Part shown: positions 1 through 58,456 of the stretch, piece by piece
Layout of the letters: each line of letters begins with the position of its first letter
Numbering within the stretch: position 1 is the first letter of the stretch
Source of the DNA: Clostridia bacterium
GTDB lineage: Bacteria > Bacillota > Clostridia > Oscillospirales > SIG627
Length of the DNA: 58,456 nucleotides
Assembly (NCBI GenBank): GCA_017414535.1
Contig: JAFQMA010000015.1
Coordinates: forward strand, 1 to 58,456
Direction: 5' to 3'
Made by a program: the position numbers and the translations under genes
Notes under the pieces: model-generated
Database searches by the model: none
Seen by the model: the letters and a program-made list of their open reading frames with translations, nothing else
What the model was told of the DNA's origin: nothing

Positions 1-155
1 CCGAGAATGATATTCTTTGTTTTCGGCGAGTATTTACCTTTCTCAAAGTATGTAACCCACTATGACACTTTCACTAACTGAAAGTGTCATTTTTTCTTTA
101 TATAGAAAACGGAGACTACTTCTTTACGAAGTGTCTCCGTTCGTCGGCTCTTTTC
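1..155 (-). repeat. Hairpin-rich intergenic element, copy 1 (cut by window edge); inverted copy of 19779-19935
   Basis: The reverse complement of 1-155 aligns with 19779-19935, with about 14 mismatch/indel positions in ~146 nt by manual alignment. Both copies start right after a stop codon with a GGAGAC...GTCTCC terminator hairpin. An 11-bp-stem hairpin TGACACTTTCA/TGAAAGTGTCA follows. Differences fall mostly in hairpin loops. Confidence 0.85.
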
Positions 156-165
156 TTCTCTGTTG

Positions 166-2337
166 TTAAAGGGTGCTTTCCATACGGCGGATGTATTCCT
201 CCTGACCGCCGCGGGAGACGTCCACAAAAACGGCGCTGTAGCCCGTAATGCGCACCAAAAGATCGCGGTAGGCTTCAGGGTCGCACTGTGCTTTCCGCAG
301 CTCCTCCGTAGAGGTGATGCCGAACTGCAGATTCATACCGCCGTCGGCAAAATACCCGTCCATCAGCGCCAAGAGAGCGGCACTGTCGCGAGGGGTACGG
401 AGCATACTGCGGTCAAGACGCACGTTCAAAACGCCGCAGTTGATCCTGTTCCAGGGAAGGCTCGTCACGGAATGAAGCAGGGGCATCAAGCCCTTTCCGA
501 AGCCCACGGTGGGATTCAGATCCGCGCTGAAATTGGTGTAGGCAAGGCGACCGTCCACCGTAGCAGGCGTTTTGCGACCGTACAGGATATGTCCCTGATC
601 GTAGATATTGGCAACAAGGGTGATGACCTCCCTTTTTCCGTCCTTGCCCACGGCGCGGCGATCCACCGCATCCAGCAGGCGGGTCAAAAGGCGCTTGGCG
701 TGACCGTCGGCAATGGCGTTCTCCGTGCCGTATTTGGGCGCGGCAAGGCAGGCTCTGCGAAGCTCGTCATATCCTTCGAAATTGGCCGCCGTCGCCGCCA
801 AAAGCTCCTCCGGCGTGCAAAGCTTTTTGCGAAACACCACGTCCTCCACGGCACAGATCATATCCGTGGCGGTGCCGAGAATGGTCATATACACGTACAC
901 CGCAGGGTATTTCACACCGCCGAAATGCAGACTTCTTCCCTTCTCCAGACAGCCCCGCAAAAAGCAATCGTCCGCACTTAAAATGCTACCGCAGGGAGGA
1001 AGAGTGCCCGTGCAGAACTTTTCCCTGTAGGGAATAAAGCACTCATCGATATATTCCGTATAAACGGCCTCGATCTTGTCGTAAAGCTCGTCGATGCTTT
1101 CGGGCAGAGCCCCCTCGCTCAAAGCACGGTTCACCACCAGAGGCAGGGGCTTTTTTTCCGCCACTCTTCCCACGATGGCACCGCCGTGGATATCCGCCCA
1201 GTTGCAGGGATGCACGGTATATTCCACCGCATCCTCGGGGCTGACGCCCCCCGCGATCTGCGCGGGGATCATGGTCTCGTCGTTATAGACGATGACGGAG
1301 GCGTTTTGGCGGATCTTTTCTGCCAGGATCTCCCACAGCGCCTGCGGACGGTCCTTGGTGTGACGGCAGATGAAAACGGGATTTTTCAGCTCGGGATGAA
1401 TATGCTTGGCCCAAAGCACGGAAAGCTCGTTTTCCCGATGGTCAAGGGCATTCGAATAGCCGCCCAGCACCACGTAGCCGGGAGAATCGTAAAGATGGTT
1501 GCGGTAAAAGCTTGTATGTTCGTAATTTTCATCAAGAAAATCCAGCTGATGCTCCCCGCGACCCAAATGCAGATTGGTCTTGGCACAGAAATCGTCGATA
1601 AAAGCACCCGCCTCTTCTTCGGTCAGCGTACCGGCGGCGATCTCCTTGCGATAAAAGGGCAAAAGAAGGCTGTCCACACGTCCCATGGTAATACAGCTGA
1701 CAAAGCGACCCGCATAGACCAGATGAAAGGTGTAAACGAACAGGATCAGCTGCAAGGCCTGACGGAAGGTCTGCGGAGCACCCTTACAGAGCACGCGGCA
1801 CACCTCGGCCATGTCCTCCTCCCCCGCCTGCGCGGCAGCCTCACCGTAGCGCTCCGCAAAACGCAGGTAGGCGCGATAGGTCCAAAGCATGCCCTCCAGA
1901 AGGTTGCGCGTTCTTTGATCCTCGCCCTCCGACACCGCACGGGCAAGGCGCGCCTCGGCCAAAGCCACGTAGCCGGGCAGACCGATCTCCAGAATGCGCT
2001 CCCAATCCAGCGTGATATGGCTGGCGGTGCGGTTCGTTACGGGATTTTTCGTCAGACTCTCCGCGCTCTCGGCGACCGCTTTTTCCTCCTCGGGCGTGGG
2101 CACGTGATCGTCAAAACGAGCCAAAAACAGATCGTACGGCTCAATGGGAAGGCAGGCCCTTTCGGCCATATAATAAAGCCCTTTTCCGAGAATAAGGGGC
2201 TGAGGCAGCGCGGCATAGGTCTCCCACGCCTCCTTCACCAAAAGAAAGCGCTGCACCAGCGTGCTTCTTTTATCCTTTTCCCGCAGAAGACGGGCGGCCT
2301 CGCTGACGCTGTGGGCCGCTTTTTCCAAAAGTGTCAT
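166..2337 (-). CDS. Glycyl radical enzyme (PFL-like fold), uncharacterised clade, 723 aa
   Basis: ATG at 2337 follows an AGGGAGGAAA RBS; the 803-aa track ORF runs on into the promoter. C-terminal glycyl-radical fingerprint RITGYSAVF. TPATVDGR loop. Mid-protein Cys loop SPEDAVEYTVHPCNW aligns with the EDARDY..GC.E region of GREs. Confidence 0.85.
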   Translation of the reverse strand: MTLLEKAAHSVSEAARLLREKDKRSTLVQRFLLVKEAWETYAALPQPLILGKGLYYMAERACLPIEPYDLFLARFDDHVPTPEEEKAVAESAESLTKNPVTNRTASHITLDWERILEIGLPGYVALAEARLARAVSEGEDQRTRNLLEGMLWTYRAYLRFAERYGEAAAQAGEEDMAEVCRVLCKGAPQTFRQALQLILFVYTFHLVYAGRFVSCITMGRVDSLLLPFYRKEIAAGTLTEEEAGAFIDDFCAKTNLHLGRGEHQLDFLDENYEHTSFYRNHLYDSPGYVVLGGYSNALDHRENELSVLWAKHIHPELKNPVFICRHTKDRPQALWEILAEKIRQNASVIVYNDETMIPAQIAGGVSPEDAVEYTVHPCNWADIHGGAIVGRVAEKKPLPLVVNRALSEGALPESIDELYDKIEAVYTEYIDECFIPYREKFCTGTLPPCGSILSADDCFLRGCLEKGRSLHFGGVKYPAVYVYMTILGTATDMICAVEDVVFRKKLCTPEELLAATAANFEGYDELRRACLAAPKYGTENAIADGHAKRLLTRLLDAVDRRAVGKDGKREVITLVANIYDQGHILYGRKTPATVDGRLAYTNFSADLNPTVGFGKGLMPLLHSVTSLPWNRINCGVLNVRLDRSMLRTPRDSAALLALMDGYFADGGMNLQFGITSTEELRKAQCDPEAYRDLLVRITGYSAVFVDVSRGGQEEYIRRMESTL

Positions 2338-2364
2338 CTTTTTCCTCCCTTGGTTTCTGCAGCG

Positions 2365-2394
2365 ATTATAGCATTTTTCAAAGAAGGCAGTCAA
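2365..2394 (-). promoter_or_regulatory. Sigma-A-type promoter for the GRE gene
   Basis: On the minus strand: TTGACT, 18-nt spacer, TATAAT, about 30 nt upstream of the RBS. Confidence 0.55.
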
Positions 2395-2413
2395 TATATT
2401 TTCACAAAAATGA

Positions 2414-2442
2414 TAGACAAAAGGGGAAAAGTTTTTTATAAT
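2414..2442 (+). promoter_or_regulatory. Sigma-A-type promoter for the GH2 gene
   Basis: TAGACA, 17-nt spacer, TATAAT, about 30 nt upstream of ATG 2473. Confidence 0.55.
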
Positions 2443-2472
2443 GGAGACAGCAACAAAAAAGGAGTATCCGCC

Positions 2473-4188
2473 ATGTATCGTACCGAGCATCCCAAGCCCC
2501 AATTTCAAAGAAACAGCTGGAGAAATCTCAACGGAATCTGGGAATTCCGCTTCGACCCCGCCCGTAGCGGCCGTCAAACGGGGCTTTACGAGCCCGAGGC
2601 AATCTTCCCCTTAAAGATCAACGTCCCCTTCTGCCCCGAAAGTGCCCTGTCCGGCATTGAGGAGAAGGATTTTCACCACGCTGTCTGGTACCGCAGGAGC
2701 GTTTCCCTCTCCGGGGAGGAATTAAAGGGCCGCGTGAGACTGCACTTCGGTGCCGTAGACTACGACGCCTTCGTTTACGTCAACGGCAAGCGCGTAGGCA
2801 CCCACCGCGGCGGCTATACCTCCTTTTATTTTGATATTACCGATCACGTTCAGGAGGGCGAAAACACCCTCGTGGTCTGCGCCGAGGACGATACCCGCGA
2901 TCCCTTGATCCCCTCGGGCAAGCAGAGCGACCGCTTCCATTCCTACGGCTGCAGCTATACCCGCACCACGGGCATCTGGCAGACCGTGTGGCTGGAATTT
3001 CTGCCCGAGGCTCATATTGAAAGCGTCAGATACCTGACCGACGTGACCGCCTGCACCCTCACCGTACGCGCCAAGGTGGCGGGCGAGGGCACCCTTTGCA
3101 TCCGCGCTCTGTACAACGAGCGCTGTGTGGGCGAAGCCACCGCCGAGGGACAGGACGGAGACGAGCTGATCCTGACCCTGCCCCTGTCGGAAAAGCATCT
3201 GTGGGAGCCCGGTCACGGCCGCCTCTATTCCCTCTCCCTTTCCTACGGAGAGGACAGCGTGGAAAGCTATTTCGGCCTGCGCTCCATCCGCCTTTCCGAA
3301 AGAGACTTTCTCATTAACGATAAGAAGGTCTTCCAGCGTCTGGTGCTGGATCAGGGCTTCTATCCCGACGGCATTTACACCGCCCCCTCCGATAAGGAGC
3401 TGGCGGCGGATATCGAGCGCTCCCTTGCCATGGGCTTCAACGGTGCCCGCCTTCACGAAAAGGTCTTCGAGGAAAGATTTCTCTACCACTGTGACAGACT
3501 GGGCTACCTGGTCTGGGGCGAATTTGCCAACTGGGGTCTGGATCACTCGAGAGAGGATGCCCTCTTCTCCTTCCTGCCTCAGTGGCTGGAGGCGGTGGAG
3601 CGTGACAGAAATCACCCCGCCATCATCGGCTGGTGCCCCTTTAACGAGACCTGGGATATAAACGGAAGACAGCAGAGGAACGAGCTTTTGTCCTGCGTGT
3701 ATCTGGCCACCCGTGCCGCCGATCCCTCCCGCCCCTGCATCGATACCAGCGGCAACTACCACGTGATCACCGACGTTTACGACCTGCACGATTACGAACA
3801 GGATCCCGCCGTGTTCCGCGAGCATTACGAGCCCTTGGGCAAAACGGACGATCTGCGCTTTGCTCAGGTCTTCCGCGACCGCCAGATCCGCTACGACGGA
3901 AAAAGACCCTTCTTCGTCAGCGAATACGGCGGCATCAAATGGAGCGAGGAGCAGGGCAGCTGGGGCTACGGCAACGCTCCCAAGTCCGAGGAGGAATTTC
4001 TCACCCGATTAAAGGGACTGACCGACGTCCTTTTGGATAACGAGCATATGTTCGGCTACTGCTATACCCAGCTCACCGACGTGGAGCAAGAGCAGAACGG
4101 CCTTTACACCTACGACCGCCGTCCCAAATTCGATCCCGCCGTCATTGCCGCCATCCTTGGCCGCAAGGCAAAATATGAGGAGGAATAA
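2473..4188 (+). CDS. Glycoside hydrolase family 2 (beta-galactosidase/beta-glucuronidase-like), 571 aa
   Basis: ATG 2473 is preceded by AAGGAG. Sugar-binding N-terminus LNGIWEFRFD. WCPFNE acid/base motif and SEYGG nucleophile motif. The first 429 codons of track ORF 1186..4188 are antisense to the GRE gene. Confidence 0.85.
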   Translation: MYRTEHPKPQFQRNSWRNLNGIWEFRFDPARSGRQTGLYEPEAIFPLKINVPFCPESALSGIEEKDFHHAVWYRRSVSLSGEELKGRVRLHFGAVDYDAFVYVNGKRVGTHRGGYTSFYFDITDHVQEGENTLVVCAEDDTRDPLIPSGKQSDRFHSYGCSYTRTTGIWQTVWLEFLPEAHIESVRYLTDVTACTLTVRAKVAGEGTLCIRALYNERCVGEATAEGQDGDELILTLPLSEKHLWEPGHGRLYSLSLSYGEDSVESYFGLRSIRLSERDFLINDKKVFQRLVLDQGFYPDGIYTAPSDKELAADIERSLAMGFNGARLHEKVFEERFLYHCDRLGYLVWGEFANWGLDHSREDALFSFLPQWLEAVERDRNHPAIIGWCPFNETWDINGRQQRNELLSCVYLATRAADPSRPCIDTSGNYHVITDVYDLHDYEQDPAVFREHYEPLGKTDDLRFAQVFRDRQIRYDGKRPFFVSEYGGIKWSEEQGSWGYGNAPKSEEEFLTRLKGLTDVLLDNEHMFGYCYTQLTDVEQEQNGLYTYDRRPKFDPAVIAAILGRKAKYEEE

Positions 4189-4190
4189 AG

Positions 4191-4748
4191 ATGACCTTTG
4201 AGGAAATGCTCCTGAAAAGAGAAAGCTGCCGTGCCTACGATCCCACCCGTCCCGTCACGCGGGAGGATCTGACGAAGATCTGCGAGGCGGGTCGCCTGAC
4301 CCCCAGCGGCTGTAATTCCCAGCCCTGGCGCTTTTTGGCGGTGGATGAGGCGGAGGCCAGGAAAAAGCTCTGTGACGCCCTCGTTCTGGAAAGCGGTCGC
4401 ACAGGTGCCCCATGGCGGGAGGACTGCAACGCCTTCATCGTCCTTATCGAGGACGAGGCAAAGCTCATGCCGGGCGTTGCGGAATACTACGGCACTACCC
4501 AGCGCTTTGCTCAAGGCGATATCGGCATGGCCTGTCTGAATATGTGCTACCGCGCCATGGAGCTGGGTCTGTCTACCTGCATCATCGGCATGGCCGATCA
4601 GAAAAAGCTGAGAGAGGCCTTTGCCATTCCGGAAAAGCATGAGATCCGCATGGTGCTGGCCGTAGGCTATCCCAAGGAAGATAAGCCCGCCCGTCCCAAG
4701 GCAAGAAAGCCCTTTGAGAGTGTGGTCAGCTTTAACGAATGGAAATAA
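4191..4748 (+). CDS. Nitroreductase family protein
   Basis: ESCRAYD...LTPSGCNSQPWRFLAV motif. 185 aa. Starts 2 nt after the GH2 stop. Confidence 0.85.
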   Translation: MTFEEMLLKRESCRAYDPTRPVTREDLTKICEAGRLTPSGCNSQPWRFLAVDEAEARKKLCDALVLESGRTGAPWREDCNAFIVLIEDEAKLMPGVAEYYGTTQRFAQGDIGMACLNMCYRAMELGLSTCIIGMADQKKLREAFAIPEKHEIRMVLAVGYPKEDKPARPKARKPFESVVSFNEWK

Positions 4749-4758
4749 ATAATACCGC

Positions 4759-4790
4759 AAAAAAAGCACCCCTTCGGGTGCTTTTTTCTT
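4759..4790. terminator. Bidirectional intrinsic terminator
   Basis: A-run, AGCACCC-CTTC-GGGTGCT hairpin, T-run, between convergent genes. Confidence 0.8.
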
Positions 4791-4800
4791 TTGTAAGGGC

Positions 4801-5988
4801 TTATTTTACGATAGCGTCCTTTTGGTAGATCAGCTGCTGCGGGCCCACCATGATCTCGGGGCATTTTTCCTCAATGGCCTCGCGAATGGCATAATGCTCA
4901 AAATTGAAGATCGCCGCAAAGCTTTCGGCAAGCTCCGCAGGAAATTCCTGCCACTGCAGCTCCATGGTAAAGCTCTCGCGGGCCCCCTCGTAGCGGTATT
5001 GCGTAAGATTTCCCTTGTCGTCGTAGGTGAAGGAGCCTGTGCTGACGTTCCCTCCCTCGTCCTGCGTCACGTATTTGACGGGCATGCCCGCCTCATTAAA
5101 TTCCGCCGTAAAATCCTCATCGTTAAAAAACTCGCGATCGGCGATAGTGGTGCCGTCCTTGAAATACAGCACGTTGGAGGTGCAAAAGCCCCGGCGGTTC
5201 ATTTTATAAACCAGCTTATCCAACCTTCCGTCGGAATAGGTGTGAAAATCCTCGGGATAGCAACGGGTGCCGTCCTCCTTTTGATAGGTCTCGGTCAGCG
5301 TGATCTCGCCGCCCTCGTAGGGGATCTCGTAGACGCGATAGCGCAGGACCTTGCTGTCGTCGTCATCGCGCTGGGACCAGCCGCCATCCACGTAGGAGAT
5401 GGTATAGCCCGTATCGCCGTACTGATAGATGCGCTCCTCCACACTCTCGCTGGTTTCGTCGCCCATATACTTATCGTTGATAACGACCTTGGCGATCCGC
5501 CCCTGATCGTCGTAGGTAATACTGTAATCGGTGGTGGAGTTGATGCCCTCGGACATTCTGTAGGCAGATTCCTCCAGGATGCTCGTGCCGTCCTCCGACA
5601 CGGTAAAGCGGCGCAGTCCCGGGTCCACGCTGCCGTCGCGCTCGGGAGCGCGCAGTCGGGACAGCTCGAAGGGGTTCGTCTTGGCAAGATCCACCTCGTA
5701 GCCGGAGGAAAGGGTGGTCTTTCCGTTGTAATAATTGTAGAAGCAGATCTTGGCCACCGTGCCGTTCATTTCAACGGTCTGCATCACGTAGCTGTTGCCC
5801 TCTGCGTCGGTACGGGTAATGGAAGACGGAAGCCAGGCCTTTCTTCCGGACAGGATCCCTGCCCCCTCGGCCGTAGCGGCCGATCCCCCGTCGCCTGTGG
5901 CGGCTGTGGCGTTTTCATCCTTCTCGTCACAGGAGATCAGACAAAAACAAAGAAGCGTTGCAAGAAACAGAGCTAAAAATCTTTTCAT
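4801..5988 (-). CDS. Lipoprotein with YD-like repeats, unknown function
   Basis: Signal peptide with lipobox LISC. GGGAGGA RBS. Repeated YDDQGR / YSDGRL / YDDKGN motifs. Confidence 0.7.
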   Translation of the reverse strand: MKRFLALFLATLLCFCLISCDEKDENATAATGDGGSAATAEGAGILSGRKAWLPSSITRTDAEGNSYVMQTVEMNGTVAKICFYNYYNGKTTLSSGYEVDLAKTNPFELSRLRAPERDGSVDPGLRRFTVSEDGTSILEESAYRMSEGINSTTDYSITYDDQGRIAKVVINDKYMGDETSESVEERIYQYGDTGYTISYVDGGWSQRDDDDSKVLRYRVYEIPYEGGEITLTETYQKEDGTRCYPEDFHTYSDGRLDKLVYKMNRRGFCTSNVLYFKDGTTIADREFFNDEDFTAEFNEAGMPVKYVTQDEGGNVSTGSFTYDDKGNLTQYRYEGARESFTMELQWQEFPAELAESFAAIFNFEHYAIREAIEEKCPEIMVGPQQLIYQKDAIVK

Positions 5989-6122
5989 GATAAAATCCTC
6001 CCGTTCTTTTTTGTATATGAAGGCTTTCCTTCACCTCTATTATAGCACCGCGGCAGAGCTTGTCAAGCAAGGAAAAAATATCAATTTTCCCATACAAGGA
6101 ATATCAATTTTTATCACTTTTC

Positions 6123-6151
6123 TTGACTTTGCCCTCCACCACCCGTATAGT
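6123..6151 (+). promoter_or_regulatory. Sigma-A-type promoter
   Basis: TTGACT, 17-nt spacer, TATAGT, upstream of the cytidylyltransferase gene. Confidence 0.55.
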
Positions 6152-6206
6152 AAAAAAACGTCAAACGAAAAAAGCTTTTGAGAAATATCGTTCATAGGAG
6201 AAAAAC

Positions 6207-6923
6207 ATGAAAAGACTCGCCATCATCCCCGCCCGCAGCGGCTCCAAGCGCCTGCCCGGCAAAAATATCAAAGAATTTTGTGGCAAGCCCATGCTTTCCT
6301 ACGGCATCACTGCCGCCTTGGAATCCGGTCTGTTCGATACCGTTATGGTCTCCACCGACAGTGAAACGATCGCCGAGATCGCCCGCAAATACGGCGCCGA
6401 GGTGCCCTTTCTGAGAAGTGCCGAGGCCGCCAGCGACACCGCCGTCGACTACGACGTTCAGCGCGAGGTTATCGGCGAATACAAGAAGCGCGGCATGGAA
6501 TTTGATCAAATGGCCTACATCTATCCCTGCGCTCCCTTTATTCAGCCCAAGCACGTAAAGGCCGCCATGGAAAAGCTGGAGAAAACGGGCGCCATTCTGG
6601 TCTCCGCGGTCACCGCCTTCTCCTTTCCTCCCCTGCGCTCCTACTATATTGACGAAAACGACCGCATTTGCCTGCGCTTTCCCGAGTATTACTCCTGCCG
6701 CTCTCAGGATCTGCAGACCCTCTATCACGATTGCGGCATGATGTACGCCTACGATCTGCACCGTCTGTTCGTAGAGGGCGAAACGAGACAGGAGCATTGG
6801 GCTCGTGTCTTTGCGGAGAGCGCCCCCGTCATCATTCCCGAGGAGGAATGCCAGGATATCGACACCCTCTCCGACTGGATCGTGGCCGAGCAGAAATATC
6901 GCATGCTTCACGGTCTTGTGTGA
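6207..6923 (+). CDS. CMP-sugar (NeuA/PseF-like) cytidylyltransferase
   Basis: N-terminal LAIIPARSGSKRLPGKNIKEFCGKPML motif of acylneuraminate/pseudaminate cytidylyltransferases. 238 aa. Confidence 0.8.
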   Translation: MKRLAIIPARSGSKRLPGKNIKEFCGKPMLSYGITAALESGLFDTVMVSTDSETIAEIARKYGAEVPFLRSAEAASDTAVDYDVQREVIGEYKKRGMEFDQMAYIYPCAPFIQPKHVKAAMEKLEKTGAILVSAVTAFSFPPLRSYYIDENDRICLRFPEYYSCRSQDLQTLYHDCGMMYAYDLHRLFVEGETRQEHWARVFAESAPVIIPEEECQDIDTLSDWIVAEQKYRMLHGLV

Positions 6924-6943
6924 TCCTTTTCACACTTTTTGTG

Positions 6944-6979
6944 AAAGCCTCTCAAAGGAGAGGCTTTCTTCTTTTTTTT
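6944..6979 (+). terminator. Intrinsic terminator
   Basis: AAAGCCTCTC-AAAG-GAGAGGCTTT hairpin followed by a T-run. Confidence 0.8.
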
Positions 6980-7023
6980 CGCGAAAAAAACTTTGAAAAA
7001 AATCGTTTTTTTCTCTTGTTTTA

Positions 7024-7053
7024 TTGACATTCCTTCCTATTATAGTGTAGAAT
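7024..7053 (+). promoter_or_regulatory. Putative promoter of the adhesin gene (about 165-nt structured 5' UTR follows)
   Basis: TTGACA, 18-nt spacer, TAGAAT. The UTR contains several hairpins, e.g. CAGTG-CAGATC-CACTG just before the RBS. Confidence 0.45.
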
Positions 7054-7221
7054 TATGATAGCGAATAAGAGAATGCGGTACTGTACCTATTTTTGCTTAT
7101 TCAACGCTTTCCTTCCCTTATATAGGGGGCAGTGAAAAGCTTTTGACCCATAGGCGGCCTTGGATCGAAGGTTCGCCTCCTCCCCTGTTCCTCAGTGCAG
7201 ATCCACTGAAAGGAGACTTCT

Positions 7222-10200
7222 ATGAAACACACCCTCACTCATCGTCTGCTCTCCCTGCTGCTTTGCGCTACCCTGCTTCTGGGACTGGTCCCCACAGCGA
7301 TCGTCAGTGCGGCCGCAGGAGACACAGGCCTTGTTTCCACCGTGCAGGGAACCAAGGTGGCAGACCCTCATAACATTCACGGCTGGACCCATCATTTCGG
7401 CTCCACCGTGCTGAATACGGAAAATGCAGGCAAGGTATGGGCAGATAAATCCGTCTTTACCGACGTTGCCTCCTTTAAGGCCGCCATGCTGCAGGGCGAG
7501 AGCATCAATCCCAACGCCGCCTATAACAGCATGGCCATTGACGACGACAATTTCCTGGTGGCTCTGTCCGGTATTGCCGCCACCAAAGAGGTCGTGGGCT
7601 ATTCCGCCGTGCCTACGGATACGGTCTTTGTTCTGGACGTGTCCGAATCCATGGACCAAAGCGGCTACGTGCCCTCCATGGTCACCGCCGCCAACAACGC
7701 CATCAAGACTCTTTTGGAGCTGAACCGCCACAACCGTGTCAGCGTGGTTCTCTATTCCGGTAACACCAGGGAGGGCAGCTCCAACCTGAGCCACGCCACC
7801 GTACTGCTCCCCTTGGATCGCTACGAGGCAGGCAACAGCGGTGATTACGTTACCTACACCGGCTACACCACCAGCACCACCGTTGCCGTGGCACGCGATC
7901 TGAAAAACGGCGAGGGTGAAGAGGTTGATCGCACAAGCAAGACCACCCAGGGCGGCACCTATATTCAAAGCGGTCTGTATCTGGCCTCCACCCAGTTTAA
8001 GAAGGCCTACGACGACGGCACCACCGTCATTGACAGCGACCTGATCCAGGGCGGCACCAAGCGCATCCCCGTCGTCGCTCTCATGAGTGACGGTCTACCC
8101 ACCGCCGCCTCCACCAATTACGCTACCCTCGGAACGAATGGCACCTCCAATCAGGGCGACGGCACCGAAAACACCAATGCCATTACCTTCTTGACCCAGC
8201 TCACCGCCAAGTGGCTGAAGGAAAGCGCCTCCAAATATTACGGTAACGAGGCCCTGTTCTATTCCCTCTGGCTGAAGAGCGCAAACGATAATTCCAACAA
8301 CCCCACCATCGCTCCCTCCACCTCCGGCGTCACGCTGGACGGCTGGTGGAAATCCTATCTGAATGCCACCGCAGGCAGCCAGGTCTCCTTCCGCGTAAGT
8401 CAGAGCAGAACCTTCTCCATCACCCGCGATGACGTGGTGGAGCGTGTTCCCGCCGTGGATCCCGCCACAGACGAATACACCAAGGACTGGACCGAGGCAC
8501 AGAACTACGTAGACGAGTACTTCACCGCTACCAACGCCGGAGATTTTGAAAACGCCTTCAAAAGGATCGTTGATACCATTATCGCACAGTCTCGCTATTA
8601 TCCCACCATGGTCTCCGGTCAGAATCATTCCAACAGCGGCTACATCGCCATTGAGGACCCCATCGGCGTCTTCATGGAGGTGAAGGAGCTGGAGGGCATC
8701 GACATCGGCGGACACCTGTTTACGGGCGAGGCCCTCATCAAGATGATGATGAACAACGACTTCGGTAACCGCGATACCTATACCGAAAACGGCTGGAAGC
8801 TCATCGAAGCCATCGAAAACCGTCTGGGCGTGGGCGAGGACGTGGCCATCGCCATTGCCTCCGAGGCCTGGAATTACGGCCAGTTGGGCTACGACAGCAC
8901 CACCGGAAAATACAGCAACTACATCGGCTGGTACGCCGACGAAAACGGTGTCTATAAGGGTTTCTGGCACGACGGTCACACCGTTGCCGACGTCCCCGCA
9001 GGCGCCACCCAGCGCATCAAGAGCTACGGCTTCTACGGTGTTATTGACGATGCCATTTCCGATTCCAATATCGCAGGCACCGACATGATGCATATAGCCG
9101 TGCGCGTAGCAACCAAGCTCACCACCGGCGAGCAGACCGTCTCCTTCGGCATTCCCGCCGCTCTCATTCCTCTGGTGGTCTACGAGGTAGAGGTCAATGC
9201 CTCCAGCATTGCCGCCGCCACGGAGGCAAAGCTGAACGTGACCGGCGCCACCCATCCCCTCCGCCTGCTCATGGAGGTAGGCCTGAGAGAGGACATCAAC
9301 GAGCTGACCGTCAAGAGCATCGTGGAAAAGAGCGACCACTACCACAAGGATGCCGACGGCAACTATGTATTCTACACCAACCGCTGGGGTGACGTACACG
9401 TGGATACGGGCATGATGGATAAGCCCGAATACATGAACCATACCGCTACCGTGTCTCACTTCAATCCTTCCGTCATGAACGAGAAGTATTACTTCTTCCA
9501 GGACACCGCCATCTACACCGATGAGAGAGGCACCCGCTACGTGGGTAGCTCCGCCCCCGCAAACGCCACCTTCTACGAGCTGGTCTACGTCTTTGAGGCT
9601 ACGGGCAACGGTGACGAGGCTCGCATCTTAAAGAAATACCGCCCCATTTCCGACAAGGCCATCATTCATGCGGAAAAGGATGAGGATTCCAACGCATGGC
9701 ACATTCCCGGCAACGTCGCACACTACAACGTGACCGATTACAAGGTACAAAAGCCCGACAATGCAACGGACACCCTGGAATACCTTGTCAGCATCGAGAT
9801 CCCCGAGTATACACAGGGTCGCTATGAGGTCTACAGCATGCACGGCAACAACGGCCGCATCACCATGTCGCAGACCACCGGCATGAAGCTGACCAAGGAG
9901 ATCCCCGTGGTCATTCCCGGCACCTCCACCAAGAACTTCGTTCTGAACGTAGCCTTTGCCGCACCCGCAGGCACCACCCTTCCCGCCACCGTGAAGGTCT
10001 CCTACGATCAGAAGACCTACGTCGAGGTAGCCACAAATAACGTTTCCGTCACGCTGGATGCCAACGAGTCCGTATGGATCTACGGCCTGCCCGCAGGCAC
10101 CGCCTACACCGTGACCGAGGAGGATCACCTCGATTATCAGCCTCAGATCAGCTCGGTCAGCGGCACGCTGACCGGCGGTGAGATCACCCCCGTCACCTTC

Positions 10201-13200
10201 ACCAACCGCGCCAAGGACGCAGGCCGCGTGGTGATCACCAAAAAGGTGGCCCATCCCTTCGGGGAGGGAACCGTCGTTCCCACCAATCTGAAGTTCGCCT
10301 TTATCGCTGCCATCTTTGTAAACGGCACGGCCTACGCCAACCAGCCCGTAGAAACCAGCCACGGCAGCTTCACCACCGACTATCTCGGCCAGATCATCTT
10401 TGCGCTGGGCGCAGACGATTCCATCTCTATCAACGGCCTGCCCAACGGCGCAGAGGTACAGGTATTTGAGGTCGATATGCCTCAGGGCTTCCGTGCCGAC
10501 AAGGACTCCGACTCCGCCATCACCACCTACGGTGAGGTGGAGGAGCTGGTATTCACCAATACCTACGAGCCCCGCAGCATCAACGGCTCTCAGGTCAAGA
10601 TCCACGGCACCAAGTATCTGGACGGCCGTCTCTGGCAGGATTTCGACGCTTACACCTTCCGTCTCCAGTATTGGAACGGCATCAGCTGGCAGGTGCTGGC
10701 AGGCGGCAGTGAAAACGTCGCTACCAAGGCCGATCCCACCTTCAACCTCTCCGACGTATTCGCAAGCTTCAACTTCGATCACGAGGGAAGCTACCGCTTC
10801 TGGATCGTAGAGGAGGAGGGCGAGCTGGGCGGCATCACCTACGATAAGTCCGTACGAGAATTTATCGTTACCGTGGAGGACAACTGGAAGGGCGTCTACG
10901 AGATCGCAGACGTTTCCTCCGCCTCCGCTCAGGTCACCGTGACCGAGACTCCCGCGGCAAGCGGCACCGAATACACCGTCAACACCGGCTTTACCAACCG
11001 CTACTCCACCGGCACCACCTTCGTGGATCTGAGCGGTGAAAAGACCCTCGTAGGCGACGATCTGGCGGGCTACGTAGGCGAAAACGGCTTCGGCTTCGAG
11101 CTTCATACCGCCGTAATGACCTCGGGCGGACTGCAGCAGGATCAGCTGATCTACACCGCACATCTGAACGATGAGGGCAAATTCACCTTCGATCACAACT
11201 ACGTCGGTCATCTGGTCTTCGATCAGCCCGGCACCTACTACTTTATCGTGCGCGAGGCTGTCATCGGAAGCGATCCCCTGATGAAATTCGATCCCGCCCT
11301 TTACGAGATCACCGTTGTCGTTACCGACAATCTGGTGGGCGGTCTGGAAAACACCGTAGCCGTGACCCGCGTTACGGCCGGCGGCAGCACCACCGCTGAC
11401 AAAGCAAGCCTCAACTTCACCAACGAGCGCCTGCCCAAGGCCGTGCAGATCCGACTGCTCGGTCATAAGAATTACAACTTGACCCTCCCTGCCGATAAAT
11501 TCACCTTTGATCTGTACAAGGCGACCCTCTCCGGCTCCACCTATACCGCCGAGGGTAACGCTCTTCTCTCTGCCACCAACCGGGCAGACGGTGCCTTCCT
11601 GCTGGAGGACGGCGCAAGCTCCTCTCATCTGGTCTTCACCAAGGCCGGTGATTATCACTTCATCGTGAAGGAGCGTCTCCCTGCGGGAGTCAGTGCACAG
11701 GATCCCACCCTGAACGGCATCACCTACGATACCCGTGAGTACGGTCTCACCGTGCGCGTCACCGACGGCATCAGCCCCACGGGCAGAGCCATCCTCATCT
11801 ATGAGCTTTTGGTGAACGGTGTTCCGGGCGGCTCCATCACCTTTGATAACCGCTACGGCGCATCAGGCGAGATCACTCTCTCCGGCGAAAAAACGCTGGA
11901 CGGCAAGACCCAGGGCACCGAGGCCTTTACCTTCGAGCTGTATAACGCAAGCGTTTCCGGCTCTACCGTGACTCTCGGCTCTCTGATCGACTCCAAGTCT
12001 CCCGTGGGAGGCACCTTCACCTTCAAGGCTCTGCACTTCGCCTCTCTTGCCGACGTGGGCGAGCACTACTTTGTGATCCGTGAGAGGATCCCCGCAGGTG
12101 CCAATGCCGCCCATACCTACAAGGGCGTCACCTACGATGCAAGAGAGTATCTGGTGAAGATCACCGTCACCGATAACGGCGACGGCACCCTGAAGACTGA
12201 AAAGACCGTAACTCTGAACGGCGCTCCCGCCGAGGTCCGTTTTGAGAACACCTACGCCATCACTGCCGAGACCCGCGTTCCCGTCAGCGGCGAAAAGGGC
12301 GCCGAGGACTTCACGCTGAAGGACGGCGATTTCTCCTTTGCCATCTATAACGGCAATGTAGACGGTCAAGGCAAGGTCACGGCCGACGGCACCCCCATTG
12401 AGACCGTCAAGAACGTAGGCTCCGCCTTCTCCTTCACCGATCTGAAGTTCGATTCCCTCACCGACGTGGGTGACCATTACTTCGTGATATGCGAGGTAGT
12501 TCCCGACGAGGCCGATGCCAACGGCATTTACAAGGGCATCCTCTATGACAAGAGCGAATTTGTTCTGAAGGTCACCGTGACCGACAACGGCGACGGCACC
12601 CTGAAGGCTGTGCCCACGCTCACCAAAAACGGCACCGCCGCCTCCCTCCGCTTTGAAAACGCTTACCGCATCACCACCGCAGGTGCCATCACCGTCGGCG
12701 GCGAAAAGAAGCTGGAGGACAAGACCCTTGCCGACGGCGTTTATACCTTCGAGCTCTACAAGGCACAGAAGGACGGTCAGGGCAAGCTTGCCATTGTAGG
12801 CTCCGCCATCGATACCGACATCAACAAGGACGGTAAATTCACCTTCGATACCGTCACCTTCACCTCTCTGGAGGACGTGGGTATTCACTATTTCGCCGTG
12901 AAGGAGCGCATCCCCGCCGCCGCACAGGACAATGCCCATCTGGGCGTTCTGTACGATGCCAGAACCTACTTTATCACCGTGACCGTCACCGATAACGGCG
13001 ACGGCACCCTGGCCGTTACCTCCGCCACCTCCGTGGAGGGCGAAAGCGCCGCCAAGATCGAATTTGTCAACAAGTACGGCGTCATGACCCCTGTGGAGAT
13101 CACCCTGGAGGGTGAGAAGACCCTGGACGGCGCGGCCGCTCCCGACGGTAAGTTTACCTTCGGTCTGTACAAGGTAAGCGTCACCGCTGCAGGCGATCCT

Positions 13201-13620
13201 GTGATCGATCCCAACGCGCTGCAGACCGTTTCCACCAAGGACGGTAAATTCAGCTTTACCGCCATGAAGGCTGAGAAGCTTTCCGATGAGGGCAATTACT
13301 TCTTCGCCATCCGCGAGATCATCCCCGACGGTGCGGATGAAAACGGCGTAAAGGACGGCATCAAGTACGATCCCACCCTGTACTACGCTCGCGTAGAGGT
13401 TTCCGACAACGGCGACGGCACCTTCAAGACGCAGGTCTACTACGGTGACGCCGAGGGCAAGATCATTGATCACGCGCCCACCTTCGCCAACACCACCGTG
13501 GAGAAGCCCCCCGTTCCCACGGGCGACAGAGCTAACCTTGCTCTGTGGCTGGCGCTCCTCTTCGTTTCCGGCACCTCTCTGTTCGTTGTTCCCCTCATTG
13601 CCAAGAAAAGAAGAGCGTGA
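7222..13620 (+). CDS. Giant cell-wall-anchored adhesin: signal peptide, vWA domain, about 7 pilin-isopeptide (Spy0128/FctA-like) modules, LPXTG-like sorting signal
   Basis: AAAGGAG RBS. N-terminal signal peptide. MIDAS motif DVSES. Repeated modules of the form FTF(E/D)LY..DGKFTF..HYFV(I/V)(R/K)E..GVTYD..VTVTDNGDGTL. C-terminus is PVPTGD, then a hydrophobic helix, then KKRRA. Confidence 0.85.
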   Translation: MKHTLTHRLLSLLLCATLLLGLVPTAIVSAAAGDTGLVSTVQGTKVADPHNIHGWTHHFGSTVLNTENAGKVWADKSVFTDVASFKAAMLQGESINPNAAYNSMAIDDDNFLVALSGIAATKEVVGYSAVPTDTVFVLDVSESMDQSGYVPSMVTAANNAIKTLLELNRHNRVSVVLYSGNTREGSSNLSHATVLLPLDRYEAGNSGDYVTYTGYTTSTTVAVARDLKNGEGEEVDRTSKTTQGGTYIQSGLYLASTQFKKAYDDGTTVIDSDLIQGGTKRIPVVALMSDGLPTAASTNYATLGTNGTSNQGDGTENTNAITFLTQLTAKWLKESASKYYGNEALFYSLWLKSANDNSNNPTIAPSTSGVTLDGWWKSYLNATAGSQVSFRVSQSRTFSITRDDVVERVPAVDPATDEYTKDWTEAQNYVDEYFTATNAGDFENAFKRIVDTIIAQSRYYPTMVSGQNHSNSGYIAIEDPIGVFMEVKELEGIDIGGHLFTGEALIKMMMNNDFGNRDTYTENGWKLIEAIENRLGVGEDVAIAIASEAWNYGQLGYDSTTGKYSNYIGWYADENGVYKGFWHDGHTVADVPAGATQRIKSYGFYGVIDDAISDSNIAGTDMMHIAVRVATKLTTGEQTVSFGIPAALIPLVVYEVEVNASSIAAATEAKLNVTGATHPLRLLMEVGLREDINELTVKSIVEKSDHYHKDADGNYVFYTNRWGDVHVDTGMMDKPEYMNHTATVSHFNPSVMNEKYYFFQDTAIYTDERGTRYVGSSAPANATFYELVYVFEATGNGDEARILKKYRPISDKAIIHAEKDEDSNAWHIPGNVAHYNVTDYKVQKPDNATDTLEYLVSIEIPEYTQGRYEVYSMHGNNGRITMSQTTGMKLTKEIPVVIPGTSTKNFVLNVAFAAPAGTTLPATVKVSYDQKTYVEVATNNVSVTLDANESVWIYGLPAGTAYTVTEEDHLDYQPQISSVSGTLTGGEITPVTFTNRAKDAGRVVITKKVAHPFGEGTVVPTNLKFAFIAAIFVNGTAYANQPVETSHGSFTTDYLGQIIFALGADDSISINGLPNGAEVQVFEVDMPQGFRADKDSDSAITTYGEVEELVFTNTYEPRSINGSQVKIHGTKYLDGRLWQDFDAYTFRLQYWNGISWQVLAGGSENVATKADPTFNLSDVFASFNFDHEGSYRFWIVEEEGELGGITYDKSVREFIVTVEDNWKGVYEIADVSSASAQVTVTETPAASGTEYTVNTGFTNRYSTGTTFVDLSGEKTLVGDDLAGYVGENGFGFELHTAVMTSGGLQQDQLIYTAHLNDEGKFTFDHNYVGHLVFDQPGTYYFIVREAVIGSDPLMKFDPALYEITVVVTDNLVGGLENTVAVTRVTAGGSTTADKASLNFTNERLPKAVQIRLLGHKNYNLTLPADKFTFDLYKATLSGSTYTAEGNALLSATNRADGAFLLEDGASSSHLVFTKAGDYHFIVKERLPAGVSAQDPTLNGITYDTREYGLTVRVTDGISPTGRAILIYELLVNGVPGGSITFDNRYGASGEITLSGEKTLDGKTQGTEAFTFELYNASVSGSTVTLGSLIDSKSPVGGTFTFKALHFASLADVGEHYFVIRERIPAGANAAHTYKGVTYDAREYLVKITVTDNGDGTLKTEKTVTLNGAPAEVRFENTYAITAETRVPVSGEKGAEDFTLKDGDFSFAIYNGNVDGQGKVTADGTPIETVKNVGSAFSFTDLKFDSLTDVGDHYFVICEVVPDEADANGIYKGILYDKSEFVLKVTVTDNGDGTLKAVPTLTKNGTAASLRFENAYRITTAGAITVGGEKKLEDKTLADGVYTFELYKAQKDGQGKLAIVGSAIDTDINKDGKFTFDTVTFTSLEDVGIHYFAVKERIPAAAQDNAHLGVLYDARTYFITVTVTDNGDGTLAVTSATSVEGESAAKIEFVNKYGVMTPVEITLEGEKTLDGAAAPDGKFTFGLYKVSVTAAGDPVIDPNALQTVSTKDGKFSFTAMKAEKLSDEGNYFFAIREIIPDGADENGVKDGIKYDPTLYYARVEVSDNGDGTFKTQVYYGDAEGKIIDHAPTFANTTVEKPPVPTGDRANLALWLALLFVSGTSLFVVPLIAKKRRA

Positions 13621-13642
13621 GCTGAAATGACCCCATAGCACC

Positions 13643-13673
13643 CTGCCGACCCACATGGGTCGGCAGTTTTTTT
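13643..13673 (+). terminator. Intrinsic terminator
   Basis: CTGCCGACCC-ACAT-GGGTCGGCAG hairpin followed by TTTTTTT. Confidence 0.85.
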
Positions 13674-13762
13674 GCAAATATTGTCCTTTCTTCCCGCAAC
13701 GTCTTGCATTTTTCGCCGATTGGTCGTATAATCGGTATAGAAACATATTGGAGGATTTCACA

Positions 13763-14539
13763 ATGGAATACGACGTTTTGATCTTCGGCGGACAGAGTAA
13801 TATGCAGGGGCAGACAGGCTCCTTCCCCACTTACAACAAGCCCGTAGACGGCGCGCTGGAATATCGCTTCCTTACCGATTCCTTCATCCCCGTTCAACAT
13901 CCCATCGGTGAGGTCATTGAGGGAGGTCTGCTTCTGGCGGCCTCGGGCAATAACGGCTCCATGGTGCCCGCCTGCTGCAAACAATACATAAAGAATACCG
14001 GCCGTGGCGTCGTGGCCATTCACGTGGCCCGCGGCAACACCGCCATTGCCGAGTGGGACGGCGCTACCCGCCGCTATCAGTTGGCTGTGGAAAAGATCCA
14101 AGGAGGCCTGAATAAGCTCCGTGCCGAGGGACACACCGTCGGCAGGATCTATTACCTCTGGCTGCAGGGCGAATCCGACGCCATTAACGGCACCACCGGC
14201 GAGGATTACGAGAGAATGCTCATCGATCTGAAGAACAACCTCAAGCGCGATGTGGGCATCCATAAGTTCTGCATCCTCAAGGTAGGCTACTTCAACCGTC
14301 ACCGTGCCAAGGCGCTGGCACACCTCACCGTTCAGCAGAGAGCCGCCTACGACGAGAATATCATGCACGCGCAGGAAATGGCCGCCCGGCACGACGAGGA
14401 CGTGGTCATGCTCCTGCGCATCCTGCCCGAAATGAGTCTGGATCAGAAAAATATCAATCCCAAGGCCATGGGTCACTTCAATAACAAGGCCCACACCATT
14501 ATCGGCAAAGCCGCCGCCGACGCCCTGGCCAAGCTGTAA
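13763..14539 (+). CDS. SASA-type (sialate O-acetylesterase-like) SGNH esterase, no signal peptide
   Basis: GGAGGA RBS before ATG 13763. FGGQSNMQG catalytic-Ser motif and WLQGESD motif. Confidence 0.75.
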   Translation: MEYDVLIFGGQSNMQGQTGSFPTYNKPVDGALEYRFLTDSFIPVQHPIGEVIEGGLLLAASGNNGSMVPACCKQYIKNTGRGVVAIHVARGNTAIAEWDGATRRYQLAVEKIQGGLNKLRAEGHTVGRIYYLWLQGESDAINGTTGEDYERMLIDLKNNLKRDVGIHKFCILKVGYFNRHRAKALAHLTVQQRAAYDENIMHAQEMAARHDEDVVMLLRILPEMSLDQKNINPKAMGHFNNKAHTIIGKAAADALAKL

Positions 14540-14554
14540 TTTTTCGTTTTATCT

Positions 14555-14736
14555 GAGGGCCCCCTTTTCGGGGGAGGACCTTTTGCAAAAGGCAGTCTGC
14601 CCCGGCGAGGGAAGGTGGCGCGGCAACGCCGTAACGGATGAGGTCGCCATGGATCTCTCCCCCTCCCCAAAAACCTTTCGTGTTTATTTTTCAGAAATGA
14701 GGCCTTTCTGCCAAAACGGCAGGAAGGCTTTTCTTC
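14555..14736 (+). repeat. Composite terminator repeat, copy A
   Basis: G/C-rich hairpins around CTTTT..AAAAG cores, a CCCTCCCCAAAAAC box, then a GAGGCCTTTCTGCC-AAAA-CGGCAGGAAGGC hairpin with a T-run. Same layout as copies at 32100, 37132 and 46693. Confidence 0.6.
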
Positions 14737-14826
14737 ATCCTCGAAAAAACTTGACGAAAAATATAGACTTTTCTTCCTTTTTTTGATATAATGGATTATC
14801 TATTGAAACATGGAGGACTTTTTCCC

Positions 14827-15315
14827 ATGCTGCAACGAAATTCCAAAGAAAATTACTATCTTGATATTGCCGAGACCGTGGCCGAGCGCGGCACCTGCCT
14901 GAGAAAGAAATACGGCGCCATCATCGTAAAAAACGACGTCATCGTCTCCACGGGCTACGTAGGCGCACCTCGCGGCAGAAAGAACTGCTGTGACATGAAT
15001 TACTGTCTGCGTGAGCAGATGAATATCCCCCGCGGTGAGCGATACGAGCTGTGCCGCAGTGTCCACGCGGAGCAAAACGCCATCATCAACGCCTCCCGCG
15101 AGCAGATGATCGGCTCCACCATGTACCTGTGCGGGGTGGACGTTAAGACCGGTGAATACGTGGAGAATTCCTCCTGCTGCCAGATGTGCAAGCGCATGGT
15201 CATCAACGCGGGCATCGAAAAGGTGGTCATCCGCGACAACAAAGAAAATTACCGCGTCATTTTCGTTTCCGAATGGGTGGAAAACGACGATTCCTTAGGT
15301 CAAACGGGCTATTAA
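14827..15315 (+). CDS. comEB: dCMP deaminase
   Basis: GGAGGA RBS 8 nt before ATG 14827. An extended -10 (TGATATAAT) overlaps the earlier ATG at 14791. HAEQNAI zinc motif and CCQMCKRMVINAGI motif. Confidence 0.8.
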   Translation: MLQRNSKENYYLDIAETVAERGTCLRKKYGAIIVKNDVIVSTGYVGAPRGRKNCCDMNYCLREQMNIPRGERYELCRSVHAEQNAIINASREQMIGSTMYLCGVDVKTGEYVENSSCCQMCKRMVINAGIEKVVIRDNKENYRVIFVSEWVENDDSLGQTGY

Positions 15316-15333
15316 AGAACGGAGAAAAGCACT

Positions 15334-16341
15334 ATGTCTAAAACCTTTATCCCTCAAGGCTACAAAAGCGTTCTGGGCGAGTACGATACCCAAGCCGCCA
15401 TCGGCATCCTGCGCCGCCGCTTTGAAAAAAATCTCTGCGTGGCGCTGAATTTAAAGCGCGTCAGCGCCCCCCTTTTCGTGGATCCCGATACGGGTCTCAA
15501 CGACGATCTGAGCGGGGTGGAGCGCCCCGTGCGCTTTGACATTAAGGAAACCGGCCGCGACGCGGTGGTGGTCCATTCCCTTGCCAAGTGGAAGCGCATG
15601 GCGCTGGGCAAATACGGCTTTCCCAAGGGCGAGGGACTTTATACCGACATGAACGCCATCCGCCGTGACGAGGAGATGGACAACCTCCATTCCATCTACG
15701 TGGATCAGTGGGATTGGGAAAAGGTCATCGGCCGTGAGGATCGCACCGTGGATTACTTGAAAAAGACTGTGGGCGGCATCGTTTCTGCCATTTGCGACAC
15801 CCAGGATGAGATCAAGAGCCTCTATCCCGCCTTAAAGACTACCCTCTCCCGCAAGGTGAAATTCATCACCACCCAGGAGCTGGAGGATCGCTATCCCTCC
15901 CTTTCCGGTAAGGAAAGAGAAAACGCCGTTACCAAGGAATACGGCACCGTGTTCCTGATGCAGATCGGCGATAAATTAAAAAGCGGCAAGCCCCACGACA
16001 GCCGTGCCCCCGACTACGATGATTGGGCCCTCAACGGAGATCTGCTGTTCTGGGACGAGACCCTGTCCTGCGCGCTGGAGATCAGCAGCATGGGTATCCG
16101 CGTGGATGAAAAGTCCATGCTGGAGCAGCTTCAAAAGGCAGGCTGTCCCGAGCGCGCCGAAAAGAGCTTTCACAAGGCCCTTTTGAAGGGTGAAATGCCC
16201 CTGACCATGGGCGGCGGCATCGGACAGAGCCGTCTGTGCCTGCTCCTTCTGGAAAAATGCCACGTGGGCGAGGTGCAGGTATCCCTGTGGGACGATGAAA
16301 CGGAAAAGATCTGCCGTGAGGCAGGCGTTACCATACTGTAA
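15334..16341 (+). CDS. asnA: Aspartate--ammonia ligase (asparagine synthetase A)
   Basis: Strong match to my recollection of E. coli AsnA blocks: VVHSLAKWKR, HSIYVDQWDWE, RAPDYDDW, SSMGIRVD, GGGIGQSRL. Confidence 0.92.
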   Translation: MSKTFIPQGYKSVLGEYDTQAAIGILRRRFEKNLCVALNLKRVSAPLFVDPDTGLNDDLSGVERPVRFDIKETGRDAVVVHSLAKWKRMALGKYGFPKGEGLYTDMNAIRRDEEMDNLHSIYVDQWDWEKVIGREDRTVDYLKKTVGGIVSAICDTQDEIKSLYPALKTTLSRKVKFITTQELEDRYPSLSGKERENAVTKEYGTVFLMQIGDKLKSGKPHDSRAPDYDDWALNGDLLFWDETLSCALEISSMGIRVDEKSMLEQLQKAGCPERAEKSFHKALLKGEMPLTMGGGIGQSRLCLLLLEKCHVGEVQVSLWDDETEKICREAGVTIL

Positions 16342-16350
16342 GGAGTCTTT

Positions 16351-18444
16351 ATGCCGAGCATTCCCGAATATTTCGGTTCCATGGTCTTTAACGACCCCAT
16401 GATGAAAAAATACCTCCCCGAGGAGATCTATCTTTCCTTGAAGAATACCGTCTCCCGCGGAGAAAAGCTTGACCCACGCATTGCCGATGCGGTGGCGGAC
16501 GGCATGCGCGCCTGGGCGGTCTCCAAGGGGGCTACTCACTTTACCCATTGGTTCCAGCCCATGACGGGTACTACCGCCGAAAAGCACGATTCCTTTTTAA
16601 AGCCGCTGGACGATGCCACGGTGATCCTTGCCTTTTCAGGGAAAAATCTGGTATCCGGCGAGGCCGATGCCTCCAGCTTCCCCTCGGGCGGCCTGCGCGC
16701 CACCTTCGAGGCCAGAGGCTATTCCGCATGGGACCCCACCTCCTACGCCTTCATTAAGGATCGCACCCTTTGCATCCCCACGGCCTTTTGCTCCTATCGG
16801 GGCGAAAGTCTGGATAAAAAGACCCCCCTTCTGCGCTCCCGCGAGACGCTGGACCGTCAGGCGCGCCGCATCCTCACGCTCTTCGGCATGACGGACGTAA
16901 AGCGCGTGGAGGCCTGCGTAGGGGCGGAGCAGGAGTATTTTCTCATCGATGAGGAAATGCTTCGCCGCAGACCCGACCTCATGTGGTGCGGCCGTACCCT
17001 CTTCGGTGCCCGTCCCCCCAAGGGACAGGAAATGGACGGCCATTATTACGGTCAGATCAAGCCCCGCGTGTTAGCCTTTATGCAGGAGTTGGACGAGGAG
17101 CTTTGGAAGCTTGGCATCTTGGCCAATACCGAGCACAACGAGGTGGCCCCCGCTCAGCACGAGCTGGCCCCCATTTATTCCACGGTAAACCTTGCCACCG
17201 ACCATAACCAGCTCACCATGGAAATGATGAAGAAGATCGCCGCCCGTCACGGGCTGGCCTGCCTCCTTCACGAAAAGCCCTTTGCCGGCATCAACGGCAG
17301 CGGCAAGCACAATAACTGGTCTCTGTCCACCGATACGGGTCTGGGCCTCTTAAAGCCCGGCAAGACCCCTGCACACAACGCTCTGTTCCTGCTGTTTTTG
17401 ACGGCAGTGATCCGCGCCGTGGACGAAAATCAGGACCTCTTGCGCATCTCCGTCAGCGGTGCGGGCAACGACCACCGTCTGGGCGGCAACGAAGCGCCCC
17501 CCGCCACCCTCTCCATCTTTCTCGGTGACGAGCTGCAAGCCGTTTTGGACGATATCATGGCGGGAGAAAAATCCGAGGACCGCCCTCGCTTAAAGCTCAA
17601 CATCGGCGCCTCCGTCCTGCCCGAGCTGCCGCTGGATTCCACCGACCGCAACCGTACCAGCCCCTTTGCCTTCACGGGCAACAAGTTTGAATTCCGCATG
17701 CCCGGCTCCTCCTGCTCCATCGCCTGCCCCAACATGATCCTCAACACCATCGTAGCAGACGTTCTTTGCTCCTTTGCCGATCAGCTGGAGAACAGCCGCG
17801 ACCTGCAAGCAGACCTGAACAAGCTCCTTTACGAAAACCTCACCTCCCACAAGCGCATCCTCTTCAGCGGCAACAATTATTCCGAGGAATGGCGCGAGGA
17901 GAGCCGCCGCCGCGGCCTTCTTTGCTGTGCGGACACCGTGGAGGCGCTGAGCCACTATACCGACGAAAAGAACGTTGCCCTCTTTGAGCGTCACGGCGTA
18001 TTGAGCCGTGCGGAGCTGCAAAGCCGCAAGGAGGTGCTCCTGGAGAATTACAGCATGACCCAGCTGGTAGAGGCCTTGAGCCTTTCGGATCTGGTGCGCC
18101 ACCACATCCTCCCCGCAGTCATGAGCTATCAGGAAAAGCTCCTTTCCGCCCGCGAAAAGAAGCTTTCCTCAGGCCTGAGCCTTTCCACCGCCGCCGAGGA
18201 CGAGCTGCTGGAGGGTCTCTCCGATGCCTCCGATGCTCTCCTTGCCTCCCTGCACCGCTTGGAGGATGGCATTGAAAAGAGCCGATGCGAAACGGATAAC
18301 CTCGCACTGGCCGTCCATTCCCGCGACTGCCTGTTTTGCGAAATGCTCCGCGCCAGAGAGTCCATCGACCGTCTGGAGACCCTGGTGTCCGCCGGGGATT
18401 GGCCCTTTCCCAACTACGCCGAGATCCTTTACAGTGTAAGATAA
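16351..18444 (+). CDS. Glutamine synthetase, type III
   Basis: 697 aa. GSIII-type N-terminus (EYFGSMVFND). Catalytic block HEKPFAGINGSGKHNNWS. Confidence 0.85.
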   Translation: MPSIPEYFGSMVFNDPMMKKYLPEEIYLSLKNTVSRGEKLDPRIADAVADGMRAWAVSKGATHFTHWFQPMTGTTAEKHDSFLKPLDDATVILAFSGKNLVSGEADASSFPSGGLRATFEARGYSAWDPTSYAFIKDRTLCIPTAFCSYRGESLDKKTPLLRSRETLDRQARRILTLFGMTDVKRVEACVGAEQEYFLIDEEMLRRRPDLMWCGRTLFGARPPKGQEMDGHYYGQIKPRVLAFMQELDEELWKLGILANTEHNEVAPAQHELAPIYSTVNLATDHNQLTMEMMKKIAARHGLACLLHEKPFAGINGSGKHNNWSLSTDTGLGLLKPGKTPAHNALFLLFLTAVIRAVDENQDLLRISVSGAGNDHRLGGNEAPPATLSIFLGDELQAVLDDIMAGEKSEDRPRLKLNIGASVLPELPLDSTDRNRTSPFAFTGNKFEFRMPGSSCSIACPNMILNTIVADVLCSFADQLENSRDLQADLNKLLYENLTSHKRILFSGNNYSEEWREESRRRGLLCCADTVEALSHYTDEKNVALFERHGVLSRAELQSRKEVLLENYSMTQLVEALSLSDLVRHHILPAVMSYQEKLLSAREKKLSSGLSLSTAAEDELLEGLSDASDALLASLHRLEDGIEKSRCETDNLALAVHSRDCLFCEMLRARESIDRLETLVSAGDWPFPNYAEILYSVR

Positions 18445-18459
18445 GAAAGGTCATCATCT

Positions 18460-19776
18460 ATGAAAATCACCTTCATCGGTGCGGGAAGCACCGTTTTTGC
18501 CAGAAACGTCATCGGTGACTGCTTTCTGACCGACTGTCTGAAAAACGCCACCTTCGCCCTGTACGATATCGACCCCAAGCGTCTGGAGGAAAGCCGCGTG
18601 ATCCTCACCGCCATGGCAAAAAGCATCGGTCTTCAGGCCGATCTGCAATGCTACGTGGGAGTAGAACGCCGTCGGGAGGCCCTGCGCGGGGCGGACTTTG
18701 TCATCAATGCCATTCAGGTGGGCGGCTACGAGCCCTCCACCGTTATCGATTTTGAGATCCCCAAGAAATACGGTCTGAGACAGACCATCGGCGATACGCT
18801 GGGCATCGGCGGCATCATGCGCGCCCTGAGGACCATCCCCGTCATGGAGGATTTTGCCCACGAAATGGAGGAGGTCTGCCCCAAGGCGCTCCTTCTCAAT
18901 TACACCAACCCCATGGCCATGCTTTGCGGCTATCTCCAGCGCTACACCGCCGTCAATACCGTAGGTCTCTGCCACAGCGTACAGGGCTGCTCCCGCGGGG
19001 TGCTTCGCTCCGTTGGTATGGAGGATAGGATCGAGGGTCGACGCGATCTTATCGCCGGCATCAACCACATGGCGTGGCTCCTGGAGATCCGCGATAAGGA
19101 CGGACGCGACCTCTACCCCGAGATCAAACAAAGAGTGGAGGAAAAGCTGCGCGATCCCGATTTTAACAATAAGGTAAGGCTGGAATACATCAAATATTTC
19201 GGCTATTACTGCACCGAATCCTCCGAGCACAACGCGGAATACAACCCCTTCTATATCAAATCCGCCTATCCCGATCTCATCGCGCGCTACAATATTCCCT
19301 TGGATGAATATCCCCGCCGCTGTATCGCTCAGCAGGAGCAGTGGAAAAAGGAATACGGGGAGCTACTGGAGGGTGCCGAAAAGACCTTCTCCCGCACAGA
19401 GGAATACGCCTCCCATATCATGGAGGCCGTAGTGACGGACCGTCCCATGCGCATCGGCGGCAACGTCTTGAACCAAGGCCTGATCACCAACCTTCCCGCC
19501 ACCGCCTGCGTAGAGGTACCCTGCCTGGTGGACGGCAGCGGCGTTCGCGGCTGCTTCGTGGGCGATCTGCCCGAGATCTGCGCCGCCATGAATCGCACCA
19601 ATATCAACGTGCAACTGCTCACCGTGGAAGCGGCCAGAACGAAAAAGAAGGAGCACGTCTATCAAGCGGCCATGCTGGATCCCCACACCGCCGCAGAGCT
19701 TCCTCCCCATAAGATCTGCGCCATGGTGGATGAGCTCATGGAGGCCCACGCTCCCTTCCTTCCCCAATATCACTAA
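18460..19776 (+). CDS. melA: GH4 alpha-galactosidase
   Basis: N-terminal NAD-binding KITFIGAGSTVFARNVIGD as in MelA. CHSVQG block. 438 aa. Confidence 0.85.
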   Translation: MKITFIGAGSTVFARNVIGDCFLTDCLKNATFALYDIDPKRLEESRVILTAMAKSIGLQADLQCYVGVERRREALRGADFVINAIQVGGYEPSTVIDFEIPKKYGLRQTIGDTLGIGGIMRALRTIPVMEDFAHEMEEVCPKALLLNYTNPMAMLCGYLQRYTAVNTVGLCHSVQGCSRGVLRSVGMEDRIEGRRDLIAGINHMAWLLEIRDKDGRDLYPEIKQRVEEKLRDPDFNNKVRLEYIKYFGYYCTESSEHNAEYNPFYIKSAYPDLIARYNIPLDEYPRRCIAQQEQWKKEYGELLEGAEKTFSRTEEYASHIMEAVVTDRPMRIGGNVLNQGLITNLPATACVEVPCLVDGSGVRGCFVGDLPEICAAMNRTNINVQLLTVEAARTKKKEHVYQAAMLDPHTAAELPPHKICAMVDELMEAHAPFLPQYH

Positions 19777-19941
19777 AGAAAAAAGAGACCGAACACGGAG
19801 ACACTTCGAAAAGAAGTAGTCTCCGATTTTCTATATAAAGCAAATGACACTTTCAGTTTTTGAAAGTGTCATAGTGGGTTACATACTTTGAGAATGGTAA
19901 ATACTTGCCGAAAATAAAGAATCTCTTTCTCGGCAGGTAAA

Positions 19942-20118
19942 GTGATATTGCAAACGATCGTTTGCAGTGATATTTTTGCCTTGCAGCAAAAGTGGTATCG
20001 AAACCTAACGGTTTCAGTGATATTATATTCGCCCATTTAACTGTCCGAAGGACAATATCACTATGCGTAGCATAATATAACTGCGCAGCAATATCACTCG
20101 CCGCAAGGCGAATATAAC
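19942..20118. repeat. Phased 7-mer / mini-hairpin array (GTGATAT x4, then ATAT(C/A)AC x4)
   Basis: GTGATAT at 19942, 19967 and 20017, and GTGGTAT at 19992, give an exact 25-nt period with 18-nt palindromic spacers. ATATCAC at 20055 and 20091. ATATAAC at 20075 and 20112. These right-hand boxes are separated by 9-14-nt hairpins. Confidence 0.8.
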
Positions 20119-20148
20119 TGAGGCACCTTCCTTATGGAGGGTGCCTCA
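20119..20148. terminator. Strong 13-bp-stem hairpin adjacent to the right terminal repeat
   Basis: TGAGGCACCTTCC-TTAT-GGAGGGTGCCTCA, followed by TTCGGTCTCTTTTTTT. Lies downstream of the fur-family gene on the minus strand. Confidence 0.55.
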
Positions 20149-20170
20149 ATTCGGTCTCTTTTTTTGCGTT

Positions 20171-20551
20171 TTATTCCGCTGCCTTTTGGCAAGCGGGGCA
20201 AACGCCGTACAGCTCCACGTGGCGGGAGGAAATGGCGTAGCCGTAATTCTTCTCAAGCTTCTCCAGCCCCATAGGGGGCAGGGCCTCGTCGTGCACGTCG
20301 CCGCACCGGGTGCAGATCACGTGGAGGTGATCCTTGGCATCGCCGTCAAAGCGATCCTCCGGTCCCACGTGCAGGCGTAGGATCTCACCCTCGTCGGCGG
20401 CATTTTTCAAAACACGGTACACCGTAGCCTTGCTCAGGTTCGGATATCGCTCCTTCAGGTCCTCGTACAAACGGGTGGCGGAGGGATGATCCCGACGAGC
20501 GCGGAGCTCTTCAAAAATGGCTTTTTTCTGAGCCGTGTTGCGTTTTTGCAT
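20171..20551 (-). CDS. Fur-family metalloregulator (Fur/Zur/PerR type not resolved)
   Basis: Winged-helix N-terminus (TAQKKAIFEEL...SKATVYRVLK). HLHVICTRCG and CPAC zinc-site CxxC pairs. 126 aa. Confidence 0.85.
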   Translation of the reverse strand: MQKRNTAQKKAIFEELRARRDHPSATRLYEDLKERYPNLSKATVYRVLKNAADEGEILRLHVGPEDRFDGDAKDHLHVICTRCGDVHDEALPPMGLEKLEKNYGYAISSRHVELYGVCPACQKAAE

Positions 20552-20574
20552 CCTCGTCTCCCTTCTTATTAAGA

Positions 20575-20593
20575 TTTATTATCATTATTATAA
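20575..20593. promoter_or_regulatory. Candidate Fur box
   Basis: TTTATTATCATTATTATAA contains ATAATGATAAT on the opposite strand, the core of the GATAATGATAATCATTATC consensus. It lies 25-40 nt upstream of the fur start. Confidence 0.4.
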
Positions 20594-20631
20594 CAAAGCT
20601 TCTCTCGTTCGTCAAGGATTTTTTGCCATTC

Positions 20632-20660
20632 TTGAAAATTTTTCTCTCCCATGCTACAAT
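20632..20660 (+). promoter_or_regulatory. Sigma-A-type promoter of the glycosyltransferase operon
   Basis: TTGAAA, 17-nt spacer, TACAAT. Confidence 0.55.
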
Positions 20661-20687
20661 AAAGAAAAAAGCAAGGAGGTCCCCCCG

Positions 20688-21641
20688 ATGCGTCTGTCTC
20701 TCATCGTACCCGTTTTCAATACCGCGCCCTTTCTGGGGGACTGCCTTGACAGTATTTTAAAGGCCGCACCGTTTCGGGAGGTGGAGGTGCTCCTCTTTGA
20801 CGACGGCTCTACCGACGAAAGCTGCGCCATTGCCAAGAACTATGCCGCCCGCGCACCTCAGCTCTTCCGCCTTCTGCAGGGAGAGCACAAAGGTCTTTCC
20901 GCCGCGCGGAACCGCGCCCTCTCCTACGCCACGGGCGATTATATTGCCTTTTTGGACAGTGACGATCTTTTAGCCCCCGCCTATTTTTCCCGCCTTTTTC
21001 AGGCCATGGAAAAGGCGCCCGACCTGATCCTTCTGCGCCATAGCGTGCTGACGGAGAAGGGGCTTTCCGTCCCCCGCCGTTTTTCCTCCCCCGATCCTGT
21101 GAAAGCCGCCCTGCTGGCGCCGCCCATGGTGTGGCTGAGGGTGTGTCGGCGCACTCTTTGGGAGGGAGAAGCCTTTGCGGAGGGGCTGTGGTACGAGGAT
21201 CTGGATCTCTCCCTGCGCCTGACGCTGAAGGCACGCACCTTTTCCGTGGTGGAGGAGCCCTTGTATCACTACCGTCAAAGAGCGGGCTCTCTTTCCCAAA
21301 GCACCGGCTCCCCCCATACGGAGGATATTTTCCCCATCATGGCGCGCGTCCTTGCCGTCATGGAGAAGGAGGGAGCGTTAACGGGCTATCACCCGGAGCT
21401 GGAATGGCTTTTCATTCAGCATCTTCTTCGCTCCGCCGCCCTGCGCTTTGCCCACCGTCCCGACGCCGTGGCTCTTTTTGCCCGCCTGACTGACACCGTG
21501 GAGCAGACCTTTCCCGCGTGGCGAAGCAATCCTTATTTAAAGGAGAGTAGCTTCCCCCTTCGCACGGCGGTGCGGCTTTGCGCCGCGGGGCATCCCCGCC
21601 TTTTGCACCTGCTTTCCCGCGGAAGGGAGCTGTTTTTATGA
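20688..21641 (+). CDS. Family 2 glycosyltransferase
   Basis: AAGGAGG RBS. SLIVPVFN...DDGSTDES...FLDSDD (DxD) motifs. The upstream 51 codons of the track ORF cover the promoter. Confidence 0.8.
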   Translation: MRLSLIVPVFNTAPFLGDCLDSILKAAPFREVEVLLFDDGSTDESCAIAKNYAARAPQLFRLLQGEHKGLSAARNRALSYATGDYIAFLDSDDLLAPAYFSRLFQAMEKAPDLILLRHSVLTEKGLSVPRRFSSPDPVKAALLAPPMVWLRVCRRTLWEGEAFAEGLWYEDLDLSLRLTLKARTFSVVEEPLYHYRQRAGSLSQSTGSPHTEDIFPIMARVLAVMEKEGALTGYHPELEWLFIQHLLRSAALRFAHRPDAVALFARLTDTVEQTFPAWRSNPYLKESSFPLRTAVRLCAAGHPRLLHLLSRGRELFL

Positions 21642-22573
21642 GCCATCCCACCCTTTCCGTTATCGTGCCCGTCTATAACGGGGCAAAGACCCTGGAAGCC
21701 GCCCTTTCCTCCGTGCTTGCCGATCCCGCCGTCACGGAGCTGATCGTGGTGGACGACGGCTCTGCCGATGGCAGTGCCGCGCTGGCTCTTGCCCTTTCCC
21801 ATCCCGCCCTGCGGGTGATCTCTACCCCACATCGCGGGCTTTCCGCCGCCAGAAATCGCGGTATGGAGAAGGCCACAGGGGACTATATCGCCTTTTTGGA
21901 CTGTGACGATACCGCCTCTCCCGCCTTTTATTCCGCTTTGCTTGCCTGCGCCGAGAAAACGGGGGCGGACTGCGTGGCGGGGGATATTTTCCTGACGGAC
22001 AGGTCCCGCCTGATCCCAAGCGGCTTTCCCGCCCTCGGAGAGGGCGAGGCTCTGCGGGAGACCATGACGGACTTTTACCCCGCCGTGTGGAATAAGCTCT
22101 ATCGCCGCGACACACTTTCCGACCTGCGCTTTCGGGAGGGGGCGCTTTTCGAGGACGTGGAATTTTCCCACCGCCTCCTTTTTCGATGCCGTCGCATCGC
22201 CGCCTGTCACGAGGGCTCGATCCGTTACCGCCACGGCACCCTTTCCACCCGTCGGGACGAGGCCCTCTTTGCCTATCCCCGCGCCGTGGCCGCCATCGCA
22301 GAGGAGGCCGCCGCCCTGCCCGACGCCGATCTGTGGCGGGACGAGGTGGAATACGTTGCCTGCCGCTATCTGCTGGCCACCTTTTTGCGCCGTGCCGCCT
22401 GTCTGCCCCGCCCCCTGTGGCAAAAGGCAAAGGGGGAAGCCCTCGGCCTTTTACAAAGCCGCTTTCCCCAATGGCGGCGCAATCCGTATTTGAAAAAGAA
22501 GGGCGCCTTGGGACTCTATCTGCGCTTTTTCACCCCCGCCCTGGCGCGCCTCTTCGGAAAGGAGACGGAATGA
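21638..22573 (+). CDS. Family 2 glycosyltransferase (paralog)
   Basis: ATGA start/stop overlap with the previous gene. SVIVPVYN...VDDGSADGS...FLDCDD motifs. Confidence 0.8.
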   Translation: MSHPTLSVIVPVYNGAKTLEAALSSVLADPAVTELIVVDDGSADGSAALALALSHPALRVISTPHRGLSAARNRGMEKATGDYIAFLDCDDTASPAFYSALLACAEKTGADCVAGDIFLTDRSRLIPSGFPALGEGEALRETMTDFYPAVWNKLYRRDTLSDLRFREGALFEDVEFSHRLLFRCRRIAACHEGSIRYRHGTLSTRRDEALFAYPRAVAAIAEEAAALPDADLWRDEVEYVACRYLLATFLRRAACLPRPLWQKAKGEALGLLQSRFPQWRRNPYLKKKGALGLYLRFFTPALARLFGKETE

Positions 22574-23655
22574 GACTGATCTTCTTTCTTTTGGAAAAAA
22601 ATAAAACGGGCGGTACCGAGCGAGTGCTTGCCACCCTGCGGCAGGAGCTGGAAAGAGAGGGGCACGAGGTACAGCTTCTCTATCTGCGCTCCGCCCTGCC
22701 CCTTGAGCCGTGGGAAAGGGTCATCCGTCCCGCACCGTGGCGCTTTACGGAGGGTCGGGAGATCCTGAAAAAGAAAAACCCCTTCCTTCTCTTCTCCCGC
22801 CTTGCGGATGCCCTGCGCCTTTCCCGCGACAGAGGAAGGGCAAAGCGCGCGCTTTCCCGCACGGATCCCGACGGCGTTTTCCTCTGCCATCCGCTTCTTT
22901 TGCCCGCCCTGCCCCGCACCCTGCAAAGCCGAGCCTTTCTCTATCTTCACCGCGATCCCCGGGAGCTTTTCGCAAGTCGCGCCGCCCGAGGCCTCCTTCT
23001 TCGCTACAAAAAAAGGCTTCCCCTTTTGCTTTTAACAGAAGAGGCCGCAAGCCTTCTCCGCGCACGGGGCTTTCGCGCAGAGCACCTGCCAAATCCCCTC
23101 GCCCACTTGCCCGCAGAGCGCATCCCCGCGGAGGAAAACCGCGCCGTGGTGATCCTCTCCCGCTTTTCCCCTGAAAAGCGCCTGCCCGAAACGGTGGTGC
23201 TCCTGAAAAAAGCCATGGAAAGGCACCCCTTTCCCGTATTTCTTTACGGCGAGGGGGAGGAAAAGGAGGCCGTCCTTGCCGCTATGGGAGATCACCCCGC
23301 CTTTACCCTTGCTCCCGCGCCTGCCGATCCAAAGGAGATCTGGCAGAAGGCAAGGCTGACCCTGTCCCTCTCTCGGCACGAGGGCTATCCCATGGCCCTT
23401 TTGGAGGCTCAATCCTACGGCATTCCCACCCTCACCCTGCCCTTCGGCGCAGGAGCGGGGACCCTCTCGGACGGAGGAAAAGCCGGCCTTGCGGCACAGA
23501 ACGAGGAGGACCTTCTTTCTCACCTGCTCCGCCTTTTGGAGGACGACGATGCCCTGCGCACCCTCTCCGAGGGCGCCTTCCTCCACGCGAAAGCGCACGA
23601 AAAAAGCTCTGTGGCAAAGGGCCTTGTCACCCTCTTGACAAATGAGGAAAAATAG
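22570..23655 (+). CDS. Family 4 (GT-B) glycosyltransferase
   Basis: ATGA overlap with the previous gene. N-terminal KTGGTERV. C-terminal EGYPMALLEAQSYGIPT motif. Confidence 0.75.
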   Translation: MRLIFFLLEKNKTGGTERVLATLRQELEREGHEVQLLYLRSALPLEPWERVIRPAPWRFTEGREILKKKNPFLLFSRLADALRLSRDRGRAKRALSRTDPDGVFLCHPLLLPALPRTLQSRAFLYLHRDPRELFASRAARGLLLRYKKRLPLLLLTEEAASLLRARGFRAEHLPNPLAHLPAERIPAEENRAVVILSRFSPEKRLPETVVLLKKAMERHPFPVFLYGEGEEKEAVLAAMGDHPAFTLAPAPADPKEIWQKARLTLSLSRHEGYPMALLEAQSYGIPTLTLPFGAGAGTLSDGGKAGLAAQNEEDLLSHLLRLLEDDDALRTLSEGAFLHAKAHEKSSVAKGLVTLLTNEEK

Positions 23656-23674
23656 ACTAAAATAACGTAAATGC

Positions 23675-23913
23675 GGTGAAAAAGTGTGCCGCCTTTTCGA
23701 AAAGCTCGATCAGAGAGAGTCGTCACCGGCTGAAAGCGACTTGGGTGGGAGAAGGCGTGCGTTTCCCTTTGGAGCACGGCGGAGGAAGCACAGTAGTCCG
23801 TCGCGGCTGACCCCGTTACAGGTCGTACGAGTTGCCAAGGCAAGACCTTGGAATTCAGGTGGTATCGCGAAGCTATATGCTCCCGTCCTGAAGGATGGGG
23901 GCATTATTTTTTT
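23675..23913 (+). promoter_or_regulatory. T-box riboswitch leader of pheST
   Basis: AGAGAG bulge (23712-17). F-box CCGTTA (23813-18). T-box AATTCAGGTGGTATCGCGAAG (23852-72). Terminator CTCCCGTCC-TGAA-GGATGGGGG plus U-run (23880-23913). I could not place the specifier codon confidently by eye. Confidence 0.85.
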
Positions 23914-23929
23914 GGAAAGGTGACCGATT

Positions 23930-24955
23930 ATGCAAGAAAAAATCAATCTGATCCGCAGTGAGATCCTGGAAAAGATCGACAGCTTTGATTCCTCCCGCGC
24001 GCTGTACGAATTCCGCAAGCTCTTTCTGGACAATAAGGAAGGAAAGATCTCCCTTCTCATGAAGGGCCTCAAGGACGTGCCCAAGGAGGACCGTCCCGCT
24101 GCGGGCAAAAGCATCAACGAATTAAAGAACTGGGCCCTCTCCCTCTTTGAGGAGTACGACGCCCGCATCCACAAGCTGGAGCTGGAAAAGAAGATCGCCG
24201 GGGAGGCCGTGGACGTGACCGAGCCCGCCGTCAAGAGAAGGGCAGGCGCCCTGCACCCCAATACCATGGTGCAGAACGAGCTCATCGACATTTTTTCCGC
24301 CATGGGCTTTGAGATCTATGAGGGCAGTGAGATCGAGACGGATTACTATAACTTTACCGCCCTCAACACCCCCGAGGATCATCCCGCCCGCGATATGCAG
24401 GATACCTTCTATCTCTCCCCCGGCTTCCTCCTGCGCACCCAGACCAGCGCAGGCCAGATCCACGTGATGGAAAAGAGCCGTCCCCCCATTAAGATCCTCT
24501 CCCCCGGCAAGGTGTTCCGCAGTGACGATGACGCCACCCACTCTCCCATGTTCTCTCAGATGGAGGGTCTGGTGGTGGATCGCGGCATTTCTCTGTGCGA
24601 CCTGCAGGGCATGCTGGATCTGTTCAGCGAAAAGATCTTCGGTCAGGGCGTCAAGACCCGTCTGCGCCCCTCCTACTTCCCCTTTACCGAGCCCAGCGTT
24701 GAGGTGGACGTTTCCTGCTTCGAATGCGGCGGCAAGGGCTGTAAGCTCTGCAAGGGCACGGGCTGGATCGAGGTTCTGGGCGCAGGCGTTGTTAACCGCC
24801 ACGTTTTGGAAAATTGCGGCATCGACCCCGATGAATACACGGGCTTTGCCTTCGGTATGGGCGTGGAGCGTATCGCCATGCTCAAATACGGCATCAACAA
24901 CATCAAGGTCCTGTTCGAATCGGATACCCGATTTGCCGAGCAGTTCCGCGACTGA
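23930..24955 (+). CDS. pheS: Phenylalanine--tRNA ligase alpha subunit
   Basis: Class II motifs [18 protein letters not shown] and [14 protein letters not shown]. 341 aa. Confidence 0.95.
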
Positions 24956-24970
24956 GAAAGGAGAATCACC

Positions 24971-27388
24971 ATGCTTGCACCACTGAGTTGGTTAAAAGAA
25001 TACGTAGACATTGACGTTTCCCCCAAGGAATTGGAGGGAAAGCTCTTCTCCGCAGGCTTTGAGGTAGAAGAGGTCATCGAGCTGGGTAAGGATATCTCCG
25101 GAGTCGTGGTAGGCCTTGTGGAGGAATGCCGCCTCATTCCCGATACTCACATCAGCGTTTGCCGCGTCAACTGCGGCGATAAGGGTACCTTCCAGATCTG
25201 CTGCGGCGCCGATAACGTCAAGGCAGGCGGCAAGTATCCCACCGCACTGGTGGGCGCCACCGTGTACGCCACCGCCCGCGACCACGTGACCGTGGAGGGC
25301 GTCATGACCATTAAGGCAGGCAAGCTCCGCGGAGAGGAATCCTGCGGTATGCTCTGCTCCGGCATCGAATTGGGTCTTTCCGAGGAGCTGTACCCCGGCG
25401 CAGGCTATCTGGGTCTTCTGGTGCTACCCGAGGATGCGGAGCCCGGCGCGGATATTAAGCCCATCACGGGTCTGGATGAGGTCATCTTCGACATTGCCCT
25501 CACCGCGAACCGCCCCGACTGCCAGAGCATCATCGGCATGGCAAGAGAGGTGGCCGCCGTGCTGAAAAAGCCCCTGCGCATGCCCGCGCTGGATTATACC
25601 GAAAACGGCCGGGTCCCCCCCTTCTCCGTTACCGTAGAGGCACCCGATCTCTGCCCCCGCTATATCGGCCACGCCGTGCAGGACGTGAAGATCGCCCCCT
25701 CCCCCTTCTGGATGCAGCGCCGTCTGAAGCTGGTGGGACTTTCCGCCATCAACAATATCGTGGACATCACAAACTACGTCCTCAAGGAATTCGGCCAGCC
25801 CATGCACGCCTTTGACCGTCGCGATCTGACGGAGGACTGCATTGTGGTACGCCGTGCCAAGGAAGGCGAGGAGATCGTCACCCTGGACGAAAAGACCTTC
25901 GCTTTAAAGACCGATCATCTCGTGATCTGCGATAAGACCCGCCCCGTGGCGCTGGCAGGCATCATGGGCGGTCTCAATTCCGAAATTAAGGATACCACCA
26001 CCGAGGTGCTGTTCGAGGCGGCCAAATTCGCCCGCGACAGCATCCGTAAGACCGGCAGAAGCCTCGGCCAGTCCAGCGATTCCTCCGCCCGCTTTGAAAA
26101 GGGCGTGGACGAATGGGCCACCGTTATGGGTATGCGCCGTGCCCTCCATCTGGTACAGGAGCTGGGTGCCGGCGTTGTAACGAGCTACCATCAGGACGTG
26201 GCAGTCGATCCCGATCTGTCCCCCCGTCCCCTCACCGTATCCCGCAAGAAGATCGACGAGATCTTGGGCGTGACCGTGCCCGAGGAGGTAGCGCTGGAGA
26301 CCCTGTCCGCCCTGGGCTTTGAGCCAAAGATCGACGGCGATGCCCTCTCCGTGCTGGTGCCCCCCTACCGTGAGGATATCGACACCGCCGCGGCCGACAT
26401 TGCCGAAGAGATCATCCGCTCCTGGGGCTACGAGCATCTGGTGCCCCGCTTCCTGGATCTGGCCAGAGTTACCTCCGGCGGCCGCACCGAGGAGCAGAAG
26501 AAATCCGTCAAGCTCAAGGAGACCCTGTGCCGTCAGGGCTTCTCCGAATCCATTTTCTATTCCTTCTTCTCCCCCAAGGATCTGGATCTGATCCGTCTGG
26601 CTGAGGATGCTCCCGAAAGACAGGCCATTCGCCTGCTCAATCCCATCACAGAGGATCTGTCCCTCATGCGCACCACCCTGGCGCCCTCCATGCTCCGCGC
26701 GGTCATCCGCAACCTGCGCCGCGGCAATACCGAGGGTCGCTTCTTCGAGCTGGCCCGCATCTTCCGTGCGGAGAGCCTGCCCCTTACCGCCTATCCCGAG
26801 GAGAGAGACAGCCTTTGCATCACCGCCTTCGGTGACAGCGAGACCTTCTTCACCGTAAAGAGCGCCCCCGAGGCCATTGCCGATGCCTTCGGTCTGACCT
26901 TCCGCTACGAAAAGGACACCCGCCCCTATCTGCATCCCGGCATGACCGCCCGCATCACCTGCGAGGGCGACGAGATCGGCATCATGGGCCGTCTGTCCTA
27001 CGAGATCGCCGAGGAAATGAGCATCGAAAAGCCCGTGTTCCTCATCGAGATTGATTGGCAGACCTTGAAGGAAAAGTGCTGCCGCAAGCTGCGCTACGTG
27101 CCCATCCCCAAGTTTGCCCGCGAGGTGCGTGATCTGGCACTGGTTGCCGACGAGAAGCTCACCTGCGCCGAGATCGCAGACGCCATCCGGTCCTCCTGCA
27201 AATTCATCACCGAGGTCTCCCTCTTTGACGTCTATCGCTCCGAGGCCATTGGCAAGGATAAGAAGAGCATGGCCTTCAAGCTGGTCTTCACCCCCACCGA
27301 TCACGAATTCAGCTCCGATGAGATCGAAAAGTACGTGCAGAAGATCCTGAAGAAGCTGGCCTTCCTCTATCAGATCACCCTGCGCTGA
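24971..27388 (+). CDS. pheT: Phenylalanine--tRNA ligase beta subunit
   Basis: 805 aa. N-terminal tRNA-binding domain, B3/4, B5 and C-terminal FDX-ACB-like region. Follows pheS. Confidence 0.95.
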   Translation: MLAPLSWLKEYVDIDVSPKELEGKLFSAGFEVEEVIELGKDISGVVVGLVEECRLIPDTHISVCRVNCGDKGTFQICCGADNVKAGGKYPTALVGATVYATARDHVTVEGVMTIKAGKLRGEESCGMLCSGIELGLSEELYPGAGYLGLLVLPEDAEPGADIKPITGLDEVIFDIALTANRPDCQSIIGMAREVAAVLKKPLRMPALDYTENGRVPPFSVTVEAPDLCPRYIGHAVQDVKIAPSPFWMQRRLKLVGLSAINNIVDITNYVLKEFGQPMHAFDRRDLTEDCIVVRRAKEGEEIVTLDEKTFALKTDHLVICDKTRPVALAGIMGGLNSEIKDTTTEVLFEAAKFARDSIRKTGRSLGQSSDSSARFEKGVDEWATVMGMRRALHLVQELGAGVVTSYHQDVAVDPDLSPRPLTVSRKKIDEILGVTVPEEVALETLSALGFEPKIDGDALSVLVPPYREDIDTAAADIAEEIIRSWGYEHLVPRFLDLARVTSGGRTEEQKKSVKLKETLCRQGFSESIFYSFFSPKDLDLIRLAEDAPERQAIRLLNPITEDLSLMRTTLAPSMLRAVIRNLRRGNTEGRFFELARIFRAESLPLTAYPEERDSLCITAFGDSETFFTVKSAPEAIADAFGLTFRYEKDTRPYLHPGMTARITCEGDEIGIMGRLSYEIAEEMSIEKPVFLIEIDWQTLKEKCCRKLRYVPIPKFAREVRDLALVADEKLTCAEIADAIRSSCKFITEVSLFDVYRSEAIGKDKKSMAFKLVFTPTDHEFSSDEIEKYVQKILKKLAFLYQITLR

Positions 27389-27401
27389 CCATCCCGCACC
27401 C

Positions 27402-27436
27402 AAAGCCCTTCCGACCTTCGGAAGGGCTTTTCTTTT
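27402..27436 (+). terminator. Intrinsic terminator
   Basis: AAAGCCCTTCCGA-CCT-TCGGAAGGGCTTT hairpin followed by TCTTTT. Confidence 0.85.
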
Positions 27437-27519
27437 CCCCTTCCCAACGCATCAACATTTTCCGCTTGTATTTTCTTTTGATTTGTGATATATTGAGAAA
27501 AAAGAGAAAGGGCGAGGAG

Positions 27520-28869
27520 ATGCAGCTACCTCAAAAATTTTGTGACCGCATGGAGTCCATGCTGGGTGCCGAGGCACCGCGCTTCTTTGAAGCCATGGCC
27601 GAGGAGCCCCGTCGCAGTCTGCGCTATGATCCCGAAAAGGTCTCCGAAAAGGCGCTGAACGAGGCCTTCGGCACGCTTTCTCCCCTCCCCTTCGGGGAAA
27701 ACGCCCTGTATTTTTCCTTCGACGGCATCGGCGCCCACCCCCTTCATCAGGGCGGCGCCCTTTACGTGCAGGAGCCTGCGGCCATGGCGCCCGTGGCGAG
27801 CCTGCCCCACAAAAAATTTTCCCGCATTTTGGATCTTTGTGCCGCACCGGGCGGCAAGAGTCTTCAGGCTGCCGCCACCCGTCTGAGGGAGGACGGTCTT
27901 TTGGTCTGCAACGAGCCCGACGCCCGTCGCAGAGCCGTTTTGATCCAAAATTTAGAGCGCATGGGCGAAAAAAGAGCCGTGGTCACGGGCTTTGATGCCT
28001 CCCGTCTCCCCGAGGAGCTGCGGGGCGGCTTTGACCTTGTGATCTGCGACGCCCCCTGCTCCGGCGAGGGCATGATGCGCAAAAACCCCGATGCCGCCGC
28101 TCTTTGGTCGGAACGACACGTGGAGGAACTGGCCGCCCTTCAGGAAAGGATCCTGCAAAGCGCGGGTGCGGCCCTTGCCGCGGGCGGGGTGCTTCTTTAT
28201 TCCACCTGCACCTGGTCCGTAGAGGAAAACGAAGAGCAGGTCCTGCGCCTTCTTCGGTCCGACCCTACCCTTTCCCTGTCAGAGCCCCCTGAAGCCGTGG
28301 CGCAGTGTGCCGCAAGGGGCATCCCCTTGGAGGGAGAGGAGGCACTGAAAAGGACCCTTCGCTTCTACCCCCATCTCTTTTCCGGTGAGGGGCAATTCGT
28401 GGCCGTCCTGCAAAAGGAGGGCGAGCTTTCCCTTCCCGCACCCGTCCCCCAAGGAAAAAAGAAAAAGGAACGCCCCCATGCCGACGAAGGCGCGGTGCGC
28501 GCCTTTTTGGACGGTATTTTGAAAAGCAAAACGGTCTCTCCCCTGCTTCTCCGCGGCGATACCTGGTACCTGCAGGGCACCGACCTTCTTCCCCCGTCCC
28601 TGCTCTGCCTGCCGGGTATTCCCGTAGGGCAGGTGCAAAAGGGCAGGGTGATCCCCCATCACAGCCTGTTCAAATGTCTGGCAGACGCCATGGCACAACG
28701 GCTGACCCTCTCCCCTGCCGAGGCGGAAAAATATCTCCACGGCGAGGAGCTTTCCGTCCCCTTTGAAGCAGGCTTTGCCGTCGCGTATCTGGGCAACTGC
28801 CCCTTGGGCGGCCTTCGCTGCAGCAAGGGACGGGGAAAAAATCTTTACCCCAAGGGCTTGAGAACTTAA
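27520..28869 (+). CDS. RsmB/RsmF-family rRNA cytosine-C5 methyltransferase
   Basis: GAGGAG RBS. SAM motif LDLCAAPGGKS. Catalytic DAPCSGEG and YSTCT motifs. The earlier ATG at 27466 lies in AT-rich promoter-like sequence. Confidence 0.8.
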   Translation: MQLPQKFCDRMESMLGAEAPRFFEAMAEEPRRSLRYDPEKVSEKALNEAFGTLSPLPFGENALYFSFDGIGAHPLHQGGALYVQEPAAMAPVASLPHKKFSRILDLCAAPGGKSLQAAATRLREDGLLVCNEPDARRRAVLIQNLERMGEKRAVVTGFDASRLPEELRGGFDLVICDAPCSGEGMMRKNPDAAALWSERHVEELAALQERILQSAGAALAAGGVLLYSTCTWSVEENEEQVLRLLRSDPTLSLSEPPEAVAQCAARGIPLEGEEALKRTLRFYPHLFSGEGQFVAVLQKEGELSLPAPVPQGKKKKERPHADEGAVRAFLDGILKSKTVSPLLLRGDTWYLQGTDLLPPSLLCLPGIPVGQVQKGRVIPHHSLFKCLADAMAQRLTLSPAEAEKYLHGEELSVPFEAGFAVAYLGNCPLGGLRCSKGRGKNLYPKGLRT

Positions 28870-28883
28870 AAAGTGAGGCAACT

Positions 28884-29384
28884 ATGCACAACGAACTGAC
28901 CCGTGTTGACATTCAAAAAATGCAGGAAGAGATCGATTACCGCATCTCCCTGCGCCCCCAGCTCCGCGCGGACGTTCAGCAGGCCAGAGAGCTTGGCGAT
29001 CTGAGTGAGAACGACGAATACCGCACCGCCAAAAGGGAGAAGGGCAAGAACGATTCCCGCATCCGCTATCTGCAGAATATGATCGCCACCGCGCGCATCA
29101 TTGAGGATCACAGTGCCGCGGACGAGGTGGGGCTTTTTGACCTGGTGACCCTTTACATCGAGGAGGATGACACCGAGGAGCAATACCGCCTCGTCACCAC
29201 CCTGCGGGAAAACGTGCTGGAGGGCTGTGTTTCCAAGGAATCCCCCTTAGGCAAGGTCCTCATGGGCAAAAGGGTGGGCGATCGGGTGACCGTTGCCCCC
29301 TCTCCCAAATATTCCTATACCGCCGTGATCCGCGCGATCGAAAAGGGAACGGATGATCCCTCCCTTCCCATTACTTCCTATTGA
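28884..29384 (+). CDS. greA: Transcription elongation factor GreA
   Basis: GDLSENDEYRTAK acidic finger motif. 166 aa. Confidence 0.9.
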   Translation: MHNELTRVDIQKMQEEIDYRISLRPQLRADVQQARELGDLSENDEYRTAKREKGKNDSRIRYLQNMIATARIIEDHSAADEVGLFDLVTLYIEEDDTEEQYRLVTTLRENVLEGCVSKESPLGKVLMGKRVGDRVTVAPSPKYSYTAVIRAIEKGTDDPSLPITSY

Positions 29385-29397
29385 AAAGGAGAAAACC

Positions 29398-31392
29398 ATG
29401 AAAAAGATCCTTTCCCTTCTGCTGGCTCTTTTGCTCATCCTCCCCGCCTTTCCCGCCGTTTTTGCGGAGGAGGGCGATAAGAAGGACGAGGTAAAGATCA
29501 CCTCCATCCAGATCGATATCACCACCCCCGCACCCGGCGGCAAGGTACATATCCCCGCCGCCGCCGACGTGACCGTCAAGGCAGGGGACGATACCCTTTC
29601 CGCTACGGACGGCTCCTATACCGTCACCGCCTCCTGGCGCGAATGCGAGGCCATGGATGGCGACGGCTCCACCGAGCCCTTAAAGGAGGGTGATGCCTAT
29701 GTTGCCAAGAAGACCTATCAGCTGGAGATGACCCTGACCCTCACCGAGGGCAAGCTCCCCGACCTGGGCTCCATTCTGGTACGCCTCAACGGTAAAACGG
29801 TGGAAAAGGCCTCCAATGAATTTGCGGGCGGCTTTGGCGTTAAGGGCGAAAACACCGTCATGCTGAAGAAAGAATACACCTGCTTTCCCTCCGATCTGAC
29901 CTCCATCCAGCCCGTGGTATCCACCGTCAAGGTGGACGGGCAAAATTTCTCCTCCGACCATTCCGTGGAAAAGGAATACGACGGCAAGGAGGTCGTCCTC
30001 ACCGTAGACATTCTCAACAAGCAATCCGGCGTAAGCTACGCCTACCAGTGGCAGAAGGACGGCAAGGACGCAGAGGGCCGCACCGAGGAGGCCTTAAAGC
30101 TCAGAAACGTAGCCGACACGGGCGAATGGAGCTGTACCGTGGCCGCCTACTATACGGAAAACCCCACCGTGCTCTCCTCCCCCACCCATTCTCCCAAAAA
30201 GAGCGTAAAGATCACACCCCATTCCATCAAGCTCATTTTGGAGGATGCCCAAAAGAATCTTTACGATAAGGATCCCGCCTTCACCTACACCATTCTGGGT
30301 GAGGCCTACGACGAGCTGGTGGGCGCCATTGAGCGCGTGCAGGGTGAGACCATCGGCAATTACCCCCTGCTCCTGGGCACTCTCGCCTTCCCCGACGAGG
30401 TCAAGGACAACTATTTCATCAGCGTTCAGCAGGGAAGCCTGACCATTCTGGAGGCAGGTCAGACCGCCTTTTCCGCCGTTTCCGGCATTCTCAACGGTGC
30501 CCAGATCTACGGCGATCAAAACTCCAATTTCCGCGCCAGCGCCACCACGGGCGCCCTGCCCGAGGACTCCAACCTCATCTTCAACCGCGTGGAATCCGAT
30601 ACCGATAAGGAAACGCTGGCACAAAGCTCCTCAAAATCCATGCTGAAGTGCTTTACCGTTTCCGCCAAGGATAAAAACGATCAGACCGTGACCCTGCCCA
30701 AGCACGCCGCTCTGCAGATCCTTATCCCCCTGACCAAGGACGAGGCCGCCTCTTACGTGAAGAACACCATGACCGTCAAGCTCCTTCTGGGCAAGACCGT
30801 GAAGGACTTAAAGGCGGAGGAGGTCATCACGGGCGAGGTCAAGTATCTTTCCGTCCTGCTTGAGGAATTCGGCACCGTAGGCGTCTTTGCAGGCGACGAG
30901 CTACCCCCCGTTACCACGGGCGGCACCGCCACGAACCCCTCCGCCGACGAGGAGGGCGATGACGGTACCCTATGGCTTTGGATCATGATCGCGGCCCTGG
31001 TGGTCATCGCCGTGGGCGCCATCGTCTTTACCGTGATCTGGACGGGCAAGAATTCTCCCGCCGCAAGACCCGTCCCCCCCGCTCCTACCGCACCCAAACG
31101 GACCTCTCCCCGCGGAAGCGTCGGTAAAAGCGCTCCTCGCAGAGGCAACTGTGACGAGACCCGTGCCGTCCCCCCTGCACCCAAGAAGGTAGCACCCGCG
31201 CCCAAGGCTGAGTCCGCGCCCGCACCCAAGGCTGAGCCCGCACCCAAGGCTGAGCCCGTGCCCGTGGCTAAAGCCGAGCCCGCCGCTACCGAGCCTGCGA
31301 AGAAGGAAAAAGAAGTTTTCGCCCCGCCCGCGCCCAAAAAGCCCGAGCGCGACCCCATGGTCTTTTCCTTTGAGGATCTGGAGGAAGAATGA
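29398..31392 (+). CDS. Type I membrane surface protein with MBG-like segment and Pro/Ala/Lys-rich cytoplasmic tail
   Basis: AAGGAGAAAACC RBS. Signal peptide MKKILSLLLALLLILPAFPAVFA. YDKDPAFTYTILGE...GNYPL segment. TM helix LWLWIMIAALVVIAVGAIVFTVIW. APKAE repeats. Confidence 0.7.
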   Translation: MKKILSLLLALLLILPAFPAVFAEEGDKKDEVKITSIQIDITTPAPGGKVHIPAAADVTVKAGDDTLSATDGSYTVTASWRECEAMDGDGSTEPLKEGDAYVAKKTYQLEMTLTLTEGKLPDLGSILVRLNGKTVEKASNEFAGGFGVKGENTVMLKKEYTCFPSDLTSIQPVVSTVKVDGQNFSSDHSVEKEYDGKEVVLTVDILNKQSGVSYAYQWQKDGKDAEGRTEEALKLRNVADTGEWSCTVAAYYTENPTVLSSPTHSPKKSVKITPHSIKLILEDAQKNLYDKDPAFTYTILGEAYDELVGAIERVQGETIGNYPLLLGTLAFPDEVKDNYFISVQQGSLTILEAGQTAFSAVSGILNGAQIYGDQNSNFRASATTGALPEDSNLIFNRVESDTDKETLAQSSSKSMLKCFTVSAKDKNDQTVTLPKHAALQILIPLTKDEAASYVKNTMTVKLLLGKTVKDLKAEEVITGEVKYLSVLLEEFGTVGVFAGDELPPVTTGGTATNPSADEEGDDGTLWLWIMIAALVVIAVGAIVFTVIWTGKNSPAARPVPPAPTAPKRTSPRGSVGKSAPRRGNCDETRAVPPAPKKVAPAPKAESAPAPKAEPAPKAEPVPVAKAEPAATEPAKKEKEVFAPPAPKKPERDPMVFSFEDLEEE

Positions 31393-32081
31393 TCTCTTAC
31401 GTTATTTTTGATCTGGACGGCACGCTGGCCAAGATCGGCGCCCCCGTTCTGCAGGAGGATCTGGCCCTGATCCACGACATTGAAAAAAAGGGCGTCGGCA
31501 TTGCCATTTCCTCGGGCAAGCCCACCTACTACACCTGCGGCTTCGCCCGTCAGATGGGCCTTTCGGACCCTTACCTCATCGGTGAAAACGGTGCCGTTCT
31601 GCAAAAGGGCATCGAGCTGCCGCCCCCCCTTACCCGCAAGAGCCCCATTCCCGAAAAAACGAGACGCGCCCTCAAGGAGCTGCGCGCCCTTTTGGAGGAA
31701 AAGTTTCCCGACCGTCTGTGGTTTCAGCCCAATGAGACGGCGCTGACCCCCTTCCTTGCCCAGGTGGAGGATTTTCCCGCTCTGCGGGCGCTGTTTGCCT
31801 CCTTCGTCAAGCCCGACATGGAGCTGACGGTATACGAGCATTGCGATTGCTTCGACATCGCCTGGTCTCCCCTTGATAAGGGCGAGGGCATCCGCCTCCT
31901 TTCCGAGGTCACGGGAGCCGATCCTGAAACCATGATCGCCGTGGGCGACTGGACCAACGACTATTCCATGTTTGCCGAGGCGGGCTTCTCCATCGGTATC
32001 AATCTCCCCGATCCCGAAAAGGCCACCGTGAACGTGACCTGCCTCCGCGACGCCTTAAAGCTGATTTTGGAAAAAATTTAA
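31389..32081 (+). CDS. HAD-IIB (Cof-type) phosphatase
   Basis: Motif I FDLDGTL and motif IV GDWTNDYSMF. ATGA overlap with the upstream gene. Confidence 0.8.
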   Translation: MISYVIFDLDGTLAKIGAPVLQEDLALIHDIEKKGVGIAISSGKPTYYTCGFARQMGLSDPYLIGENGAVLQKGIELPPPLTRKSPIPEKTRRALKELRALLEEKFPDRLWFQPNETALTPFLAQVEDFPALRALFASFVKPDMELTVYEHCDCFDIAWSPLDKGEGIRLLSEVTGADPETMIAVGDWTNDYSMFAEAGFSIGINLPDPEKATVNVTCLRDALKLILEKI

Positions 32082-32099
32082 ACCGACGTAAAACCCTTT

Positions 32100-32212
32100 T
32101 TCTTGGAACACCTTTTTTTCGAAAAAGCTTATCCCCGCCCTCTTCCCAAAAGCTTTTCATTTTAATATGATAAAAAAAGAGGCCTTTCCGAATTTCGGAA
32201 AGGCTTCCTTAT
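32100..32212 (+). repeat. Composite terminator repeat, copy B
   Basis: CTTTTTTTCGAAAAAG core, CCCTCTTCCCAAAAGCTTTT box, TTTTAATATGATAAAAAAAGAGGCCTTTCCG-AATT-TCGGAAAGGCTTCC hairpin. About 50 nt are near-identical to 46752-46805. Confidence 0.7.
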
Positions 32213-32254
32213 CGTTAATATTCTCACTCCTCCTATTTCATGCTTTGTTTATCT

Positions 32255-33259
32255 TTAGTTCTCAAGGAATTCGGTCAAAAGGGGATATTCTTTTCCGACC
32301 TCGTGCCCGTCTAAAAAGAAGGCAACGTCCTCGGCGCTTTCAACCGTGATTTTCTCTTCGGGCTCGATAAAAAGGAACCATCGACCAATGTCAGAGGTTG
32401 CACCGAGTCTTGTGGTTTCAACACTCAGAGAAAGTTTCCCTTCTGCCTTGCGCTTCAAAGCCTCCACCTCGTGCGTGTACCCGCCGCTTTCTCTGATGAT
32501 CTGAGCCAAAATAAGGATGCGATCATTAAAATAGTCCTCATTATAACGGGAAGTCGCTTCCAAAAAATCGGTATATTCGAGGCTTTGACATTCTTCGCCG
32601 TAGGCCTTGCAGAAATTATTCCATTCTTCTGCGGAACGGAATACCTGCAGGGGCTCACCGTAAAGGTCAAGCACGCGAAGGGTCTGCTGAGAAAAGACAA
32701 CGTCCGTGAAATTCGTTGGCGTCATTCCTGTTATATTGAAATTAGCCCATGCTTCAACGGTAGAGGAGGCAGAAGCTTCCTCCTCCGGTCGAATTGTGAT
32801 GAAGAGGCGGTAATCACCGTTATCAAGGTAGCCGAACAAGTGATTCAGCCCCAAAAGAGAAAGCGGATTTTCCTGCAATTTTAAATTTTTCCTAAACACA
32901 TCCGAAGAAAGATAACCGATGCGGTCCAACTGTTCCCCTTTGTATTCGGCAATGGTCTCCCAATGATCGCCAACCTTGCATTGCATGAAAAGATCCCAGT
33001 TTTGATAACTTCTTCCGCAGGCCGGTGTGTATTTGATAACAAGCCACGCTTCCTCCTTTGACCACGCGTGCTCGACGATCTCAATTCCGTATTCTTCATG
33101 GGTCGAGCCGCTCTCCCCGATCTCAATGGCGGGGACTTCTGGCTCGGCGGGGGTGGTTACGGGAGAGGTAGCGGTGGCCTGCGGGGCTTCCGCGCCGCAG
33201 GCAAAAAGGGAGGGCAGCAGTAAAATCCCCACTAAGAATATGGTCAAAATTCGTTTCAT
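32255..33259 (-). CDS. Lipoprotein, unknown function (paralog I)
   Basis: AAAGGAGGA RBS before MKRILTIF. Lipobox LFAC. The N-terminal ~52 aa are nearly identical to 47375..48355; the rest is diverged. Confidence 0.75.
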   Translation of the reverse strand: MKRILTIFLVGILLLPSLFACGAEAPQATATSPVTTPAEPEVPAIEIGESGSTHEEYGIEIVEHAWSKEEAWLVIKYTPACGRSYQNWDLFMQCKVGDHWETIAEYKGEQLDRIGYLSSDVFRKNLKLQENPLSLLGLNHLFGYLDNGDYRLFITIRPEEEASASSTVEAWANFNITGMTPTNFTDVVFSQQTLRVLDLYGEPLQVFRSAEEWNNFCKAYGEECQSLEYTDFLEATSRYNEDYFNDRILILAQIIRESGGYTHEVEALKRKAEGKLSLSVETTRLGATSDIGRWFLFIEPEEKITVESAEDVAFFLDGHEVGKEYPLLTEFLEN

Positions 33260-33411
33260 ACCGTGTCCTCCTTTCAAAAAGAAAAAGCCCGCAGCGATCC
33301 GCTACGGGCGTTCATCCAAAAAAGACGTTTGTTCGGCGGATGGATGAACTTATACCCATGCCGAAAAAGCTTCCTTGTCTCTATGATAGCCGTTTTCTTT
33401 GTGAATGTCAA
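33260..33411 (-). promoter_or_regulatory. Promoter plus terminator-containing leader of lipoprotein paralog I
   Basis: On the minus strand: TTGACA (33406-11), 17-nt spacer, TATCAT (33383-88). The leader ends in GCCCGTAGCG-GAT-CGCTGCGGGC plus a U-run (33275-33309), directly before the RBS. Confidence 0.65.
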
Positions 33412-33534
33412 TGGTTTTTCACATCTTTTTTCAAGAGCAAAAGAATGCTACGGATGAGGTTCGGGAGAGCCTTTTTTAAGTCCTTTTTATTGTACACCGC
33501 ATCCCTTATAATGGCATTGTAAGGAGGGATAAAA

Positions 33535-33927
33535 ATGGATGAAACGAAAAGACTGTACGAGGAAGTAAAAAAAGGCAGCATTTCTGCCGCCTTCCGCTTG
33601 GCCGAGGCCTTCAAATGGGGCTATTACGGCCAGATCTCGCCCCGCCGTGCCGCCAGAATGTACCGCATCTGCTGTCACAGCAAAAATAAGAAAACGGCCG
33701 CCCTGGGCTACTACAATTTGGGGCTTCTCTATTACCACGGCTACCTCAGCGAGGATGAGCGGAGCGATCCCGCCCGCGCCTTCACCTGCTTTATGAAAAG
33801 CGCCCTTACCTACGCCACAGGGGATGCTCTTTTAAAGCTGGGGGATATGTACCGCTACGGTCAATACGTTTCTCGGGACGAGGACCGTGCCAGAGGGCTG
33901 TATCTCATGGCAGATCGCACAGCGTGA
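33535..33927 (+). CDS. Sel1-repeat (TPR-like) protein
   Basis: AAGGAGG RBS. Three Sel1-like units (AAFRLAEAFKWGYYG, LGYYNLGLLYYHGY, ALLKLGDMYRYGQYV). Confidence 0.7.
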   Translation: MDETKRLYEEVKKGSISAAFRLAEAFKWGYYGQISPRRAARMYRICCHSKNKKTAALGYYNLGLLYYHGYLSEDERSDPARAFTCFMKSALTYATGDALLKLGDMYRYGQYVSRDEDRARGLYLMADRTA

Positions 33928-34279
33928 TCTGACCCAAAAACAAGGACAGATCCGCCATGGGGTGGTGGATATAATCCTCCTTTTCCATGGCGGGCAAAAG
34001 GGTGGAAAGCAGTCGCGGACAGGCCACCAGCCGCTCCTTTTGCTTTTTGGTAAGGTGCTTCAAAGCATATTCCAGAGAGAGCGCCTGCCCCTTTTCCTCA
34101 CAGCTCCAGAGAGAGGCCACCGCCACGATCCTGCGGGATCGGGTAAATTTCGCACCCTGCTTTTTCTCCGTGTGCTGACGCATCCGACGGCAGATGCTTT
34201 TGGCGATGCCCGTATAAAGCTCGCCCCTTTCCGTGCGGATCATATAGACGTACCAGATCTCTCTCACCTCCCCCGCCAT
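33905..34279 (-). CDS. GIY-YIG nuclease-family protein (UPF0213/YhbQ-like)
   Basis: WYVYMIRTERGELYTGIA...RR..H motif. The start at ATG 34279 was chosen to include the GIY block, but no clear SD precedes it. The 3' end overlaps the Sel1 gene by 23 bp. Confidence 0.6.
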   Translation of the reverse strand: MAGEVREIWYVYMIRTERGELYTGIAKSICRRMRQHTEKKQGAKFTRSRRIVAVASLWSCEEKGQALSLEYALKHLTKKQKERLVACPRLLSTLLPAMEKEDYIHHPMADLSLFLGQITLCDLP

Positions 34280-34337
34280 TATACCAAAGTACTGAGAAAA
34301 ATACAAGAAAATACCCCGCAAAAATGCCCGCTTTTTC

Positions 34338-34366
34338 TTGACAAGAAAAGGCGGGTTTATTACAAT
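34338..34366 (+). promoter_or_regulatory. Sigma-A-type promoter
   Basis: TTGACA, 17-nt spacer, TACAAT. Confidence 0.6.
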
Positions 34367-34414
34367 GGAAAGGAAGGCTATTTGCCGATTTTTAGCTTAC
34401 GGAGGAGAATCAAT

Positions 34415-35764
34415 ATGAACAGGCTTTATGCCGGCTTCGGCCGTGTAGACATTACCCCCGCGCTGGGCACCCCCATCGACGGCTATTTCCACGAGCGCAT
34501 TTCCGAGGGCGTACTGGACCCGCTGGAGGCCGATGCACTGGCGCTCCGTTGCGGTGACAGCACCGTGGTGCTCATCAGCTTTGACTGCTGTGTACCCGAA
34601 ACGCCCGTACTGAATGCTTGCCGCAAGTCCGTTTCCGAGGCCCTTTCCATTCCCGTGGAGGCCATCTACATTCACGCCACCCACACCCATACCGGCGGCG
34701 ACGTGGATGATCCCGAAAAGACCGAAAACATCCTGATGAAGGAGTATTCCCACGCCATCGTGCGCCGTCTCACCGATGCGGCTCTCCTTGCCGTACGCGA
34801 CTTAAAGCCCGCCCGCATGGGCTACGGCGTAGGTAACGCACCCGGCGTGGCCTTTGTACGCCGCTTTATTATGAAGGACGGCTCCATCGCCACCAACCCC
34901 GGCGTCAACAACCCCAACATCGTCCGTCCCGTAGGCGAGGTGGACGAGAGAGTGAACGTGCTCCGCTTCGATCAGGAGGAGGGAAACAGCCTCGTTCTCG
35001 TCAACGTAGGCAATCACCCCGACGTGGTGGGCGGCAACCTCTTCAGTGCCGACTGGCCCGGTCAGCTCCGCGCCACCGTGGAAAAGATCCTGCCCAATTC
35101 CCGTTGCCTTTTCTTCAACGGCGCGCAGGGCGATATCAACCACGTGAACGTATTCCCCAAGGGCGGCTTCCTCAACGACACCTTTAACGATTTTGACGAC
35201 GTTTCCCGCGGCTACGGCCACGCCCGTTACATGGGTCGCGTGGTGGCAGGCGGCGTTCTGCAGGCCTACGATAAGGTACAGTACGTAGATGTGGAAAATA
35301 TCACCTACGTCAATCGCGTGGTGCAGGCAGCCAGCCAGATGCCCACCCCCGAAGAGATCCCCGAAGCCATCCACATCAACGATCTGCACAAGGCAGGCCG
35401 CGATGCCGAGCTGCCCTATCAGGGCATGATGCTCACCACCGTGGTAGCGGAAGCAGGCCGTATGGTGGCCCTGAAGGACGGCCCCGAAAGCTTCTCCCTC
35501 ACCCTGTCCGCCATTAAGGTAGGCCCCGTGGTATTCTTCGGCATTCCCGGCGAGCCCTTCAACGGCATCGGCCGTGCGCTCAAGGAGACCGAGGGCTTCG
35601 AAATGGTGCTGCCCACCTGTATTACCAACGGCAGCGAAGGCTATTTCCCCATGCAGGATTGCTACGACGAGGGCGGCTACGAGACCCGTTCTTCCTACTA
35701 CAAGGCAGGCATTGCCGAATTTATCATTGAGGAGGGCAAAAAGCTCCTCAATGAACTGAGGTAA
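34415..35764 (+). CDS. Neutral/alkaline ceramidase-like metallohydrolase (N-terminal-domain family), cytoplasmic, paralog 1
   Basis: GGAGGAG RBS. MNRLYAGFGRVDITP start with no signal peptide. HATHTHTGG and NGAQGDINH metal-site-like motifs. The upstream 176 codons of the track ORF are antisense to the GIY-YIG gene. Confidence 0.65.
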   Translation: MNRLYAGFGRVDITPALGTPIDGYFHERISEGVLDPLEADALALRCGDSTVVLISFDCCVPETPVLNACRKSVSEALSIPVEAIYIHATHTHTGGDVDDPEKTENILMKEYSHAIVRRLTDAALLAVRDLKPARMGYGVGNAPGVAFVRRFIMKDGSIATNPGVNNPNIVRPVGEVDERVNVLRFDQEEGNSLVLVNVGNHPDVVGGNLFSADWPGQLRATVEKILPNSRCLFFNGAQGDINHVNVFPKGGFLNDTFNDFDDVSRGYGHARYMGRVVAGGVLQAYDKVQYVDVENITYVNRVVQAASQMPTPEEIPEAIHINDLHKAGRDAELPYQGMMLTTVVAEAGRMVALKDGPESFSLTLSAIKVGPVVFFGIPGEPFNGIGRALKETEGFEMVLPTCITNGSEGYFPMQDCYDEGGYETRSSYYKAGIAEFIIEEGKKLLNELR

Positions 35765-35787
35765 CGGAAAGAACGAAGGAGAAGATC

Positions 35788-37119
35788 ATGAACAAGCTTT
35801 ACGCAGGCTTTGCCACCACGGATATTACCCCCGCTATGGGCACCCCCATCAAGGGCTACTACGTCGAACGCTTTGTGGAAGGCGTTTTGGATCGTCTCTC
35901 CGTCCACGCCCTTTGCCTGCAGGCAGGAGAAAAGAAGGTCGTGCTCATCAGCTGCGATCTGGTGGGCGTTCCCACCAACATAGGCAAGGAGACCTGCGCG
36001 CTGGTGGCGGAAGCGATGCATATTCCCGTGGAGGCCGTCTATCTCCACGGCACGCATACCCACACCGGCCCCTCTCTCCATGAGGATCACCCGCTGGTCA
36101 ACGAATACGTCGCCTTTTTCAAAAAGCGCGTGGTGCAGGCGGCTCTCTTGGCCGAGCAGGATCTCAAGCCCGCCCGCATGGGCTACGGCATCGGCCGCGC
36201 CCCCAACGTTTCCTTCGTGCGCCGCTTCCGTATGAAGGACGGCTCCGTGGCTACCAATCCCGGTGTGAATAACCCCAATATCCTCCACCCCATCGGCGTC
36301 ATTGACGACCGCGTCAGCGTGGTGCGCTTTGACCGCGAGGGTGACAGCGTGGTGCTGGTCAACTTTGCCAACCATCCCGATACCGTGGGCGGCAGTCTTG
36401 TCAGCGGCGACTGGCCTTACTTCCTCCGCGAGACCGTGGAGCGCGCCCTGCCGGATACCCGTTGCATCTTCTTCAACGGCGCACAGGGCGATATCAACCA
36501 CGTCAACGTGTTCCCCACGGGCGGCTATCTCAACGACACCTTCAACGATTTTGACGACGTATCCCGCGGCTACAAGCACACCCGCTACATCGGCCGCGTG
36601 GTGGCGGCAGGCGTTCTGCAGGCCTTCGATAAGGTGCAGTACGTGGACGTAGAGGATCTTGCCTTCGGCCACCGCAGCTTCGAAGCCCCCAGCCAGATGC
36701 CCACCCCCGAGGAGCTGCCCGAGGCCATTCTCATCAACGAGCTGCACGTGACCGGCCGCGACGCCGAGCTGCCCTATCAGGGCATGATGCTCACCACCAT
36801 GGTGGCCGACGCCGCCCGCAAGGTGCGCCTGAAGGACGGCCCCGCCTCCTTCCCCATGACCCTCTCCGCCGTTCGCGTAGGCCCCGTGGCCTTTCTCGGC
36901 ATCCCCGGCGAGCCCTTCAACGGCATCGGCCGTGCCATTAAGGAGACCGAGGGATTTGACATGGTGATCCCCACCTGTCTCACCTGCGGCTATCAGGGCT
37001 ATTTCCCCATGCAGGATGCCTACGACGAGGGCGGCTACGAGGCTCGCTCCTCCAATTACAAGGCAGGCATCGCCGAGCTCATCGTCTCCGAGGCACAGAA
37101 GCTTCTGGCCACGTTATAA
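35788..37119 (+). CDS. Neutral/alkaline ceramidase-like metallohydrolase, paralog 2
   Basis: Collinear with paralog 1 (MNKLYAGFATTDITP, HGTHTHTGP, NGAQGDINH). Tandem, with a 23-nt gap. Confidence 0.65.
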   Translation: MNKLYAGFATTDITPAMGTPIKGYYVERFVEGVLDRLSVHALCLQAGEKKVVLISCDLVGVPTNIGKETCALVAEAMHIPVEAVYLHGTHTHTGPSLHEDHPLVNEYVAFFKKRVVQAALLAEQDLKPARMGYGIGRAPNVSFVRRFRMKDGSVATNPGVNNPNILHPIGVIDDRVSVVRFDREGDSVVLVNFANHPDTVGGSLVSGDWPYFLRETVERALPDTRCIFFNGAQGDINHVNVFPTGGYLNDTFNDFDDVSRGYKHTRYIGRVVAAGVLQAFDKVQYVDVEDLAFGHRSFEAPSQMPTPEELPEAILINELHVTGRDAELPYQGMMLTTMVADAARKVRLKDGPASFPMTLSAVRVGPVAFLGIPGEPFNGIGRAIKETEGFDMVIPTCLTCGYQGYFPMQDAYDEGGYEARSSNYKAGIAELIVSEAQKLLATL

Positions 37120-37131
37120 GAATTTGTATTT

Positions 37132-37243
37132 TGCGGGGGAGAACCTTTTTGAAAAAGGCTTCTCCCCCGCACCCCTTTTCCAAAAACTTTTATTTTTTTC
37201 TTTATGCAAGCAAAAAGAGACCGAAACTTCGGTCTCTTTTTTG
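37132..37243 (+). repeat. Composite terminator repeat, copy C (its second hairpin is the uninterrupted GAGACCGAA stem)
   Basis: GCGGGGGAGAACCTTTTTGAAAAAGGCTTCTCCCCCGC hairpin, CCCTTTTCCAAAAACTTTT box, then AAAAAGAGACCGAA-AC-TTCGGTCTCTTTTTT (37212-42). Confidence 0.75.
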
Positions 37244-37252
37244 TTTTTTGCG

Positions 37253-38278
37253 TTATTTCGTCTTTAACGTGGCAAAGAGGGTGTCCGTATCCTTGGTGAC
37301 GGCGAAAAAGAGAGTGGTGCCGTCGGCGGAAAAGGCAGGTGAAGCGGCGGGATGGCCGTAATCGCTGTCGAAGCGTGTCAGCTCCTCCCCCGTCTCCATG
37401 GAATACACCGTCACCGTACCGCCCTCGCCCACACGGCGGGTACCGCAGAGAAGGGTGCCGTCGGCACTTACAGCCACGTCGTCAAAGGGCGTTTCGGCGG
37501 AAAAGCTGCGGGTGATGCCCTCCTCGGGATCCCGATAGAGATACACCGCCGAGCCGTCGTCGGGGAGGCTTTCGAAGAGAAAGGCCGTGCCGCCCAGGGG
37601 GGTTACCCGATCGTATACGAAGGGCACCGTGCGTTCGGGCACGGTCTTGCCGTATTCAAAATAGGCCATGCCCGTGAAGGCACCCTCCTTCTCGGTGGCG
37701 TACCAGATGCGCCGTCCGTCCTTGGATACGCCCAGCACGCGGGAAAAATCGGGCAGCTCCGCCGTATCGGCCAGCACCAGGGTCTCCTTCAGATCGGCAG
37801 GCAACAGCACCAAAAGGGATCCCCTCTCCCCGATCATGGACAGCGCAGGATGGATCACCCCATCGGTCAGATCCGCCTCGGGCCGCTCCAGCCTCGTGGC
37901 GGAGCCCTCCTTTAAAAAGAGCAGATAGGCCTCGGTCTCGGTAAAAAGCAGGGCTCTGTCCCGCTCCGTCTCCATGACCCGCACCGATGCGGGTGCGCCT
38001 GCCGCCGTTAAGATCCGTTCGGCGGAAACGCTTCTGGAGGGAGACACAAATCCTGCGGAAAAGCCCTTGTCCGAGGGATGCACGTAAAGAAAGCCGTCGG
38101 ACAGAGGGAGATACACCGCTTCAAGGGCATCGCCGCCTCCTTGGGGCAACGCCATGCGAAAAAGGGGCTCCGCGGCGGCGGAAGGGCCGCTCTCCCCCGT
38201 CACAGCCTCCCCGTCACCACAGGCGGCAAGGGAGAGCAGCATAAAAAATGCCAAGCAAAGAGAGAAGATCTTTTTCAT
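37253..38278 (-). CDS. Lipoprotein with PD40/TolB-like beta-propeller repeats
   Basis: Start MKKIFSLCLAFFMLLSLAAC (lipobox). SKDGRRIWYAT / SADGTLLCG / SADGTTLFFAV repeats. Confidence 0.7.
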   Translation of the reverse strand: MKKIFSLCLAFFMLLSLAACGDGEAVTGESGPSAAAEPLFRMALPQGGGDALEAVYLPLSDGFLYVHPSDKGFSAGFVSPSRSVSAERILTAAGAPASVRVMETERDRALLFTETEAYLLFLKEGSATRLERPEADLTDGVIHPALSMIGERGSLLVLLPADLKETLVLADTAELPDFSRVLGVSKDGRRIWYATEKEGAFTGMAYFEYGKTVPERTVPFVYDRVTPLGGTAFLFESLPDDGSAVYLYRDPEEGITRSFSAETPFDDVAVSADGTLLCGTRRVGEGGTVTVYSMETGEELTRFDSDYGHPAASPAFSADGTTLFFAVTKDTDTLFATLKTK

Positions 38279-38357
38279 AAAAACCTCACTTTCACGTATC
38301 AATATACCATATTTGCGGAAAATATGGTTAAGAATTTGTGAATTGAAGGGAGTCGCC

Positions 38358-39053
38358 ATGAATCACGACGAAAGAGAAGAAGCCCTGGGTGAAGAAAGAG
38401 CATCCTGCCCCGCCGAGGGGGAGACCCCGTGGAATCGGGTCATCACAGGAGAGGGCGTTCGCATCCAGACCATCCCCATCATCGGACAGATCGAGGGACA
38501 CGCCGTCCTGCCGCCACCTGCCAAGACCACCAAATACGAGCATCTTTTGCCGGAGCTGGTGCTGGCGGAGGAATCGGAGGAGGTAGACGGGGTACTGTTC
38601 CTCATCAACACCGTAGGAGGAGACGTGGAGGCGGGCCTTGCCATGGCGGAAATGATCGCGGGCATGACCAAGCCCACCTGCTCGCTGGTGCTGGGCGGCG
38701 GTCACTCCATCGGCATTCCCCTGGCGGTGGCGGCAGACCGCGCCTATATGGCGGAAAGCGCCACCATGACCGTCCATCCCGTGCGCATCAACGGCCTCGT
38801 TTTGGGCGTGCCCCAGAGCTTTGAATACCTGACCCGTATGCAGGAGCGCATCGAAGCCTTCATCCTCGCCCATTCCCGCATTGCCCCCGAGGTCTTTCGC
38901 CGCTTTCTTACCGGACACAGTGATATGGCCACGGACATCGGCTCCATTCTGTCGGGACGGGAGGCAGCCGCCTCGGGGCTGGTGGACGGGGTCGCCTCCT
39001 TCGGGCAGGTCATGGCCCACTTGAAAAAAATGGCAAAACAGAAAAAAGGCTGA
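38358..39053 (+). CDS. ClpP-family protein, TepA-like
   Basis: GAAGGGAG RBS. FLINTVGGDVEAGLAMAEMI matches the ClpP INSPGG..AGLAIYD block. 231 aa. Confidence 0.7.
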   Translation: MNHDEREEALGEERASCPAEGETPWNRVITGEGVRIQTIPIIGQIEGHAVLPPPAKTTKYEHLLPELVLAEESEEVDGVLFLINTVGGDVEAGLAMAEMIAGMTKPTCSLVLGGGHSIGIPLAVAADRAYMAESATMTVHPVRINGLVLGVPQSFEYLTRMQERIEAFILAHSRIAPEVFRRFLTGHSDMATDIGSILSGREAAASGLVDGVASFGQVMAHLKKMAKQKKG

Positions 39054-39081
39054 CTTTATTGGCACTTTTCGGGATTTTTTC

Positions 39082-39110
39082 TTGACAGTACACCTCCTTT
39101 GCGGTATAAT
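39082..39110 (+). promoter_or_regulatory. Sigma-A-type promoter of rny
   Basis: TTGACA, 17-nt spacer, TATAAT. Confidence 0.7.
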
Positions 39111-39201
39111 AAAAGGGCGTATTGTATATGCGTCATTATGAAATCTTTTTCCGATTGATCCATCAATCGTAACGAACGTAAAGGAGGTGTCAGATTACAT
39201 A

Positions 39202-40752
39202 ATGGGACCCATTGAGATCGCTGTTTGTGCGGGAGCCTCGGTGCTTACCCTGCTGGTTGGATTCTTCTGCGGCGTCGTTTACCGTAAACGCATTGCCGAA
39301 AAGAAGATCGGTACCGCAGAGGGTCAGGCCGCCCGCATCGTAGAAGAAGCCCGCAAAACGGGTGAACAGAAGAAAAAAGAGCTCCTCTTGGAAGCCAAGG
39401 AAGAAGCCCTGAGAAACAAGAATGAAGTGGATCGGGAGATCAAGGAGCGCAGAAACGAGGTTTCCCGTCTGGAGAAGCGTGCCATCCAGAAGGAGGAGAC
39501 CTTAGACCGCAAGCTGGAAAACCTGGAGCGCAAGGAAGAAAACCTGGAGCGCAAGGTAAAAGAGAACGACGCCCTCCGCTGTGAGCTGGAGGAGCTGAAG
39601 CAGCAGGAGCTGGCCGTTCTTGAGAAATGTGCAGGCATCAGCGGAGAGGAAGCCAAGAACATCCTCTTCACCCGCTTTGAGGAGGACGCCAAGCGCGCCG
39701 CCTCCATCCGCATGGCGGAGATCGAGCAGGAGCTGAAGGAGACCTGTGAGGACAAGGCAAGAGACCTGATCACCTCGGCCATCCAGCGCATTGCCGCCAA
39801 CCACGTGACCGAAGCTACCGTTTCCGTGGTGGCCCTGCCCAACGACGATATGAAGGGCAGACTCATCGGCCGCGAGGGCAGAAACATCCGCACCATCGAG
39901 ACCCTGACGGGCGTTGACCTCATCATCGACGATACCCCCGAGGCCATCACCCTCTCCAGCTTTGATCCCATGCGCCGCGAGGTAGCAAGACTGACCATCG
40001 AAAAGCTCATGATCGACGGCCGTATCCATCCCGCCCGCATTGAGGAGACCGTGGAAAAATCCCGCAAGGAAGTGGAGGCCACCATCAAGAGCGAGGGTGA
40101 GCAGGCCGTTCTCTCCTGCGGCATCCACAGCATGAATTCCGAGCTGATCCGCCTGCTCGGTCGCTTGAAATACCGCACCAGCTACGGTCAGAACGTGCTG
40201 AAGCACTCCGTAGAGGTGTCTTACATCGCCGGTATGATCGCCGACGAGCTGGGCGTTGACCCCGCACTGGCCAGAAGAGCGGGTCTGCTGCACGATATCG
40301 GCAAGGCCCTCAACCATGAGGTAGAGGGAAGCCACACCCAGATCGGTGCGGACATTGCCAAGAAGTACCGCGAGAACAAGGACGTGATCCACGCCATCGA
40401 GGCACACCACAACGATATCGAGCCTCAGACGCTGGTGGCCGTTATCGTACAGGCCGCCGATGCCGTTTCTGCCGCCCGTCCCGGTGCCCGCAGAGAAAAT
40501 CTGGAAAGCTACATCAAGCGTCTCCAGAAGCTGGAGGAGATCGCCAACTCCTACAACGGCGTTGAGAAATCCTTTGCCATTCAGGCAGGCCGCGAGCTGC
40601 GCCTCATGGTGAAGCCTGAGATCGTCAACGACGAAAATATGGCCTTCATCGCCCACGACATCGCCCGCAAGATCGAGGCCGAGATGGAATATCCCGGACA
40701 GATCAAGATCCACGTGATCCGCGAGAGCCGTGCGGTAGAATATGCTAAATAA
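39202..40752 (+). CDS. rny: Ribonuclease Y
   Basis: N-terminal TM helix, coiled-coil region, KH domain and HD domain (LLHDIGKAL). 516 aa. Confidence 0.93.
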
Positions 40753-40770
40753 GCTTAGAAAAGAACTTCT

Positions 40771-41565
40771 ATGAAAACCATGACCTTTCGCCTTCTGGCG
40801 CTGGGAGACGTGGTGGGGGAGAGCGCTTGTCTCGCCCTGCGCCGCCGCCTTCCCTCCCTTCGGAAGGAACTGGGGGCAGATCTTGTTGTGGCAAACGGAG
40901 AAAACTCCGCCGCCCGCAACGGCATCCGTCCCGAAACTGCCGAGCTGTTATATGCCGCAGGAGTGGATCTTGTAACCACGGGAAATCACGTTTTCAGGCG
41001 AAGAGAGATCTATGATTTTCTGGACGGAGCAGGATCCCTGCTCCGTCCTTGTAATTTCCCCGGCTCCTGCCCGGGCAGAGGCTATACCGTCCTCAATATC
41101 TCCGGCTTGAGAGTGCTGGCCGTCAATCTTTTGGGCACCCTCTTCATGGAGGCCCTTGCCTCCCCCTTCGAGACCATGGAGAAGATCCTCCGTACCGAAG
41201 AGGGTAAATACGATTTTGCCATTTGCGACCTTCATGCGGAGGCCACCAGTGAAAAGCGCGCCTTCGCCTGCCACTTCGATTCCCGCCTGGCCGCCGTATT
41301 CGGCACCCACACCCACGTGCAAACGGCGGACGAGACCGTTCTGTCGGGCGGCACGGGCTTTATTACGGATCTTGGTATGTGCGGCAGCACGCGGGGCGTT
41401 CTCGGCATGAAAAAGGAGATTGGCGTGGGACGCTTTCTCACCCATATGCCCACCCCCTACGAGACTGAAACGGGCGATATGGAGGCGCAGGGTGCCCTCT
41501 TCGAGATCGACCCCACCACGGGGCGTTGTCTGAAGGTGGAGCGCGTGCGCGCTTCGCTGGAATGA
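40771..41565 (+). CDS. ymdB: YmdB-family metallophosphoesterase (2',3'-cyclic-nucleotide phosphodiesterase)
   Basis: LALGDVVG...VVANGENSA...GNH motifs. Conserved position downstream of rny. Confidence 0.88.
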   Translation: MKTMTFRLLALGDVVGESACLALRRRLPSLRKELGADLVVANGENSAARNGIRPETAELLYAAGVDLVTTGNHVFRRREIYDFLDGAGSLLRPCNFPGSCPGRGYTVLNISGLRVLAVNLLGTLFMEALASPFETMEKILRTEEGKYDFAICDLHAEATSEKRAFACHFDSRLAAVFGTHTHVQTADETVLSGGTGFITDLGMCGSTRGVLGMKKEIGVGRFLTHMPTPYETETGDMEAQGALFEIDPTTGRCLKVERVRASLE

Positions 41566-41575
41566 GGTGGCATCC

Positions 41576-44500
41576 ATGACGGAGCTTCTTTCCGCCCTGC
41601 AAGGGGAAAAGGAATTTCAAAGCCTCATCTCCGCTCTGAAAAAGGAAGATCGACCCGTGCTGGTCAGCGGCATCAGCTCCTCCCTGCGAGAGCTGTTCCC
41701 CGCCTCGGTTCTTTCCGCCTTAGGCGGGCGGGCCGTCCTCGTTTTGCCCGAGGAGAGCGAGGCCATCTCCTTCCACCGTGATCTGTCCACCGTATTTGAC
41801 AGAGTCCTTTTTTATCCCGCCCGCGACCACCATCTGGTGCGGGTAGATTCGGAAAGCTCGGATTTTTCCGTTCAGCGCCTTTCCGTTCTTCACGCCCTTC
41901 ATACGGGGGAATTTGATTGCATCGTCACCACAGCCGCTGCGCTATGTCAGACGACCCTCCCCCCCGAGCTCTTTGCCAAGGGAGAATTTGCCGTTTCCGT
42001 GGGGGATACCCTCCCCAAGGAGGAGCTGCTTTCCCGCCTGATCGCCTGCGGCTACACCCGCTGTGACCGCGTAGAGGGCAAGGGACAGCTTGCCACCCGC
42101 GGCGATCTGATCGACGTCTTTTTGCCCACCGAGGAAAAGCCCGTCCGCATCGAGCTTTTCGGCGACGAGGTGGATGCCATGGGGTATTTCGATCCCTTCA
42201 CACAGCGCCGCGTGGAAAACACAGGCTCCGTACGTCTCCTCCCCGCCAAGGAATTTCCCTTTGACGAGGGCGAGCGGGAGACCCTTTGCACCTACCTTGC
42301 GGAGGCGGTAGAAAAGACCCGCCCCGAGGAAAAGGAAAAGCGCGTTTTTCTGCGGGAAACGGCGGAGCGCATCCGCACGGGGCTTTCCTTTGCGGAGGAT
42401 CTGTTCCTGCCCTTGGTGTACCGCTTTGCCACCTTATTTGACTATCTCAAGGACGAGACCGTCTTTCTTTTCGACCTGACCCATCAGGAGGAGGCCCTGC
42501 GCAGAGCCGAAGCCCTCTTTTTAGAGGAGGTGCGGGTGCTGGCGGAGGAAAACCGCACCCTGCTCCCCCCCGAGGATCTGCGATGGGGACTGAGCAGTGA
42601 GGAATATTTTGCCCGCCTTTCCGAGAAGCGCTGCGTCATGACGGAGCATTTCTTTGCAGGCAAGAGCCTTCTTGCCCCCAGCGGCATCTTCTCCTTCCGC
42701 ACCCGCACGGGCACCACGGGCTTTCAGGATATGCCCCGCTTAAAGGAGGAGCTTTCCACCCTGTGGCAGGAGGGCTACCGCACCCTGCTTCTGTGCGACC
42801 ATTCCATGGCAGCCGAAAGCCTTTCCGACTATTTTTCCGAAAACGGCATCCGCCACGGCAAGCCCGCAGAGGGCGAGCCCCTTCCCGCGGAGACCGCCCT
42901 GCTTCTGACCCGCTCCGCACGGGGCGCGAGCCTTGTTCGCCACGGCTTTGAGCTGGCCGATTCCCGCATCGCTCTTCTTTGCGACGGCGGAGGGGAGCGC
43001 AAGCTGAAAAAGCGCCGTGCCCCCCGTACCGATCGTCCTGCGGGCGAGCGCATCCTATCCTATCAGGATCTGGAGACAGGGGATTACGTGGTCCACCGCA
43101 GTCACGGCATCGGCGTATTCCAAGGCGTGGAGAGCATGAAGAGCGCCGACGGAAGCCGCAAGGATTTCATCAAGATCTCTTACTTGGGCTCGGACGTTTT
43201 GTACGTACCCTGCTCCAATTTAGACGCCGTCACCAAATACATCGGCCCCAAAAGCGATTCCGACACCTTAAAGCTCAGCCGTCTGGGCGGTAAGGACTGG
43301 CAGACGGCCAAAAGCCGCGCCAAGAAAAGCGCGAAAAATATCGCCAAGGAGCTGGTGGCCCTTTACGCCGACCGTCAGAAGCGCAAGGGCTACGCCTTCA
43401 GCCCCGACACGGCCTGGCAGGCGGAATTTGAAGATGCCTTCCCCTACGGCGAAACGGAGGATCAGCTCCGCGCCACCCGTGAGATCAAGGAGGACATGGA
43501 GAAGGAGCGCCCCATGGACCGCCTCCTCTGCGGCGACGTGGGCTTCGGCAAGACCGAGGTGGCTCTGCGCGGCGTATTCAAATGCGTCATGGATGGAAAG
43601 CAGGCCGCCATTCTCGTGCCCACCACCATCCTGGCCTGGCAGCATTATCAGACCATGCTCAGCCGCTTCAAGGGCTATCCCGTCCGCATCGAAATGCTCT
43701 CCCGCTTCCGCTCCAAAAAGGAGCAGGAGGTCATCCTGAAAAAGCTGAAGGAGGGGCAGATCGACATTCTGGTGGGTACCCACCGCCTGCTGCAAAGGGA
43801 CGTGGAATTTGCCGATCTGGGCTTTCTCGTTATCGACGAGGAGCAGCGCTTCGGCGTGACCCATAAGGAACGGCTCAAGGAAATGAGCCGCGACGTGGAC
43901 GTGCTCACCCTCTCCGCTACCCCCATCCCCCGCACCATGAATATGGCGCTGGGCGGCATCAAGGACATGAGCCTTCTGGAGGAGGCGCCCGAGGATCGCT
44001 TCCCCGTGCAGACCTACGTTCTGGAATACGACCGCGGCCTCATTTTGGAGGCTATGCACCGCGAGCTGCGCCGCGGCGGTCAGGTCCTTTACTTAAACAA
44101 CAATATCGATGAGCTTTTGGCCCTGGCCCCCGCCATGGAACGGGAATTCCCCGAGGCGGGCATTGCCGTGGCACACGGCAAGATGGATAAGGAAAAGCTC
44201 TCCGACGTATGGCGTGCCATGATGGATAAGGAGATCGACGTGCTCCTTTGCACCACCATCATCGAAACGGGCGTTGACCTGCCCGATGCCAACACCCTCA
44301 TTGTGGAAAACGCCGACCGCTTCGGCCTTTCCCAGCTCCATCAGATCCGCGGCCGCGTGGGACGCAGTGACCGCAAGGCGCGGGCGTATCTGACCTACCG
44401 TCGGGGCAAGGTGCTCAGCGAGGTCTCCGTAAAACGCCTGGAGGCCATTCGGGAATATACCCGCTTCGGCTCCGGCTTTAAGATCGCCCTGCGGGATCTG

Positions 44501-45085
44501 GAGATCCGCGGGGCGGGCAACCTTTTGGGTGCCGAGCAATCCGGGCATCTTGACAGCGTAGGTTATGATATGTATATGAGGATCCTGCAGGAGGCCGTGC
44601 TGGAGGAAAAGGGCGAGGTCGTTCCCGAAAAGAGCGACTGCGTGGTGGATCTGTCACTGGACGGCTTCATCCCCGGCTCCTACGTGCCCACCCCCGGCAC
44701 CCGCATGGAGCTGTATCGCAAGATCGCCTCCGTGCGCACCAAGGAGGACGTGGCCGACCTGACGGACGAAATGCTGGATCGCTTCGGCGATATCCCAAAG
44801 ACCGTGCAAAATCTCTTTGCCGTCTCCCTCTGCCGTGCCAAGGCGGAGAGGATCCTGTGCGAAAAGATCACCCAGCGGGGTCACACCCTGCACTTTATCT
44901 TTACCCGCGCCGAGGAGGGCGCCCTGCTGCTTCTGTCGGCAGTCTACGCCTCCCGACTGAGTCTGGATCTGGTGGGCAAGCCCACCCTGAGGCTCACCTT
45001 CCCCGAGAAGCAAAGCCCCGTGGATGCGGCAGAGGAGCTTCTCGATCATCTCACCTCCTTTACCGAGGAAGTGAAAAAACCGTAA
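41576..45085 (+). CDS. mfd: Transcription-repair coupling factor
   Basis: GAGGTGG RBS 5 nt before ATG 41576; GTG 41567 is an alternative start. Helicase motifs GDVGFGKTEV and VIDEEQRFGV, plus a CarD-like RID. Confidence 0.93.
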   Translation: MTELLSALQGEKEFQSLISALKKEDRPVLVSGISSSLRELFPASVLSALGGRAVLVLPEESEAISFHRDLSTVFDRVLFYPARDHHLVRVDSESSDFSVQRLSVLHALHTGEFDCIVTTAAALCQTTLPPELFAKGEFAVSVGDTLPKEELLSRLIACGYTRCDRVEGKGQLATRGDLIDVFLPTEEKPVRIELFGDEVDAMGYFDPFTQRRVENTGSVRLLPAKEFPFDEGERETLCTYLAEAVEKTRPEEKEKRVFLRETAERIRTGLSFAEDLFLPLVYRFATLFDYLKDETVFLFDLTHQEEALRRAEALFLEEVRVLAEENRTLLPPEDLRWGLSSEEYFARLSEKRCVMTEHFFAGKSLLAPSGIFSFRTRTGTTGFQDMPRLKEELSTLWQEGYRTLLLCDHSMAAESLSDYFSENGIRHGKPAEGEPLPAETALLLTRSARGASLVRHGFELADSRIALLCDGGGERKLKKRRAPRTDRPAGERILSYQDLETGDYVVHRSHGIGVFQGVESMKSADGSRKDFIKISYLGSDVLYVPCSNLDAVTKYIGPKSDSDTLKLSRLGGKDWQTAKSRAKKSAKNIAKELVALYADRQKRKGYAFSPDTAWQAEFEDAFPYGETEDQLRATREIKEDMEKERPMDRLLCGDVGFGKTEVALRGVFKCVMDGKQAAILVPTTILAWQHYQTMLSRFKGYPVRIEMLSRFRSKKEQEVILKKLKEGQIDILVGTHRLLQRDVEFADLGFLVIDEEQRFGVTHKERLKEMSRDVDVLTLSATPIPRTMNMALGGIKDMSLLEEAPEDRFPVQTYVLEYDRGLILEAMHRELRRGGQVLYLNNNIDELLALAPAMEREFPEAGIAVAHGKMDKEKLSDVWRAMMDKEIDVLLCTTIIETGVDLPDANTLIVENADRFGLSQLHQIRGRVGRSDRKARAYLTYRRGKVLSEVSVKRLEAIREYTRFGSGFKIALRDLEIRGAGNLLGAEQSGHLDSVGYDMYMRILQEAVLEEKGEVVPEKSDCVVDLSLDGFIPGSYVPTPGTRMELYRKIASVRTKEDVADLTDEMLDRFGDIPKTVQNLFAVSLCRAKAERILCEKITQRGHTLHFIFTRAEEGALLLLSAVYASRLSLDLVGKPTLRLTFPEKQSPVDAAEELLDHLTSFTEEVKKP

Positions 45086-45108
45086 CTTGCTGAAAGGAAA
45101 TCCAAGCT

Positions 45109-46188
45109 ATGAAACGCACCAAACGCACTCTGTCCCTGCTTCTTGCGGCACTGATGCTGATGAGCGCCTGCCTTGTGGGCTGCTCCTCCGTATCCGAAAA
45201 GCCCGCCGTGGAATTTCGGGATATCACCGTGACCCGTGCCGTCTTCGAGTATCTTTGCTGTCTGAAAAAGACGGAATACCTCTACGAGGCCTACGGCATC
45301 ACCACCTCTCAGGTATCCACCTCCCAGCTACAGGACAACGCCATGATCTGGGAAACGGTGGATGCAAACGGTACCACCATGGCCGACACGTTGAAGATGG
45401 ACGTTATCGAGGAGCTGCAGAATCTGATGTTCCTTGCCAATTACGCCCAGAGCCGCGGCTATACCTTAAGCCAGGAGCAGGTGGACATGATCAAAAAGGA
45501 GTTTAATTCCTCCATCCGCCAGTACGGTGACAAGAAGGTGTTCAACCAGCAGATGAAGGCCTACGGCGTGGATTACGACCAGCTCATCGAGTATCAGAAG
45601 CTGCGCACCCTGGCCTATCAGGGCAACGAGCTGCTCTTCGGCGAGGAGGGCACCAGCCGCGTCTCCGACGAGGCGGCCAAGGCTCATTTTAATAAGAGCT
45701 ATTACACCATGACCGTGCTGTTCATCAACACCAAGAACAAGACCTACCCCAACGGCAAGACCGTGGTCCTGCCCGAGGCGGAAAGGAAGGAAAAGATCGA
45801 GCTGTGCGATAAGGTAGAGACCGCGCTGAAGAACGGAGAGGATTTCGTTTCCCTTGCCGTCAAGCACTCCGATCTGGACGCCACCGAGGAACAGGCCAAG
45901 GAGGGCGTGACCCTTATGAAGGGCAGCTACAGCGTATCCGCCGTGGAGGAGAAGGTGCAGACCCTGACAGAAGGCGAATGGGCCCGCGTGGACGTGGATA
46001 CGGGCAGCTATTTCGTCAAGCGCCTGCCTCTCAACGGTGAATACTTCACCCAGCAGCAGGAGGGCATCCGCGACGAGCTGGAGGCCATCAAAAAGGTCGC
46101 CCTGGTGGGCGAGGTCATGGAAGAATTCGTCATGGCCGAGGAATTTATCGCCGAGATCTCGGTGAAGGACATTCCCTTCGTGGTGTAA
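45109..46188 (+). CDS. PrsA/SurA-like foldase lipoprotein
   Basis: Lipobox LVGCSS. SurA-N-like region followed by a degenerate parvulin-like segment. Typical position after mfd. Confidence 0.6.
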   Translation: MKRTKRTLSLLLAALMLMSACLVGCSSVSEKPAVEFRDITVTRAVFEYLCCLKKTEYLYEAYGITTSQVSTSQLQDNAMIWETVDANGTTMADTLKMDVIEELQNLMFLANYAQSRGYTLSQEQVDMIKKEFNSSIRQYGDKKVFNQQMKAYGVDYDQLIEYQKLRTLAYQGNELLFGEEGTSRVSDEAAKAHFNKSYYTMTVLFINTKNKTYPNGKTVVLPEAERKEKIELCDKVETALKNGEDFVSLAVKHSDLDATEEQAKEGVTLMKGSYSVSAVEEKVQTLTEGEWARVDVDTGSYFVKRLPLNGEYFTQQQEGIRDELEAIKKVALVGEVMEEFVMAEEFIAEISVKDIPFVV

Positions 46189-46190
46189 TT

Positions 46191-46676
46191 ATGTTCAGTT
46201 TTCTTTGGAAAAGCTTTTGGGGGCAGGTGCTCCTGACCCTTTTGGTTTCCATGGTGCCCGTCATTGAGCTGCGCGGTGCCATTCCCATTGCCGTGGGACA
46301 CGGGCTCATGCCCGCCGTGGCCATTCCCGTGGCCATTTTGGGAAATCTTATTCCCGTGCCCTTTATCATCATCTTCATCCGCAAGATCTTCGCCTGGATG
46401 CGCCGCATGTTCCCCCGTCTCAATTCCATGATCGACCGCTTGGAGGAAAAGGGCAAAAGCAAAAAGGCCGCCATCGATAAAAGTGCCTTCTGGGGTCTGT
46501 TTCTTTTCGTGGCCATTCCCCTGCCCGGCACGGGCGCATGGACGGGCGCTCTCATCGCCGCCATGCTGGATATGCGCTTAAAACGCGCCTTCCCCGCCAT
46601 TGCCCTGGGCGTTCTGACGGCAGGCCTCATCGTGGCCTTCGTTTCCTACGGCGTGGCCGCTCTGTTTACCATTTAG
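46191..46676 (+). CDS. Small membrane protein (putative small multidrug export family)
   Basis: Four or five hydrophobic helices. VPVIELRGAIPIAVG motif. Confidence 0.6.
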   Translation: MFSFLWKSFWGQVLLTLLVSMVPVIELRGAIPIAVGHGLMPAVAIPVAILGNLIPVPFIIIFIRKIFAWMRRMFPRLNSMIDRLEEKGKSKKAAIDKSAFWGLFLFVAIPLPGTGAWTGALIAAMLDMRLKRAFPAIALGVLTAGLIVAFVSYGVAALFTI

Positions 46677-46692
46677 TTCTATGTTTTTTCTT

Positions 46693-46806
46693 GGGAGGGG
46701 CTTTTTCGACAAAAAGCCCCTCCCAAACCCTCCCCAAAAACTTTTGGTTTTCTTTTAATATGATAAAAAAAGAGGCCTTTCTGCAAAACTGCGGAAAGGC
46801 TTCCTT
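46693..46806 (+). repeat. Composite terminator repeat, copy D
   Basis: GGGAGGGGCTTTTTCGACAAAAAGCCCCTCCC hairpin, CCCTCCCCAAAAACTTTT box, TTTTAATATGATAAAAAAAGAGGCCTTTCTGC-AAAA-CTGCGGAAAGGCTTCC hairpin. Confidence 0.75.
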
Positions 46807-46837
46807 ATTTCTCATTAGGCCGTAGGCCGCCATCATT

Positions 46838-46862
46838 AAAAAAGGAGCTGGGCTCCTTTTTT
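46838..46862. terminator. Bidirectional terminator-like hairpin
   Basis: AAAAAA, GGAGC-TGG-GCTCC hairpin, TTTTTT. Confidence 0.6.
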
Positions 46863-46869
46863 GCAAGGA

Positions 46870-47215
46870 CCGGCGTCCCCGACGGTCCGCCTGCGGGGCA
46901 TGGTGAAACAAACTCACACTCACCCATGTGCCTGCGTCGCACCCCAACCTTTCGTTCGGGTCTGTTTGTAGGGGAATTTATCATAATCATTCGGGCGGGC
47001 GTTGCCTTCCCGGTCGGGGGAAGGAGGAGGCGTTAGCAGCAAGTCTGCACCCTGTCCCCTCCTGTAAAAAAACGAATTAAATCTACACGGTAGGGCGGGG
47101 GCTTGCTCCCGCCGCAACGTAACAAATTTTGCTTTCCTATCCTCCTATCCCGCTCCGTAACCGTACGTACCGTTGTAGGGGCAAGCTTCGTTCGCCCGAA
47201 TAGAAGAATGTTAGA
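46870..47215. other. GC-rich, hairpin-dense non-coding spacer (REP-like cluster or unknown ncRNA)
   Basis: No credible ORF. Hairpins: GGACCG..CGGTCC, CATGGTGA..TCACCCATG, CCTTCCC-GGTCG-GGGAAGG, GGGCGGG..CCCGCC. Three GTAGGG(G/C) motifs. Long-range complement ATTCGGGCG (46989) / CGCCCGAAT (47193). Confidence 0.4.
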
Positions 47216-47220
47216 AACTA

Positions 47221-47374
47221 TTGACATTCACAAAGAAAACGGCTATCATAGAGACAAGGAAGCTTTTTCGGTATGGGTATGAGTTCATCCATCTGCCGAA
47301 CAAACGTCTTTTTTGGATGAATGCCCGTAGCGGATCGCTGCGGGCTTTTTCTTTTTTAGAAAGGAGGACACGGT
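47221..47374 (+). promoter_or_regulatory. Promoter plus terminator-containing leader of lipoprotein paralog II
   Basis: TTGACA (47221-26), 17-nt spacer, TATCAT (47244-49). Hairpin TTCATCCA..TGGATGAA (47284-47321). Terminator GCCCGTAGCG-GAT-CGCTGCGGGC plus TTTTTCTTTTTT (47323-57), immediately before the AAAGGAGGA RBS. Confidence 0.7.
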
Positions 47375-48355
47375 ATGAAACGAATTTTGACCATATTTTT
47401 AGTGGGGATTTTGCTGCTGCCCTCCCTTTTTGCCTGTGGAACAGAGCCGCAGGCTACCGCCACCGTCCCTGAAACCACCTCCGCCGCGCCCGAAGTCCCC
47501 GCCATCGAGATCGGAGAGAGCGGAACCTTGTTGGAGGGCTTTTCCCTTGGCATAACGGAGCATGCATGGTCACAAGAGAACGCCTATTTTAAACTGGCGT
47601 TTTCCTTTCCCCCGCAAGAGATCGCCGCGACCGAGAACTACCGTTTTCGCATTTTGCGCCAAACGGACCATGCATGGGAGCTCTTTCACGATTATGATAA
47701 GCAAGAACGCGGCGTTGTTCGGATGACTCACCGTTTCGATCCCAATACACAGACGTACGGCGCGTACTGGGGTTTAACCGATCTTTTCCACCGTTTTGAA
47801 AGCGGAACGTACCGTTTTTCTGTCACGTGCAAGGTTACACTTGCAGCAGACGGCTCTACCACGGCGGCGGAGGCGTGGACAGAGTTTCAAGTTCTTGCTC
47901 CGGCGCACGCGAATGCAGGAGGCGAACGGGAAAACGTATCCTTTACCGAGCAGTACTTCTCCGCCACGGAGATAGGCCCTTATGAGTCGCCCCGTATCAC
48001 GGTCCTTCGTTCTGTGTCCGAGCTGGACGTCTTTTTGGAAAAAAATGAAACAGCGCGCGAATACACCGCCCATTGCGACGAAGCCTATTTCAAGGAACGG
48101 ATGCTGATCGTCTTAAGTCTTTATCAAGATAGCCAAGGAAACAAATGCGCCGTAGATTTTGTGAACACAGATGAAACCGGAAGGCTTTACGTAGGAGTCC
48201 ACTGCATTTCCAAAAGCGGAATCCCCGAAGGGGAAAACAAGATCGTGCTCATTGAGCCGTCCTTTAAAACCGAAAGGAACGAGGACGTGACCCTTTACTA
48301 CAACGGCTTTAAAGTCGAGAATGCACCCGCCCAAAAAGCCGTAACCGAATCATAG
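47375..48355 (+). CDS. Lipoprotein, unknown function (paralog II)
   Basis: MKRILTIFLVGILLLPSLFAC lipobox. Shares its N-terminal module with 32255..33259. Confidence 0.75.
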   Translation: MKRILTIFLVGILLLPSLFACGTEPQATATVPETTSAAPEVPAIEIGESGTLLEGFSLGITEHAWSQENAYFKLAFSFPPQEIAATENYRFRILRQTDHAWELFHDYDKQERGVVRMTHRFDPNTQTYGAYWGLTDLFHRFESGTYRFSVTCKVTLAADGSTTAAEAWTEFQVLAPAHANAGGERENVSFTEQYFSATEIGPYESPRITVLRSVSELDVFLEKNETAREYTAHCDEAYFKERMLIVLSLYQDSQGNKCAVDFVNTDETGRLYVGVHCISKSGIPEGENKIVLIEPSFKTERNEDVTLYYNGFKVENAPAQKAVTES

Positions 48356-48496
48356 GGAGCATACAAAAACCTTTGCAAAGAAGGAAACAATTCTCCGGAA
48401 CACGCGTTCCGATGAACGGATTGCAAGGGCTCGCCCCGCGCACCTACTACGCTTTGGCTTGGTGGTAACCTCTTCCGAAACAATCCCCCTTCACAC

Positions 48497-48525
48497 AAAA
48501 AAGGAGCCTTTCGGCTCCTTTTTTC
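48497..48525. terminator. Bidirectional intrinsic terminator
   Basis: A-run, AAGGAGCC-TTTC-GGCTCCTT hairpin, T-run, between convergent genes. Confidence 0.85.
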
Positions 48526-49779
48526 TTACTTATTGTAGATTCTTCTGATATCCGTAAAGCCGTCCTCCATGAGGCGGTCGATCTGGAATTTGGCGTTCTT
48601 CTTCAAGGGCAGAACCGTGACACACTTGCCCTCGGCACGGAGCGCCGCGGCAGTAGCAAAGACCTCCTCCAGCTTCTCCTCAGAGGCACCGCCCTCCACC
48701 AGCATGGCCACACCGCCGTCGGCAAAAAGCTCGTCCTTGCCGTGCTCCTTGAGGATGGTGATAATGCGCTCAAAGCCAATGGAAAAGCCGCAGGCGGGGG
48801 TATTCTGTCCCGCGAACTTGCCGATCATTTCGTCGTATCTGCCGCCGCCGGCAATGGAGAAGTTGTATTCATCCAGCTTTACCTCAAAGATGGTGCCGGT
48901 GTAATAGCCCATACCGCGCACCAGCGTGGGATCGAACACGATACGTGCCGTCTCGCCGAGGCTCTTGGCGGTGCAGAAGAGAATGGTATCAAGGCCCTGA
49001 GCCACCCCTGCGGGGAGATGCTCCTCCAGCCCCGTGCAAAATTCGGCAACGGTAGCGGGAATGGGCTTATCGAACACGGCGGTATAGCGCTCCACAGCCT
49101 CCGCGGAAAGACCCATCTCGCAAAGCTCGGATCTGACGCCCTCCACACCGATCTTATCCAGCTTATCCAGAATGATAAAGACCTCCTCCAGGGACTCCTC
49201 GGGAAGCCCCGCACAGAGAGCCATGGCTCGGAGGATGCGGCGGTCGTTCACGTGAACGGTAAAGGAGGAAAGGTCGGTCTTACTGAAAATGGTCTCCAGC
49301 ATGCCCGCCGTGGCACCGATCAGCTCGATCTCCGCCAGAACGCTTCCGTCACCGAGGATGTCGATATCGCACTGGGTAAACTGGCGGAATCTTCCCTTCT
49401 GAGGCTGATCGGCACGCCATACGTTACCGATCTGCAACGCCTTAAAGGGCGCGGGAAGCACGGCGGAATTGGCCGCGTAAAAGCGGGAGAGCGGCAGGGT
49501 CAGATCGTAGCGCATGCCGCTGTCGGCCAGCTCGTCCCCCTTCTCCAGTGCACGGCTCAGCGCGGCACCGCGCTTGAGCACCTTGAAGATCAGCTTTTCG
49601 TTTTCGCCGCCCTGCTTGCCCGTCAGGTTCTCGATATGCTCCATGCAGGGAGTCTCGATCTCGCGGAAGCCGAAGGAAGCGTACTTCTCGCGGATCATGG
49701 CAAGCACCTTCTGGCGCAGTGCCATCTCACGTGGCAGAAAATCGTTCATTCCCTTTACGGGTGTCTTAACAAATCCCAT
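48526..49779 (-). CDS. hisS: Histidine--tRNA ligase
   Basis: GGAGGA RBS before MGFVKTPVKGMNDF. Motif 2 WRADQPQKGRFRQFTQCDIDILG. Motif 3 GGGRYD. C-terminal anticodon-binding domain. Confidence 0.9.
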   Translation of the reverse strand: MGFVKTPVKGMNDFLPREMALRQKVLAMIREKYASFGFREIETPCMEHIENLTGKQGGENEKLIFKVLKRGAALSRALEKGDELADSGMRYDLTLPLSRFYAANSAVLPAPFKALQIGNVWRADQPQKGRFRQFTQCDIDILGDGSVLAEIELIGATAGMLETIFSKTDLSSFTVHVNDRRILRAMALCAGLPEESLEEVFIILDKLDKIGVEGVRSELCEMGLSAEAVERYTAVFDKPIPATVAEFCTGLEEHLPAGVAQGLDTILFCTAKSLGETARIVFDPTLVRGMGYYTGTIFEVKLDEYNFSIAGGGRYDEMIGKFAGQNTPACGFSIGFERIITILKEHGKDELFADGGVAMLVEGGASEEKLEEVFATAAALRAEGKCVTVLPLKKNAKFQIDRLMEDGFTDIRRIYNK

Positions 49780-49811
49780 TCTGTCCTCCAAAAAATATAA
49801 ATTCTGTAAAA

Positions 49812-50768
49812 TCAAATACCGAAGATCTTGATCATGCTAAGAATCAAGGAGAAGGTCACCGGCAGAGTGATCAAGCTCATCACAAACGAAACGAAGGCGA
49901 CCTTTGCATTGTCCGAGGAATCAAAGCCGCACGCCTCGGGATAGACCACGCAGTTCAAGCCCACGGGCAAGCACGTGGTTACCGCGCAGAAAAAGAAGTT
50001 TTCGCCCCGCAGGCCGATCAGCCAAAACAGCGGCACCAGCAAGGCAGGAATGATCAAAAGCCGCAACAGACCGATAAAATACGGCCTTAAACTGCTGACC
50101 AATTCCTTCAGGCCGAAGGCGCCCAGCACCAGACCCGCCAGGATCATGGCGGCGGGGCTCATGCACGAGCCGGCCGTTTGCAGGGCATTGCCCAGAAAAT
50201 CGGGAAAGGTAACGCCCAAAAGACCGAATACACAGCCCAGCACGGACGAAAGATTGACCAGAGAAAACATGGACTTTTTCACGTTAAAGCTTCCCTTATC
50301 CGAAAAAAGCCCGTAGCCGTAGAAATTGCCCACGAAGCCGATGGGAATGCTGAAAATGATAAAGCGAGCCAGCATCTCATCACCGAATACGCCCTGAATA
50401 ACGGGGTAGCCGAAAAAGCCGTTGTTGGTGAAGGAGAGCATGTAGTAAAGGCTCTTTTTTTCAAAATCATTCCGTCCCAAAAGCTTTCCCAAGATGCGTC
50501 CAATCACGATGACCGTACCGCACCAAAGGCAGGACACCCCCAAAAGGCGGAGATTTGAGCCCAGCATTTCCAAGGTGAAGGTCTTGGTAACGTAATTGAG
50601 GGTATAGGCCGGTACAAAAACCAACGTGGCCAGCACCGAAACCATGGAAGAAGCATTCTCGGGAAGCCTTTTATAATGGCGAAGCACCCAGCCCGTCGCC
50701 ACGAACAGCAACAGCATGAAGACGTTTTTCAGCGTAAGAAGCGCGATCTGTCCGTCAAAAAGTGCCAT
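49812..50768 (-). CDS. AEC-family (auxin efflux carrier/malate permease-like) transporter
   Basis: About 10 TM helices, 318 aa. Collinear with the upstream paralog. Confidence 0.75.
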   Translation of the reverse strand: MALFDGQIALLTLKNVFMLLLFVATGWVLRHYKRLPENASSMVSVLATLVFVPAYTLNYVTKTFTLEMLGSNLRLLGVSCLWCGTVIVIGRILGKLLGRNDFEKKSLYYMLSFTNNGFFGYPVIQGVFGDEMLARFIIFSIPIGFVGNFYGYGLFSDKGSFNVKKSMFSLVNLSSVLGCVFGLLGVTFPDFLGNALQTAGSCMSPAAMILAGLVLGAFGLKELVSSLRPYFIGLLRLLIIPALLVPLFWLIGLRGENFFFCAVTTCLPVGLNCVVYPEACGFDSSDNAKVAFVSFVMSLITLPVTFSLILSMIKIFGI

Positions 50769-50777
50769 ATTACCTCC

Positions 50778-51743
50778 TTAAAGCACCGTCAAAACGCGAA
50801 TAACGGAAAAGGTCAAAGGCAAAAAAAGCAAGCTCATCAAAAAGGAAACAAAGGCTGTCTTTGCATTGGCCGAGGCATCAAAGCCATTGGCCTCGGGATA
50901 GACCACGCTGTTCAGTCCCACCGGCAGGCAAGAGGCCAACGAGCAGAAGAAAAAGGCTTCGCCGCGCAAGCCCACAAGGTAAAGCAACGGAACGGTGACC
51001 AAGGGAAGGCCAAACAGACGCACCGCGCTTACCAAATAGGCCTTGCCGTGGCAGACCAGCTCCTTCAACGGGAAGGCACCAAGCACCAGACCCGTCAGGA
51101 TCATGGCGCAGGGACTCATGCAGTCCCCCGTCACGGCGATCGCCTTTGAGGCAAAGGCGGGCAAATGAGCCGTCAGCCCCGTCAGCCCCAGCACCATACC
51201 GATCATGGAGCCCACGTTCACGGGAGCCAGCACCGCCCTTTTTACGCTGAAGGCGCTTTTTGTGGCAAAGAGGCCGCAGGCATAGAAATTGCCGATAAAA
51301 GCCACGGGAATACAAAAGATGATGAATCGTCCCAACAGCTCGTCACCGAATACGCCCTGTACCACGGGGTAGCCGAAAAAGCCCGTATTGGAAAAAGCAA
51401 AAATATAGTAAAGACTCTTTCTTTCAAAATCCGTCCTGCCCAGAAGCCGTCCCAAAAGCCGTCCCAAAAGAATGATGGCCGCACAAAACACGCAGGAAAC
51501 GCCCAGAATCAACAGATTTTGTCCCAGCATATCCACCGTGAAGGTATGGGCCACGTGATTTAAGTTATAGGCAGGCAAAAAGAGCGAGGCAACCAGTGCC
51601 GATACCGTGTGGGACGCATCGCCCGAAAGCATCCCGCTGCGGCGCAAAAAATAGCCGAGGAAAATAACTGCCAGCAGCACGGCTACGCTATTCAGTGTGG
51701 TAAAAGCCACCTGCAGATCAAACAGCTTTGCCAAAACGTCCAT
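50778..51743 (-). CDS. AEC-family transporter (tandem paralog)
   Basis: About 10 TM helices, 321 aa. GAAAGGAAG RBS. Confidence 0.75.
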   Translation of the reverse strand: MDVLAKLFDLQVAFTTLNSVAVLLAVIFLGYFLRRSGMLSGDASHTVSALVASLFLPAYNLNHVAHTFTVDMLGQNLLILGVSCVFCAAIILLGRLLGRLLGRTDFERKSLYYIFAFSNTGFFGYPVVQGVFGDELLGRFIIFCIPVAFIGNFYACGLFATKSAFSVKRAVLAPVNVGSMIGMVLGLTGLTAHLPAFASKAIAVTGDCMSPCAMILTGLVLGAFPLKELVCHGKAYLVSAVRLFGLPLVTVPLLYLVGLRGEAFFFCSLASCLPVGLNSVVYPEANGFDASANAKTAFVSFLMSLLFLPLTFSVIRVLTVL

Positions 51744-51788
51744 CGCAGCTTCCTTTCTTTTTTGCCTTGCGTTAAATAAATTCTCTTT

Positions 51789-51816
51789 ATTATATCATAA
51801 AAACCACGCTTGTAAA
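51789..51816 (-). promoter_or_regulatory. Promoter of the AEC-AEC-hisS unit
   Basis: On the minus strand: TTTACA, 16-nt spacer, TGATATAAT (extended -10). Confidence 0.55.
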
Positions 51817-51898
51817 GCCGTGACGGGGCAATTTCCCCATTTTCCCCACGCTTTTCTCCCTTTTCCCCGCGGAAAACGGGATTTTTTTCGGGATTTTA

Positions 51899-51927
51899 TT
51901 GACTTTGCCGTGATAAAATGCTAAAAT
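51899..51927 (+). promoter_or_regulatory. Sigma-A-type promoter of the Tyr T-box operon
   Basis: TTGACT, 17-nt spacer, TAAAAT. Confidence 0.65.
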
Positions 51928-51944
51928 AGATCATCTTTTTTTAA

Positions 51945-52182
51945 AAGCCGTGATGAGACCAAGTACCCGTTGGTTCCTCCTTTCAGAGAGCTGTCGGCCG
52001 CTGCGAGACAGCAAGGAGCCCCGTGGGGAATACAGCTCGGAGCTGCCCCGAGGAAATGCGGGGTCGGGATCGCCCGTTACAGCGCAGGGATTTTTCCCGC
52101 TGAGGCGGCCGCAGGGCCGTAAATCAGAGGTGGTACCACGAGATCATCGTCCTCTGCCGTAAGGCAGGGGACTTTTCTTTTT
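51945..52182 (+). promoter_or_regulatory. T-box riboswitch, tyrosine (UAC) specifier
   Basis: GUGAUGAG K-turn (51950-57). AGUA (51962-65). AGAGAG bulge (51985-90). Specifier loop GAA-UAC-A (52028-34). F-box CCGUUA (52074-79). T-box AAAUCAGAGGUGGUACCACGAG (52121-42). Terminator 52151-82. Confidence 0.85.
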
Positions 52183-52214
52183 CCCGCCGCCATTATGTTT
52201 TAAAGGAGTCCGTC

Positions 52215-53849
52215 ATGCCCATTACCGAATTTTTGGAAAGAAACGCCCGCCTCTACGGCAACGAAAGCGCCCTGGTGGAGCTGAACCCGTCCGAGGCACG
52301 GGATAATTCCGCCACCTGGCGGGAATATCGCCTGATCGAGACCACGGAGGGAGCACCCTACCGCAGAGAGCTCACCTGGCGCGATTTTGACCGCAGAGCA
52401 AACCGTATCGCCAACCTGCTTCTGTCCCGTGGCGTGCCCCGCGGCACCAAAGTAGCTATTTTGCTGATGAACTGTCTGGAGTGGTTGCCCATTTACTTCG
52501 GCATTCTGAAGGCAGGCTGTCTTGCCGTTCCCATGAACTTCCGCTATTCCTCCGAGGAGATCCGTTATTGCACGGAGCTGGCAGACGTGGAGATCATGGT
52601 CTTCGGCCCCGAATTTATCAGCCGCATGGATCCCATCGCAGGGGAGATGAAGGGCGTTCACACCTATTTCTTCGTAGGTCAGGGCTCACCCGCCTACGCG
52701 CAGGATCTATTGACCGTCATGAGCTTCTGCTCCTCCTCCGCGCCGCCCGTAGCTCTCGAGGATTCCGACCCTGCCGCCATTTATTTTTCCAGCGGCACCA
52801 CAGGCTTCCCCAAGGCGATCCTGCACGATCACGCGGCGCTGGTCTCCTCCTGCCGCACCGAGCAGAACCATCACGGTCAGAGCCGTGATGACGTTTTCCT
52901 CTGCATCCCCCCGCTGTATCACACGGGCGCCAAGATGCATTGGTTCGGCTCTCTTCTGTCCGCCTCCCGCGCAGTGCTTTTGCGCGGTGTCAAGCCGGAG
53001 TGGATCCTCCGTGCCGTCAGTGATGAAAAATGCACCATCGTGTGGCTGTTGGTTCCGTGGGCACAGGATCTTCTGGATGCCCTGGATGAGGGAGTCCTTA
53101 ACGCCGAGGACTATACGCTGGATCAGCTGCGCCTCATGCACATCGGCGCACAGCCCGTGCCCCCCAGCCTGGTACAGCGCTGGCTGAAGCGCTTTCCCCA
53201 CCATCAGTACGACACCAACTATGGCCTGTCCGAATCCATCGGCCCCGGCTGTGTCCATCTGGGCGTGGAAAACGTCCATAAGGTGGGCGCCATCGGCAAG
53301 CCCGGCTATCTGTGGGAGGCCGCCATTGTAGACGAAAAGGGCGAGAAGGTGCCTCGGGGCGAGGTAGGCGAGCTCTGTGTCAAGGGCCCCGGCGTCATGA
53401 AATGCTATTATAAAAACGAGGAAGCCACCCGCGAGGTGCTCCGCGGCGATTGGCTCTTTACGGGTGACATGGCCAAGGAGGACGAGGACGGCTTCATCTA
53501 CCTGGTGGACCGCAAGAAGGACGTGGTCATCTCCGGCGGTGAGAATATCTACCCCGTACAGATCGAGGATCACCTGAGAAGCTTTGATAAGATCAAGGAC
53601 GTGGCCGTCATCGGTCTGCCCGATGCACGCCTTGGTGAGATCTGCGCCGCCATCATCGAGATCAAGGAGGGGTTGACCTGCACCGAGGAGGAGATCCACC
53701 TCTTCTGCGAGAGCCTGCCCCGCTACAAACGCCCCCGCAAGATCTTCTTTGACAAGGTTCCCCGCAACCCCACGGGTAAGATCGAAAAGCCCGTCCTGCG
53801 GAAAAAATACTGCAAGGGCAGTCTTGTGGAAGCACAGATCAACAGCTGA
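52215..53849 (+). CDS. Adenylate-forming acyl-CoA ligase (FadD/ANL superfamily), substrate unknown
   Basis: AAAGGAG RBS. AMP motif YFSSGTTGFPKAI. GELCVKGPGVMKCYY, FTGDMA and PRNPTGKIEK motifs. Confidence 0.85.
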   Translation: MPITEFLERNARLYGNESALVELNPSEARDNSATWREYRLIETTEGAPYRRELTWRDFDRRANRIANLLLSRGVPRGTKVAILLMNCLEWLPIYFGILKAGCLAVPMNFRYSSEEIRYCTELADVEIMVFGPEFISRMDPIAGEMKGVHTYFFVGQGSPAYAQDLLTVMSFCSSSAPPVALEDSDPAAIYFSSGTTGFPKAILHDHAALVSSCRTEQNHHGQSRDDVFLCIPPLYHTGAKMHWFGSLLSASRAVLLRGVKPEWILRAVSDEKCTIVWLLVPWAQDLLDALDEGVLNAEDYTLDQLRLMHIGAQPVPPSLVQRWLKRFPHHQYDTNYGLSESIGPGCVHLGVENVHKVGAIGKPGYLWEAAIVDEKGEKVPRGEVGELCVKGPGVMKCYYKNEEATREVLRGDWLFTGDMAKEDEDGFIYLVDRKKDVVISGGENIYPVQIEDHLRSFDKIKDVAVIGLPDARLGEICAAIIEIKEGLTCTEEEIHLFCESLPRYKRPRKIFFDKVPRNPTGKIEKPVLRKKYCKGSLVEAQINS

Positions 53850-53887
53850 TCCTTCGCATCTTTATTTTCAGAAAGAAGGTTTTACTT

Positions 53888-55444
53888 ATGACTGCACAAT
53901 TTTTCACCGGCGCTCTGGTTGTGGTCTTTTTCGCACTGATGATCGCCGTGGGCCTCTATTGCCGTAAGCACGCCGTCAGCGTGGACGGCTTCGTTCTGGG
54001 CGGGCGAAGCGTAGGCCCCTGGCTCACCGCCTTCGCCTACGGCACCTCCTATTTTTCCGCAGTGATCTTCGTGGGCTACGCAGGCCAGTTCGGCTGGCAG
54101 TTCGGCGTGGCAAGCACCTGGATCGGTCTGGGCAACGCCTTCATCGGCTCCCTTTTGGCCTGGAACATCCTCGGTCGCCGCACCCGTATCATGACCCAGC
54201 ATCTGTCCTCCAAGACCATGCCCGATTTCTTCCAGAAGCGCTATAACTCCAATGCGCTGAAGATCGCAGCCAGTATTATCGTCTTTATCTTCCTCATTCC
54301 CTATACCGCTTCCCTGTACAACGGCCTGTCCAGTCTCTTTCAGGTAGCCTTTGCGATCCCCTACTGGGCAGTGATCCTTGCCATGGCCGTCCTGACGGGC
54401 ATTTACGTGATCTTTGGCGGCTACATGGCCACCGCCATTAACGACTTCATTCAGGGCATCGTCATGCTGGTGGGCATCGTGGCCGTGATCGTAGCCGTCA
54501 TGAACCAAAACGGCGGCTTCATGGACTCCATGGGCGCCCTGGCTGAGACCACAGGCTGGGAATACACCTCCTTTGCCGGTCCCGATCCCCTGTTCCTCAT
54601 TGTGGTGGTGCTCCTCACCAGCCTCGGCACCTGGGGACTTCCCCAGATGGTAGGCAAATTCTACGCCATTTCCGGTGAAAATGCCATCAAGAAGGGCACT
54701 CTCATCTCCACTGTCTTTGCCGTGATCGTAGCAGGCGGCTGCTACTTCCTTGGCGGCTTCGGCAAGCTCTTCGTTTCTCCCGATGCCGTAGCCAAGGGCG
54801 GCTTTGACGTGATCGTCCCCTCCATGATCAGCACTCTCTCCCCCTACATCGTGGGCATCGTCATCGTGCTGGTGCTGTCCGCTTCCATGAGCACCCTCTC
54901 CTCTCTGGTGCTGACCTCCGCTTCCACCTTGACGCTGGACGTGGTGGTTCCCAACGCTAAAAAGGAGACCTCCGAAAAGAAAAAGATCCTCATCATGCGT
55001 CTCTTCATTCTGTTCTTCATCGTGCTCAGCGCCGTCATTGCCATCCTGAAGGACAGCATCTGGAAGGATTTCGTCTTTATCGCACAGATGATGGGCGTAT
55101 CCTGGGGCGCGCTGGCAGGCTCCTTCCTTGCCCCCTTCCTCTACGGTCTGTATTGGAAAAAGACCACCCGCGCCGCCGTTTGGACCAGCTTTGGCTTCGG
55201 CGTTGGCATGATGGTCGTCCAGCTTCTCATCTCCATGAAGGTGATCCCCGCCGTGGGCATCCTTTCCGTGATCTTTAGGAATTCTCTCTATTCCGGTGTA
55301 TTCGCCATGATGGGCGGCCTCATCCTGGTGCCCATCGTAAGTCTTTTCACGAAGAAGAGCCTTCCCGAGAATACCGAAGAGAAATTCGCCTGCTACGACG
55401 CCACCGTTTCCACCCCCGCCAAGAATGCGCTGGAGGAAAAATAA
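53888..55444 (+). CDS. Sodium:solute symporter (SSS) family transporter
   Basis: About 13 TM helices, 518 aa. PutP/PanF-like N-terminal pattern. 38 nt after the ligase gene with no terminator between. Confidence 0.8.
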   Translation: MTAQFFTGALVVVFFALMIAVGLYCRKHAVSVDGFVLGGRSVGPWLTAFAYGTSYFSAVIFVGYAGQFGWQFGVASTWIGLGNAFIGSLLAWNILGRRTRIMTQHLSSKTMPDFFQKRYNSNALKIAASIIVFIFLIPYTASLYNGLSSLFQVAFAIPYWAVILAMAVLTGIYVIFGGYMATAINDFIQGIVMLVGIVAVIVAVMNQNGGFMDSMGALAETTGWEYTSFAGPDPLFLIVVVLLTSLGTWGLPQMVGKFYAISGENAIKKGTLISTVFAVIVAGGCYFLGGFGKLFVSPDAVAKGGFDVIVPSMISTLSPYIVGIVIVLVLSASMSTLSSLVLTSASTLTLDVVVPNAKKETSEKKKILIMRLFILFFIVLSAVIAILKDSIWKDFVFIAQMMGVSWGALAGSFLAPFLYGLYWKKTTRAAVWTSFGFGVGMMVVQLLISMKVIPAVGILSVIFRNSLYSGVFAMMGGLILVPIVSLFTKKSLPENTEEKFACYDATVSTPAKNALEEK

Positions 55445-55449
55445 ATCTC

Positions 55450-55478
55450 TTGCCAAGCATCCGCCTATGCGGTAAAAT
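55450..55478 (+). promoter_or_regulatory. Internal sigma-A-type promoter before iorA
   Basis: TTGCCA, 17-nt spacer, TAAAAT. Confidence 0.5.
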
Positions 55479-55511
55479 ATAAGCAATCTCAAAAAAACGA
55501 GGTATTCACCT

Positions 55512-57233
55512 ATGAAAAAACTTATGTTGGGAAATGAAGCGGTAGCCCGCGGCCTCTTTGAGGGCGGCTGCACCTTCGTTTCCAGTTATCCCGGCACCCC
55601 CAGCACCGAGATCACCGAGGCCGTGGCCCGTTATAAGGAGGTTTATGCCGAATGGGCCCCCAATGAAAAGGTGGCCATGGAATCCGCCTTCGGTGCCTCT
55701 CTGGCAGGCAAAAGAGCCTTCTGCGGCATGAAGCACGTGGGCCTCAACGTTGCCGCCGACCCCCTGTTTACCCTGTCCTACACGGGCGTGAACGGCGGTC
55801 TCGTTATCGGTGTGGCAGACGATGCGGGCATGCATTCCTCTCAGAACGAGCAGGATTCCCGCCATTACGCCCGTGCCGCCAAGATCCCCATGCTGGAGCC
55901 CGCCGATTCCGCCGAGGCACTGGCCTTCACAAAGCTTGCCTTCACCCTGTCGGAGGAATACGATACCCCCGTGTTCATCAAAATGTGCACCCGCGTATCT
56001 CACTCCCAGAGCGTAGTGGAGGAGGGCGAGCGTGTTGAGTCCGTCAAGCCCTATAAGAAGGACCCCGCCAAATACATCATGATGCCCGGTAACGCCAAAA
56101 AGCGCCACCCCGTGGTAGAAGAAAGAACGAGAAGGCTCGTAGCCTTCGCCGAGGAGAGCGAGATCAACCGCGTGGAGAACGGCGCAGACCGCTCCATGGG
56201 CTTTATCACCTCCTCCACCTCCTACCAGTACGTGAAGGAGGCCGTGGGCGACAGATACCCCGTGCTCAAGCTCGGTATGATCTGGCCCATGCCCGAGCAG
56301 AAGCTCCGTGATTTCGCCGCCAAGGTAGAAAAGCTCTACGTGGTGGAGGAGCTGGACGGCTTTATTGAATCTCACCTCAATTCCTTGGGTCTTTCTCCCA
56401 TCGGAAAGGACGTCTTCTCCATTCTCGGCGAATTCAGCCAGAACACCGTCCGCGAAAATCTGGGCCTTCCCGTGCCTCAGGGTACCGTGGCAGAGGAGAA
56501 CGTGCCCCAGAGACCCCCCGTAATGTGTGCAGGCTGTCCCCACAGAGGTCTCTTCTACGTCCTTGCCAAAAACAAGATCACCGTGCTGGGTGACATTGGC
56601 TGCTACACCCTCGGTGCCGTGCCTCCCCTGTCCGCACTGGATTCCACCCTTTGCATGGGCGCCTCCGTTTCCGGTCTCCACGGCTTCGTCAAGGCCATGG
56701 AGGGCGCGGCCGACGGCAATACCGTGGGCGTCATCGGCGACTCCACCTTCATGCACTCGGGCATCACGGGTCTTGTGAACATCGCCTATAACAATTCCAA
56801 CGCCACCGTTATCATTCTGGATAACTCCATCACCGGCATGACCGGCCACCAGCAAAACCCCACCACGGGTCTCAATCTGAAGGGCGATCCCGCCTCCAAG
56901 ATCGATCTGGAGGCACTGTGCCGTGCGGTGGGCATCGAGCGCGTTACCGTGGTGGATCCTTACGATCTTGCCGCCACGGAAAAGGCAGTAAAGGAGGAGC
57001 TGGCCTCGGGCAAGCCCGGCGTCATCATCTCCCGCAGAGCCTGTGCTCTCCTCAAGTACGTCAAGCACCCCGGCCCCATCAAGGTGGATGCGGACAAGTG
57101 CCGCAGCTGTCGCGCCTGCATGAAGATCGGCTGTCCCGCCATCAGCATGCAAAACGGCAAGGCCGTCATTGATAACACCCTTTGCACCGGCTGCGGTGTT
57201 TGCACCCAGCTCTGCAAATTCGGGGCACTGTAA
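55512..57233 (+). CDS. iorA: Indolepyruvate:ferredoxin oxidoreductase alpha subunit
   Basis: 573 aa. TPP-binding region. C-terminal 2x[4Fe-4S] motifs CRSCRACMKIGCP and CTGCGVCTQLC. Confidence 0.88.
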   Translation: MKKLMLGNEAVARGLFEGGCTFVSSYPGTPSTEITEAVARYKEVYAEWAPNEKVAMESAFGASLAGKRAFCGMKHVGLNVAADPLFTLSYTGVNGGLVIGVADDAGMHSSQNEQDSRHYARAAKIPMLEPADSAEALAFTKLAFTLSEEYDTPVFIKMCTRVSHSQSVVEEGERVESVKPYKKDPAKYIMMPGNAKKRHPVVEERTRRLVAFAEESEINRVENGADRSMGFITSSTSYQYVKEAVGDRYPVLKLGMIWPMPEQKLRDFAAKVEKLYVVEELDGFIESHLNSLGLSPIGKDVFSILGEFSQNTVRENLGLPVPQGTVAEENVPQRPPVMCAGCPHRGLFYVLAKNKITVLGDIGCYTLGAVPPLSALDSTLCMGASVSGLHGFVKAMEGAADGNTVGVIGDSTFMHSGITGLVNIAYNNSNATVIILDNSITGMTGHQQNPTTGLNLKGDPASKIDLEALCRAVGIERVTVVDPYDLAATEKAVKEELASGKPGVIISRRACALLKYVKHPGPIKVDADKCRSCRACMKIGCPAISMQNGKAVIDNTLCTGCGVCTQLCKFGAL

Positions 57234-57248
57234 GAAAGGAGAAGCCAA

Positions 57249-57821
57249 ATGGAAACGAAAAACGTAATGATCGTAGGCGTAGGCGGCCAAGGCAGCCTTT
57301 TAGCCTCCAAGCTTTTGGGCAGACTTCTTCTTACCCGCGGCTATGATATCAAGGTATCCGAGGTCCACGGTATGAGCCAGCGCGGCGGATCCGTCGTGAC
57401 CTACGTACGCTTCGGCGACAAGGTCTATTCTCCCATCATCGATAAGGGCGAGGCCGATTTCATCGTCTCCTTCGAGCTTCTGGAGGCCGCCCGCTGGACG
57501 GAATACCTGAAGAAGGACGGCAGGATCGTAGCCAACACCCAGAAGATCAATCCCATGCCCGTCATCATCGGCGCCGCCGAATATCCCGAGGGCATTGAGG
57601 AGCACATCCGTGCCGCAGGCATCGCTCTGGACGCCTTCGACGCCCTTTCCCTCGCCGAGGAGGCAGGCTCCGCCAAGGCGGTGAACATCGCCCTCATGGG
57701 CAGACTTTCCAAATATTTCGACTTCTCCGAGGAGGAATGGATGCAGGCCATTGCCGATTCCGTTCCCGCTAAATTTTTAGAGCTGAACAAGAAAGCCTTC
57801 CTTTTGGGAAGAAACGCATAA
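57249..57821 (+). CDS. iorB: Indolepyruvate:ferredoxin oxidoreductase beta subunit
   Basis: 190 aa. IVGVGGQGSLLASK N-terminus. Follows iorA. Confidence 0.85.
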   Translation: METKNVMIVGVGGQGSLLASKLLGRLLLTRGYDIKVSEVHGMSQRGGSVVTYVRFGDKVYSPIIDKGEADFIVSFELLEAARWTEYLKKDGRIVANTQKINPMPVIIGAAEYPEGIEEHIRAAGIALDAFDALSLAEEAGSAKAVNIALMGRLSKYFDFSEEEWMQAIADSVPAKFLELNKKAFLLGRNA

Positions 57822-57845
57822 ACTGCAAAAAACAAGGAGAAAACA

Positions 57846-58456
57846 ATGAGAAAATATTACCAGCCCGAAATTGAGACCGCCTCAAGAGAGGAGATCCTTG
57901 CCCTCCAGAACGAGAGACTTGTGGCACAGGTGAAGCACGTTTGGGAAAACGTGCCCTACTATCGCAAGAAAATGGAGGAAAAGGGTGTGACTCCCGAAGA
58001 TATTAAGGGTGTAGCGGATCTTCACAAGCTCCCCTTCCTCACCAAGGACGACCTGCGCGAGGCCTATCCCTACGGCCTCATGGGCAAGCCTCTGAAGGAT
58101 TGCGTGCGCATCCAATCCACCTCCGGTACTACCGGCAAGCGTGTGGTGGCCTTCTATACCCAGCACGATATCGATCTGTGGGAGGATTGCTGCGCCCGTG
58201 CCATTATGGCCGCAGGCGGAACGGAAGAGGACGTTTGTCAGGTGTGCTACGGCTACGGCCTGTTCACCGGCGGCCCCGGCCTCAACGGCGGCTCTCACAA
58301 GGTGGGCTGTCTGACCCTGCCCATGTCCAGCGGCAATACCGACCGTCAGCTCCAGTTCATGACCGATCTGGAATCGACCATCATCTGCTGCACCCCCTCT
58401 TATGCCGGCTACCTTGCCGAAAGCATCCACGAGCGCGGCCTGCGCGATCAGATCAA
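57846..58456 (+). CDS. paaK: Phenylacetate--CoA ligase (3'-truncated by window edge)
   Basis: AAGGAG RBS. MRKYYQPEIETASREEILALQNERL...QSTSGTTGKRVV motif. The frame is open to the window end. Absent from the ORF track because it has no stop codon. Confidence 0.85.
   Translation, partial: MRKYYQPEIETASREEILALQNERLVAQVKHVWENVPYYRKKMEEKGVTPEDIKGVADLHKLPFLTKDDLREAYPYGLMGKPLKDCVRIQSTSGTTGKRVVAFYTQHDIDLWEDCCARAIMAAGGTEEDVCQVCYGYGLFTGGPGLNGGSHKVGCLTLPMSSGNTDRQLQFMTDLESTIICCTPSYAGYLAESIHERGLRDQI

Follow-up and report, generated by a model that had tools for sequence, protein, structure and literature searches.

A 355-bp element in the loop of a split terminator of a gut Clostridia bacterium is probably a gene-less, mobilisable relative of Tn4451-type elements

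What occupies the space between the two halves of a terminator stem in this Clostridia genome? In the window, by which we mean the whole stretch of 58,456 nt that was analysed, a family-4 glycosyl hydrolase gene (melA-like; 18460..19776, + strand; Pfam Glyco_hydro_4 / Glyco_hydro_4C, E 1e-61 to 1e-64) converges on a gene for a Fur-family regulator (20171..20551, - strand; PF01475). The first-pass annotation, whose stop positions for the two genes (19776 and 20171) agree with the ORF list, described the interval as a hairpin-only element and offered two readings of it: a MITE with 15-bp terminal inverted repeats, or an insertion into the loop of a terminator. The two 15-nt arms, AAAAAAGAGACCGAA at 19779-93 and TTCGGTCTCTTTTTT at 20150-64, are indeed perfect reverse complements, and the stop of the melA-like gene lies 2 nt before the left one. 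As had been stated, the interval between them contains no complete internal ORF of 60 aa or more; both of its strands fold much more stably than shuffled sequences, with z-scores of -14.8 and -15.8. The label "hairpin-only" proved too narrow, as the element also holds a recognisable origin of transfer (oriT) and two arrays of the Gut-1 type. Based on the evidence below, we propose that the 355 bp at ~19795-20149 form an integrative and mobilisable element that is non-autonomous and uses helpers, related to Tn4451-type elements but without genes, and we give this reading a probability of roughly 0.7.

The arms show the features of an intrinsic bidirectional terminator: an A-run, a GC-rich stem, a short loop and a T-run at a gene 3' end. 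The uninterrupted hairpin that had been pointed out elsewhere in the window, AAAAAGAGACCGAA-AC-TTCGGTCTCTTTTTT at 37212-42, has the same stem as the split arms and lies between the convergent ORFs 35788..37119 (+) and 37253..38359 (-); it is an ordinary bidirectional terminator, the kind of site that the element occupies, and this intact hairpin was found in none of the 250 other fetched loci. At 22 related long-form loci the flanks are likewise complementary, yet the stem is different at each locus. The longest perfect complement between the 32-nt flanks had a median of 10 nt, against 6 nt in control pairs made from mismatched loci (Mann-Whitney p=6e-10), and it reached 9 nt or more at 14 of the 22 loci compared with 6.5% of the controls. 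At most related loci the flanks are locus-specific complementary halves of an A-run/GC-stem/T-run structure, and when the arms are joined in silico across the family, loops of 2-8 nt result. The right neighbour gene is oriented into the element in 20 of the 22 resolved loci. Moreover, the element studied here (copy 2; copy 1 lies at the left edge of the window) is 94-95% identical over its full length to elements of other species at two loci, L034 and L112, whose flanks are unrelated to its own; the similarity extends from about -220 to +133 relative to the centre, or 19796-20149 in window coordinates, and ends at the inner edge of the arms. Judged from these comparisons, the 15-nt arms (19779..19793 and its complement 20150..20164) are the halves of a host terminator, a target outside the element, rather than the ends of the element. 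The locus-specific complementary flanks and the similarity that stops at the arms support insertion into a terminator loop, and a MITE with these arms as its terminal repeats has to be rejected: the arms are host-owned, and the true ends are the hairpins at 19796-19825 and 20120-20147.

These terminal hairpins are inverted copies of each other. The left one, hpL (19796..19825, + strand), reads CGGAGACACTTCG-AAAA-GAAGTAGTCTCCG with one bulged base, and the right one, hpR (20120..20147, + strand), reads GAGGCACCTTCC-TTAT-GGAGGGTGCCTC. The family core of hpL, CACTTCGTAAAGAAGTG, and the hpR core read as its reverse complement agree in 15 of 17 nt; for hpR, the family consensus core is CACTTCCTTACGGAGTG and the window's own is CACCTTCCTTATGGAGGG. 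With its T-rich tail at 19826-19835, hpL resembles a terminator that could take over from the split one behind the upstream gene. In an offset scan of 22 loci, a single offset pair, next to the outer edges of hpL and hpR, showed the same dinucleotide on both sides in 18 loci, while every other offset gave identical dinucleotides in at most 8. The commonest are GA and AA, and among metagenome loci the repeat was present in 5 of 8 cases. In this genome, copy 1 has AA at both junctions and copy 2 has CA (19794..19795) and AA (20148..20149), a single mismatch, so that the 2-nt repeat of the family is imperfect in the window's copy 2, a point against the mobilisable-element model. GA occurs in 7 of the 9 loci whose hpR is of the "cgcctc" type and in none of the 13 others. 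Since GA is tied to a subfamily, a dinucleotide carried by the element fits better than the duplication of a random target.

To the right of hpL, a 12-bp perfect inverted repeat, ATGACACTTTCA-GTTTT-TGAAAGTGTCAT (19844..19872, + strand), is equivalent to IR1/IR3 of the pMV158 oriT in an alignment with the pMV158 ORIT 42-mer (PMC3105389). The 42-mer, GCACACACTTTATGAATATAAAGTATAGTGTG/TTATACTTTA, and the window sequence share the hairpin-then-nick geometry and an ACTTT direct repeat. In the window the hairpin at 19844-72 is followed, within about 8 nt, by the motif AGTGGG/TTAC; the nick region ATAGTGGG/TTACATACTTT (19871..19889, + strand) has its predicted nick at G19878/T19879, by comparison with the pMV158 nick GTGTG/TTATAC. 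A promoter scan placed a promoter-like pair, TTGAAA-16-CATACT, across this region. The segment 19858-19889 is identical at 32 of 32 nt to IncHI2 plasmids; there a Mob_Pre gene begins 67 nt downstream of the site, and the order is oriT, Mob_Pre, then TnpW and a DUF4368 recombinase. At locus L126, with 32 of 32 nt identical and the distance of 67 nt, the Mob_Pre match has an E of 5e-35, and at L129 the sequence likewise precedes a Mob/Pre gene (PF01076). A 25-nt oriT core was found in 120 metagenome loci, about 70 of which have mob about 95 nt downstream, mostly with tnpW and a serine recombinase next. We conclude from this sequence resemblance that the element carries an oriT of the MOBV1 type, an inverted repeat followed by ATAGTGGG/TTAC. 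The inverted repeat is conserved at more than 90% across 32 long-form loci, and no other part of the long form is as well conserved as the oriT block, which argues for an oriT in use. Between the oriT and the array lies a small imperfect hairpin, TACTTGCCGAAAA...TTCTCGGCAGGTA (19902..19939, + strand), identified by alignment and present in only part of the family.

Which proteins could act on these ends and on this oriT? The earlier statement that no transposase is present in the window can be widened: no relaxase, recombinase or transposase was seen in the window or in the fetched flanks, and when the window and all genome loci were searched by tBLASTn for Mob, TnpW and the serine recombinase, a single distant match to the recombinase came up. 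IS200/IS605 and IS630, which had been named as possible partners, found no support; the 32-nt block is the oriT of Tn4451-like elements bearing Mob/Pre and a large serine recombinase. The Tn4451 serine integrase recombines 2-bp identical sequences with low target specificity, and such elements occur in several copies (PMC5704250). A link to the ends of the window element comes from three loci, L168, L180 and L213, in which the consensus hpR core (17/17 nt) lies about 25 nt after the stop of the recombinase gene. L168 and L180 diverge directly past the hpR-like hairpin and L213 ends within it; an hpR-like hairpin thus closes an autonomous element of the order oriT, mob, tnpW, serine recombinase. 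This hairpin could also be just a terminator. Neither pairwise boundaries nor a search for the complement of the right flank revealed where the L168-type element ends on the left, and no ends of the hpL/hpR type were found on the IncHI2-borne Tn4451-like element or on the Kurthia plasmid.

The rest of the element is a double array of short boxes and hairpins. Its left half (19940..20028, + strand) matches Rfam Gut-1 weakly (29.1 bits, E 0.0016) and has boxes AGTGATATT at 19941, 19966, 19991 (variant AGTGGTATC) and 20016, with three unrelated perfect hairpins between them. The right half (20030..20120, - strand) is recognised by cmscan as Gut-1 (RF01706; 58.9 bits, gathering score 50, E 3.7e-09), with reverse boxes AATATCACT/AATATAACT at 20054, 20074, 20090 and 20111 and with hairpins that include a GCGCAGC mini-hairpin. 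The array centre, GTGATATTATATTCGCC (20016..20033, + strand), contains TTATATTCGCC, which forms an inverted repeat with GGCGAATATAA at 20107-20117; in the promoter scan the centre is also readable as an extended -10 (TG-n-TATTAT), and promoter-like hexamers face the array, so that the array may be transcribed. Boxes number 17 in the window against 5 expected. The Gut-1 gathering score is reached in 11 of 18 related loci and by both arms in one of them (L004). One element's hairpins share no sequence with each other or with those of other copies, and what is conserved is only the 8-9-nt linker boxes, the forward and reverse boxes shifting jointly between subfamilies (GTGATATT, GCGATAT, ATGATATA, GTGAAAT). 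Among 194 distinct spacer hairpins of the left half and 115 of the right, about 89% of stem positions are Watson-Crick paired, and among the remaining ones G.T and A.C occur in 25 versus 26 and 17 versus 11 cases, respectively. The architecture is alike on both strands. Since G.T is matched by A.C and a "sense" arm lies on both strands, these data argue against an RNA made from one strand. In the 2010 Gut-1 alignment (BAAZ01000095) the flanks already include the other arm and the two halves of a terminator, each junction reading GA; our literature search found Gut-1 in the 2010 discovery paper only. Of 128 arrays, 97 (about three quarters) belong to a short form that has neither oriT nor terminal hairpins and often adjoins tRNA genes. 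The array therefore lives independently of the hairpin-plus-oriT chassis, and this life outside the chassis is not explained by the mobilisable-element model. The left modules of the short forms differ among themselves and had no match when compared with plasmids.

The recurrence of the left ~155 bp in inverted orientation at the window's start, recognised from the outset, holds at 85-88% identity. This is the right-hand end, in window coordinates, of copy 1 (1..155, - strand), which the edge of the window truncates; the part inside comprises hpL, the oriT and the small hairpin. Extended through contigs of the same organism (L001, L002), copy 1 is complete, with its right-hand part present and a length of 354 bp (L001:12199-12552); it lies between genes for a PFL-like glycyl-radical enzyme and a protein kinase and the split stem around it, AAAAGAGCCGAC...GTCGGCTCTTTT, is not that of copy 2. 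The substitutions that distinguish the two copies had been described as concentrated in hairpin loops: the stems of the two large hairpins are spared, but the changes are not confined to loops. Further copies, which the first-pass annotation had proposed to count, are plentiful: other genomes and metagenomes contain over 150 related loci. A search with the 16-nt array centre and the reverse box that follows it gave at least 120 genome loci, among which no conserved synteny was found. When the ORFs next to 128 instances were compared all against all by BLASTP, no conserved partner gene emerged, the largest cluster having 7 members, an XRE-type regulator. Two loci (L244, L249) have the same chassis of hairpins and oriT with other cargo, an XRE regulator and a membrane protein, in 1.0 kb. 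Among the Fur homologues and the loci fetched, no filled/empty pair was obtained and neither a circular joint nor a strain polymorphism was found: the closest relative (97% Fur identity) has the element too, with a contig break inside it, and a relative with 72% Fur identity has other neighbours, no synteny and a plain terminator. Two further contigs (L123, L124) end inside one such element. A phage origin was rejected, as the array centre and the oriT core each had one match in 2.9 million viral contigs; the search of a phage database gave one weak match.

We suggest a plausible mechanism that connects these parts. A large serine recombinase supplied in trans by a helper would excise and insert the element through a 2-bp crossover, with a preference for palindromic sites such as terminator loops. 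Excision should leave two products, a circular joint ...GGTGCCTC-NN-CGGAGACAC... and, where the GH4 gene meets fur, a terminator made whole again, GAGACCGAA..TTCGGTCTC. A helper Mob/Pre relaxase would nick G19878/T19879, and the + strand could then leave the cell by the mating pore that a conjugative element in the same host provides. The terminal hairpins and the T-rich tails behind them may stand in for the terminator that insertion destroys, so that insertion would be cheap for the host. Because it lies immediately 3' of the nick, the double array would enter the recipient first. In the weakest step of the model, the array would most probably act as folded single-stranded DNA rather than as a strand-specific RNA; candidate roles are the priming of complementary-strand synthesis, a single-strand promoter and protein binding.

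Four other explanations have to be weighed against this mobilisable element. One is a classical MITE, in which a DDE transposase acting in trans would recognise the hairpins as terminal inverted repeats and make a 2-bp duplication, the oriT being a passenger or a relic. Inverted repeats with cores matching at 15 of 17 positions do occur here together with a flanking repeat of fixed length (2 nt, 18 of 22 loci), and a DDE transposase could also produce a 2-bp repeat. The dinucleotides also vary (GA, AA, TT, AT, TA), the palindromic AT and TA being awkward for a serine-recombinase crossover that sets polarity, and the plasmid-borne Tn4451-like element is without hpL/hpR-type ends. The dinucleotide, however, follows the element subfamily (GA in 7/9 "cgcctc" loci versus 0/13), a hairpin with the hpR core closes an element that encodes a serine recombinase, and the long form conserves nothing better than its oriT block, which suggests that the oriT is in use. 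Nor are there near-identical copies within the genome: the two copies are 85% identical and closer to those of other species. No DDE transposase with such ends was noticed in an unsystematic look through ~1.6 Mb of fetched loci. We regard a classical MITE as unlikely, though worth keeping in mind. The two copies might also be paralogous 3' UTRs from a segmental duplication, with nothing mobile, which the first-pass annotation had named as a possible refutation. Two inverted copies within 20 kb would suit this; but the similarity does not go beyond the 354/355-bp unit, the neighbouring genes have nothing in common (GH4/Fur versus PFL-like/kinase), the copies are 85% identical to each other while their identities to copies of other species are 92% and 95%, and more than 150 related loci exist elsewhere. 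We consider a duplication of this kind effectively ruled out.

The match to Gut-1 raises the question of whether the locus is simply a vertically inherited structured ncRNA gene, with the arms as its closing helix and terminator and the differences between loci as compensatory covariation. The Rfam match exceeds the gathering score and its class is RNA, the predicted folding is very strong, promoter-like sites are directed at the array, many hairpin loops are UUCG or GNRA on either strand, and canonical terminators close the short forms. Against this, elements that are 94-96% identical have unrelated arms and neighbour genes, which gradual covariation cannot produce, and the 120 loci are without conserved synteny. 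In the hairpins, G.U is no more frequent than A.C; the promoter-like block is the oriT common to relaxase-bearing elements, and a transcript started from it would exclude the left arm. Such a gene is therefore improbable as the explanation. Still less probable is a REP/BIME-like host repeat maintained by a RAYT-type HUH transposase, with a role in mRNA stabilisation or the binding of nucleoid proteins. Its position between convergent genes, the hairpins in both orientations and the several copies per genome are REP-like, and the hairpin followed by AGTGAT/ATT is a unit that we take to resemble HUH recognition sites. The palindromes, however, vary while the short boxes are constant, the opposite of REPs; the ends and length are fixed (354 and 355 bp), an oriT is present, near-identical copies occur across species, and no RAYT gene was seen in a look that was less than genome-wide.

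The mobilisable element is thus our preferred reading. With it, Gut-1, an orphan Rfam family since 2010, gains a context as one arm of a hairpin array in mobile DNA. We tentatively go one step further: it is possible, if rather less than an even bet, that the Gut-1 array is not primarily an RNA but a single-stranded DNA device of conjugative transfer, and that scattered oriTs lead to Hfr-like chromosomal transfer. The units of a hairpin plus AGTGAT/ATT in the leading region would then imitate the neighbouring MOBV oriT, in which a nick site likewise follows a hairpin, and the array might serve to prime complementary strands, as single-strand promoters or as extra relaxase or recombinase sites. 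If so, hundreds of gene-less oriT elements in terminators, together with related arrays at tRNA 3' ends, would spread transfer origins through gut Oscillospirales chromosomes, from which helper-driven Hfr-like transfer could follow. Conjugative hitch-hikers may come no smaller than the window element, whose roughly 355 bp comprise no genes and only ends, an oriT and a hairpin array, and elements of this kind occur in many uncultured gut and rumen Clostridia. Since current surveys of mobilisable elements search for relaxase or integrase genes, they would miss gene-less ones. The insertion rule is simple, namely an intrinsic terminator loop, a 2-nt repeat and the element's own hairpins in place of the terminator, and it suggests spread at almost no cost to the host. 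Scattered chromosomal oriTs could be important for how genes move through the gut microbiome, and these elements also fragment metagenome assemblies. Our literature search found no paper describing oriT-bearing miniature elements in terminators.

How does the element compare with known systems? MITEs and mobile insertion cassettes are likewise small and non-autonomous, with terminal inverted repeats, a short flanking repeat and a preference for palindromes or terminators; the window element differs in carrying an oriT and in that no DDE-transposon parent was found for it. Other hairpin targeters are IS1397 and ISKpn1, which insert in REP loops, and the class C group II introns at terminators. 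The introns lie after the terminator, whereas the window element lies in its loop. The pMV158 oriT, the MOBV1 prototype, has the IR1/IR3 hairpin with the nick motif 6-8 nt on (ATAGTGTG/TTATACTTTA, against ATAGTGGG/TTACATACTTTG in the window), and its mob promoter overlaps the oriT much as the promoter-like pair does here; the window oriT has a longer stem (12 bp), no downstream relaxase gene and a nick that is predicted. Tn4451/Tn4453-type elements, with a TnpX large serine recombinase, a TnpZ Mob/Pre relaxase whose oriT lies upstream of it, and TnpW, have the same oriT sequence as the window element. They are ~6 kb long, whereas the window element has 355 bp and a Gut-1 double array instead of genes, and hairpin-shaped terminal repeats characterise the window family and were not seen in the plasmid-borne Tn4451-like member. 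To our knowledge, insertion into terminator loops has not been reported for Tn4451. Both groups have a 2-bp flanking repeat, low target specificity and several copies (PMC5704250). Gut-1 (RF01706) was described as an orphan ncRNA known from human gut metagenomes only (Weinberg et al. 2010); the right half-array is like it, with hairpins separated by GUGAAAU-like boxes, and differs in being one arm of a two-armed inverted array in mobile DNA with no wobble strand bias. Finally, CIMEs, relaxase-less islands and "iOriT" islands have kept their ends and an oriT, lost their genes for integration and transfer, and depend on helpers (PMC5704250; bioRxiv 10.64898/2026.01.13.699239). CIMEs and iOriT islands measure kilobases, carry cargo genes and usually use one attachment site, whereas the window element is MITE-sized, cargo-free and at home in many terminators, and it occurs in gut Oscillospirales, a group outside the CIME and iOriT surveys.

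The element lies between a family-4 glycosyl hydrolase (melA-like) ORF (18460..19776, plus strand) and a Fur-family ORF (20171..20551, minus strand). Between their stops, the sequence bears out the first-pass annotation's pair of complementary 15-nt arms: AAAAAAGAGACCGAA (19779-93) is a perfect complement of TTCGGTCTCTTTTTT (20150-64). The uninterrupted hairpin that it had placed at 37212-42 is likewise present, flanked by convergent ORFs, so that an unbroken copy of exactly this host-terminator stem stands 17 kb away; none of the 250 other retrieved loci contains this intact hairpin. On both strands, the predicted folding of the arm-bounded interval is far stronger than that of its shuffled versions (z ~ -15). 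Its left ~155 bp do recur inverted at 1-155, as had been noticed, and extending the contig beyond the window via an exact-protein look-up revealed this second copy (copy 1) to be complete, 354 bp long (L001:12199-12552, same organism), with a PFL-like gene on one side and a kinase gene on the other. The outer stem of copy 1, AAAAGAGCCGAC...GTCGGCTCTTTT, is unlike that of copy 2, the copy beside the Fur gene.

Comparison between species defines the ends. Similarity between cross-species pairs of long forms (92-96% identical), which carry an origin of transfer and terminal hairpins, is wholly lost at set distances from the centre, some -220 to -250 on one side and +132 to +135 on the other; the corresponding window positions are 19796 and 20149, at the inner edges of the arms, and the arms are therefore flank rather than element. 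The A-run/GC-stem/T-run sequence of the arms is different at every long-form locus, and the flanks of 22 such loci are complementary (longest perfect run, median 10 nt versus 6 for cross-locus pairing; p=6e-10). When the two arms of a locus are joined in silico, an ordinary terminator results, with a loop of 2-8 nt. The right neighbour gene is directed into the element at 20 of the 22 resolved loci. The true ends are two GC-rich hairpins, each with one bulged base: hpL (19796-19825) and hpR (20120-20147), whose family cores are inverted copies (hpL CACTTCGTAAAGAAGTG versus the reverse complement of hpR CACTTCCTTACGGAGTG, 15 of 17 positions). Thus, of the two origins proposed at first, terminal repeats made of the 15-bp arms must be abandoned, since the arms are complementary yet locus-specific, and insertion into a terminator loop is upheld by flanks that join into terminators and by similarity that ends at the arms.

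We scanned every offset pair around both terminal hairpins in the 22 long-form loci. The dinucleotides directly outside hpL and hpR were identical in 18 of them, at one offset pair only, all remaining pairs matching in at most 8 of 22. GA and AA were most frequent, and TT, AT and TA also occurred; GA was tied to one hpR subtype (7/9 loci versus 0/13 of the others). The junctions are AA/AA in copy 1 and CA/AA in copy 2, which is one of the four loci without a match; metagenome loci supplied more matching cases. The element measures 355 bp, has hairpins as its terminal repeats and lies in a terminator loop; across the family, a 2-nt repeat flanks such units. No relaxase or recombinase helper was seen in the window, and no empty allele of the GH4-fur site was recovered among the retrieved Fur-homologue loci. 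Of additional note, two assemblies of a close relative (L123 and L124; Fur 97% identical) break off 66 nt past the fur stop, at a point within hpR and the first array unit; the element apparently interrupts assembly from short reads.

The family has spread across species. A pattern search for the array centre returned at least 120 loci; among the matches listed, all were gut or rumen Oscillospirales genomes assembled from metagenomes, with 31 instances of a long form like the window's and 97 of shorter forms that have neither the left ~110 bp nor the terminal hairpins. Copies 1 and 2 share 85% identity, copy 1 matches L038 at 92%, and copy 2 matches L112 at 95% and L034 at 94%, these three loci belonging to other species with unrelated surrounding genes. 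Among the matches listed, no conserved neighbouring gene family was found beside the elements, and the family is essentially absent from the 2.9 million viral contigs searched.

The core of the element matches the Gut-1 RNA motif (Rfam RF01706) at 20120..20030 on the minus strand (58.9 bits versus a gathering score of 50), with a weaker copy at 19940..20028 on the plus strand (29 bits); since both strands match, the core is a two-armed array. Four rightward boxes AGTGATATT (19941, 19966, 19991 and 20016) face four leftward boxes AATATCACT/AATATAACT (20054, 20074, 20090 and 20111), and small perfect hairpins, unrelated in sequence, form the spacers between them. When Gut-1 was described in 2010, it was an orphan motif known from human gut metagenomes only, and nothing more was said of it. 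The second arm is already visible in the flanks of that alignment, in which the split stem of BAAZ01000095 has another sequence (GGGGCUGCCG...CGGCAGCCCC) and each junction reads GA.

Rfam assigns the array to an RNA class, promoter-like sites are directed towards it and short forms end in canonical terminators, all of which would suit a role as RNA. We weakly favour an array acting as single-stranded DNA, for example in complementary-strand priming, as a single-strand promoter or in protein binding. Pairing in the distinct spacer hairpins (194 from the left half and 115 from the right) is ~89% Watson-Crick, with G.T no more frequent than A.C, which counts for a DNA-level role. So does the layout, sense arm then antisense arm, identical on both strands, and so does the covariation of forward and reverse boxes between subfamilies: GTGAAAT/ATTTCAY (the Rfam consensus type; L015:1560-1860, minus strand, 74 bits) and, with the same two-armed architecture, GCGATAT/ATATCGC (L141) and ATGATATA/TATATCAT (L176, L226). 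A 7-nt spacer, GCGAAGC or GCGNAGC, is conserved and points the same way; as DNA it forms an unusually stable mini-hairpin, and as RNA its 2-bp stem would not hold. Also counted for DNA are the position of the array, directly 3' of the predicted nick and within the stretch that would be first into the recipient, and the resemblance of its unit (hairpin, then AGTGAT/ATT) to the hairpin and AGTGGG/TTA of the origin of transfer (oriT).

Short forms lack both oriT and terminal hairpins. At their end, AATATAACT(G/A) leads into one of five recurrent terminator hairpins; in 35 instances among the matches listed, this hairpin lies 0-2 nt from the CCA end of a convergent tRNA (13 kinds) or tmRNA gene (L004, L009, L013, L015-L018, L025, L036, L039, L048, L050-L052, L063-L065, L069, L071, L072, L076, L079, L082, L083, L097, L098, L103, L104, L108, L120, L122 and others). 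One array-plus-terminator, 92-95% identical, stands beside different tRNAs in different species. At the tRNA-distal end, many short forms (L014, L015 at 3500-3580 and 1560-1640, L033, L043, L051, L052, L055, L059, L103 and others) carry a conserved outward-facing module, consisting of a -35 TTGCnn, a 17-nt spacer, an extended -10 TGCTATAAT, an unusual ribosome-binding site AAGGCGGTGAT and ATG. It looks like a portable promoter, and the genes behind it encode unrelated small proteins (lipoprotein-like, zinc-ribbon, XRE regulators). Arrays are frequently paired a few kb apart (L012, 2.7 kb; L064, 2.3 kb; L109, 3.7 kb; L010; L021; L072, tandem; L044, palindromic), several as direct repeats 96-98% identical; that they bracket lipoprotein, membrane and RhuM-like genes suggests cassette-like units.

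The window has other features. Two lipoprotein genes share an inverted ~330-bp repeat (33090-33460 and 47170-47540, 91% identity) over their signal-peptide ends and upstream regions, which include a terminator-like hairpin; this duplication of a promoter and 5' end has no relation to the element. A short motif, CCCCAAAAAC(T/C)TTT..., has five intergenic copies (14661, 32140, 33356, 37174 and 46728; 69-83% identity), often beside hairpins, and a T-box leader lies at 51941-52157 on the plus strand (Rfam RF00230, 108 bits).

In a BLASTN search of the 386-bp unit against plasmids, 19858-19889 was identical at 32 of 32 nt to IncHI2 plasmids of Enterobacteriaceae. On these plasmids, a gene for a "plasmid recombination protein" (Pfam Mob_Pre) stands 67 nt downstream of the block, with TnpW and a DUF4368 large serine recombinase next in order, so that the block belongs to a Tn4451-like mobilisable transposon. 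The window's AATGACACTTTCAGTTTTTGAAAGTGTCATAGTGGG/TTACATACTTTG aligns with the published pMV158 oriT around its nick (GCACACACTTTATGAATATAAAGTATAGTGTG/TTATACTTTA), and the likeness extends to a hairpin just 5' of the nick and a mob promoter overlapping oriT, an overlap that accounts for the promoter-like hexamers in the left module. Judged by sequence, the left module is a MOBV1 oriT common to relaxase-bearing elements, its plus strand predicted to be nicked between G19878 and T19879. Scanning metagenomes for the 25-nt oriT core gave at least 120 loci; among the matches listed, ~70 have mob ~95 nt downstream, in most cases with tnpW and a large serine recombinase after it, and ~8 are gene-less long forms, some of them (L141, L176 and L226) with variant boxes. 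Another carrier of this oriT is an abundant, near-invariant human-gut sequence (L131, L134, L147, L154, L171, L178 and ~20 more metagenome loci) without the left hairpin arm and with no mob gene within 3.5 kb downstream of the core. The core also occurs, at 32/33 nt, on the Kurthia gibsonii (Bacillales) plasmid pND2a (L127, 20471-20503), without an annotated relaxase nearby and adjoining a CatB-type acetyltransferase gene and an IS1182 element.

In three loci with the order oriT-mob-tnpW-serine recombinase (L168, L180 and L213), a hairpin ~25 nt past the recombinase stop matches the family consensus hpR core at 17/17 positions. L168 and L180 part directly after it, L213 stopping within it, and the hairpin is therefore the probable right end of an autonomous relative. 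The common chassis also carries alternative cargo: a 1.0-kb hpL-oriT-hpR version (L244, 5215-6250, and L249, the latter inside a split terminator with TT/TT junctions) has, in place of the array, a divergent pair encoding a 162-aa membrane protein (no Pfam match) and a 71-aa XRE-type regulator (HTH_3), which may be defence or toxin-antitoxin-like.

We propose that a Tn4451-type large serine recombinase would excise and integrate the element in trans, and that a helper Mob/Pre relaxase would nick oriT, the strand leaving through a co-resident mating pore. hpL with its T-rich tail, and the reverse complement of hpR with AGUUAUAUU, could stand in for the terminator split by insertion. Tn4451-type large serine recombinases recombine 2-bp identical sequences with low target specificity and give several copies per genome (PMC5704250). 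The element, which includes the orphan Gut-1 motif, is best classed with the Tn4451-type mobilisable elements, as a new form that is miniature and gene-less.

What the first reader, a model, noticed from the sequence alone, without database searches (positions are those of the whole stretch)
19942..20118. Phased GTGATAT / ATATCAC boxes separated by unrelated mini-hairpins: a foldable stack of four-way junctions
Seen:
- Four left boxes are GTGATAT (19942, 19967, 20017) and GTGGTAT (19992). They sit at an exact 25-nt period.
- Each pair of left boxes is separated by an 18-nt spacer that is itself a hairpin: TGCAAAC-GATC-GTTTGCA, TTTTGC-CTTGCA-GCAAAA and CGAAACC-TAAC-GGTTTCA.
- An 18-nt non-palindromic centre (TATATTCGCCCATTTAAC) follows.
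- Four complementary boxes come next: ATATCAC (20055, 20091) and ATATAAC (20075, 20112).
- They are interleaved with hairpins TGTCC-GAA-GGACA, TATGC-GTA-GCATA, TGC-GCA-GCA and TCGCC-GCAA-GGCGA.
- Only the boxes are conserved; the hairpin stems share no sequence.
- In nested pairing, L4:R1 and L2:R3 are perfect 7-bp helices. L3:R2 and L1:R4 each have one G-A mismatch.
- A hairpin protrudes from each strand between successive helices, which gives three consecutive four-way junctions capped by a 31-nt apical region.

Inference:
- I do not recognise this architecture as a known riboswitch, CRISPR repeat, attC site, REP/BIME or retron msr/msd.
- Alternatives are arrays of protein-binding sites (direct on one arm, inverted on the other, as at transposon ends or iteron origins), or an ssDNA/RNA scaffold.
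Basis: seen in the sequence. Interest (0 to 1): 0.75.

Follow-up and report, generated by a model that had tools for sequence, protein, structure and literature searches.

The report
Gut-1 hairpin arrays inside mobile element
The phased boxes and mini-hairpins are real, but they are a copy of the already catalogued 'Gut-1' RNA motif plus its mirror image, and together they form the core of a small repeated insertion element lodged inside a transcription-terminator hairpin; what the arrays do is still unknown.

Summary
The architecture is catalogued. The right arm, read on the minus strand, is an Rfam Gut-1 RNA (RF01706, 58.9 bits against a cut-off of 50). The left arm is a second, inverted Gut-1-like array (29 bits).

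About 60 homologous loci in gut and rumen Clostridia share one composite: strong hairpin, short array, centre, long array.
- Hairpin stems covary heavily.
- The box-box helices of the proposed four-way-junction stack show no compensatory change (87.9% paired against 87.6% in shuffles).
- The outermost box and half of the first hairpin pair with the 'non-palindromic centre'. This helix covaries perfectly (AU/UA/CG in 40 of 40 sequences) and is wholly re-coded in a variant family.

The 177 nt are the core of a ~356-nt repeat (19794-20149) with hairpin-like terminal inverted repeats. It sits in the loop of the terminator between the convergent GH4 and fur genes.
- A second copy starts at window position 1.
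- Longer relatives carry a PF05635 (Avd-like) gene.
- For one relative I found the empty site, an intact terminator, in strains of the same species.
- The window subfamily also carries a MOBV-type oriT-like site.

Function is unresolved: probably a cis-acting structured module of a terminator-homing element.

The parts
19779..19793 (.). Outer half-stem AAAAAAGAGACCGAA, just after the GH4 stop codon (19774-19776). It is the partner of 20150-20164. Read as one half of the host's bidirectional intrinsic terminator, split by the insertion.
   Evidence: Sequence. The MFE of both strands closes the whole element with this stem. Analogous site-specific A-run/stem...stem/T-run pairs occur in about 19 loci. 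An intact counterpart is seen at the empty site of a relative.
19794..20149 (-). The inserted repeat element, copy 1, about 356 nt and non-coding. The Gut-1 orientation is the minus strand.
   Evidence: The boundary on the GH4 side is set by comparison with copy 2, where similarity stops right after GTGTCTCCGT. The boundary on the fur side is set by comparison of copy 1 with the complete copy 2.
19797..19824 (-). Right-end hairpin GGAGAC..GTCTCC, an imperfect inverted copy of P0 (the terminal inverted repeat, right).
   Evidence: The inverted alignment scores above the direct one in 14 of 19 loci. In the window the scores are 18 against 14. The match is clearer in L089, L374, L023 and L053.
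19844..19893 (+). oriT-like cargo: inverted repeat ATGACACTTTCA-5-TGAAAGTGTCAT followed by AGTGGG/TTACATACTTT. By analogy the nick would fall between G19878 and T19879 on the + strand.
   Evidence: 32-33 nt are 97-100% identical to the site 67 nt upstream of a Mob/Pre gene in a Klebsiella IncHI2 plasmid (L129). The same stretch matches four other enterobacterial plasmids and two Kurthia plasmids, whose gene context was not tied to a Mob gene. Aligned with the pMV158 oriT from PMC5863519. Present at the same place in L015, L053, L102, L107 and L111.
19904..19937 (-). Hairpin CTTGCCGA..TCGGCAGG of the 3' domain.
   Evidence: Conserved in copy 2.
19942..20023 (-). Long array. On the minus strand: ATATCAC(R1) P5 ATACCAC(R2) P6 ATATCAC(R3) P7 ATATCAC(R4).
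   Evidence: Scores 29.1 bits as Gut-1 on the + strand. The R boxes are nearly invariant in 44 elements.
20024..20033 (-). Centre C (minus strand GGCGAATATA): the 3' strand of the covarying long-range helix.
   Evidence: (I10). Re-coded to GGAACGGATAT in the variant L252/L253.
20042..20118 (-). Short array, the Gut-1 motif proper. On the minus strand: GTTATAT(B0) P1 GTGATAT(B1) P2 GTTATAT(B2) P3 GTGATAT(B3) P4.
   Evidence: Rfam RF01706, 58.9 bits against a cut-off of 50, for 20030-20120 on the minus strand.
20107..20118 (-). 5' strand of the long-range helix: box B0 plus the 5' half of P1 (minus strand GTTATATTCGCC). It can pair either with the P1 3' half (20098-20102) or with centre C.
   Evidence: 95.8% of cells paired. 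Pair 6/108 is AU in 19, UA in 11 and CG in 10 sequences, with none unpaired. The covariation score is 0.162 against 0.072 in shuffles (0 of 500 reach it).
20120..20147 (-). P0, the strong hairpin GAGGCACC..GGTGCCTC with the semi-conserved apex CTCCATAAGGAAG. It is the left terminal inverted repeat and abuts B0 with a 1-nt gap.
20150..20164 (.). Outer half-stem TTCGGTCTCTTTTTT, 6 nt from the fur stop codon. It is the partner of 19779-19793.
1..140 (+). Copy 2 of the element, cut by the window edge. It holds the 3' domain with the oriT-like site and the right-end hairpin, followed by its own half-stem GTCGGCTCTTTT (143-154) and the stop of a PFL-like gene (166).
   Evidence: The full copy was recovered in L512/L513.

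Best explanation
The feature is the hairpin-array core of a small, non-coding, repeated insertion element.

Identity (shown):
- On the minus strand, 20042-20118 is a Gut-1 RNA motif: four short stem-loops separated by GUKAUAU linkers.
- 19942-20023 is a second array of three longer stem-loops separated by AUAUCAC linkers. It is the mirror image of the first.
- Each spacer folds on its own.
- The short array is closed by a long-range helix between its first box plus half of hairpin P1 (20107-20118) and the 'centre' (20024-20033). This helix competes with hairpin P1.
- The boxes are conserved single-stranded linkers, not helices of a junction stack.

Setting (shown for relatives, inferred for this copy):
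- The arrays sit behind a strong terminal hairpin (P0) in a ~356-nt element with hairpin-like terminal inverted repeats.
- The element has been inserted at the apex of the intrinsic-terminator hairpin shared by the convergent GH4 and fur genes.
- The family is dispersed in Oscillospirales and related Clostridia.
- It lies almost always directly behind a co-directional gene or tRNA.
- It carries variable cargo: nothing, a PF05635/Avd-like four-helix-bundle gene, or, as here, a MOBV-type oriT-like site.

How it works (inferred):
- Because it sits in a terminator loop, the element is transcribed by read-through from the upstream gene.
- Its many local hairpins and end-to-end pairing bring the two terminator halves back together, so the host loses little.
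- The arrays are a cis-acting structured module of that transcript.
- Their displayed 7-nt linkers are recognition sites for a multimeric partner. The element-encoded four-helix-bundle protein is only a candidate.

My rough confidences: Gut-1 identity 0.95; part of a mobile element in a terminator loop 0.8; acts as RNA on the minus strand 0.5; bound by the four-helix-bundle protein 0.15.
For: Gut-1 identity:
- Rfam hits.
- The original Gut-1 alignment flanks already show the same composite.

Composite conserved:
- 61 clusters have GTGATAT arrays followed by ATATCAC arrays and none has the reverse order.
- 64 anchored elements lie in 61 of 120 genome loci.

Local hairpins:
- 1571 Watson-Crick, 23 G-U and 36 non-pairs, with 13-39 distinct sequences per hairpin.
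- 26 of 41 RNAalifold pairs are compensatory.

Long-range helix:
-.
- Wholesale re-coding in L252/L253.

Mobile element:
- Site-specific outer inverted repeats of terminator form occur in about 19 loci.
- Ends are imperfect inverted repeats.
- Two copies lie in this genome, about 93% identical in the 3' domain, each inside a different A-run/stem...stem/T-run.
- An empty site (AAAAAAAGAGCATACGG-GTTA-CCGTATGCTCTTTTCTTT) and a filled site (a ~1.15-kb element with the arrays and the four-helix-bundle gene) occur in strains with 99% identical GH31.
- Neighbouring genes are unrelated between loci.

Orientation:
- The upstream gene or tRNA is co-directional in 49 of 53 loci.
- The two window copies are in opposite orientation while GC skew keeps one sign.

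Folded strand:
- G-U against A-C is 23:7 on the Gut-1 strand, p = 0.005.

Cargo:
- PF05635.
- oriT-like site.
Against: - No empty site was found for the window's own copies. All same-species contigs carry copy 1.
- About 30% of copies follow an intact tRNA terminator instead of sitting in a split one, and they lack the conserved P0. The array module therefore also exists outside the inverted-repeat-bounded element.
- No transposase, recombinase or reverse transcriptase was seen near any copy. No clear target duplication was seen either, at most TT.
- RNA versus single-stranded DNA is not settled. Loop types are mirror images between the arms: UNC/UNNC in the short arm and GNA/GNNA in the long arm. 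Each arm therefore looks 'the same' on its own strand. GNA triloops closed by C-G are classic stable DNA mini-hairpins (my own knowledge).
- The G-U excess could come from a strand-specific mutation bias.
- The variant family changes both box types in concert (ATGATAT / ATATCAT). That fits box-box pairing or a double-stranded-DNA binder better than independent RNA linkers.
- No expression data were available.
Confidence: 0.6

Rival explanations
1. The arrays work at the DNA level. The boxes are binding sites for a transposase, recombinase or replication protein, direct within an arm and inverted between arms. The palindromic spacers extrude as DNA hairpins on single-stranded or supercoiled DNA during transposition or replication of the element.
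For: - The module lies inside a mobile element next to its left terminal repeat.
- The arms are mirror images, including loop types. On the strand that reads ATATCAC, loops are GNA/GNNA in both arms.
- Both box types change in concert in the variant family, ATGATAT and ATATCAT.
- Both strands fold equally well, z = -14.6.
- The window subfamily carries a relaxase-type nick-site look-alike.
Against: - Box spacing is not phased. Long-arm periods run from 20 to 27 nt, which is hard to reconcile with a helical-face array on duplex DNA.
- Conservation is asymmetric: R boxes are invariant while B boxes are degenerate. That is unexpected for one protein reading both arms.
- G-U outnumbers A-C on the same strand in both arms, 5:1 and 18:6.
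- Both arms lie at one end of the longer elements, not one at each end.
- Strong co-orientation with the upstream gene.
Confidence: 0.25
2. It is a free-standing small RNA gene, as Rfam labels Gut-1, with a trans-acting role such as a protein sponge. The repeats around it are incidental.
For: - Rfam type 'Gene; sRNA', and Weinberg 2010 rated it a likely non-coding RNA.
- Heavy covariation.
- Many copies end with a terminator.
Against: - There is no room for a promoter. The element starts 0-60 nt after a stop codon or tRNA, and P0 abuts B0.
- It is multi-copy, with unrelated neighbours and variable cargo.
- Presence/absence polymorphism occurs at a terminator loop.
Confidence: 0.15
3. One reading: nested box-box helices with a hairpin protruding from each strand, giving three stacked four-way junctions.
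For: - In the window two of the four box pairs are perfect 7-bp complements.
- Single-sequence MFE folds use some inter-arm pairing.
- The inner pairs B3:R1 and B2:R2 are complementary in 95-96% of cells.
- Both box types changed together in the variant family.
Against: - No compensatory change within the family. Paired cells are 87.9% against 87.6% in shuffles. B1:R3 is broken at its third base pair in 22 of 40 sequences, and B0:R4 is paired in only 72% of cells.
- L015 and L111 have GTTATAT in all short-arm boxes against ATATCAC in all long-arm boxes.
- B0 is taken by the covarying long-range helix.
- RNAalifold does not predict any box-box helix.
Confidence: 0.05
4. Selfish DNA without a cis function for the arrays. 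The hairpins stay perfect through template-switch 'quasipalindrome correction', and the boxes are merely the unit borders of a tandemly and invertedly duplicated module.
For: - Copy 1 and copy 2 share a 93% identical 3' domain, yet P3, P5 and P6 are unrelated perfect hairpins. This is a mosaic rather than gradual change.
- The arms look like inverted duplicates.
Against: - The number, order and length classes of the hairpins, the box sequence and the long-range helix are kept across families of Clostridia and in a variant with re-coded sequence. That requires purifying selection on the architecture.
Confidence: 0.1

Closest known systems
Gut-1 RNA motif (Rfam RF01706; Weinberg et al. 2010, PMC2864571)
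   Same: The minus strand 20030-20120 scores 58.9 bits against a cut-off of 50. It shows short hairpins separated by GUGAAAU-like linkers and a gut Clostridia habitat. The flanks of the original seed alignment show the same extended composite.
   Different: - The Rfam model covers only three hairpins of the short arm.
- The inverted second array, the covarying long-range helix, the P0 hairpin, the outer split terminator, the cargo and the mobility are not part of the published description, which says only that the motif is found in human gut metagenomes.
- The family is also found in named MAGs from rumen and other animal guts.
MITEs and modular repeats of bacteria (Correia/NEMIS, RUP, pneumococcal BOX)
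   Same: - Short, non-coding and multi-copy.
- Imperfect terminal inverted repeats.
- The transcript folds into a long structured hairpin.
- Modular internal units.
- Longer relatives carry genes.
   Different: - No clear target-site duplication.
- The target is the apex of an intrinsic-terminator hairpin.
- Strong co-orientation with the upstream gene.
- The longer relatives encode no recognisable transposase, only a PF05635 protein and an orphan ORF.
REP/BIME/REPIN elements
   Same: Extragenic hairpins in inverted pairs, placed behind genes near terminators and repeated around the genome.
   Different: - In REP the stem sequence is conserved and preceded by GTAG (my own knowledge). Here the stems are free and the linkers are conserved.
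- No RAYT gene was seen.
- The element is bounded by inverted repeats and inserted in a terminator loop.
23S rRNA intervening sequences that carry a PF05635 ORF; DGR accessory protein Avd
   Same: - Relatives of this element carry a PF05635 gene.
- Like an IVS, the element sits at the apex of a hairpin of a transcribed structure and its ends pair (my own knowledge of IVS).
- PF05635 resembles Avd (PMC10053308).
   Different: - The host site is a terminator, not rRNA.
- The window copy has no ORF.
- No reverse transcriptase lies nearby.
MOBV-type origin of transfer (pMV158 oriT; the site upstream of the Mob/Pre gene in a Tn4451-like unit)
   Same: 19844-19893 has the inverted repeat followed by ATAGTGGG/TTACATACTTT. 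32 nt are identical to the site upstream of a Mob/Pre gene in a Klebsiella IncHI2 plasmid (L129), and the same stretch matches four other enterobacterial plasmids.
   Different: - No relaxase gene in the window or in the related loci.
- The second inverted repeat is degenerate in the window copies.
- It concerns the cargo, not the arrays of the finding.
Bacterial class C group II introns
   Same: They home to intrinsic terminators in the direction of transcription (my own knowledge).
   Different: No ribozyme or reverse transcriptase. Rfam finds no intron domains. The insertion is inside the loop, not after the stem.

Membership tests
Gut-1 RNA (RF01706) | Covariance-model score at or above the Rfam gathering score | tested here: met
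   58.9 bits against 50 for 20030-20120 on the minus strand. The inverted arm scores 29.1 bits, below the cut-off. In L014 both arms pass.
Gut-1 RNA (RF01706) | Consecutive short hairpins with covarying stems separated by conserved GUGAWAU linkers | tested here: met
Gut-1 RNA (RF01706) | Expressed as a non-coding RNA | not testable with these tools
   No transcriptome data. Only indirect evidence: G-U against A-C at 23:7, and co-orientation in 49 of 53 loci.
MITE-like non-autonomous transposable element | Terminal inverted repeats | tested here: inconclusive
   For the window copy, P0 against the right-end hairpin is only about 70% alike (inverted score 18 against direct 14). The match is clear in relatives L089, L374, L023 and L053. 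Inverted beats direct in 14 of 19 loci.
MITE-like non-autonomous transposable element | Several copies per genome with sharp boundaries and different flanks | tested here: met
   Copy 1 (19794-20149) and copy 2 (window 1-140, complete in L512). Similarity ends at the right-end hairpin and the flanks differ.
MITE-like non-autonomous transposable element | Empty and filled sites in related genomes | tested here: met
   Met for a relative: L374-L383 are filled and L384-L392 are empty, an intact terminator with the loop GTTA. Not obtained for the window's own sites.
MITE-like non-autonomous transposable element | Target-site duplication | tested here: inconclusive
   At the L374 site at most TT could be duplicated (GTT|...TTTT|A). 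No repeat is evident at the window junctions.
MITE-like non-autonomous transposable element | A cognate autonomous element that encodes a transposase | tested here: not met
   The longer relatives encode only PF05635 and an orphan 103-aa ORF. No shared neighbouring gene.
REP/BIME | Conserved palindrome sequence with a 5' GTAG, and a RAYT partner | tested here: not met
   The stems are the variable part, with 13-39 distinct sequences per position. RAYT presence was not tested.
MOBV oriT (concerns 19844-19893 only) | Inverted repeat followed by the conserved nick region GTGNG/TT | tested here: met
   Alignment with the pMV158 oriT and with the site upstream of a Mob/Pre gene.
MOBV oriT (concerns 19844-19893 only) | A cognate relaxase gene next to it, and nicking activity | tested here: not met
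   No Mob homologue in the window or the loci by tblastn. Nicking is not testable here.
23S rRNA intervening sequence | Insertion in a 23S rRNA helix | tested here: not met
   The host site lies between protein-coding genes. No rRNA in the window.
   no excess over shuffles. B0 pairs elsewhere.

The most novel reading that the evidence does not exclude
Gut-1 arrays may mark an undescribed class of mobile elements that home to the apex of intrinsic-terminator hairpins. This would parallel PF05635-bearing intervening sequences at the apex of rRNA hairpins.
- The elements would depend on read-through transcription.
- They would move through, or with the help of, their folded transcript and an Avd-like four-helix-bundle protein.
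- The hairpin arrays would be the recognition scaffold.
- Some lineages have in addition picked up a relaxase nick site. That would let a chromosomal terminator act as an origin of transfer.
Probability: 0.25. Interest if true: 0.8.

Novelty: new member of a known kind. Interest (0 to 1): 0.5.

Why it matters
- Gut-1 has been an orphan motif since 2010, known only as three hairpins from gut metagenomes.
- Placing it inside a larger element gives concrete handles for finding its function. That element has a mirror array and a covarying closing helix. It also has hairpin ends, variable cargo, and a demonstrated empty and filled terminator site.
- It offers an example of a repeat family that uses terminator loops as safe landing sites.
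- It links the poorly understood PF05635 (IVS/Avd-like) proteins to a second kind of hairpin-apex insertion.
- For genome annotation it explains long, highly structured spacers behind genes and tRNAs in Oscillospirales.
- It also flags oriT-like sequences on chromosomes.

Tried and rejected
- **Empty site of the window copy.**
  - Same-species contigs all carry it.
  - The nearest GH4 homologues are only 73-74% identical and not syntenic.
  - The single metagenome scan, for AAGAGACCGAA-N0-30-TTCGGTCTCTT, returned more than 120 unrelated generic terminator hairpins and none with the window flanks. It was a poor choice of pattern, though it shows that such stems are common terminators.
- **Literature.** No paper mentions 'Gut-1 RNA' beyond Weinberg 2010. 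Searches on the box sequences, PF05635 and terminator-inserting MITEs gave nothing specific.
- **3' domain of the L018 subfamily against plasmids.** No match.
- **Viral contigs.**
  - Box-pattern scans were mostly unrelated AT-rich tandem repeats.
  - They yielded only one standard composite (L265).
  - The ATGATAT/ATATCAT variant family (L252/L253) came from the 4HB protein search of viral contigs, not from the box-pattern scans.
- **ORF2 of the long element.** No Pfam or PADLOC match.
- **First look-up of the PFL-like gene.** It failed because of a wrong start codon and succeeded with the ATG at 2337.
- **Kinds considered and rejected:**
  - CRISPR: only a 14-bit chance hit.
  - attC: the boxes do not fit GTTRRRY.
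  - Iterons or phased duplex sites: the spacing is not conserved.
  - DnaA or Fur boxes: no fit.
  - Type III antitoxin repeats: the units are not identical.
  - ROOL, GOLLD or group II introns: no Rfam hits.
- **Covariance model.** I did not build one of my own. Box-anchored parsing plus MAFFT and RNAalifold sufficed.
Full report
**1. Observation**

- GTGATAT sits at 19942, 19967 and 20017, and GTGGTAT at 19992, with an exact 25-nt period.
- The three 18-nt spacers are palindromic.
- The 18-nt centre is 20024-20041.
- ATATCAC sits at 20055 and 20091, and ATATAAC at 20075 and 20112, with four short hairpins between them.
- The heptamer is over-represented: 13 against 2.7 expected, and no shuffle of 100 reaches 13.
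- The region folds far better than shuffles on both strands, z = -8.7 and -7.9.

One correction: L3:R2 also contains a G-T wobble.

The feature lies in the 394-nt spacer between two convergent genes. One is a family-4 glycoside hydrolase that ends at 19776. The other is a Fur-family regulator on the minus strand that ends at 20171.

**2. It is a catalogued motif**

Rfam gives Gut-1 (RF01706) for 20030-20120 on the minus strand at 58.9 bits, against a gathering score of 50. It gives a sub-threshold Gut-1 match of 29.1 bits for 19940-20028 on the plus strand. The two arms are therefore two Gut-1-like arrays that converge on the centre.

Gut-1 was described by Weinberg et al. 2010 (PMC2864571) only as a likely non-coding RNA seen in human gut metagenomes. 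The flanks printed in the authors' own Stockholm file already show the second, inverted array and a preceding strong hairpin. These parts are neither in the model nor in the text.

**3. Homologues and canonical anatomy**

Most come from Oscillospiraceae, Acutalibacteraceae, Christensenellaceae and unclassified Clostridia MAGs from human, ruminant and other guts. Among them, 61 clusters have GTGATAT boxes followed by ATATCAC boxes and none has the opposite order.

Parsing 46 elements gives one architecture in the Gut-1 orientation, which is the window's minus strand:
- strong hairpin P0
- (C)A
- box B0, GTT[A/T/C]TAT
- P1, TCGCC-loop-GGCGA
- B1
- P2, TGC-nnn-GCA
- B2
- P3
- B3
- P4
- GTTnnnn
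- centre C, GGCGAATA[T/A/G]A
- R1, ATATCAC
- P5
- R2
- P6
- R3
- P7
- R4

The arms differ in a conserved way.
- The short arm has periods of 20-21, 16, 20-21 and 18-20 nt, and its boxes are degenerate at positions 3-4.
- The long arm has periods of 20-27 nt and almost invariant ATATCAC boxes.
- Only 2 of 41 elements have three equal long-arm periods. The exact 25-nt phasing of the window is therefore incidental.

**4. Which pairings are supported**

The hairpins are real.
- Pairing from the spacer ends inwards gives 1571 Watson-Crick, 23 G-U and 36 non-pairs. Shuffled spacers give 28% Watson-Crick. Each position has 13-39 distinct sequences.
- RNAalifold finds compensatory changes in 26 of 41 consensus pairs.

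- On a 40-sequence alignment (A1) they are 87.9% paired, against 87.6% in column shuffles, with no compensatory change.
- The third base pair of B1:R3 is broken in 22 of 40 sequences.
- B0:R4 is paired in only 72% of cells.
- Some elements have GTTATAT in all short-arm boxes opposite ATATCAC throughout the long arm (L015 and L111).

- 95.8% of cells are paired.
- One position switches between AU (19), UA (11) and CG (10) with no exception.
- The covariation score is 0.162 against 0.072 in shuffles, and none of 500 shuffles reaches it.
- In a divergent family on two viral contigs the boxes are ATGATAT and ATATCAT, P1 is CCGTTCC-TTGC-GGAACGG and the centre is GGAACGGATAT. The helix is kept with an entirely different sequence.
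- Because the P1 3' half and the centre carry the same pentamer, the P1 hairpin and the long-range helix are alternatives. Both are kept in both families, which suggests a conformational switch. This last point is inference.

In the window the helix joins 20107-20118 with 20024-20033 (pair I10).

**5. Context**

Neighbouring genes are unrelated from locus to locus, but the position is stereotyped.
- The feature immediately upstream is co-directional with the Gut-1 strand in 49 of 53 cases: 33 ORFs and 16 tRNA genes. Its end lies 0-60 nt from the element.
- Downstream genes are co-directional in 31 cases and convergent in 22.

There are two classes.
- Behind tRNA genes, P0 is an ordinary terminator with an A-run, a stem and a T-run.
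- Behind ORFs, P0 has a semi-conserved apex (..CTCCnTAAGGAAG..). In about 19 loci the whole element is then enclosed by a site-specific inverted repeat that looks like a split intrinsic terminator, an A-run plus GC-rich half-stem ... complementary half-stem plus T-run. The window shows this with AAAAAAGAGACCGAA (19779-19793) and TTCGGTCTCTTTTTT (20150-20164).

Both strands of 19772-20172 fold with this outer stem closed, z = -14.6.

**6. It is an insertion element**

(a) The sequence just inside the right boundary is an imperfect inverted copy of P0 in most such loci. The inverted alignment scores above the direct one in 14 of 19. An example is GGCGTGATACTCTTAACGGAG against the reverse complement GCGTGTTGTTCTTATCGGAG in L374.

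(b) The window holds a second copy.
- Positions 1-140 on the plus strand are about 93% identical to the 3' domain of copy 1.
- The similarity stops right after the right-end hairpin.
- It is followed by a different half-stem and T-run, and then by the stop of a PFL-like gene.
- The complete copy 2, recovered from same-species contigs, sits in AAAAAGAGCCGAC ... GTCGGCTCTTTT between a kinase gene and the PFL-like gene.
- Copy 1 and copy 2 share P0, P1, P2, P4, the centre, the P7 stem and the 3' domain. P3, P5 and P6 are unrelated perfect hairpins, which makes the copies mosaics.

(c) There is a direct empty and filled pair.
- In Ruminococcus-like MAGs a GH31 gene is followed by AAAAAAAAGAGCATACGG-gtt.
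- Next comes P0, the arrays, a promoter, a four-helix-bundle gene and a 103-aa ORF.
- Then comes the right end, -A-CCGTATGCTCTTTTCTTT.
- Contigs whose GH31 is 99% identical have, at the same place, only AAAAAAAGAGCATACGG-GTTA-CCGTATGCTCTTTTCTTT, followed by the same right flank.
- About 1.15 kb is therefore inserted at the apex of a 4-nt terminator loop. At most TT is duplicated.

By analogy the window's 19794-20149 is a cargo-poor member lodged in the bidirectional terminator of GH4 and fur. I could not obtain an empty site for the window itself.

**7. Cargo**

- A gene for a PF05635 protein ('23S rRNA intervening sequence protein', E = 1.8e-28) follows R4 directly, behind a consensus promoter, in at least eight loci.
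- Its family is very abundant and very uniform. There are 7990 hits, many 91-97% identical.
- Its closest solved relative is 2RLD (five chains in the entry).
- PF05635 resembles the DGR accessory protein Avd (PMC10053308).

The window subfamily (window copies 1 and 2, L015, L053, L102, L107, L111) instead carries an oriT-like site at 19844-19893.
- It has an inverted repeat followed by ATAGTGGG/TTACATACTTT.
- 32-33 nt are 97-100% identical to the site 67 nt upstream of a Mob/Pre gene, beside TnpW and a serine recombinase, in a Klebsiella IncHI2 plasmid (L129). The same stretch matches four other enterobacterial plasmids. It also matches two Kurthia plasmids, where no Mob gene is annotated beside it.
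- It aligns with the pMV158 oriT, GCACACACTTTATGAATATAAAGTATAGTGTG/TTATACTTTAC, from PMC5863519.
- No relaxase gene is present in the window or in these loci.

**8. RNA or DNA, and which strand**

For RNA on the minus strand:
- G-U pairs outnumber A-C mispairs 23:7 (p = 0.005). The ratios are 5:1 in the short arm and 18:6 in the long arm.
- The long-range helix has further G-U pairs on this strand.
- The elements follow the direction of the upstream gene.
- The two window copies are in opposite orientation while GC skew keeps one sign across the window. Orientation therefore tracks transcription rather than replication. This rests on two copies only.

Against, or for a DNA reading:
- Loop types are mirror images. 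They are UUC/UAC/UNNC in the short arm and GAA/GCA/AAA/GNNA in the long arm. Each arm thus looks the same on its own strand.
- C-GNA-G loops are the classic very stable DNA mini-hairpins (my own knowledge).
- Both box types changed in concert in the variant family.
- The G-U excess could be a mutational bias.

I therefore hold the RNA reading at about 0.5 and the DNA-level reading at about 0.25.

**9. Most likely mechanism**

- Shown: the feature is a Gut-1 family member. It has local hairpins and a long-range closing helix. There is no comparative support for the junction stack. It is a repeat-family member with sharp ends, and a relative is demonstrably inserted in a terminator loop.
- Inferred: insertion at a terminator apex guarantees read-through transcription from the host gene. 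The densely folded insert and its pairing ends re-unite the terminator halves, so termination and 3'-end protection survive. The arrays are a cis-acting module that displays several copies of a 7-nt linker between hairpins to a multimeric partner.
- Speculative: the partner is the element's own four-helix-bundle protein, and movement depends on the transcript.

**10. Novelty and score**

The arrays themselves are a known, function-less Rfam family, so the locus is a new member of a known kind. As far as my searches show, the following are new:
- the composite anatomy
- the covarying closing helix
- the refutation of box-box pairing
- the terminator-loop insertion with an empty site
- the PF05635 and oriT-like cargos

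Interest is 0.5. The finding is ordinary as a 'new structure', but it is a useful lead into an orphan motif and a possibly new kind of mobile element.

Noticed in passing
window 1-140 (+), flank to 168: A second copy of the element, truncated by the window edge and about 93% identical to copy 1's 3' domain. It sits in its own terminator-like stem (GTCGGCTCTTTT) next to the stop of a PFL-like glycyl-radical enzyme gene (166-2337, minus strand).
   Followed up: yes
window 19844-19893 (+) and 40-105 (-): MOBV-type oriT-like site: an inverted repeat followed by ATAGTGGG/TTACATACTTT. 32 nt are identical to the site upstream of a Mob/Pre gene in a Klebsiella IncHI2 plasmid (L129), and the stretch also matches four other enterobacterial and two Kurthia plasmids. 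No relaxase gene in the window.
   Followed up: partly
window 19794-19855: Against two same-species contigs (L121, L122), all 5 differences in 550 nt fall in loops or linkers of the element's 3' domain (19855, 19841, 19826, 19809, 19794). None falls in the flanking coding sequence or in any stem.
   Followed up: no
L512:5150-5600 compared with window 19760-20185: Copy 1 and copy 2 of one genome share most modules, but hairpins P3, P5 and P6 are replaced by unrelated perfect hairpins. This suggests module shuffling or copy-choice at the boxes rather than stepwise compensatory change.
   Followed up: partly
L014:1720-1770; also L069, L084, L058, L020: In tRNA-linked copies, a T-arm-like sequence (GGNGTTCRAAC) lies 10-20 nt after the last box. 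In L014 it is an 18-nt inverted copy (17 of 18) of the upstream tRNA-Tyr T-arm. Unexplained.
   Followed up: no
L019, L044, L066 (after R4): The 8-nt AACTCTTG just after the last box repeats the 5' half of the preceding tRNA terminator stem. It also overlaps the -35 of the downstream gene. It may be a target duplication or coincidence.
   Followed up: no
L374:1986-2297: A 103-aa ORF sits inside the long element downstream of the four-helix-bundle gene. It has no Pfam or PADLOC match.
   Followed up: partly
L252/L253 (IMG/VR contigs), 1270-1500: A variant family with boxes ATGATAT/ATATCAT and a re-coded P1 and centre. It sits behind a tRNA and in front of a 50%-identical four-helix-bundle gene, on contigs classed as viral. 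L131 (MT835815, labelled 'Bacteriophage sp.') has the standard composite plus the four-helix-bundle gene.
   Followed up: partly
window 51941-52157 (+): A T-box leader (RF00230, 108 bits).
   Followed up: no
window 32001-33000: A local dip in G+C to 0.454, against 0.55-0.63 elsewhere.
   Followed up: no
window 7222-13620 (+): A very long ORF of 2132 aa. Not examined.
   Followed up: no

Follow-up and report, generated by a model that had tools for sequence, protein, structure and literature searches.

T-boxes activate genes in response to a shortage of an amino acid. In transcriptional T-boxes (Rfam RF00230) such as that of Bacillus subtilis tyrS, the conserved elements are Stem I with its K-turn, specifier loop and distal platform, the F-box, Stem III, and an antiterminator with a UGGN bulge that competes with an intrinsic terminator. 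As in B. subtilis tyrS, a UAC specifier and a UGGU bulge are expected for a tRNA-Tyr with discriminator A73. The leader described here has the same elements. Its cargo is different, however. In place of a gene for an aminoacyl-tRNA synthetase, for de novo biosynthesis or for a permease alone, it precedes an operon that encodes an acyl-CoA ligase and a symporter together with an arylpyruvate:ferredoxin oxidoreductase.

Reductive carboxylation of phenylacetate is a classical pathway of rumen bacteria. Aryl-acid use for aromatic amino-acid synthesis that depends on indolepyruvate (arylpyruvate):ferredoxin oxidoreductase (IOR) is reported from Methanococcus maripaludis (Porat et al., as cited in PMC4162585). 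In this scheme an arylacetate is converted to its CoA ester, carboxylated reductively by IOR to the arylpyruvate, and transaminated. The same scheme is proposed for the present locus, which is bacterial (Oscillospirales-like) and differs in having an extra FadD-like ligase besides PaaK, a dedicated transporter, and predicted control by tRNA charging.

Other related clusters are known from Bacteroides and Geobacter. A 2026 paper reports that an AMP-forming ligase encoded beside the Bacteroides IOR was assayed as an arylacetate-CoA ligase (PMC13285125), and in Geobacter a conserved leader located 5' of iorAB-paaK is listed under tryptophan biosynthesis (PMC2700814). In Bacteroides and other anaerobes and in Geobacter, as here, IOR is found with an AMP-forming, PaaK-type arylacetate-CoA ligase, and both have been suggested to act in biosynthesis. 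T-boxes, a second ANL ligase and an SSS transporter, all present here, are not reported for those clusters. Hydroxyphenylpyruvate, HPA-CoA, and HPA, the metabolites expected here, are also those of the catabolic clusters of Clostridium scatologenes (HpdDEFG-HpdJ-HpdK) and Clostridioides difficile (iorAB-butK). Those clusters include phosphotransacylase and kinase or ADP-forming ligases, gain ATP, and are induced by substrate or SigL, whereas the ligases here are AMP-forming and induction by amino-acid starvation is predicted. No literature linking T-boxes to these ligase, symporter, IOR, or PaaK genes was found.

T-box leader and specifier codon

The window is the whole stretch of DNA that was analyzed, 58,456 nt of a Clostridia bacterium contig (JAFQMA010000015.1). 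On its forward strand, a sigma-70 type promoter-like site (51899..51927; TTGACT-17-TAAAAT with TG before the -10, 10/12 matches) lies before a T-box leader (51941..52157, + strand). Transcription from it would begin about 6-8 nt upstream of the position where the T-box model starts. The same TTGACT-17-TAAAAT site is found in a contig of the same species (L082). In a covariance-model scan, the leader matches the full-length RF00230 model (positions 1-219) with 108.2 bits (E 5.5e-23), above the gathering score of 93. The leader is far beyond chance: besides this E-value, homologous leaders precede the orthologous genes of 27 other genomes.

The leader consists of Stem I (K-turn, AG bulge/distal loop, and specifier loop), Stem II, Stem IIA/B with the F-box, Stem III, and the antiterminator with its UGGU bulge. 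In Stem I, the K-turn GUGAUGAG...AGUA (UGAUGAG...AGUA) and the AGAGAG box align to the conserved positions of the model. The F-box CCGUUA is read at 52073-52078 (+) in the leader sequence and the covariance-model alignment. The same alignment places the conserved T-box sequence AAAUCAGAGGUGGUACCACGAG at 52121..52142 (+), including the UGGU bulge, which is the complement of the tRNA 3' end ACCA (discriminator A73). The intrinsic terminator (52149..52182, +) has a 10-bp G+C-rich stem (52149-52172), a GUAA loop and the U-run TTTTCTTTTT. It folds with -20.5 kcal/mol (z = -7.2), compared with -9.9 kcal/mol for the antiterminator, which contains the 7-nt bulge GGUGGUACCACG. The antiterminator's 3' arm doubles as the 5' arm of the terminator, with the strand CGUCCUCUG common to both structures.

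In the covariance-model alignment the specifier is UAC (Tyr) at 52031..52033 (+), inside GAA-UAC-A (52028-52034). The register is confirmed by the specifier column of the alignment (A1), which has UAC in a tyrS leader (L009) and UUC in two pheS leaders, one from the window (23667-23893) and the other from L053. Note that the base 3' of the specifier codon is C in many relatives, rather than the usual purine. No tRNA-Tyr gene, with which the anticodon and A73 could be checked, is found in the window or in the loci of relatives. Judged by its specifier codon, the leader is a genuine Tyr-specific T-box. The preliminary description had claimed the promoter, the T-box landmarks, the Tyr specifier and a terminator alternative to the T-box pairing, and each of these is found where it had been placed.

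Genes and extent of the operon

The first gene after the leader encodes a ligase of 544 aa (52215..53849, +). After a gap of 38 nt, it is followed by a gene for an SSS symporter of 518 aa (53888..55444, +). The next spacer, of 67 nt, includes a second promoter-like site (TTGCCA-17-TAAAAT; 55450..55478, +), which is kept in L082. No terminator was found in this spacer or between the other operon genes of the window. The two IOR subunits come next: IorA (alpha; 55512..57233, +) and IorB (beta; 57249..57821, +). Both exceed the cutoffs of their NCBIfam equivalog models (TIGR03336, 695.9 bits vs 650.9 for IorA; NF005325, 279.6 bits vs 230 for IorB), and they carry the expected domains (POR_N, TPP_enzyme_C, and Fer4 in IorA; POR, PF01558, in IorB). 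The window ends within a PaaK-type phenylacetate-CoA ligase gene, of which it contains the N-terminal 203 codons (57846..58456, +). This 203-aa fragment matches positions 1-190 of TIGR02155 with 230 bits. The equivalog cutoff of this model is 646.3; a relative of full length (L006) falls short of it with 500.6 bits, so it is PaaK-like only.

This gene order, with its spacers, is as the preliminary description had given it. As an addition to that description, the operon runs past the end of the window. In the same-species contigs L082-L085, a PaaK gene of 432 aa is followed by an ACT-domain gene of 143 aa and then by a terminator. The only two strong terminators on the + strand of L082 are the T-box terminator and the one after the ACT gene. 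As delimited from these sequences, the operon has six genes, encoding the ligase, the SSS symporter, IorA, IorB, PaaK, and the ACT-domain protein. No aminotransferase gene is in the operon of this organism, in the window or in the gene tables of the same-species contigs. Owing to the internal promoter-like site, iorAB-paaK-ACT is probably expressed to some extent independently of the T-box, and T-box control of iorAB-paaK, which would require read-through from the leader, may be only partial.

The ligase is an AMP-forming acyl-CoA ligase of the ANL superfamily, with an AMP-binding N-domain and a C-domain (PF00501, 254 bits, and PF13193), and its translation contains the core motifs A3 SSGTTGFPK, A5 YGLSE, A7 FTGDMA (TGD), and A10 PRNPTGK (PTGK). 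It is assigned to no named subfamily: all 108 NCBIfam models that it matches, covering FadD long-chain, MenE, malonyl-CoA synthetase, 4CL-like and other subfamilies, fall below cutoff, including the best one (NF004837, 400 bits vs 476). Among characterized proteins it is nearest to fatty-acyl, feruloyl and malonyl-CoA ligases (E 1e-68 to 1e-55), and the similarity also extends to 4-coumarate-CoA ligases. The best matches of solved structure are FadD5 and FadD13 of M. tuberculosis and feruloyl-CoA synthetase (E 1e-68 to 1e-62). They share the ANL fold family and the core motifs with the ligase, which differs from them in lying below all named cutoffs and in its context of IOR and Tyr/Phe T-boxes. 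Since no cutoff is reached, the substrate is not readable from homology. Orthologues of the ligase are 68-79% identical across 80 genomes spanning families of Clostridia and form a highly conserved group of their own. We propose that the ligase acts on (hydroxy)phenylacetate.

The symporter belongs to the sodium:solute symporter (SSS) family (TC 2.A.21; PF00474, 175.4 bits, residues 35-429). It is nearer to the proline symporter PutP (195.8 bits, cutoff 515.5) and to PanF (155.4 bits, cutoff 328), both below the equivalog cutoff, than to the carboxylate transporters ActP and MctC. Import of an aryl acid is proposed, and the protein could import tyrosine itself.

Orthologous loci in other Clostridia

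We compared 80 loci that carry an orthologue of the ligase, from Oscillospiraceae, Acutalibacteraceae, Ruminococcus, and Lachnospiraceae. Of the 63 loci with sufficient flanking sequence, 43 have IorA no more than 5.5 kb from the ligase, often abutting it. The usual gene order is ligase-(SSS)-IorA-IorB-PaaK-ACT-(aminotransferase), and a class I/II aminotransferase is inside the cluster in at least six loci. SSS adjoins the ligase in 28 of the 80 loci, and in another locus (L016) an MFS transporter exists in the SSS slot. A PaaI-like hotdog thioesterase adjoins the ligase in six loci; its best NCBIfam match is PaaI (hydroxyphenylacetyl-CoA thioesterase), below cutoff. In 18-20 loci, including those of Ruminococcus flavefaciens and R. 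albus, the ligase has no iorAB nearby.

A T-box is found before the ligase or before SSS-ligase in 27 of the 80 loci, with a Tyr specifier in 21 and a Phe specifier in six; no other amino acid is represented. About two thirds of the orthologous loci have no T-box. In two loci (L013 and L048), the Tyr T-box before the ligase is accompanied by a separate Phe T-box before iorA (107.4 and 102.4 bits, respectively). The regulon had been described as one of Tyr limitation. The specifiers agree with this at the present locus and in the 21 loci above, but with six loci reading Phe the regulon is by its specifiers Tyr/Phe, not strictly Tyr. The association of T-box, ligase and IOR recurs in many gut and rumen Clostridia.

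Proposed role of the operon and alternatives

The following mechanism is proposed. With charged tRNA-Tyr, the terminator (-20.5 kcal/mol) would form and transcription would not reach the ligase gene. Under tyrosine limitation, uncharged tRNA-Tyr would pair with the UAC specifier through its anticodon GUA and with the UGGU bulge through its free 3' ACCA. The weak antiterminator would be stabilized by the tRNA, and RNA polymerase would read into the operon. The symporter would then take up an arylacetate, and CoA thioesters would be made by the FadD-like ligase (mainly from 4-hydroxyphenylacetate) and by PaaK (from phenylacetate). IorAB with reduced ferredoxin would carboxylate the thioesters reductively to 4-hydroxyphenylpyruvate or phenylpyruvate. 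An aminotransferase, whose gene is part of the cluster in some relatives and presumably lies elsewhere in this organism, would produce Tyr or Phe.

Tyr-limitation-induced salvage of aryl acids, the reading of the preliminary description, is supported at the level of sequence. It is favored because of the ligase-iorAB synteny, the clustering with PaaK, ACT and aminotransferase genes, the restriction of the T-boxes to Tyr and Phe, and the Phe T-box on iorAB in two genomes. Of the enzymes for this pathway, the ligases and IOR co-occur in the operon here, and the aminotransferase is in the cluster only in relatives (at least six). By the logic of the leaders, a lack of the end-product amino acid is predicted to induce 27 ligase loci and two iorAB loci. 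Such starvation-induced control points to anabolism through reductive carboxylation of arylacetyl-CoA and fits synthesis, not fermentation. We consider it fairly probable that the Tyr T-box gates a six-gene operon for arylacetate salvage to Tyr/Phe by reductive carboxylation; the most likely function predicted from these genes is to regenerate tyrosine and phenylalanine from 4-hydroxyphenylacetate and phenylacetate that the cell scavenges.

Several observations run against the salvage reading. The operon already has one arylacetate ligase, of the PaaK type, beside the second ligase, which among characterized proteins is nearest to fatty-acyl, feruloyl and malonyl-CoA ligases. The symporter is PutP/PanF-like, two thirds of the loci are without a T-box, and 18-20 ligase loci are without iorAB. 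A promoter-like site precedes iorA, and the operon lacks an aminotransferase.

Some of these observations would also fit a ligase that activates another Tyr/Phe-related acid (aryl-lactate, arylpropionate, p-coumarate, or 4-hydroxybenzoate) for a route other than direct IOR carboxylation. Its similarity to feruloyl-CoA synthetase, 4-coumarate-CoA ligases and fatty-acyl ligases is of this kind, as are the loci with no iorAB nearby, and arylacetates could already be covered by PaaK. This explanation is nevertheless unlikely. Ligase-IorA adjacency is so tight and frequent that an IOR substrate is the simplest product of the ligase. The thioesterase next to the ligase in six loci resembles PaaI, although below its cutoff, and the relatives' loci examined show no conserved cluster gene that would shorten or oxidize a side chain.

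Slightly less likely still, the T-box may mainly serve an aromatic amino-acid importer, with SSS taking up Tyr/Phe and the ligase and IOR being co-transcribed for a reason other than Tyr supply. The T-box is directly before SSS in four loci, but it is directly before the ligase with no SSS in the unit in about 12 (e.g., L027, L030, L032, L033, L037, L051, L013, L029, and L052), and the Phe T-box directly on iorAB in two genomes also disagrees with an importer as the main target. Transporters are classic T-box targets (PMC2494555), and the closest similarity of SSS is to PutP and PanF. However, SSS is kept between the ligase and IorA even in loci without any T-box.

It is very improbable that the cluster is catabolic, with IOR oxidizing arylpyruvates to arylacetyl-CoA in aromatic amino-acid fermentation and the T-box saying nothing on direction. 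IOR is oxidative in C. difficile, where iorAB-butK has a SigL promoter (PMC7438776), and the Bacteroides IOR is tied to phenylacetate production (PMC13285125). Induction of Tyr/Phe breakdown by uncharged tRNA-Tyr or tRNA-Phe would be counter-productive, though, and AMP-forming ligases favor thioester synthesis. The marks of catabolic clusters, phosphotransacylase/kinase or ADP-forming ligases, are absent from this one. Its neighbors include an ACT-domain protein and, in some relatives, an aminotransferase.

Finally, a decaying or non-functional T-box relic before an effectively constitutive operon is scarcely credible: most orthologous loci do manage without a T-box, but here the full-length score is above gathering, the conserved boxes are all intact, the terminator is strong, and the leader sequence is identical in independent same-species contigs.

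The T-box leader and its operon

The leader preceding the ligase gene contains every feature that the preliminary description had assigned to it, all within 51899-52214 (consensus scan and Rfam alignment). A promoter-like sequence, TTGACT-17-TAAAAT with TG just before the -10 element, is found by the consensus scan at 51899-51927 (+ strand). It is followed at 51941-52157 (+) by a match to the full length of the Rfam T-box model RF00230 (108.2 bits against a gathering threshold of 93; E = 5.5e-23). In the Rfam alignment, the conserved model positions hold the K-turn (UGAUGAG...AGUA), the AGAGAG box, the F-box CCGUUA, and the T-box sequence GGUGGUACCACG. The aligned specifier codon is UAC (Tyr) as had been claimed, at 52031-52033 (+) within GAA-UAC-A (52028-52034). 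The leader ends in a terminator at 52149-52182 (+), which consists of a 10-bp G+C-rich hairpin and then TTTTCTTTTT. On folding, the terminator hairpin alone has -20.5 kcal/mol (z = -7.2) and the antiterminator, with the 7-nt bulge UGGUACC, has -9.9 kcal/mol; the strand CGUCCUCUG is common to both. This is the canonical default-off layout of a transcriptional T-box, and as a T-box the RNA is unremarkable. A gene for tRNA-Tyr (GUA anticodon, A73) was not found in the window or in 60 of the loci with ligase orthologues in related genomes (L001-L060).

The first gene after the leader (52215-53849) encodes a 544-aa AMP-forming acyl-CoA ligase of the ANL superfamily, with PF00501, PF13193, and the ANL core motifs SSGTTGFPK, YGLSE, TGD, and PTGK. 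In NCBIfam it has hits to 108 ligase models, all of them below cutoff. The closest solved structures are FadD5, FadD13, a feruloyl-CoA synthetase, and malonyl-CoA synthetase. Homology gives no substrate for the ligase and, as far as we know, ANL enzymes all share one fold, so that fold alone would not resolve it. The next gene (53888-55444) encodes a 518-aa sodium:solute symporter (SSS; PF00474), which is nearest to PutP and PanF and far under their cutoffs. Then follow iorA (55512-57233) and iorB (57249-57821), which encode the two parts of indolepyruvate (arylpyruvate):ferredoxin oxidoreductase (IOR) and are both above the NCBIfam equivalog cutoff, and from 57846 a paaK-like gene of the phenylacetate-CoA ligase type, which is cut at the window end and aligns with positions 1-190 of the PaaK model. 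The intergenic gaps of 38 nt and 67 nt reported earlier were confirmed. A terminator scan of the window found no convincing terminator between the operon genes, and the spacer between the SSS gene and iorA holds a promoter-like TTGCCA-17-TAAAAT (consensus scan).

The downstream part of the operon was read from contigs of the same species, found through a look-up of IorB. Beyond the window end they encode a 432-aa PaaK and an ACT-domain protein of 143 aa, and the genes after these are convergent. One of these contigs has only two strong + strand terminators, that of the T-box and another, a 13-bp hairpin, 3' of the ACT gene. Because terminators are lacking between the genes and one is found only after the ACT gene, the transcription unit most likely runs from the T-box through ligase, SSS, iorA, iorB, and paaK to ACT. 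The promoter-like site before iorA may be an internal promoter, and it may free iorAB-paaK from T-box control. By these sequence features, a six-gene operon is preceded by a predicted Tyr-specific transcriptional attenuator. About 1 kb past the window end, a D-isomer-specific 2-hydroxyacid dehydrogenase gene is convergent with the operon (11355-12302, - strand, in the same-species contig L083). It is called as two pieces of 94 and 221 aa in another contig (L082), where it may be split or frameshifted.

Orthologous loci in related genomes

With one genome per species scanned, ligase orthologues were found at 80 loci, with 68-79% identity to the protein of the window. Most belong to gut and rumen members of Oscillospiraceae, Acutalibacteraceae, Ruminococcus, and Lachnospiraceae. 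Such conservation is high for an enzyme without an assigned function. In 43 of the 63 loci with enough flanking sequence, IorA is encoded no more than 5.5 kb from the ligase, and iorA often starts 20-70 nt past the ligase stop codon. The SSS gene adjoins the ligase gene in 28 of the 80 loci; in one locus (L016) an MFS transporter occupies its slot. The recurrent order is ligase-(SSS)-IorA-IorB-PaaK-ACT, with a class I/II aminotransferase next in at least six loci. A hotdog-fold thioesterase adjoins the ligase in six loci (L009, 6339-6854; L023, L028, L047, L055, and L078); in NCBIfam it comes closest to PaaI, the hydroxyphenylacetyl-CoA thioesterase, with 63 bits, under the cutoff of 119. In L067 (5396-7427), two M42 aminopeptidase genes lie between a ligase controlled by a Tyr T-box and iorA, which hints that peptide breakdown may belong to the same Tyr-starvation unit. 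In L046, the ligase-iorA spacer has matches to the TwoAYGGAY RNA motif at 8701-8868 (-) and 9008-9076 (+).

Leaders in these relatives were sought by motif and nhmmer searches, and Rfam was run on a sample. The preliminary description had asked whether Tyr T-boxes recur at orthologous ligase-symporter pairs in related genomes. This held in part: a homologous leader stands directly before the ligase or SSS-ligase genes in 27 of the 80 loci and is Tyr-specific in 21, but six leaders are Phe-specific and about two thirds of the loci have no T-box. In the Rfam sample, L021, L003, L069, and L027 are above the gathering threshold, and the ligase leaders of L013, L048, and L051 have 77-91 bits (E = 4e-15 or better). 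The Stem I alignment has UAC in the codon column of the window and 21 loci, two of which (L029 and L044) have a one-base insertion that makes another register possible, and UUC (Phe) in L003, L004, L006, L021, L027, and L051. Codon positions one and three are invariant, and one A-to-U change turns UAC into UUC. The specifier register is anchored by two kinds of leader. UAC is read in the leader of L009, where the gene 3' of the leader encodes a TyrRS-type N-terminus with the HIGH motif, and UUC is read in the pheS leaders of the window and of L053. The L009 leader (14806-15087, 89.5 bits) and its tyrS gene (from about 15262) lie directly 3' of a ligase-SSS-IorAB-PaaK-ACT cluster that has no T-box of its own.

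On a neighbour-joining tree, the ligases with T-boxes are scattered. There, Phe specifiers arose at least four times, and the idea that Phe-specifier ligases form one clade, a hint of substrate specialisation, was rejected. In nine leaderless ligase-iorAB loci scanned, neither a T-box nor a substitute Rfam element was found upstream of the ligase. The most informative loci, L013 and L048, combine two T-boxes. A Tyr-specific one precedes the ligase in L013 and ligase-SSS in L048, and in both loci iorA has its own T-box immediately upstream, Phe-specific and above gathering (107.4 and 102.4 bits, respectively).

Possible function of the operon

A T-box switches genes on when its tRNA is uncharged. 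Therefore, its cargo should raise the supply of the corresponding amino acid. To our knowledge, only one reaction related to Tyr or Phe connects an AMP-forming acyl-CoA ligase with IOR, and that is the IOR reaction in reverse. In this reaction arylacetyl-CoA, CO2, and reduced ferredoxin would give arylpyruvate and CoA, and the arylpyruvate would then be transaminated. We infer that the operon supplies Tyr and Phe by such reductive carboxylation. Rumen bacteria are classically known to build phenylacetate, 4-hydroxyphenylacetate, and indoleacetate into amino acids, and reductive carboxylation has been part of their known physiology since the 1960s. An IOR-dependent aryl-acid route is genetically documented in Methanococcus maripaludis (Porat et al., as cited in PMC4162585). 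Proposals of the reverse route also exist for Methanobacterium and for the IOR of Bacteroides, and a recent study assayed the AMP-forming ligase adjoining the latter as an arylacetate-CoA ligase (PMC13285125). The conserved cluster encodes an ACT-domain protein and an aminotransferase, which fits synthesis rather than fermentation. So does the absence from the cluster of phosphotransacylase/kinase and ADP-forming ligases, the marks of catabolic clusters.

In L013 and L048 the ligase is under Tyr control and iorAB-paaK under Phe control. This split suggests a division of labour in which the new ligase would favour 4-hydroxyphenylacetate and PaaK phenylacetate. The division is not strict since six ligases are under Phe control. 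Two of the assigned roles may be different. The SSS protein may import Tyr or Phe itself; it resembles amino-acid/vitamin symporters more than ActP or MctC. PaaK alone may already cover all arylacetates. Against T-box-gated salvage as a whole are the two thirds of loci without a T-box and the 18-20 loci, including those of R. flavefaciens and R. albus, in which the ligase has no iorAB nearby. We give about even chances to a Tyr/Phe-T-box-gated anabolic pathway, widespread in abundant gut and rumen Clostridia (Oscillospiraceae, Acutalibacteraceae, and some Lachnospiraceae), that would convert imported 4-hydroxyphenylacetate and phenylacetate to Tyr and Phe with the FadD-like ligase as the committed activating enzyme before IOR.

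The unusual part is the regulon, not the RNA. Full-text searches gave no paper that places a T-box on an acyl-CoA ligase, iorAB, or paaK, outside the Vitreschak 2008 survey and RegPrecise, where prior annotation is possible. In its text and the supplements covered, the Wels 2008 T-box survey mentions neither CoA ligases nor indolepyruvate. We rate the operon as one for amino-acid supply under T-box control, which has a new conserved ligase family and would work by aryl-acid salvage through reductive carboxylation.

T-boxes reveal the purpose of genes, which are on when one particular amino acid is short. Tyr or Phe T-boxes on the ligase and transporter (the window and 27 related genomes) and directly on iorAB (two genomes) are regulatory evidence for the biosynthetic direction of IOR in many of the Clostridia of gut and rumen. 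Which way IOR runs is important, since current work treats enzymes of this type as producers of phenylacetate, 4-hydroxyphenylacetate, and indoleacetate, which serve as host precursors of phenylacetylglutamine and p-cresol. If the salvage pathway is real, these bacteria consume rather than produce such precursors, genes and regulation are supplied for the rumen physiology, and acyl-CoA ligases and 2-oxoacid:ferredoxin oxidoreductases join the T-box regulon. The very conserved orphan ligase family would gain a concrete, testable function. Candidate genes emerge for a process long known in rumen bacteria, in which aryl acids end up in aromatic amino acids, and the bearing on IOR flux direction in abundant gut anaerobes is directly testable.

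Other elements in the window

A second T-box leader, with specifier UUC, lies at 23667-23893 (+; 71.1 bits, under the gathering threshold of 93; E = 1.6e-15). It is directly before pheS (23930-24955) and pheT (24971-27388), which have the Pfam domains tRNA-synt_2d and B3_4, B5, and FDX-ACB, respectively. A match to Gut-1 RNA (RF01706), an sRNA family of unknown function from gut metagenomes, is found at 20030-20120 (-; 58.9 bits against gathering 50).

Two tandem permease genes of the AEC/Mem_trans ('auxin efflux carrier') family, at 50778-51743 and 49812-50768 (-), diverge from the T-box operon; a strong promoter-like site lies at 51816-51789. They were rejected as part of the module, as their neighbourhood with the ligase is not conserved in other genomes. 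A hisS-like gene (48526-49815, -) overlaps the second permease gene by 4 nt; a hisS homologue is likewise upstream of the T-box-ligase unit in the related locus L056.
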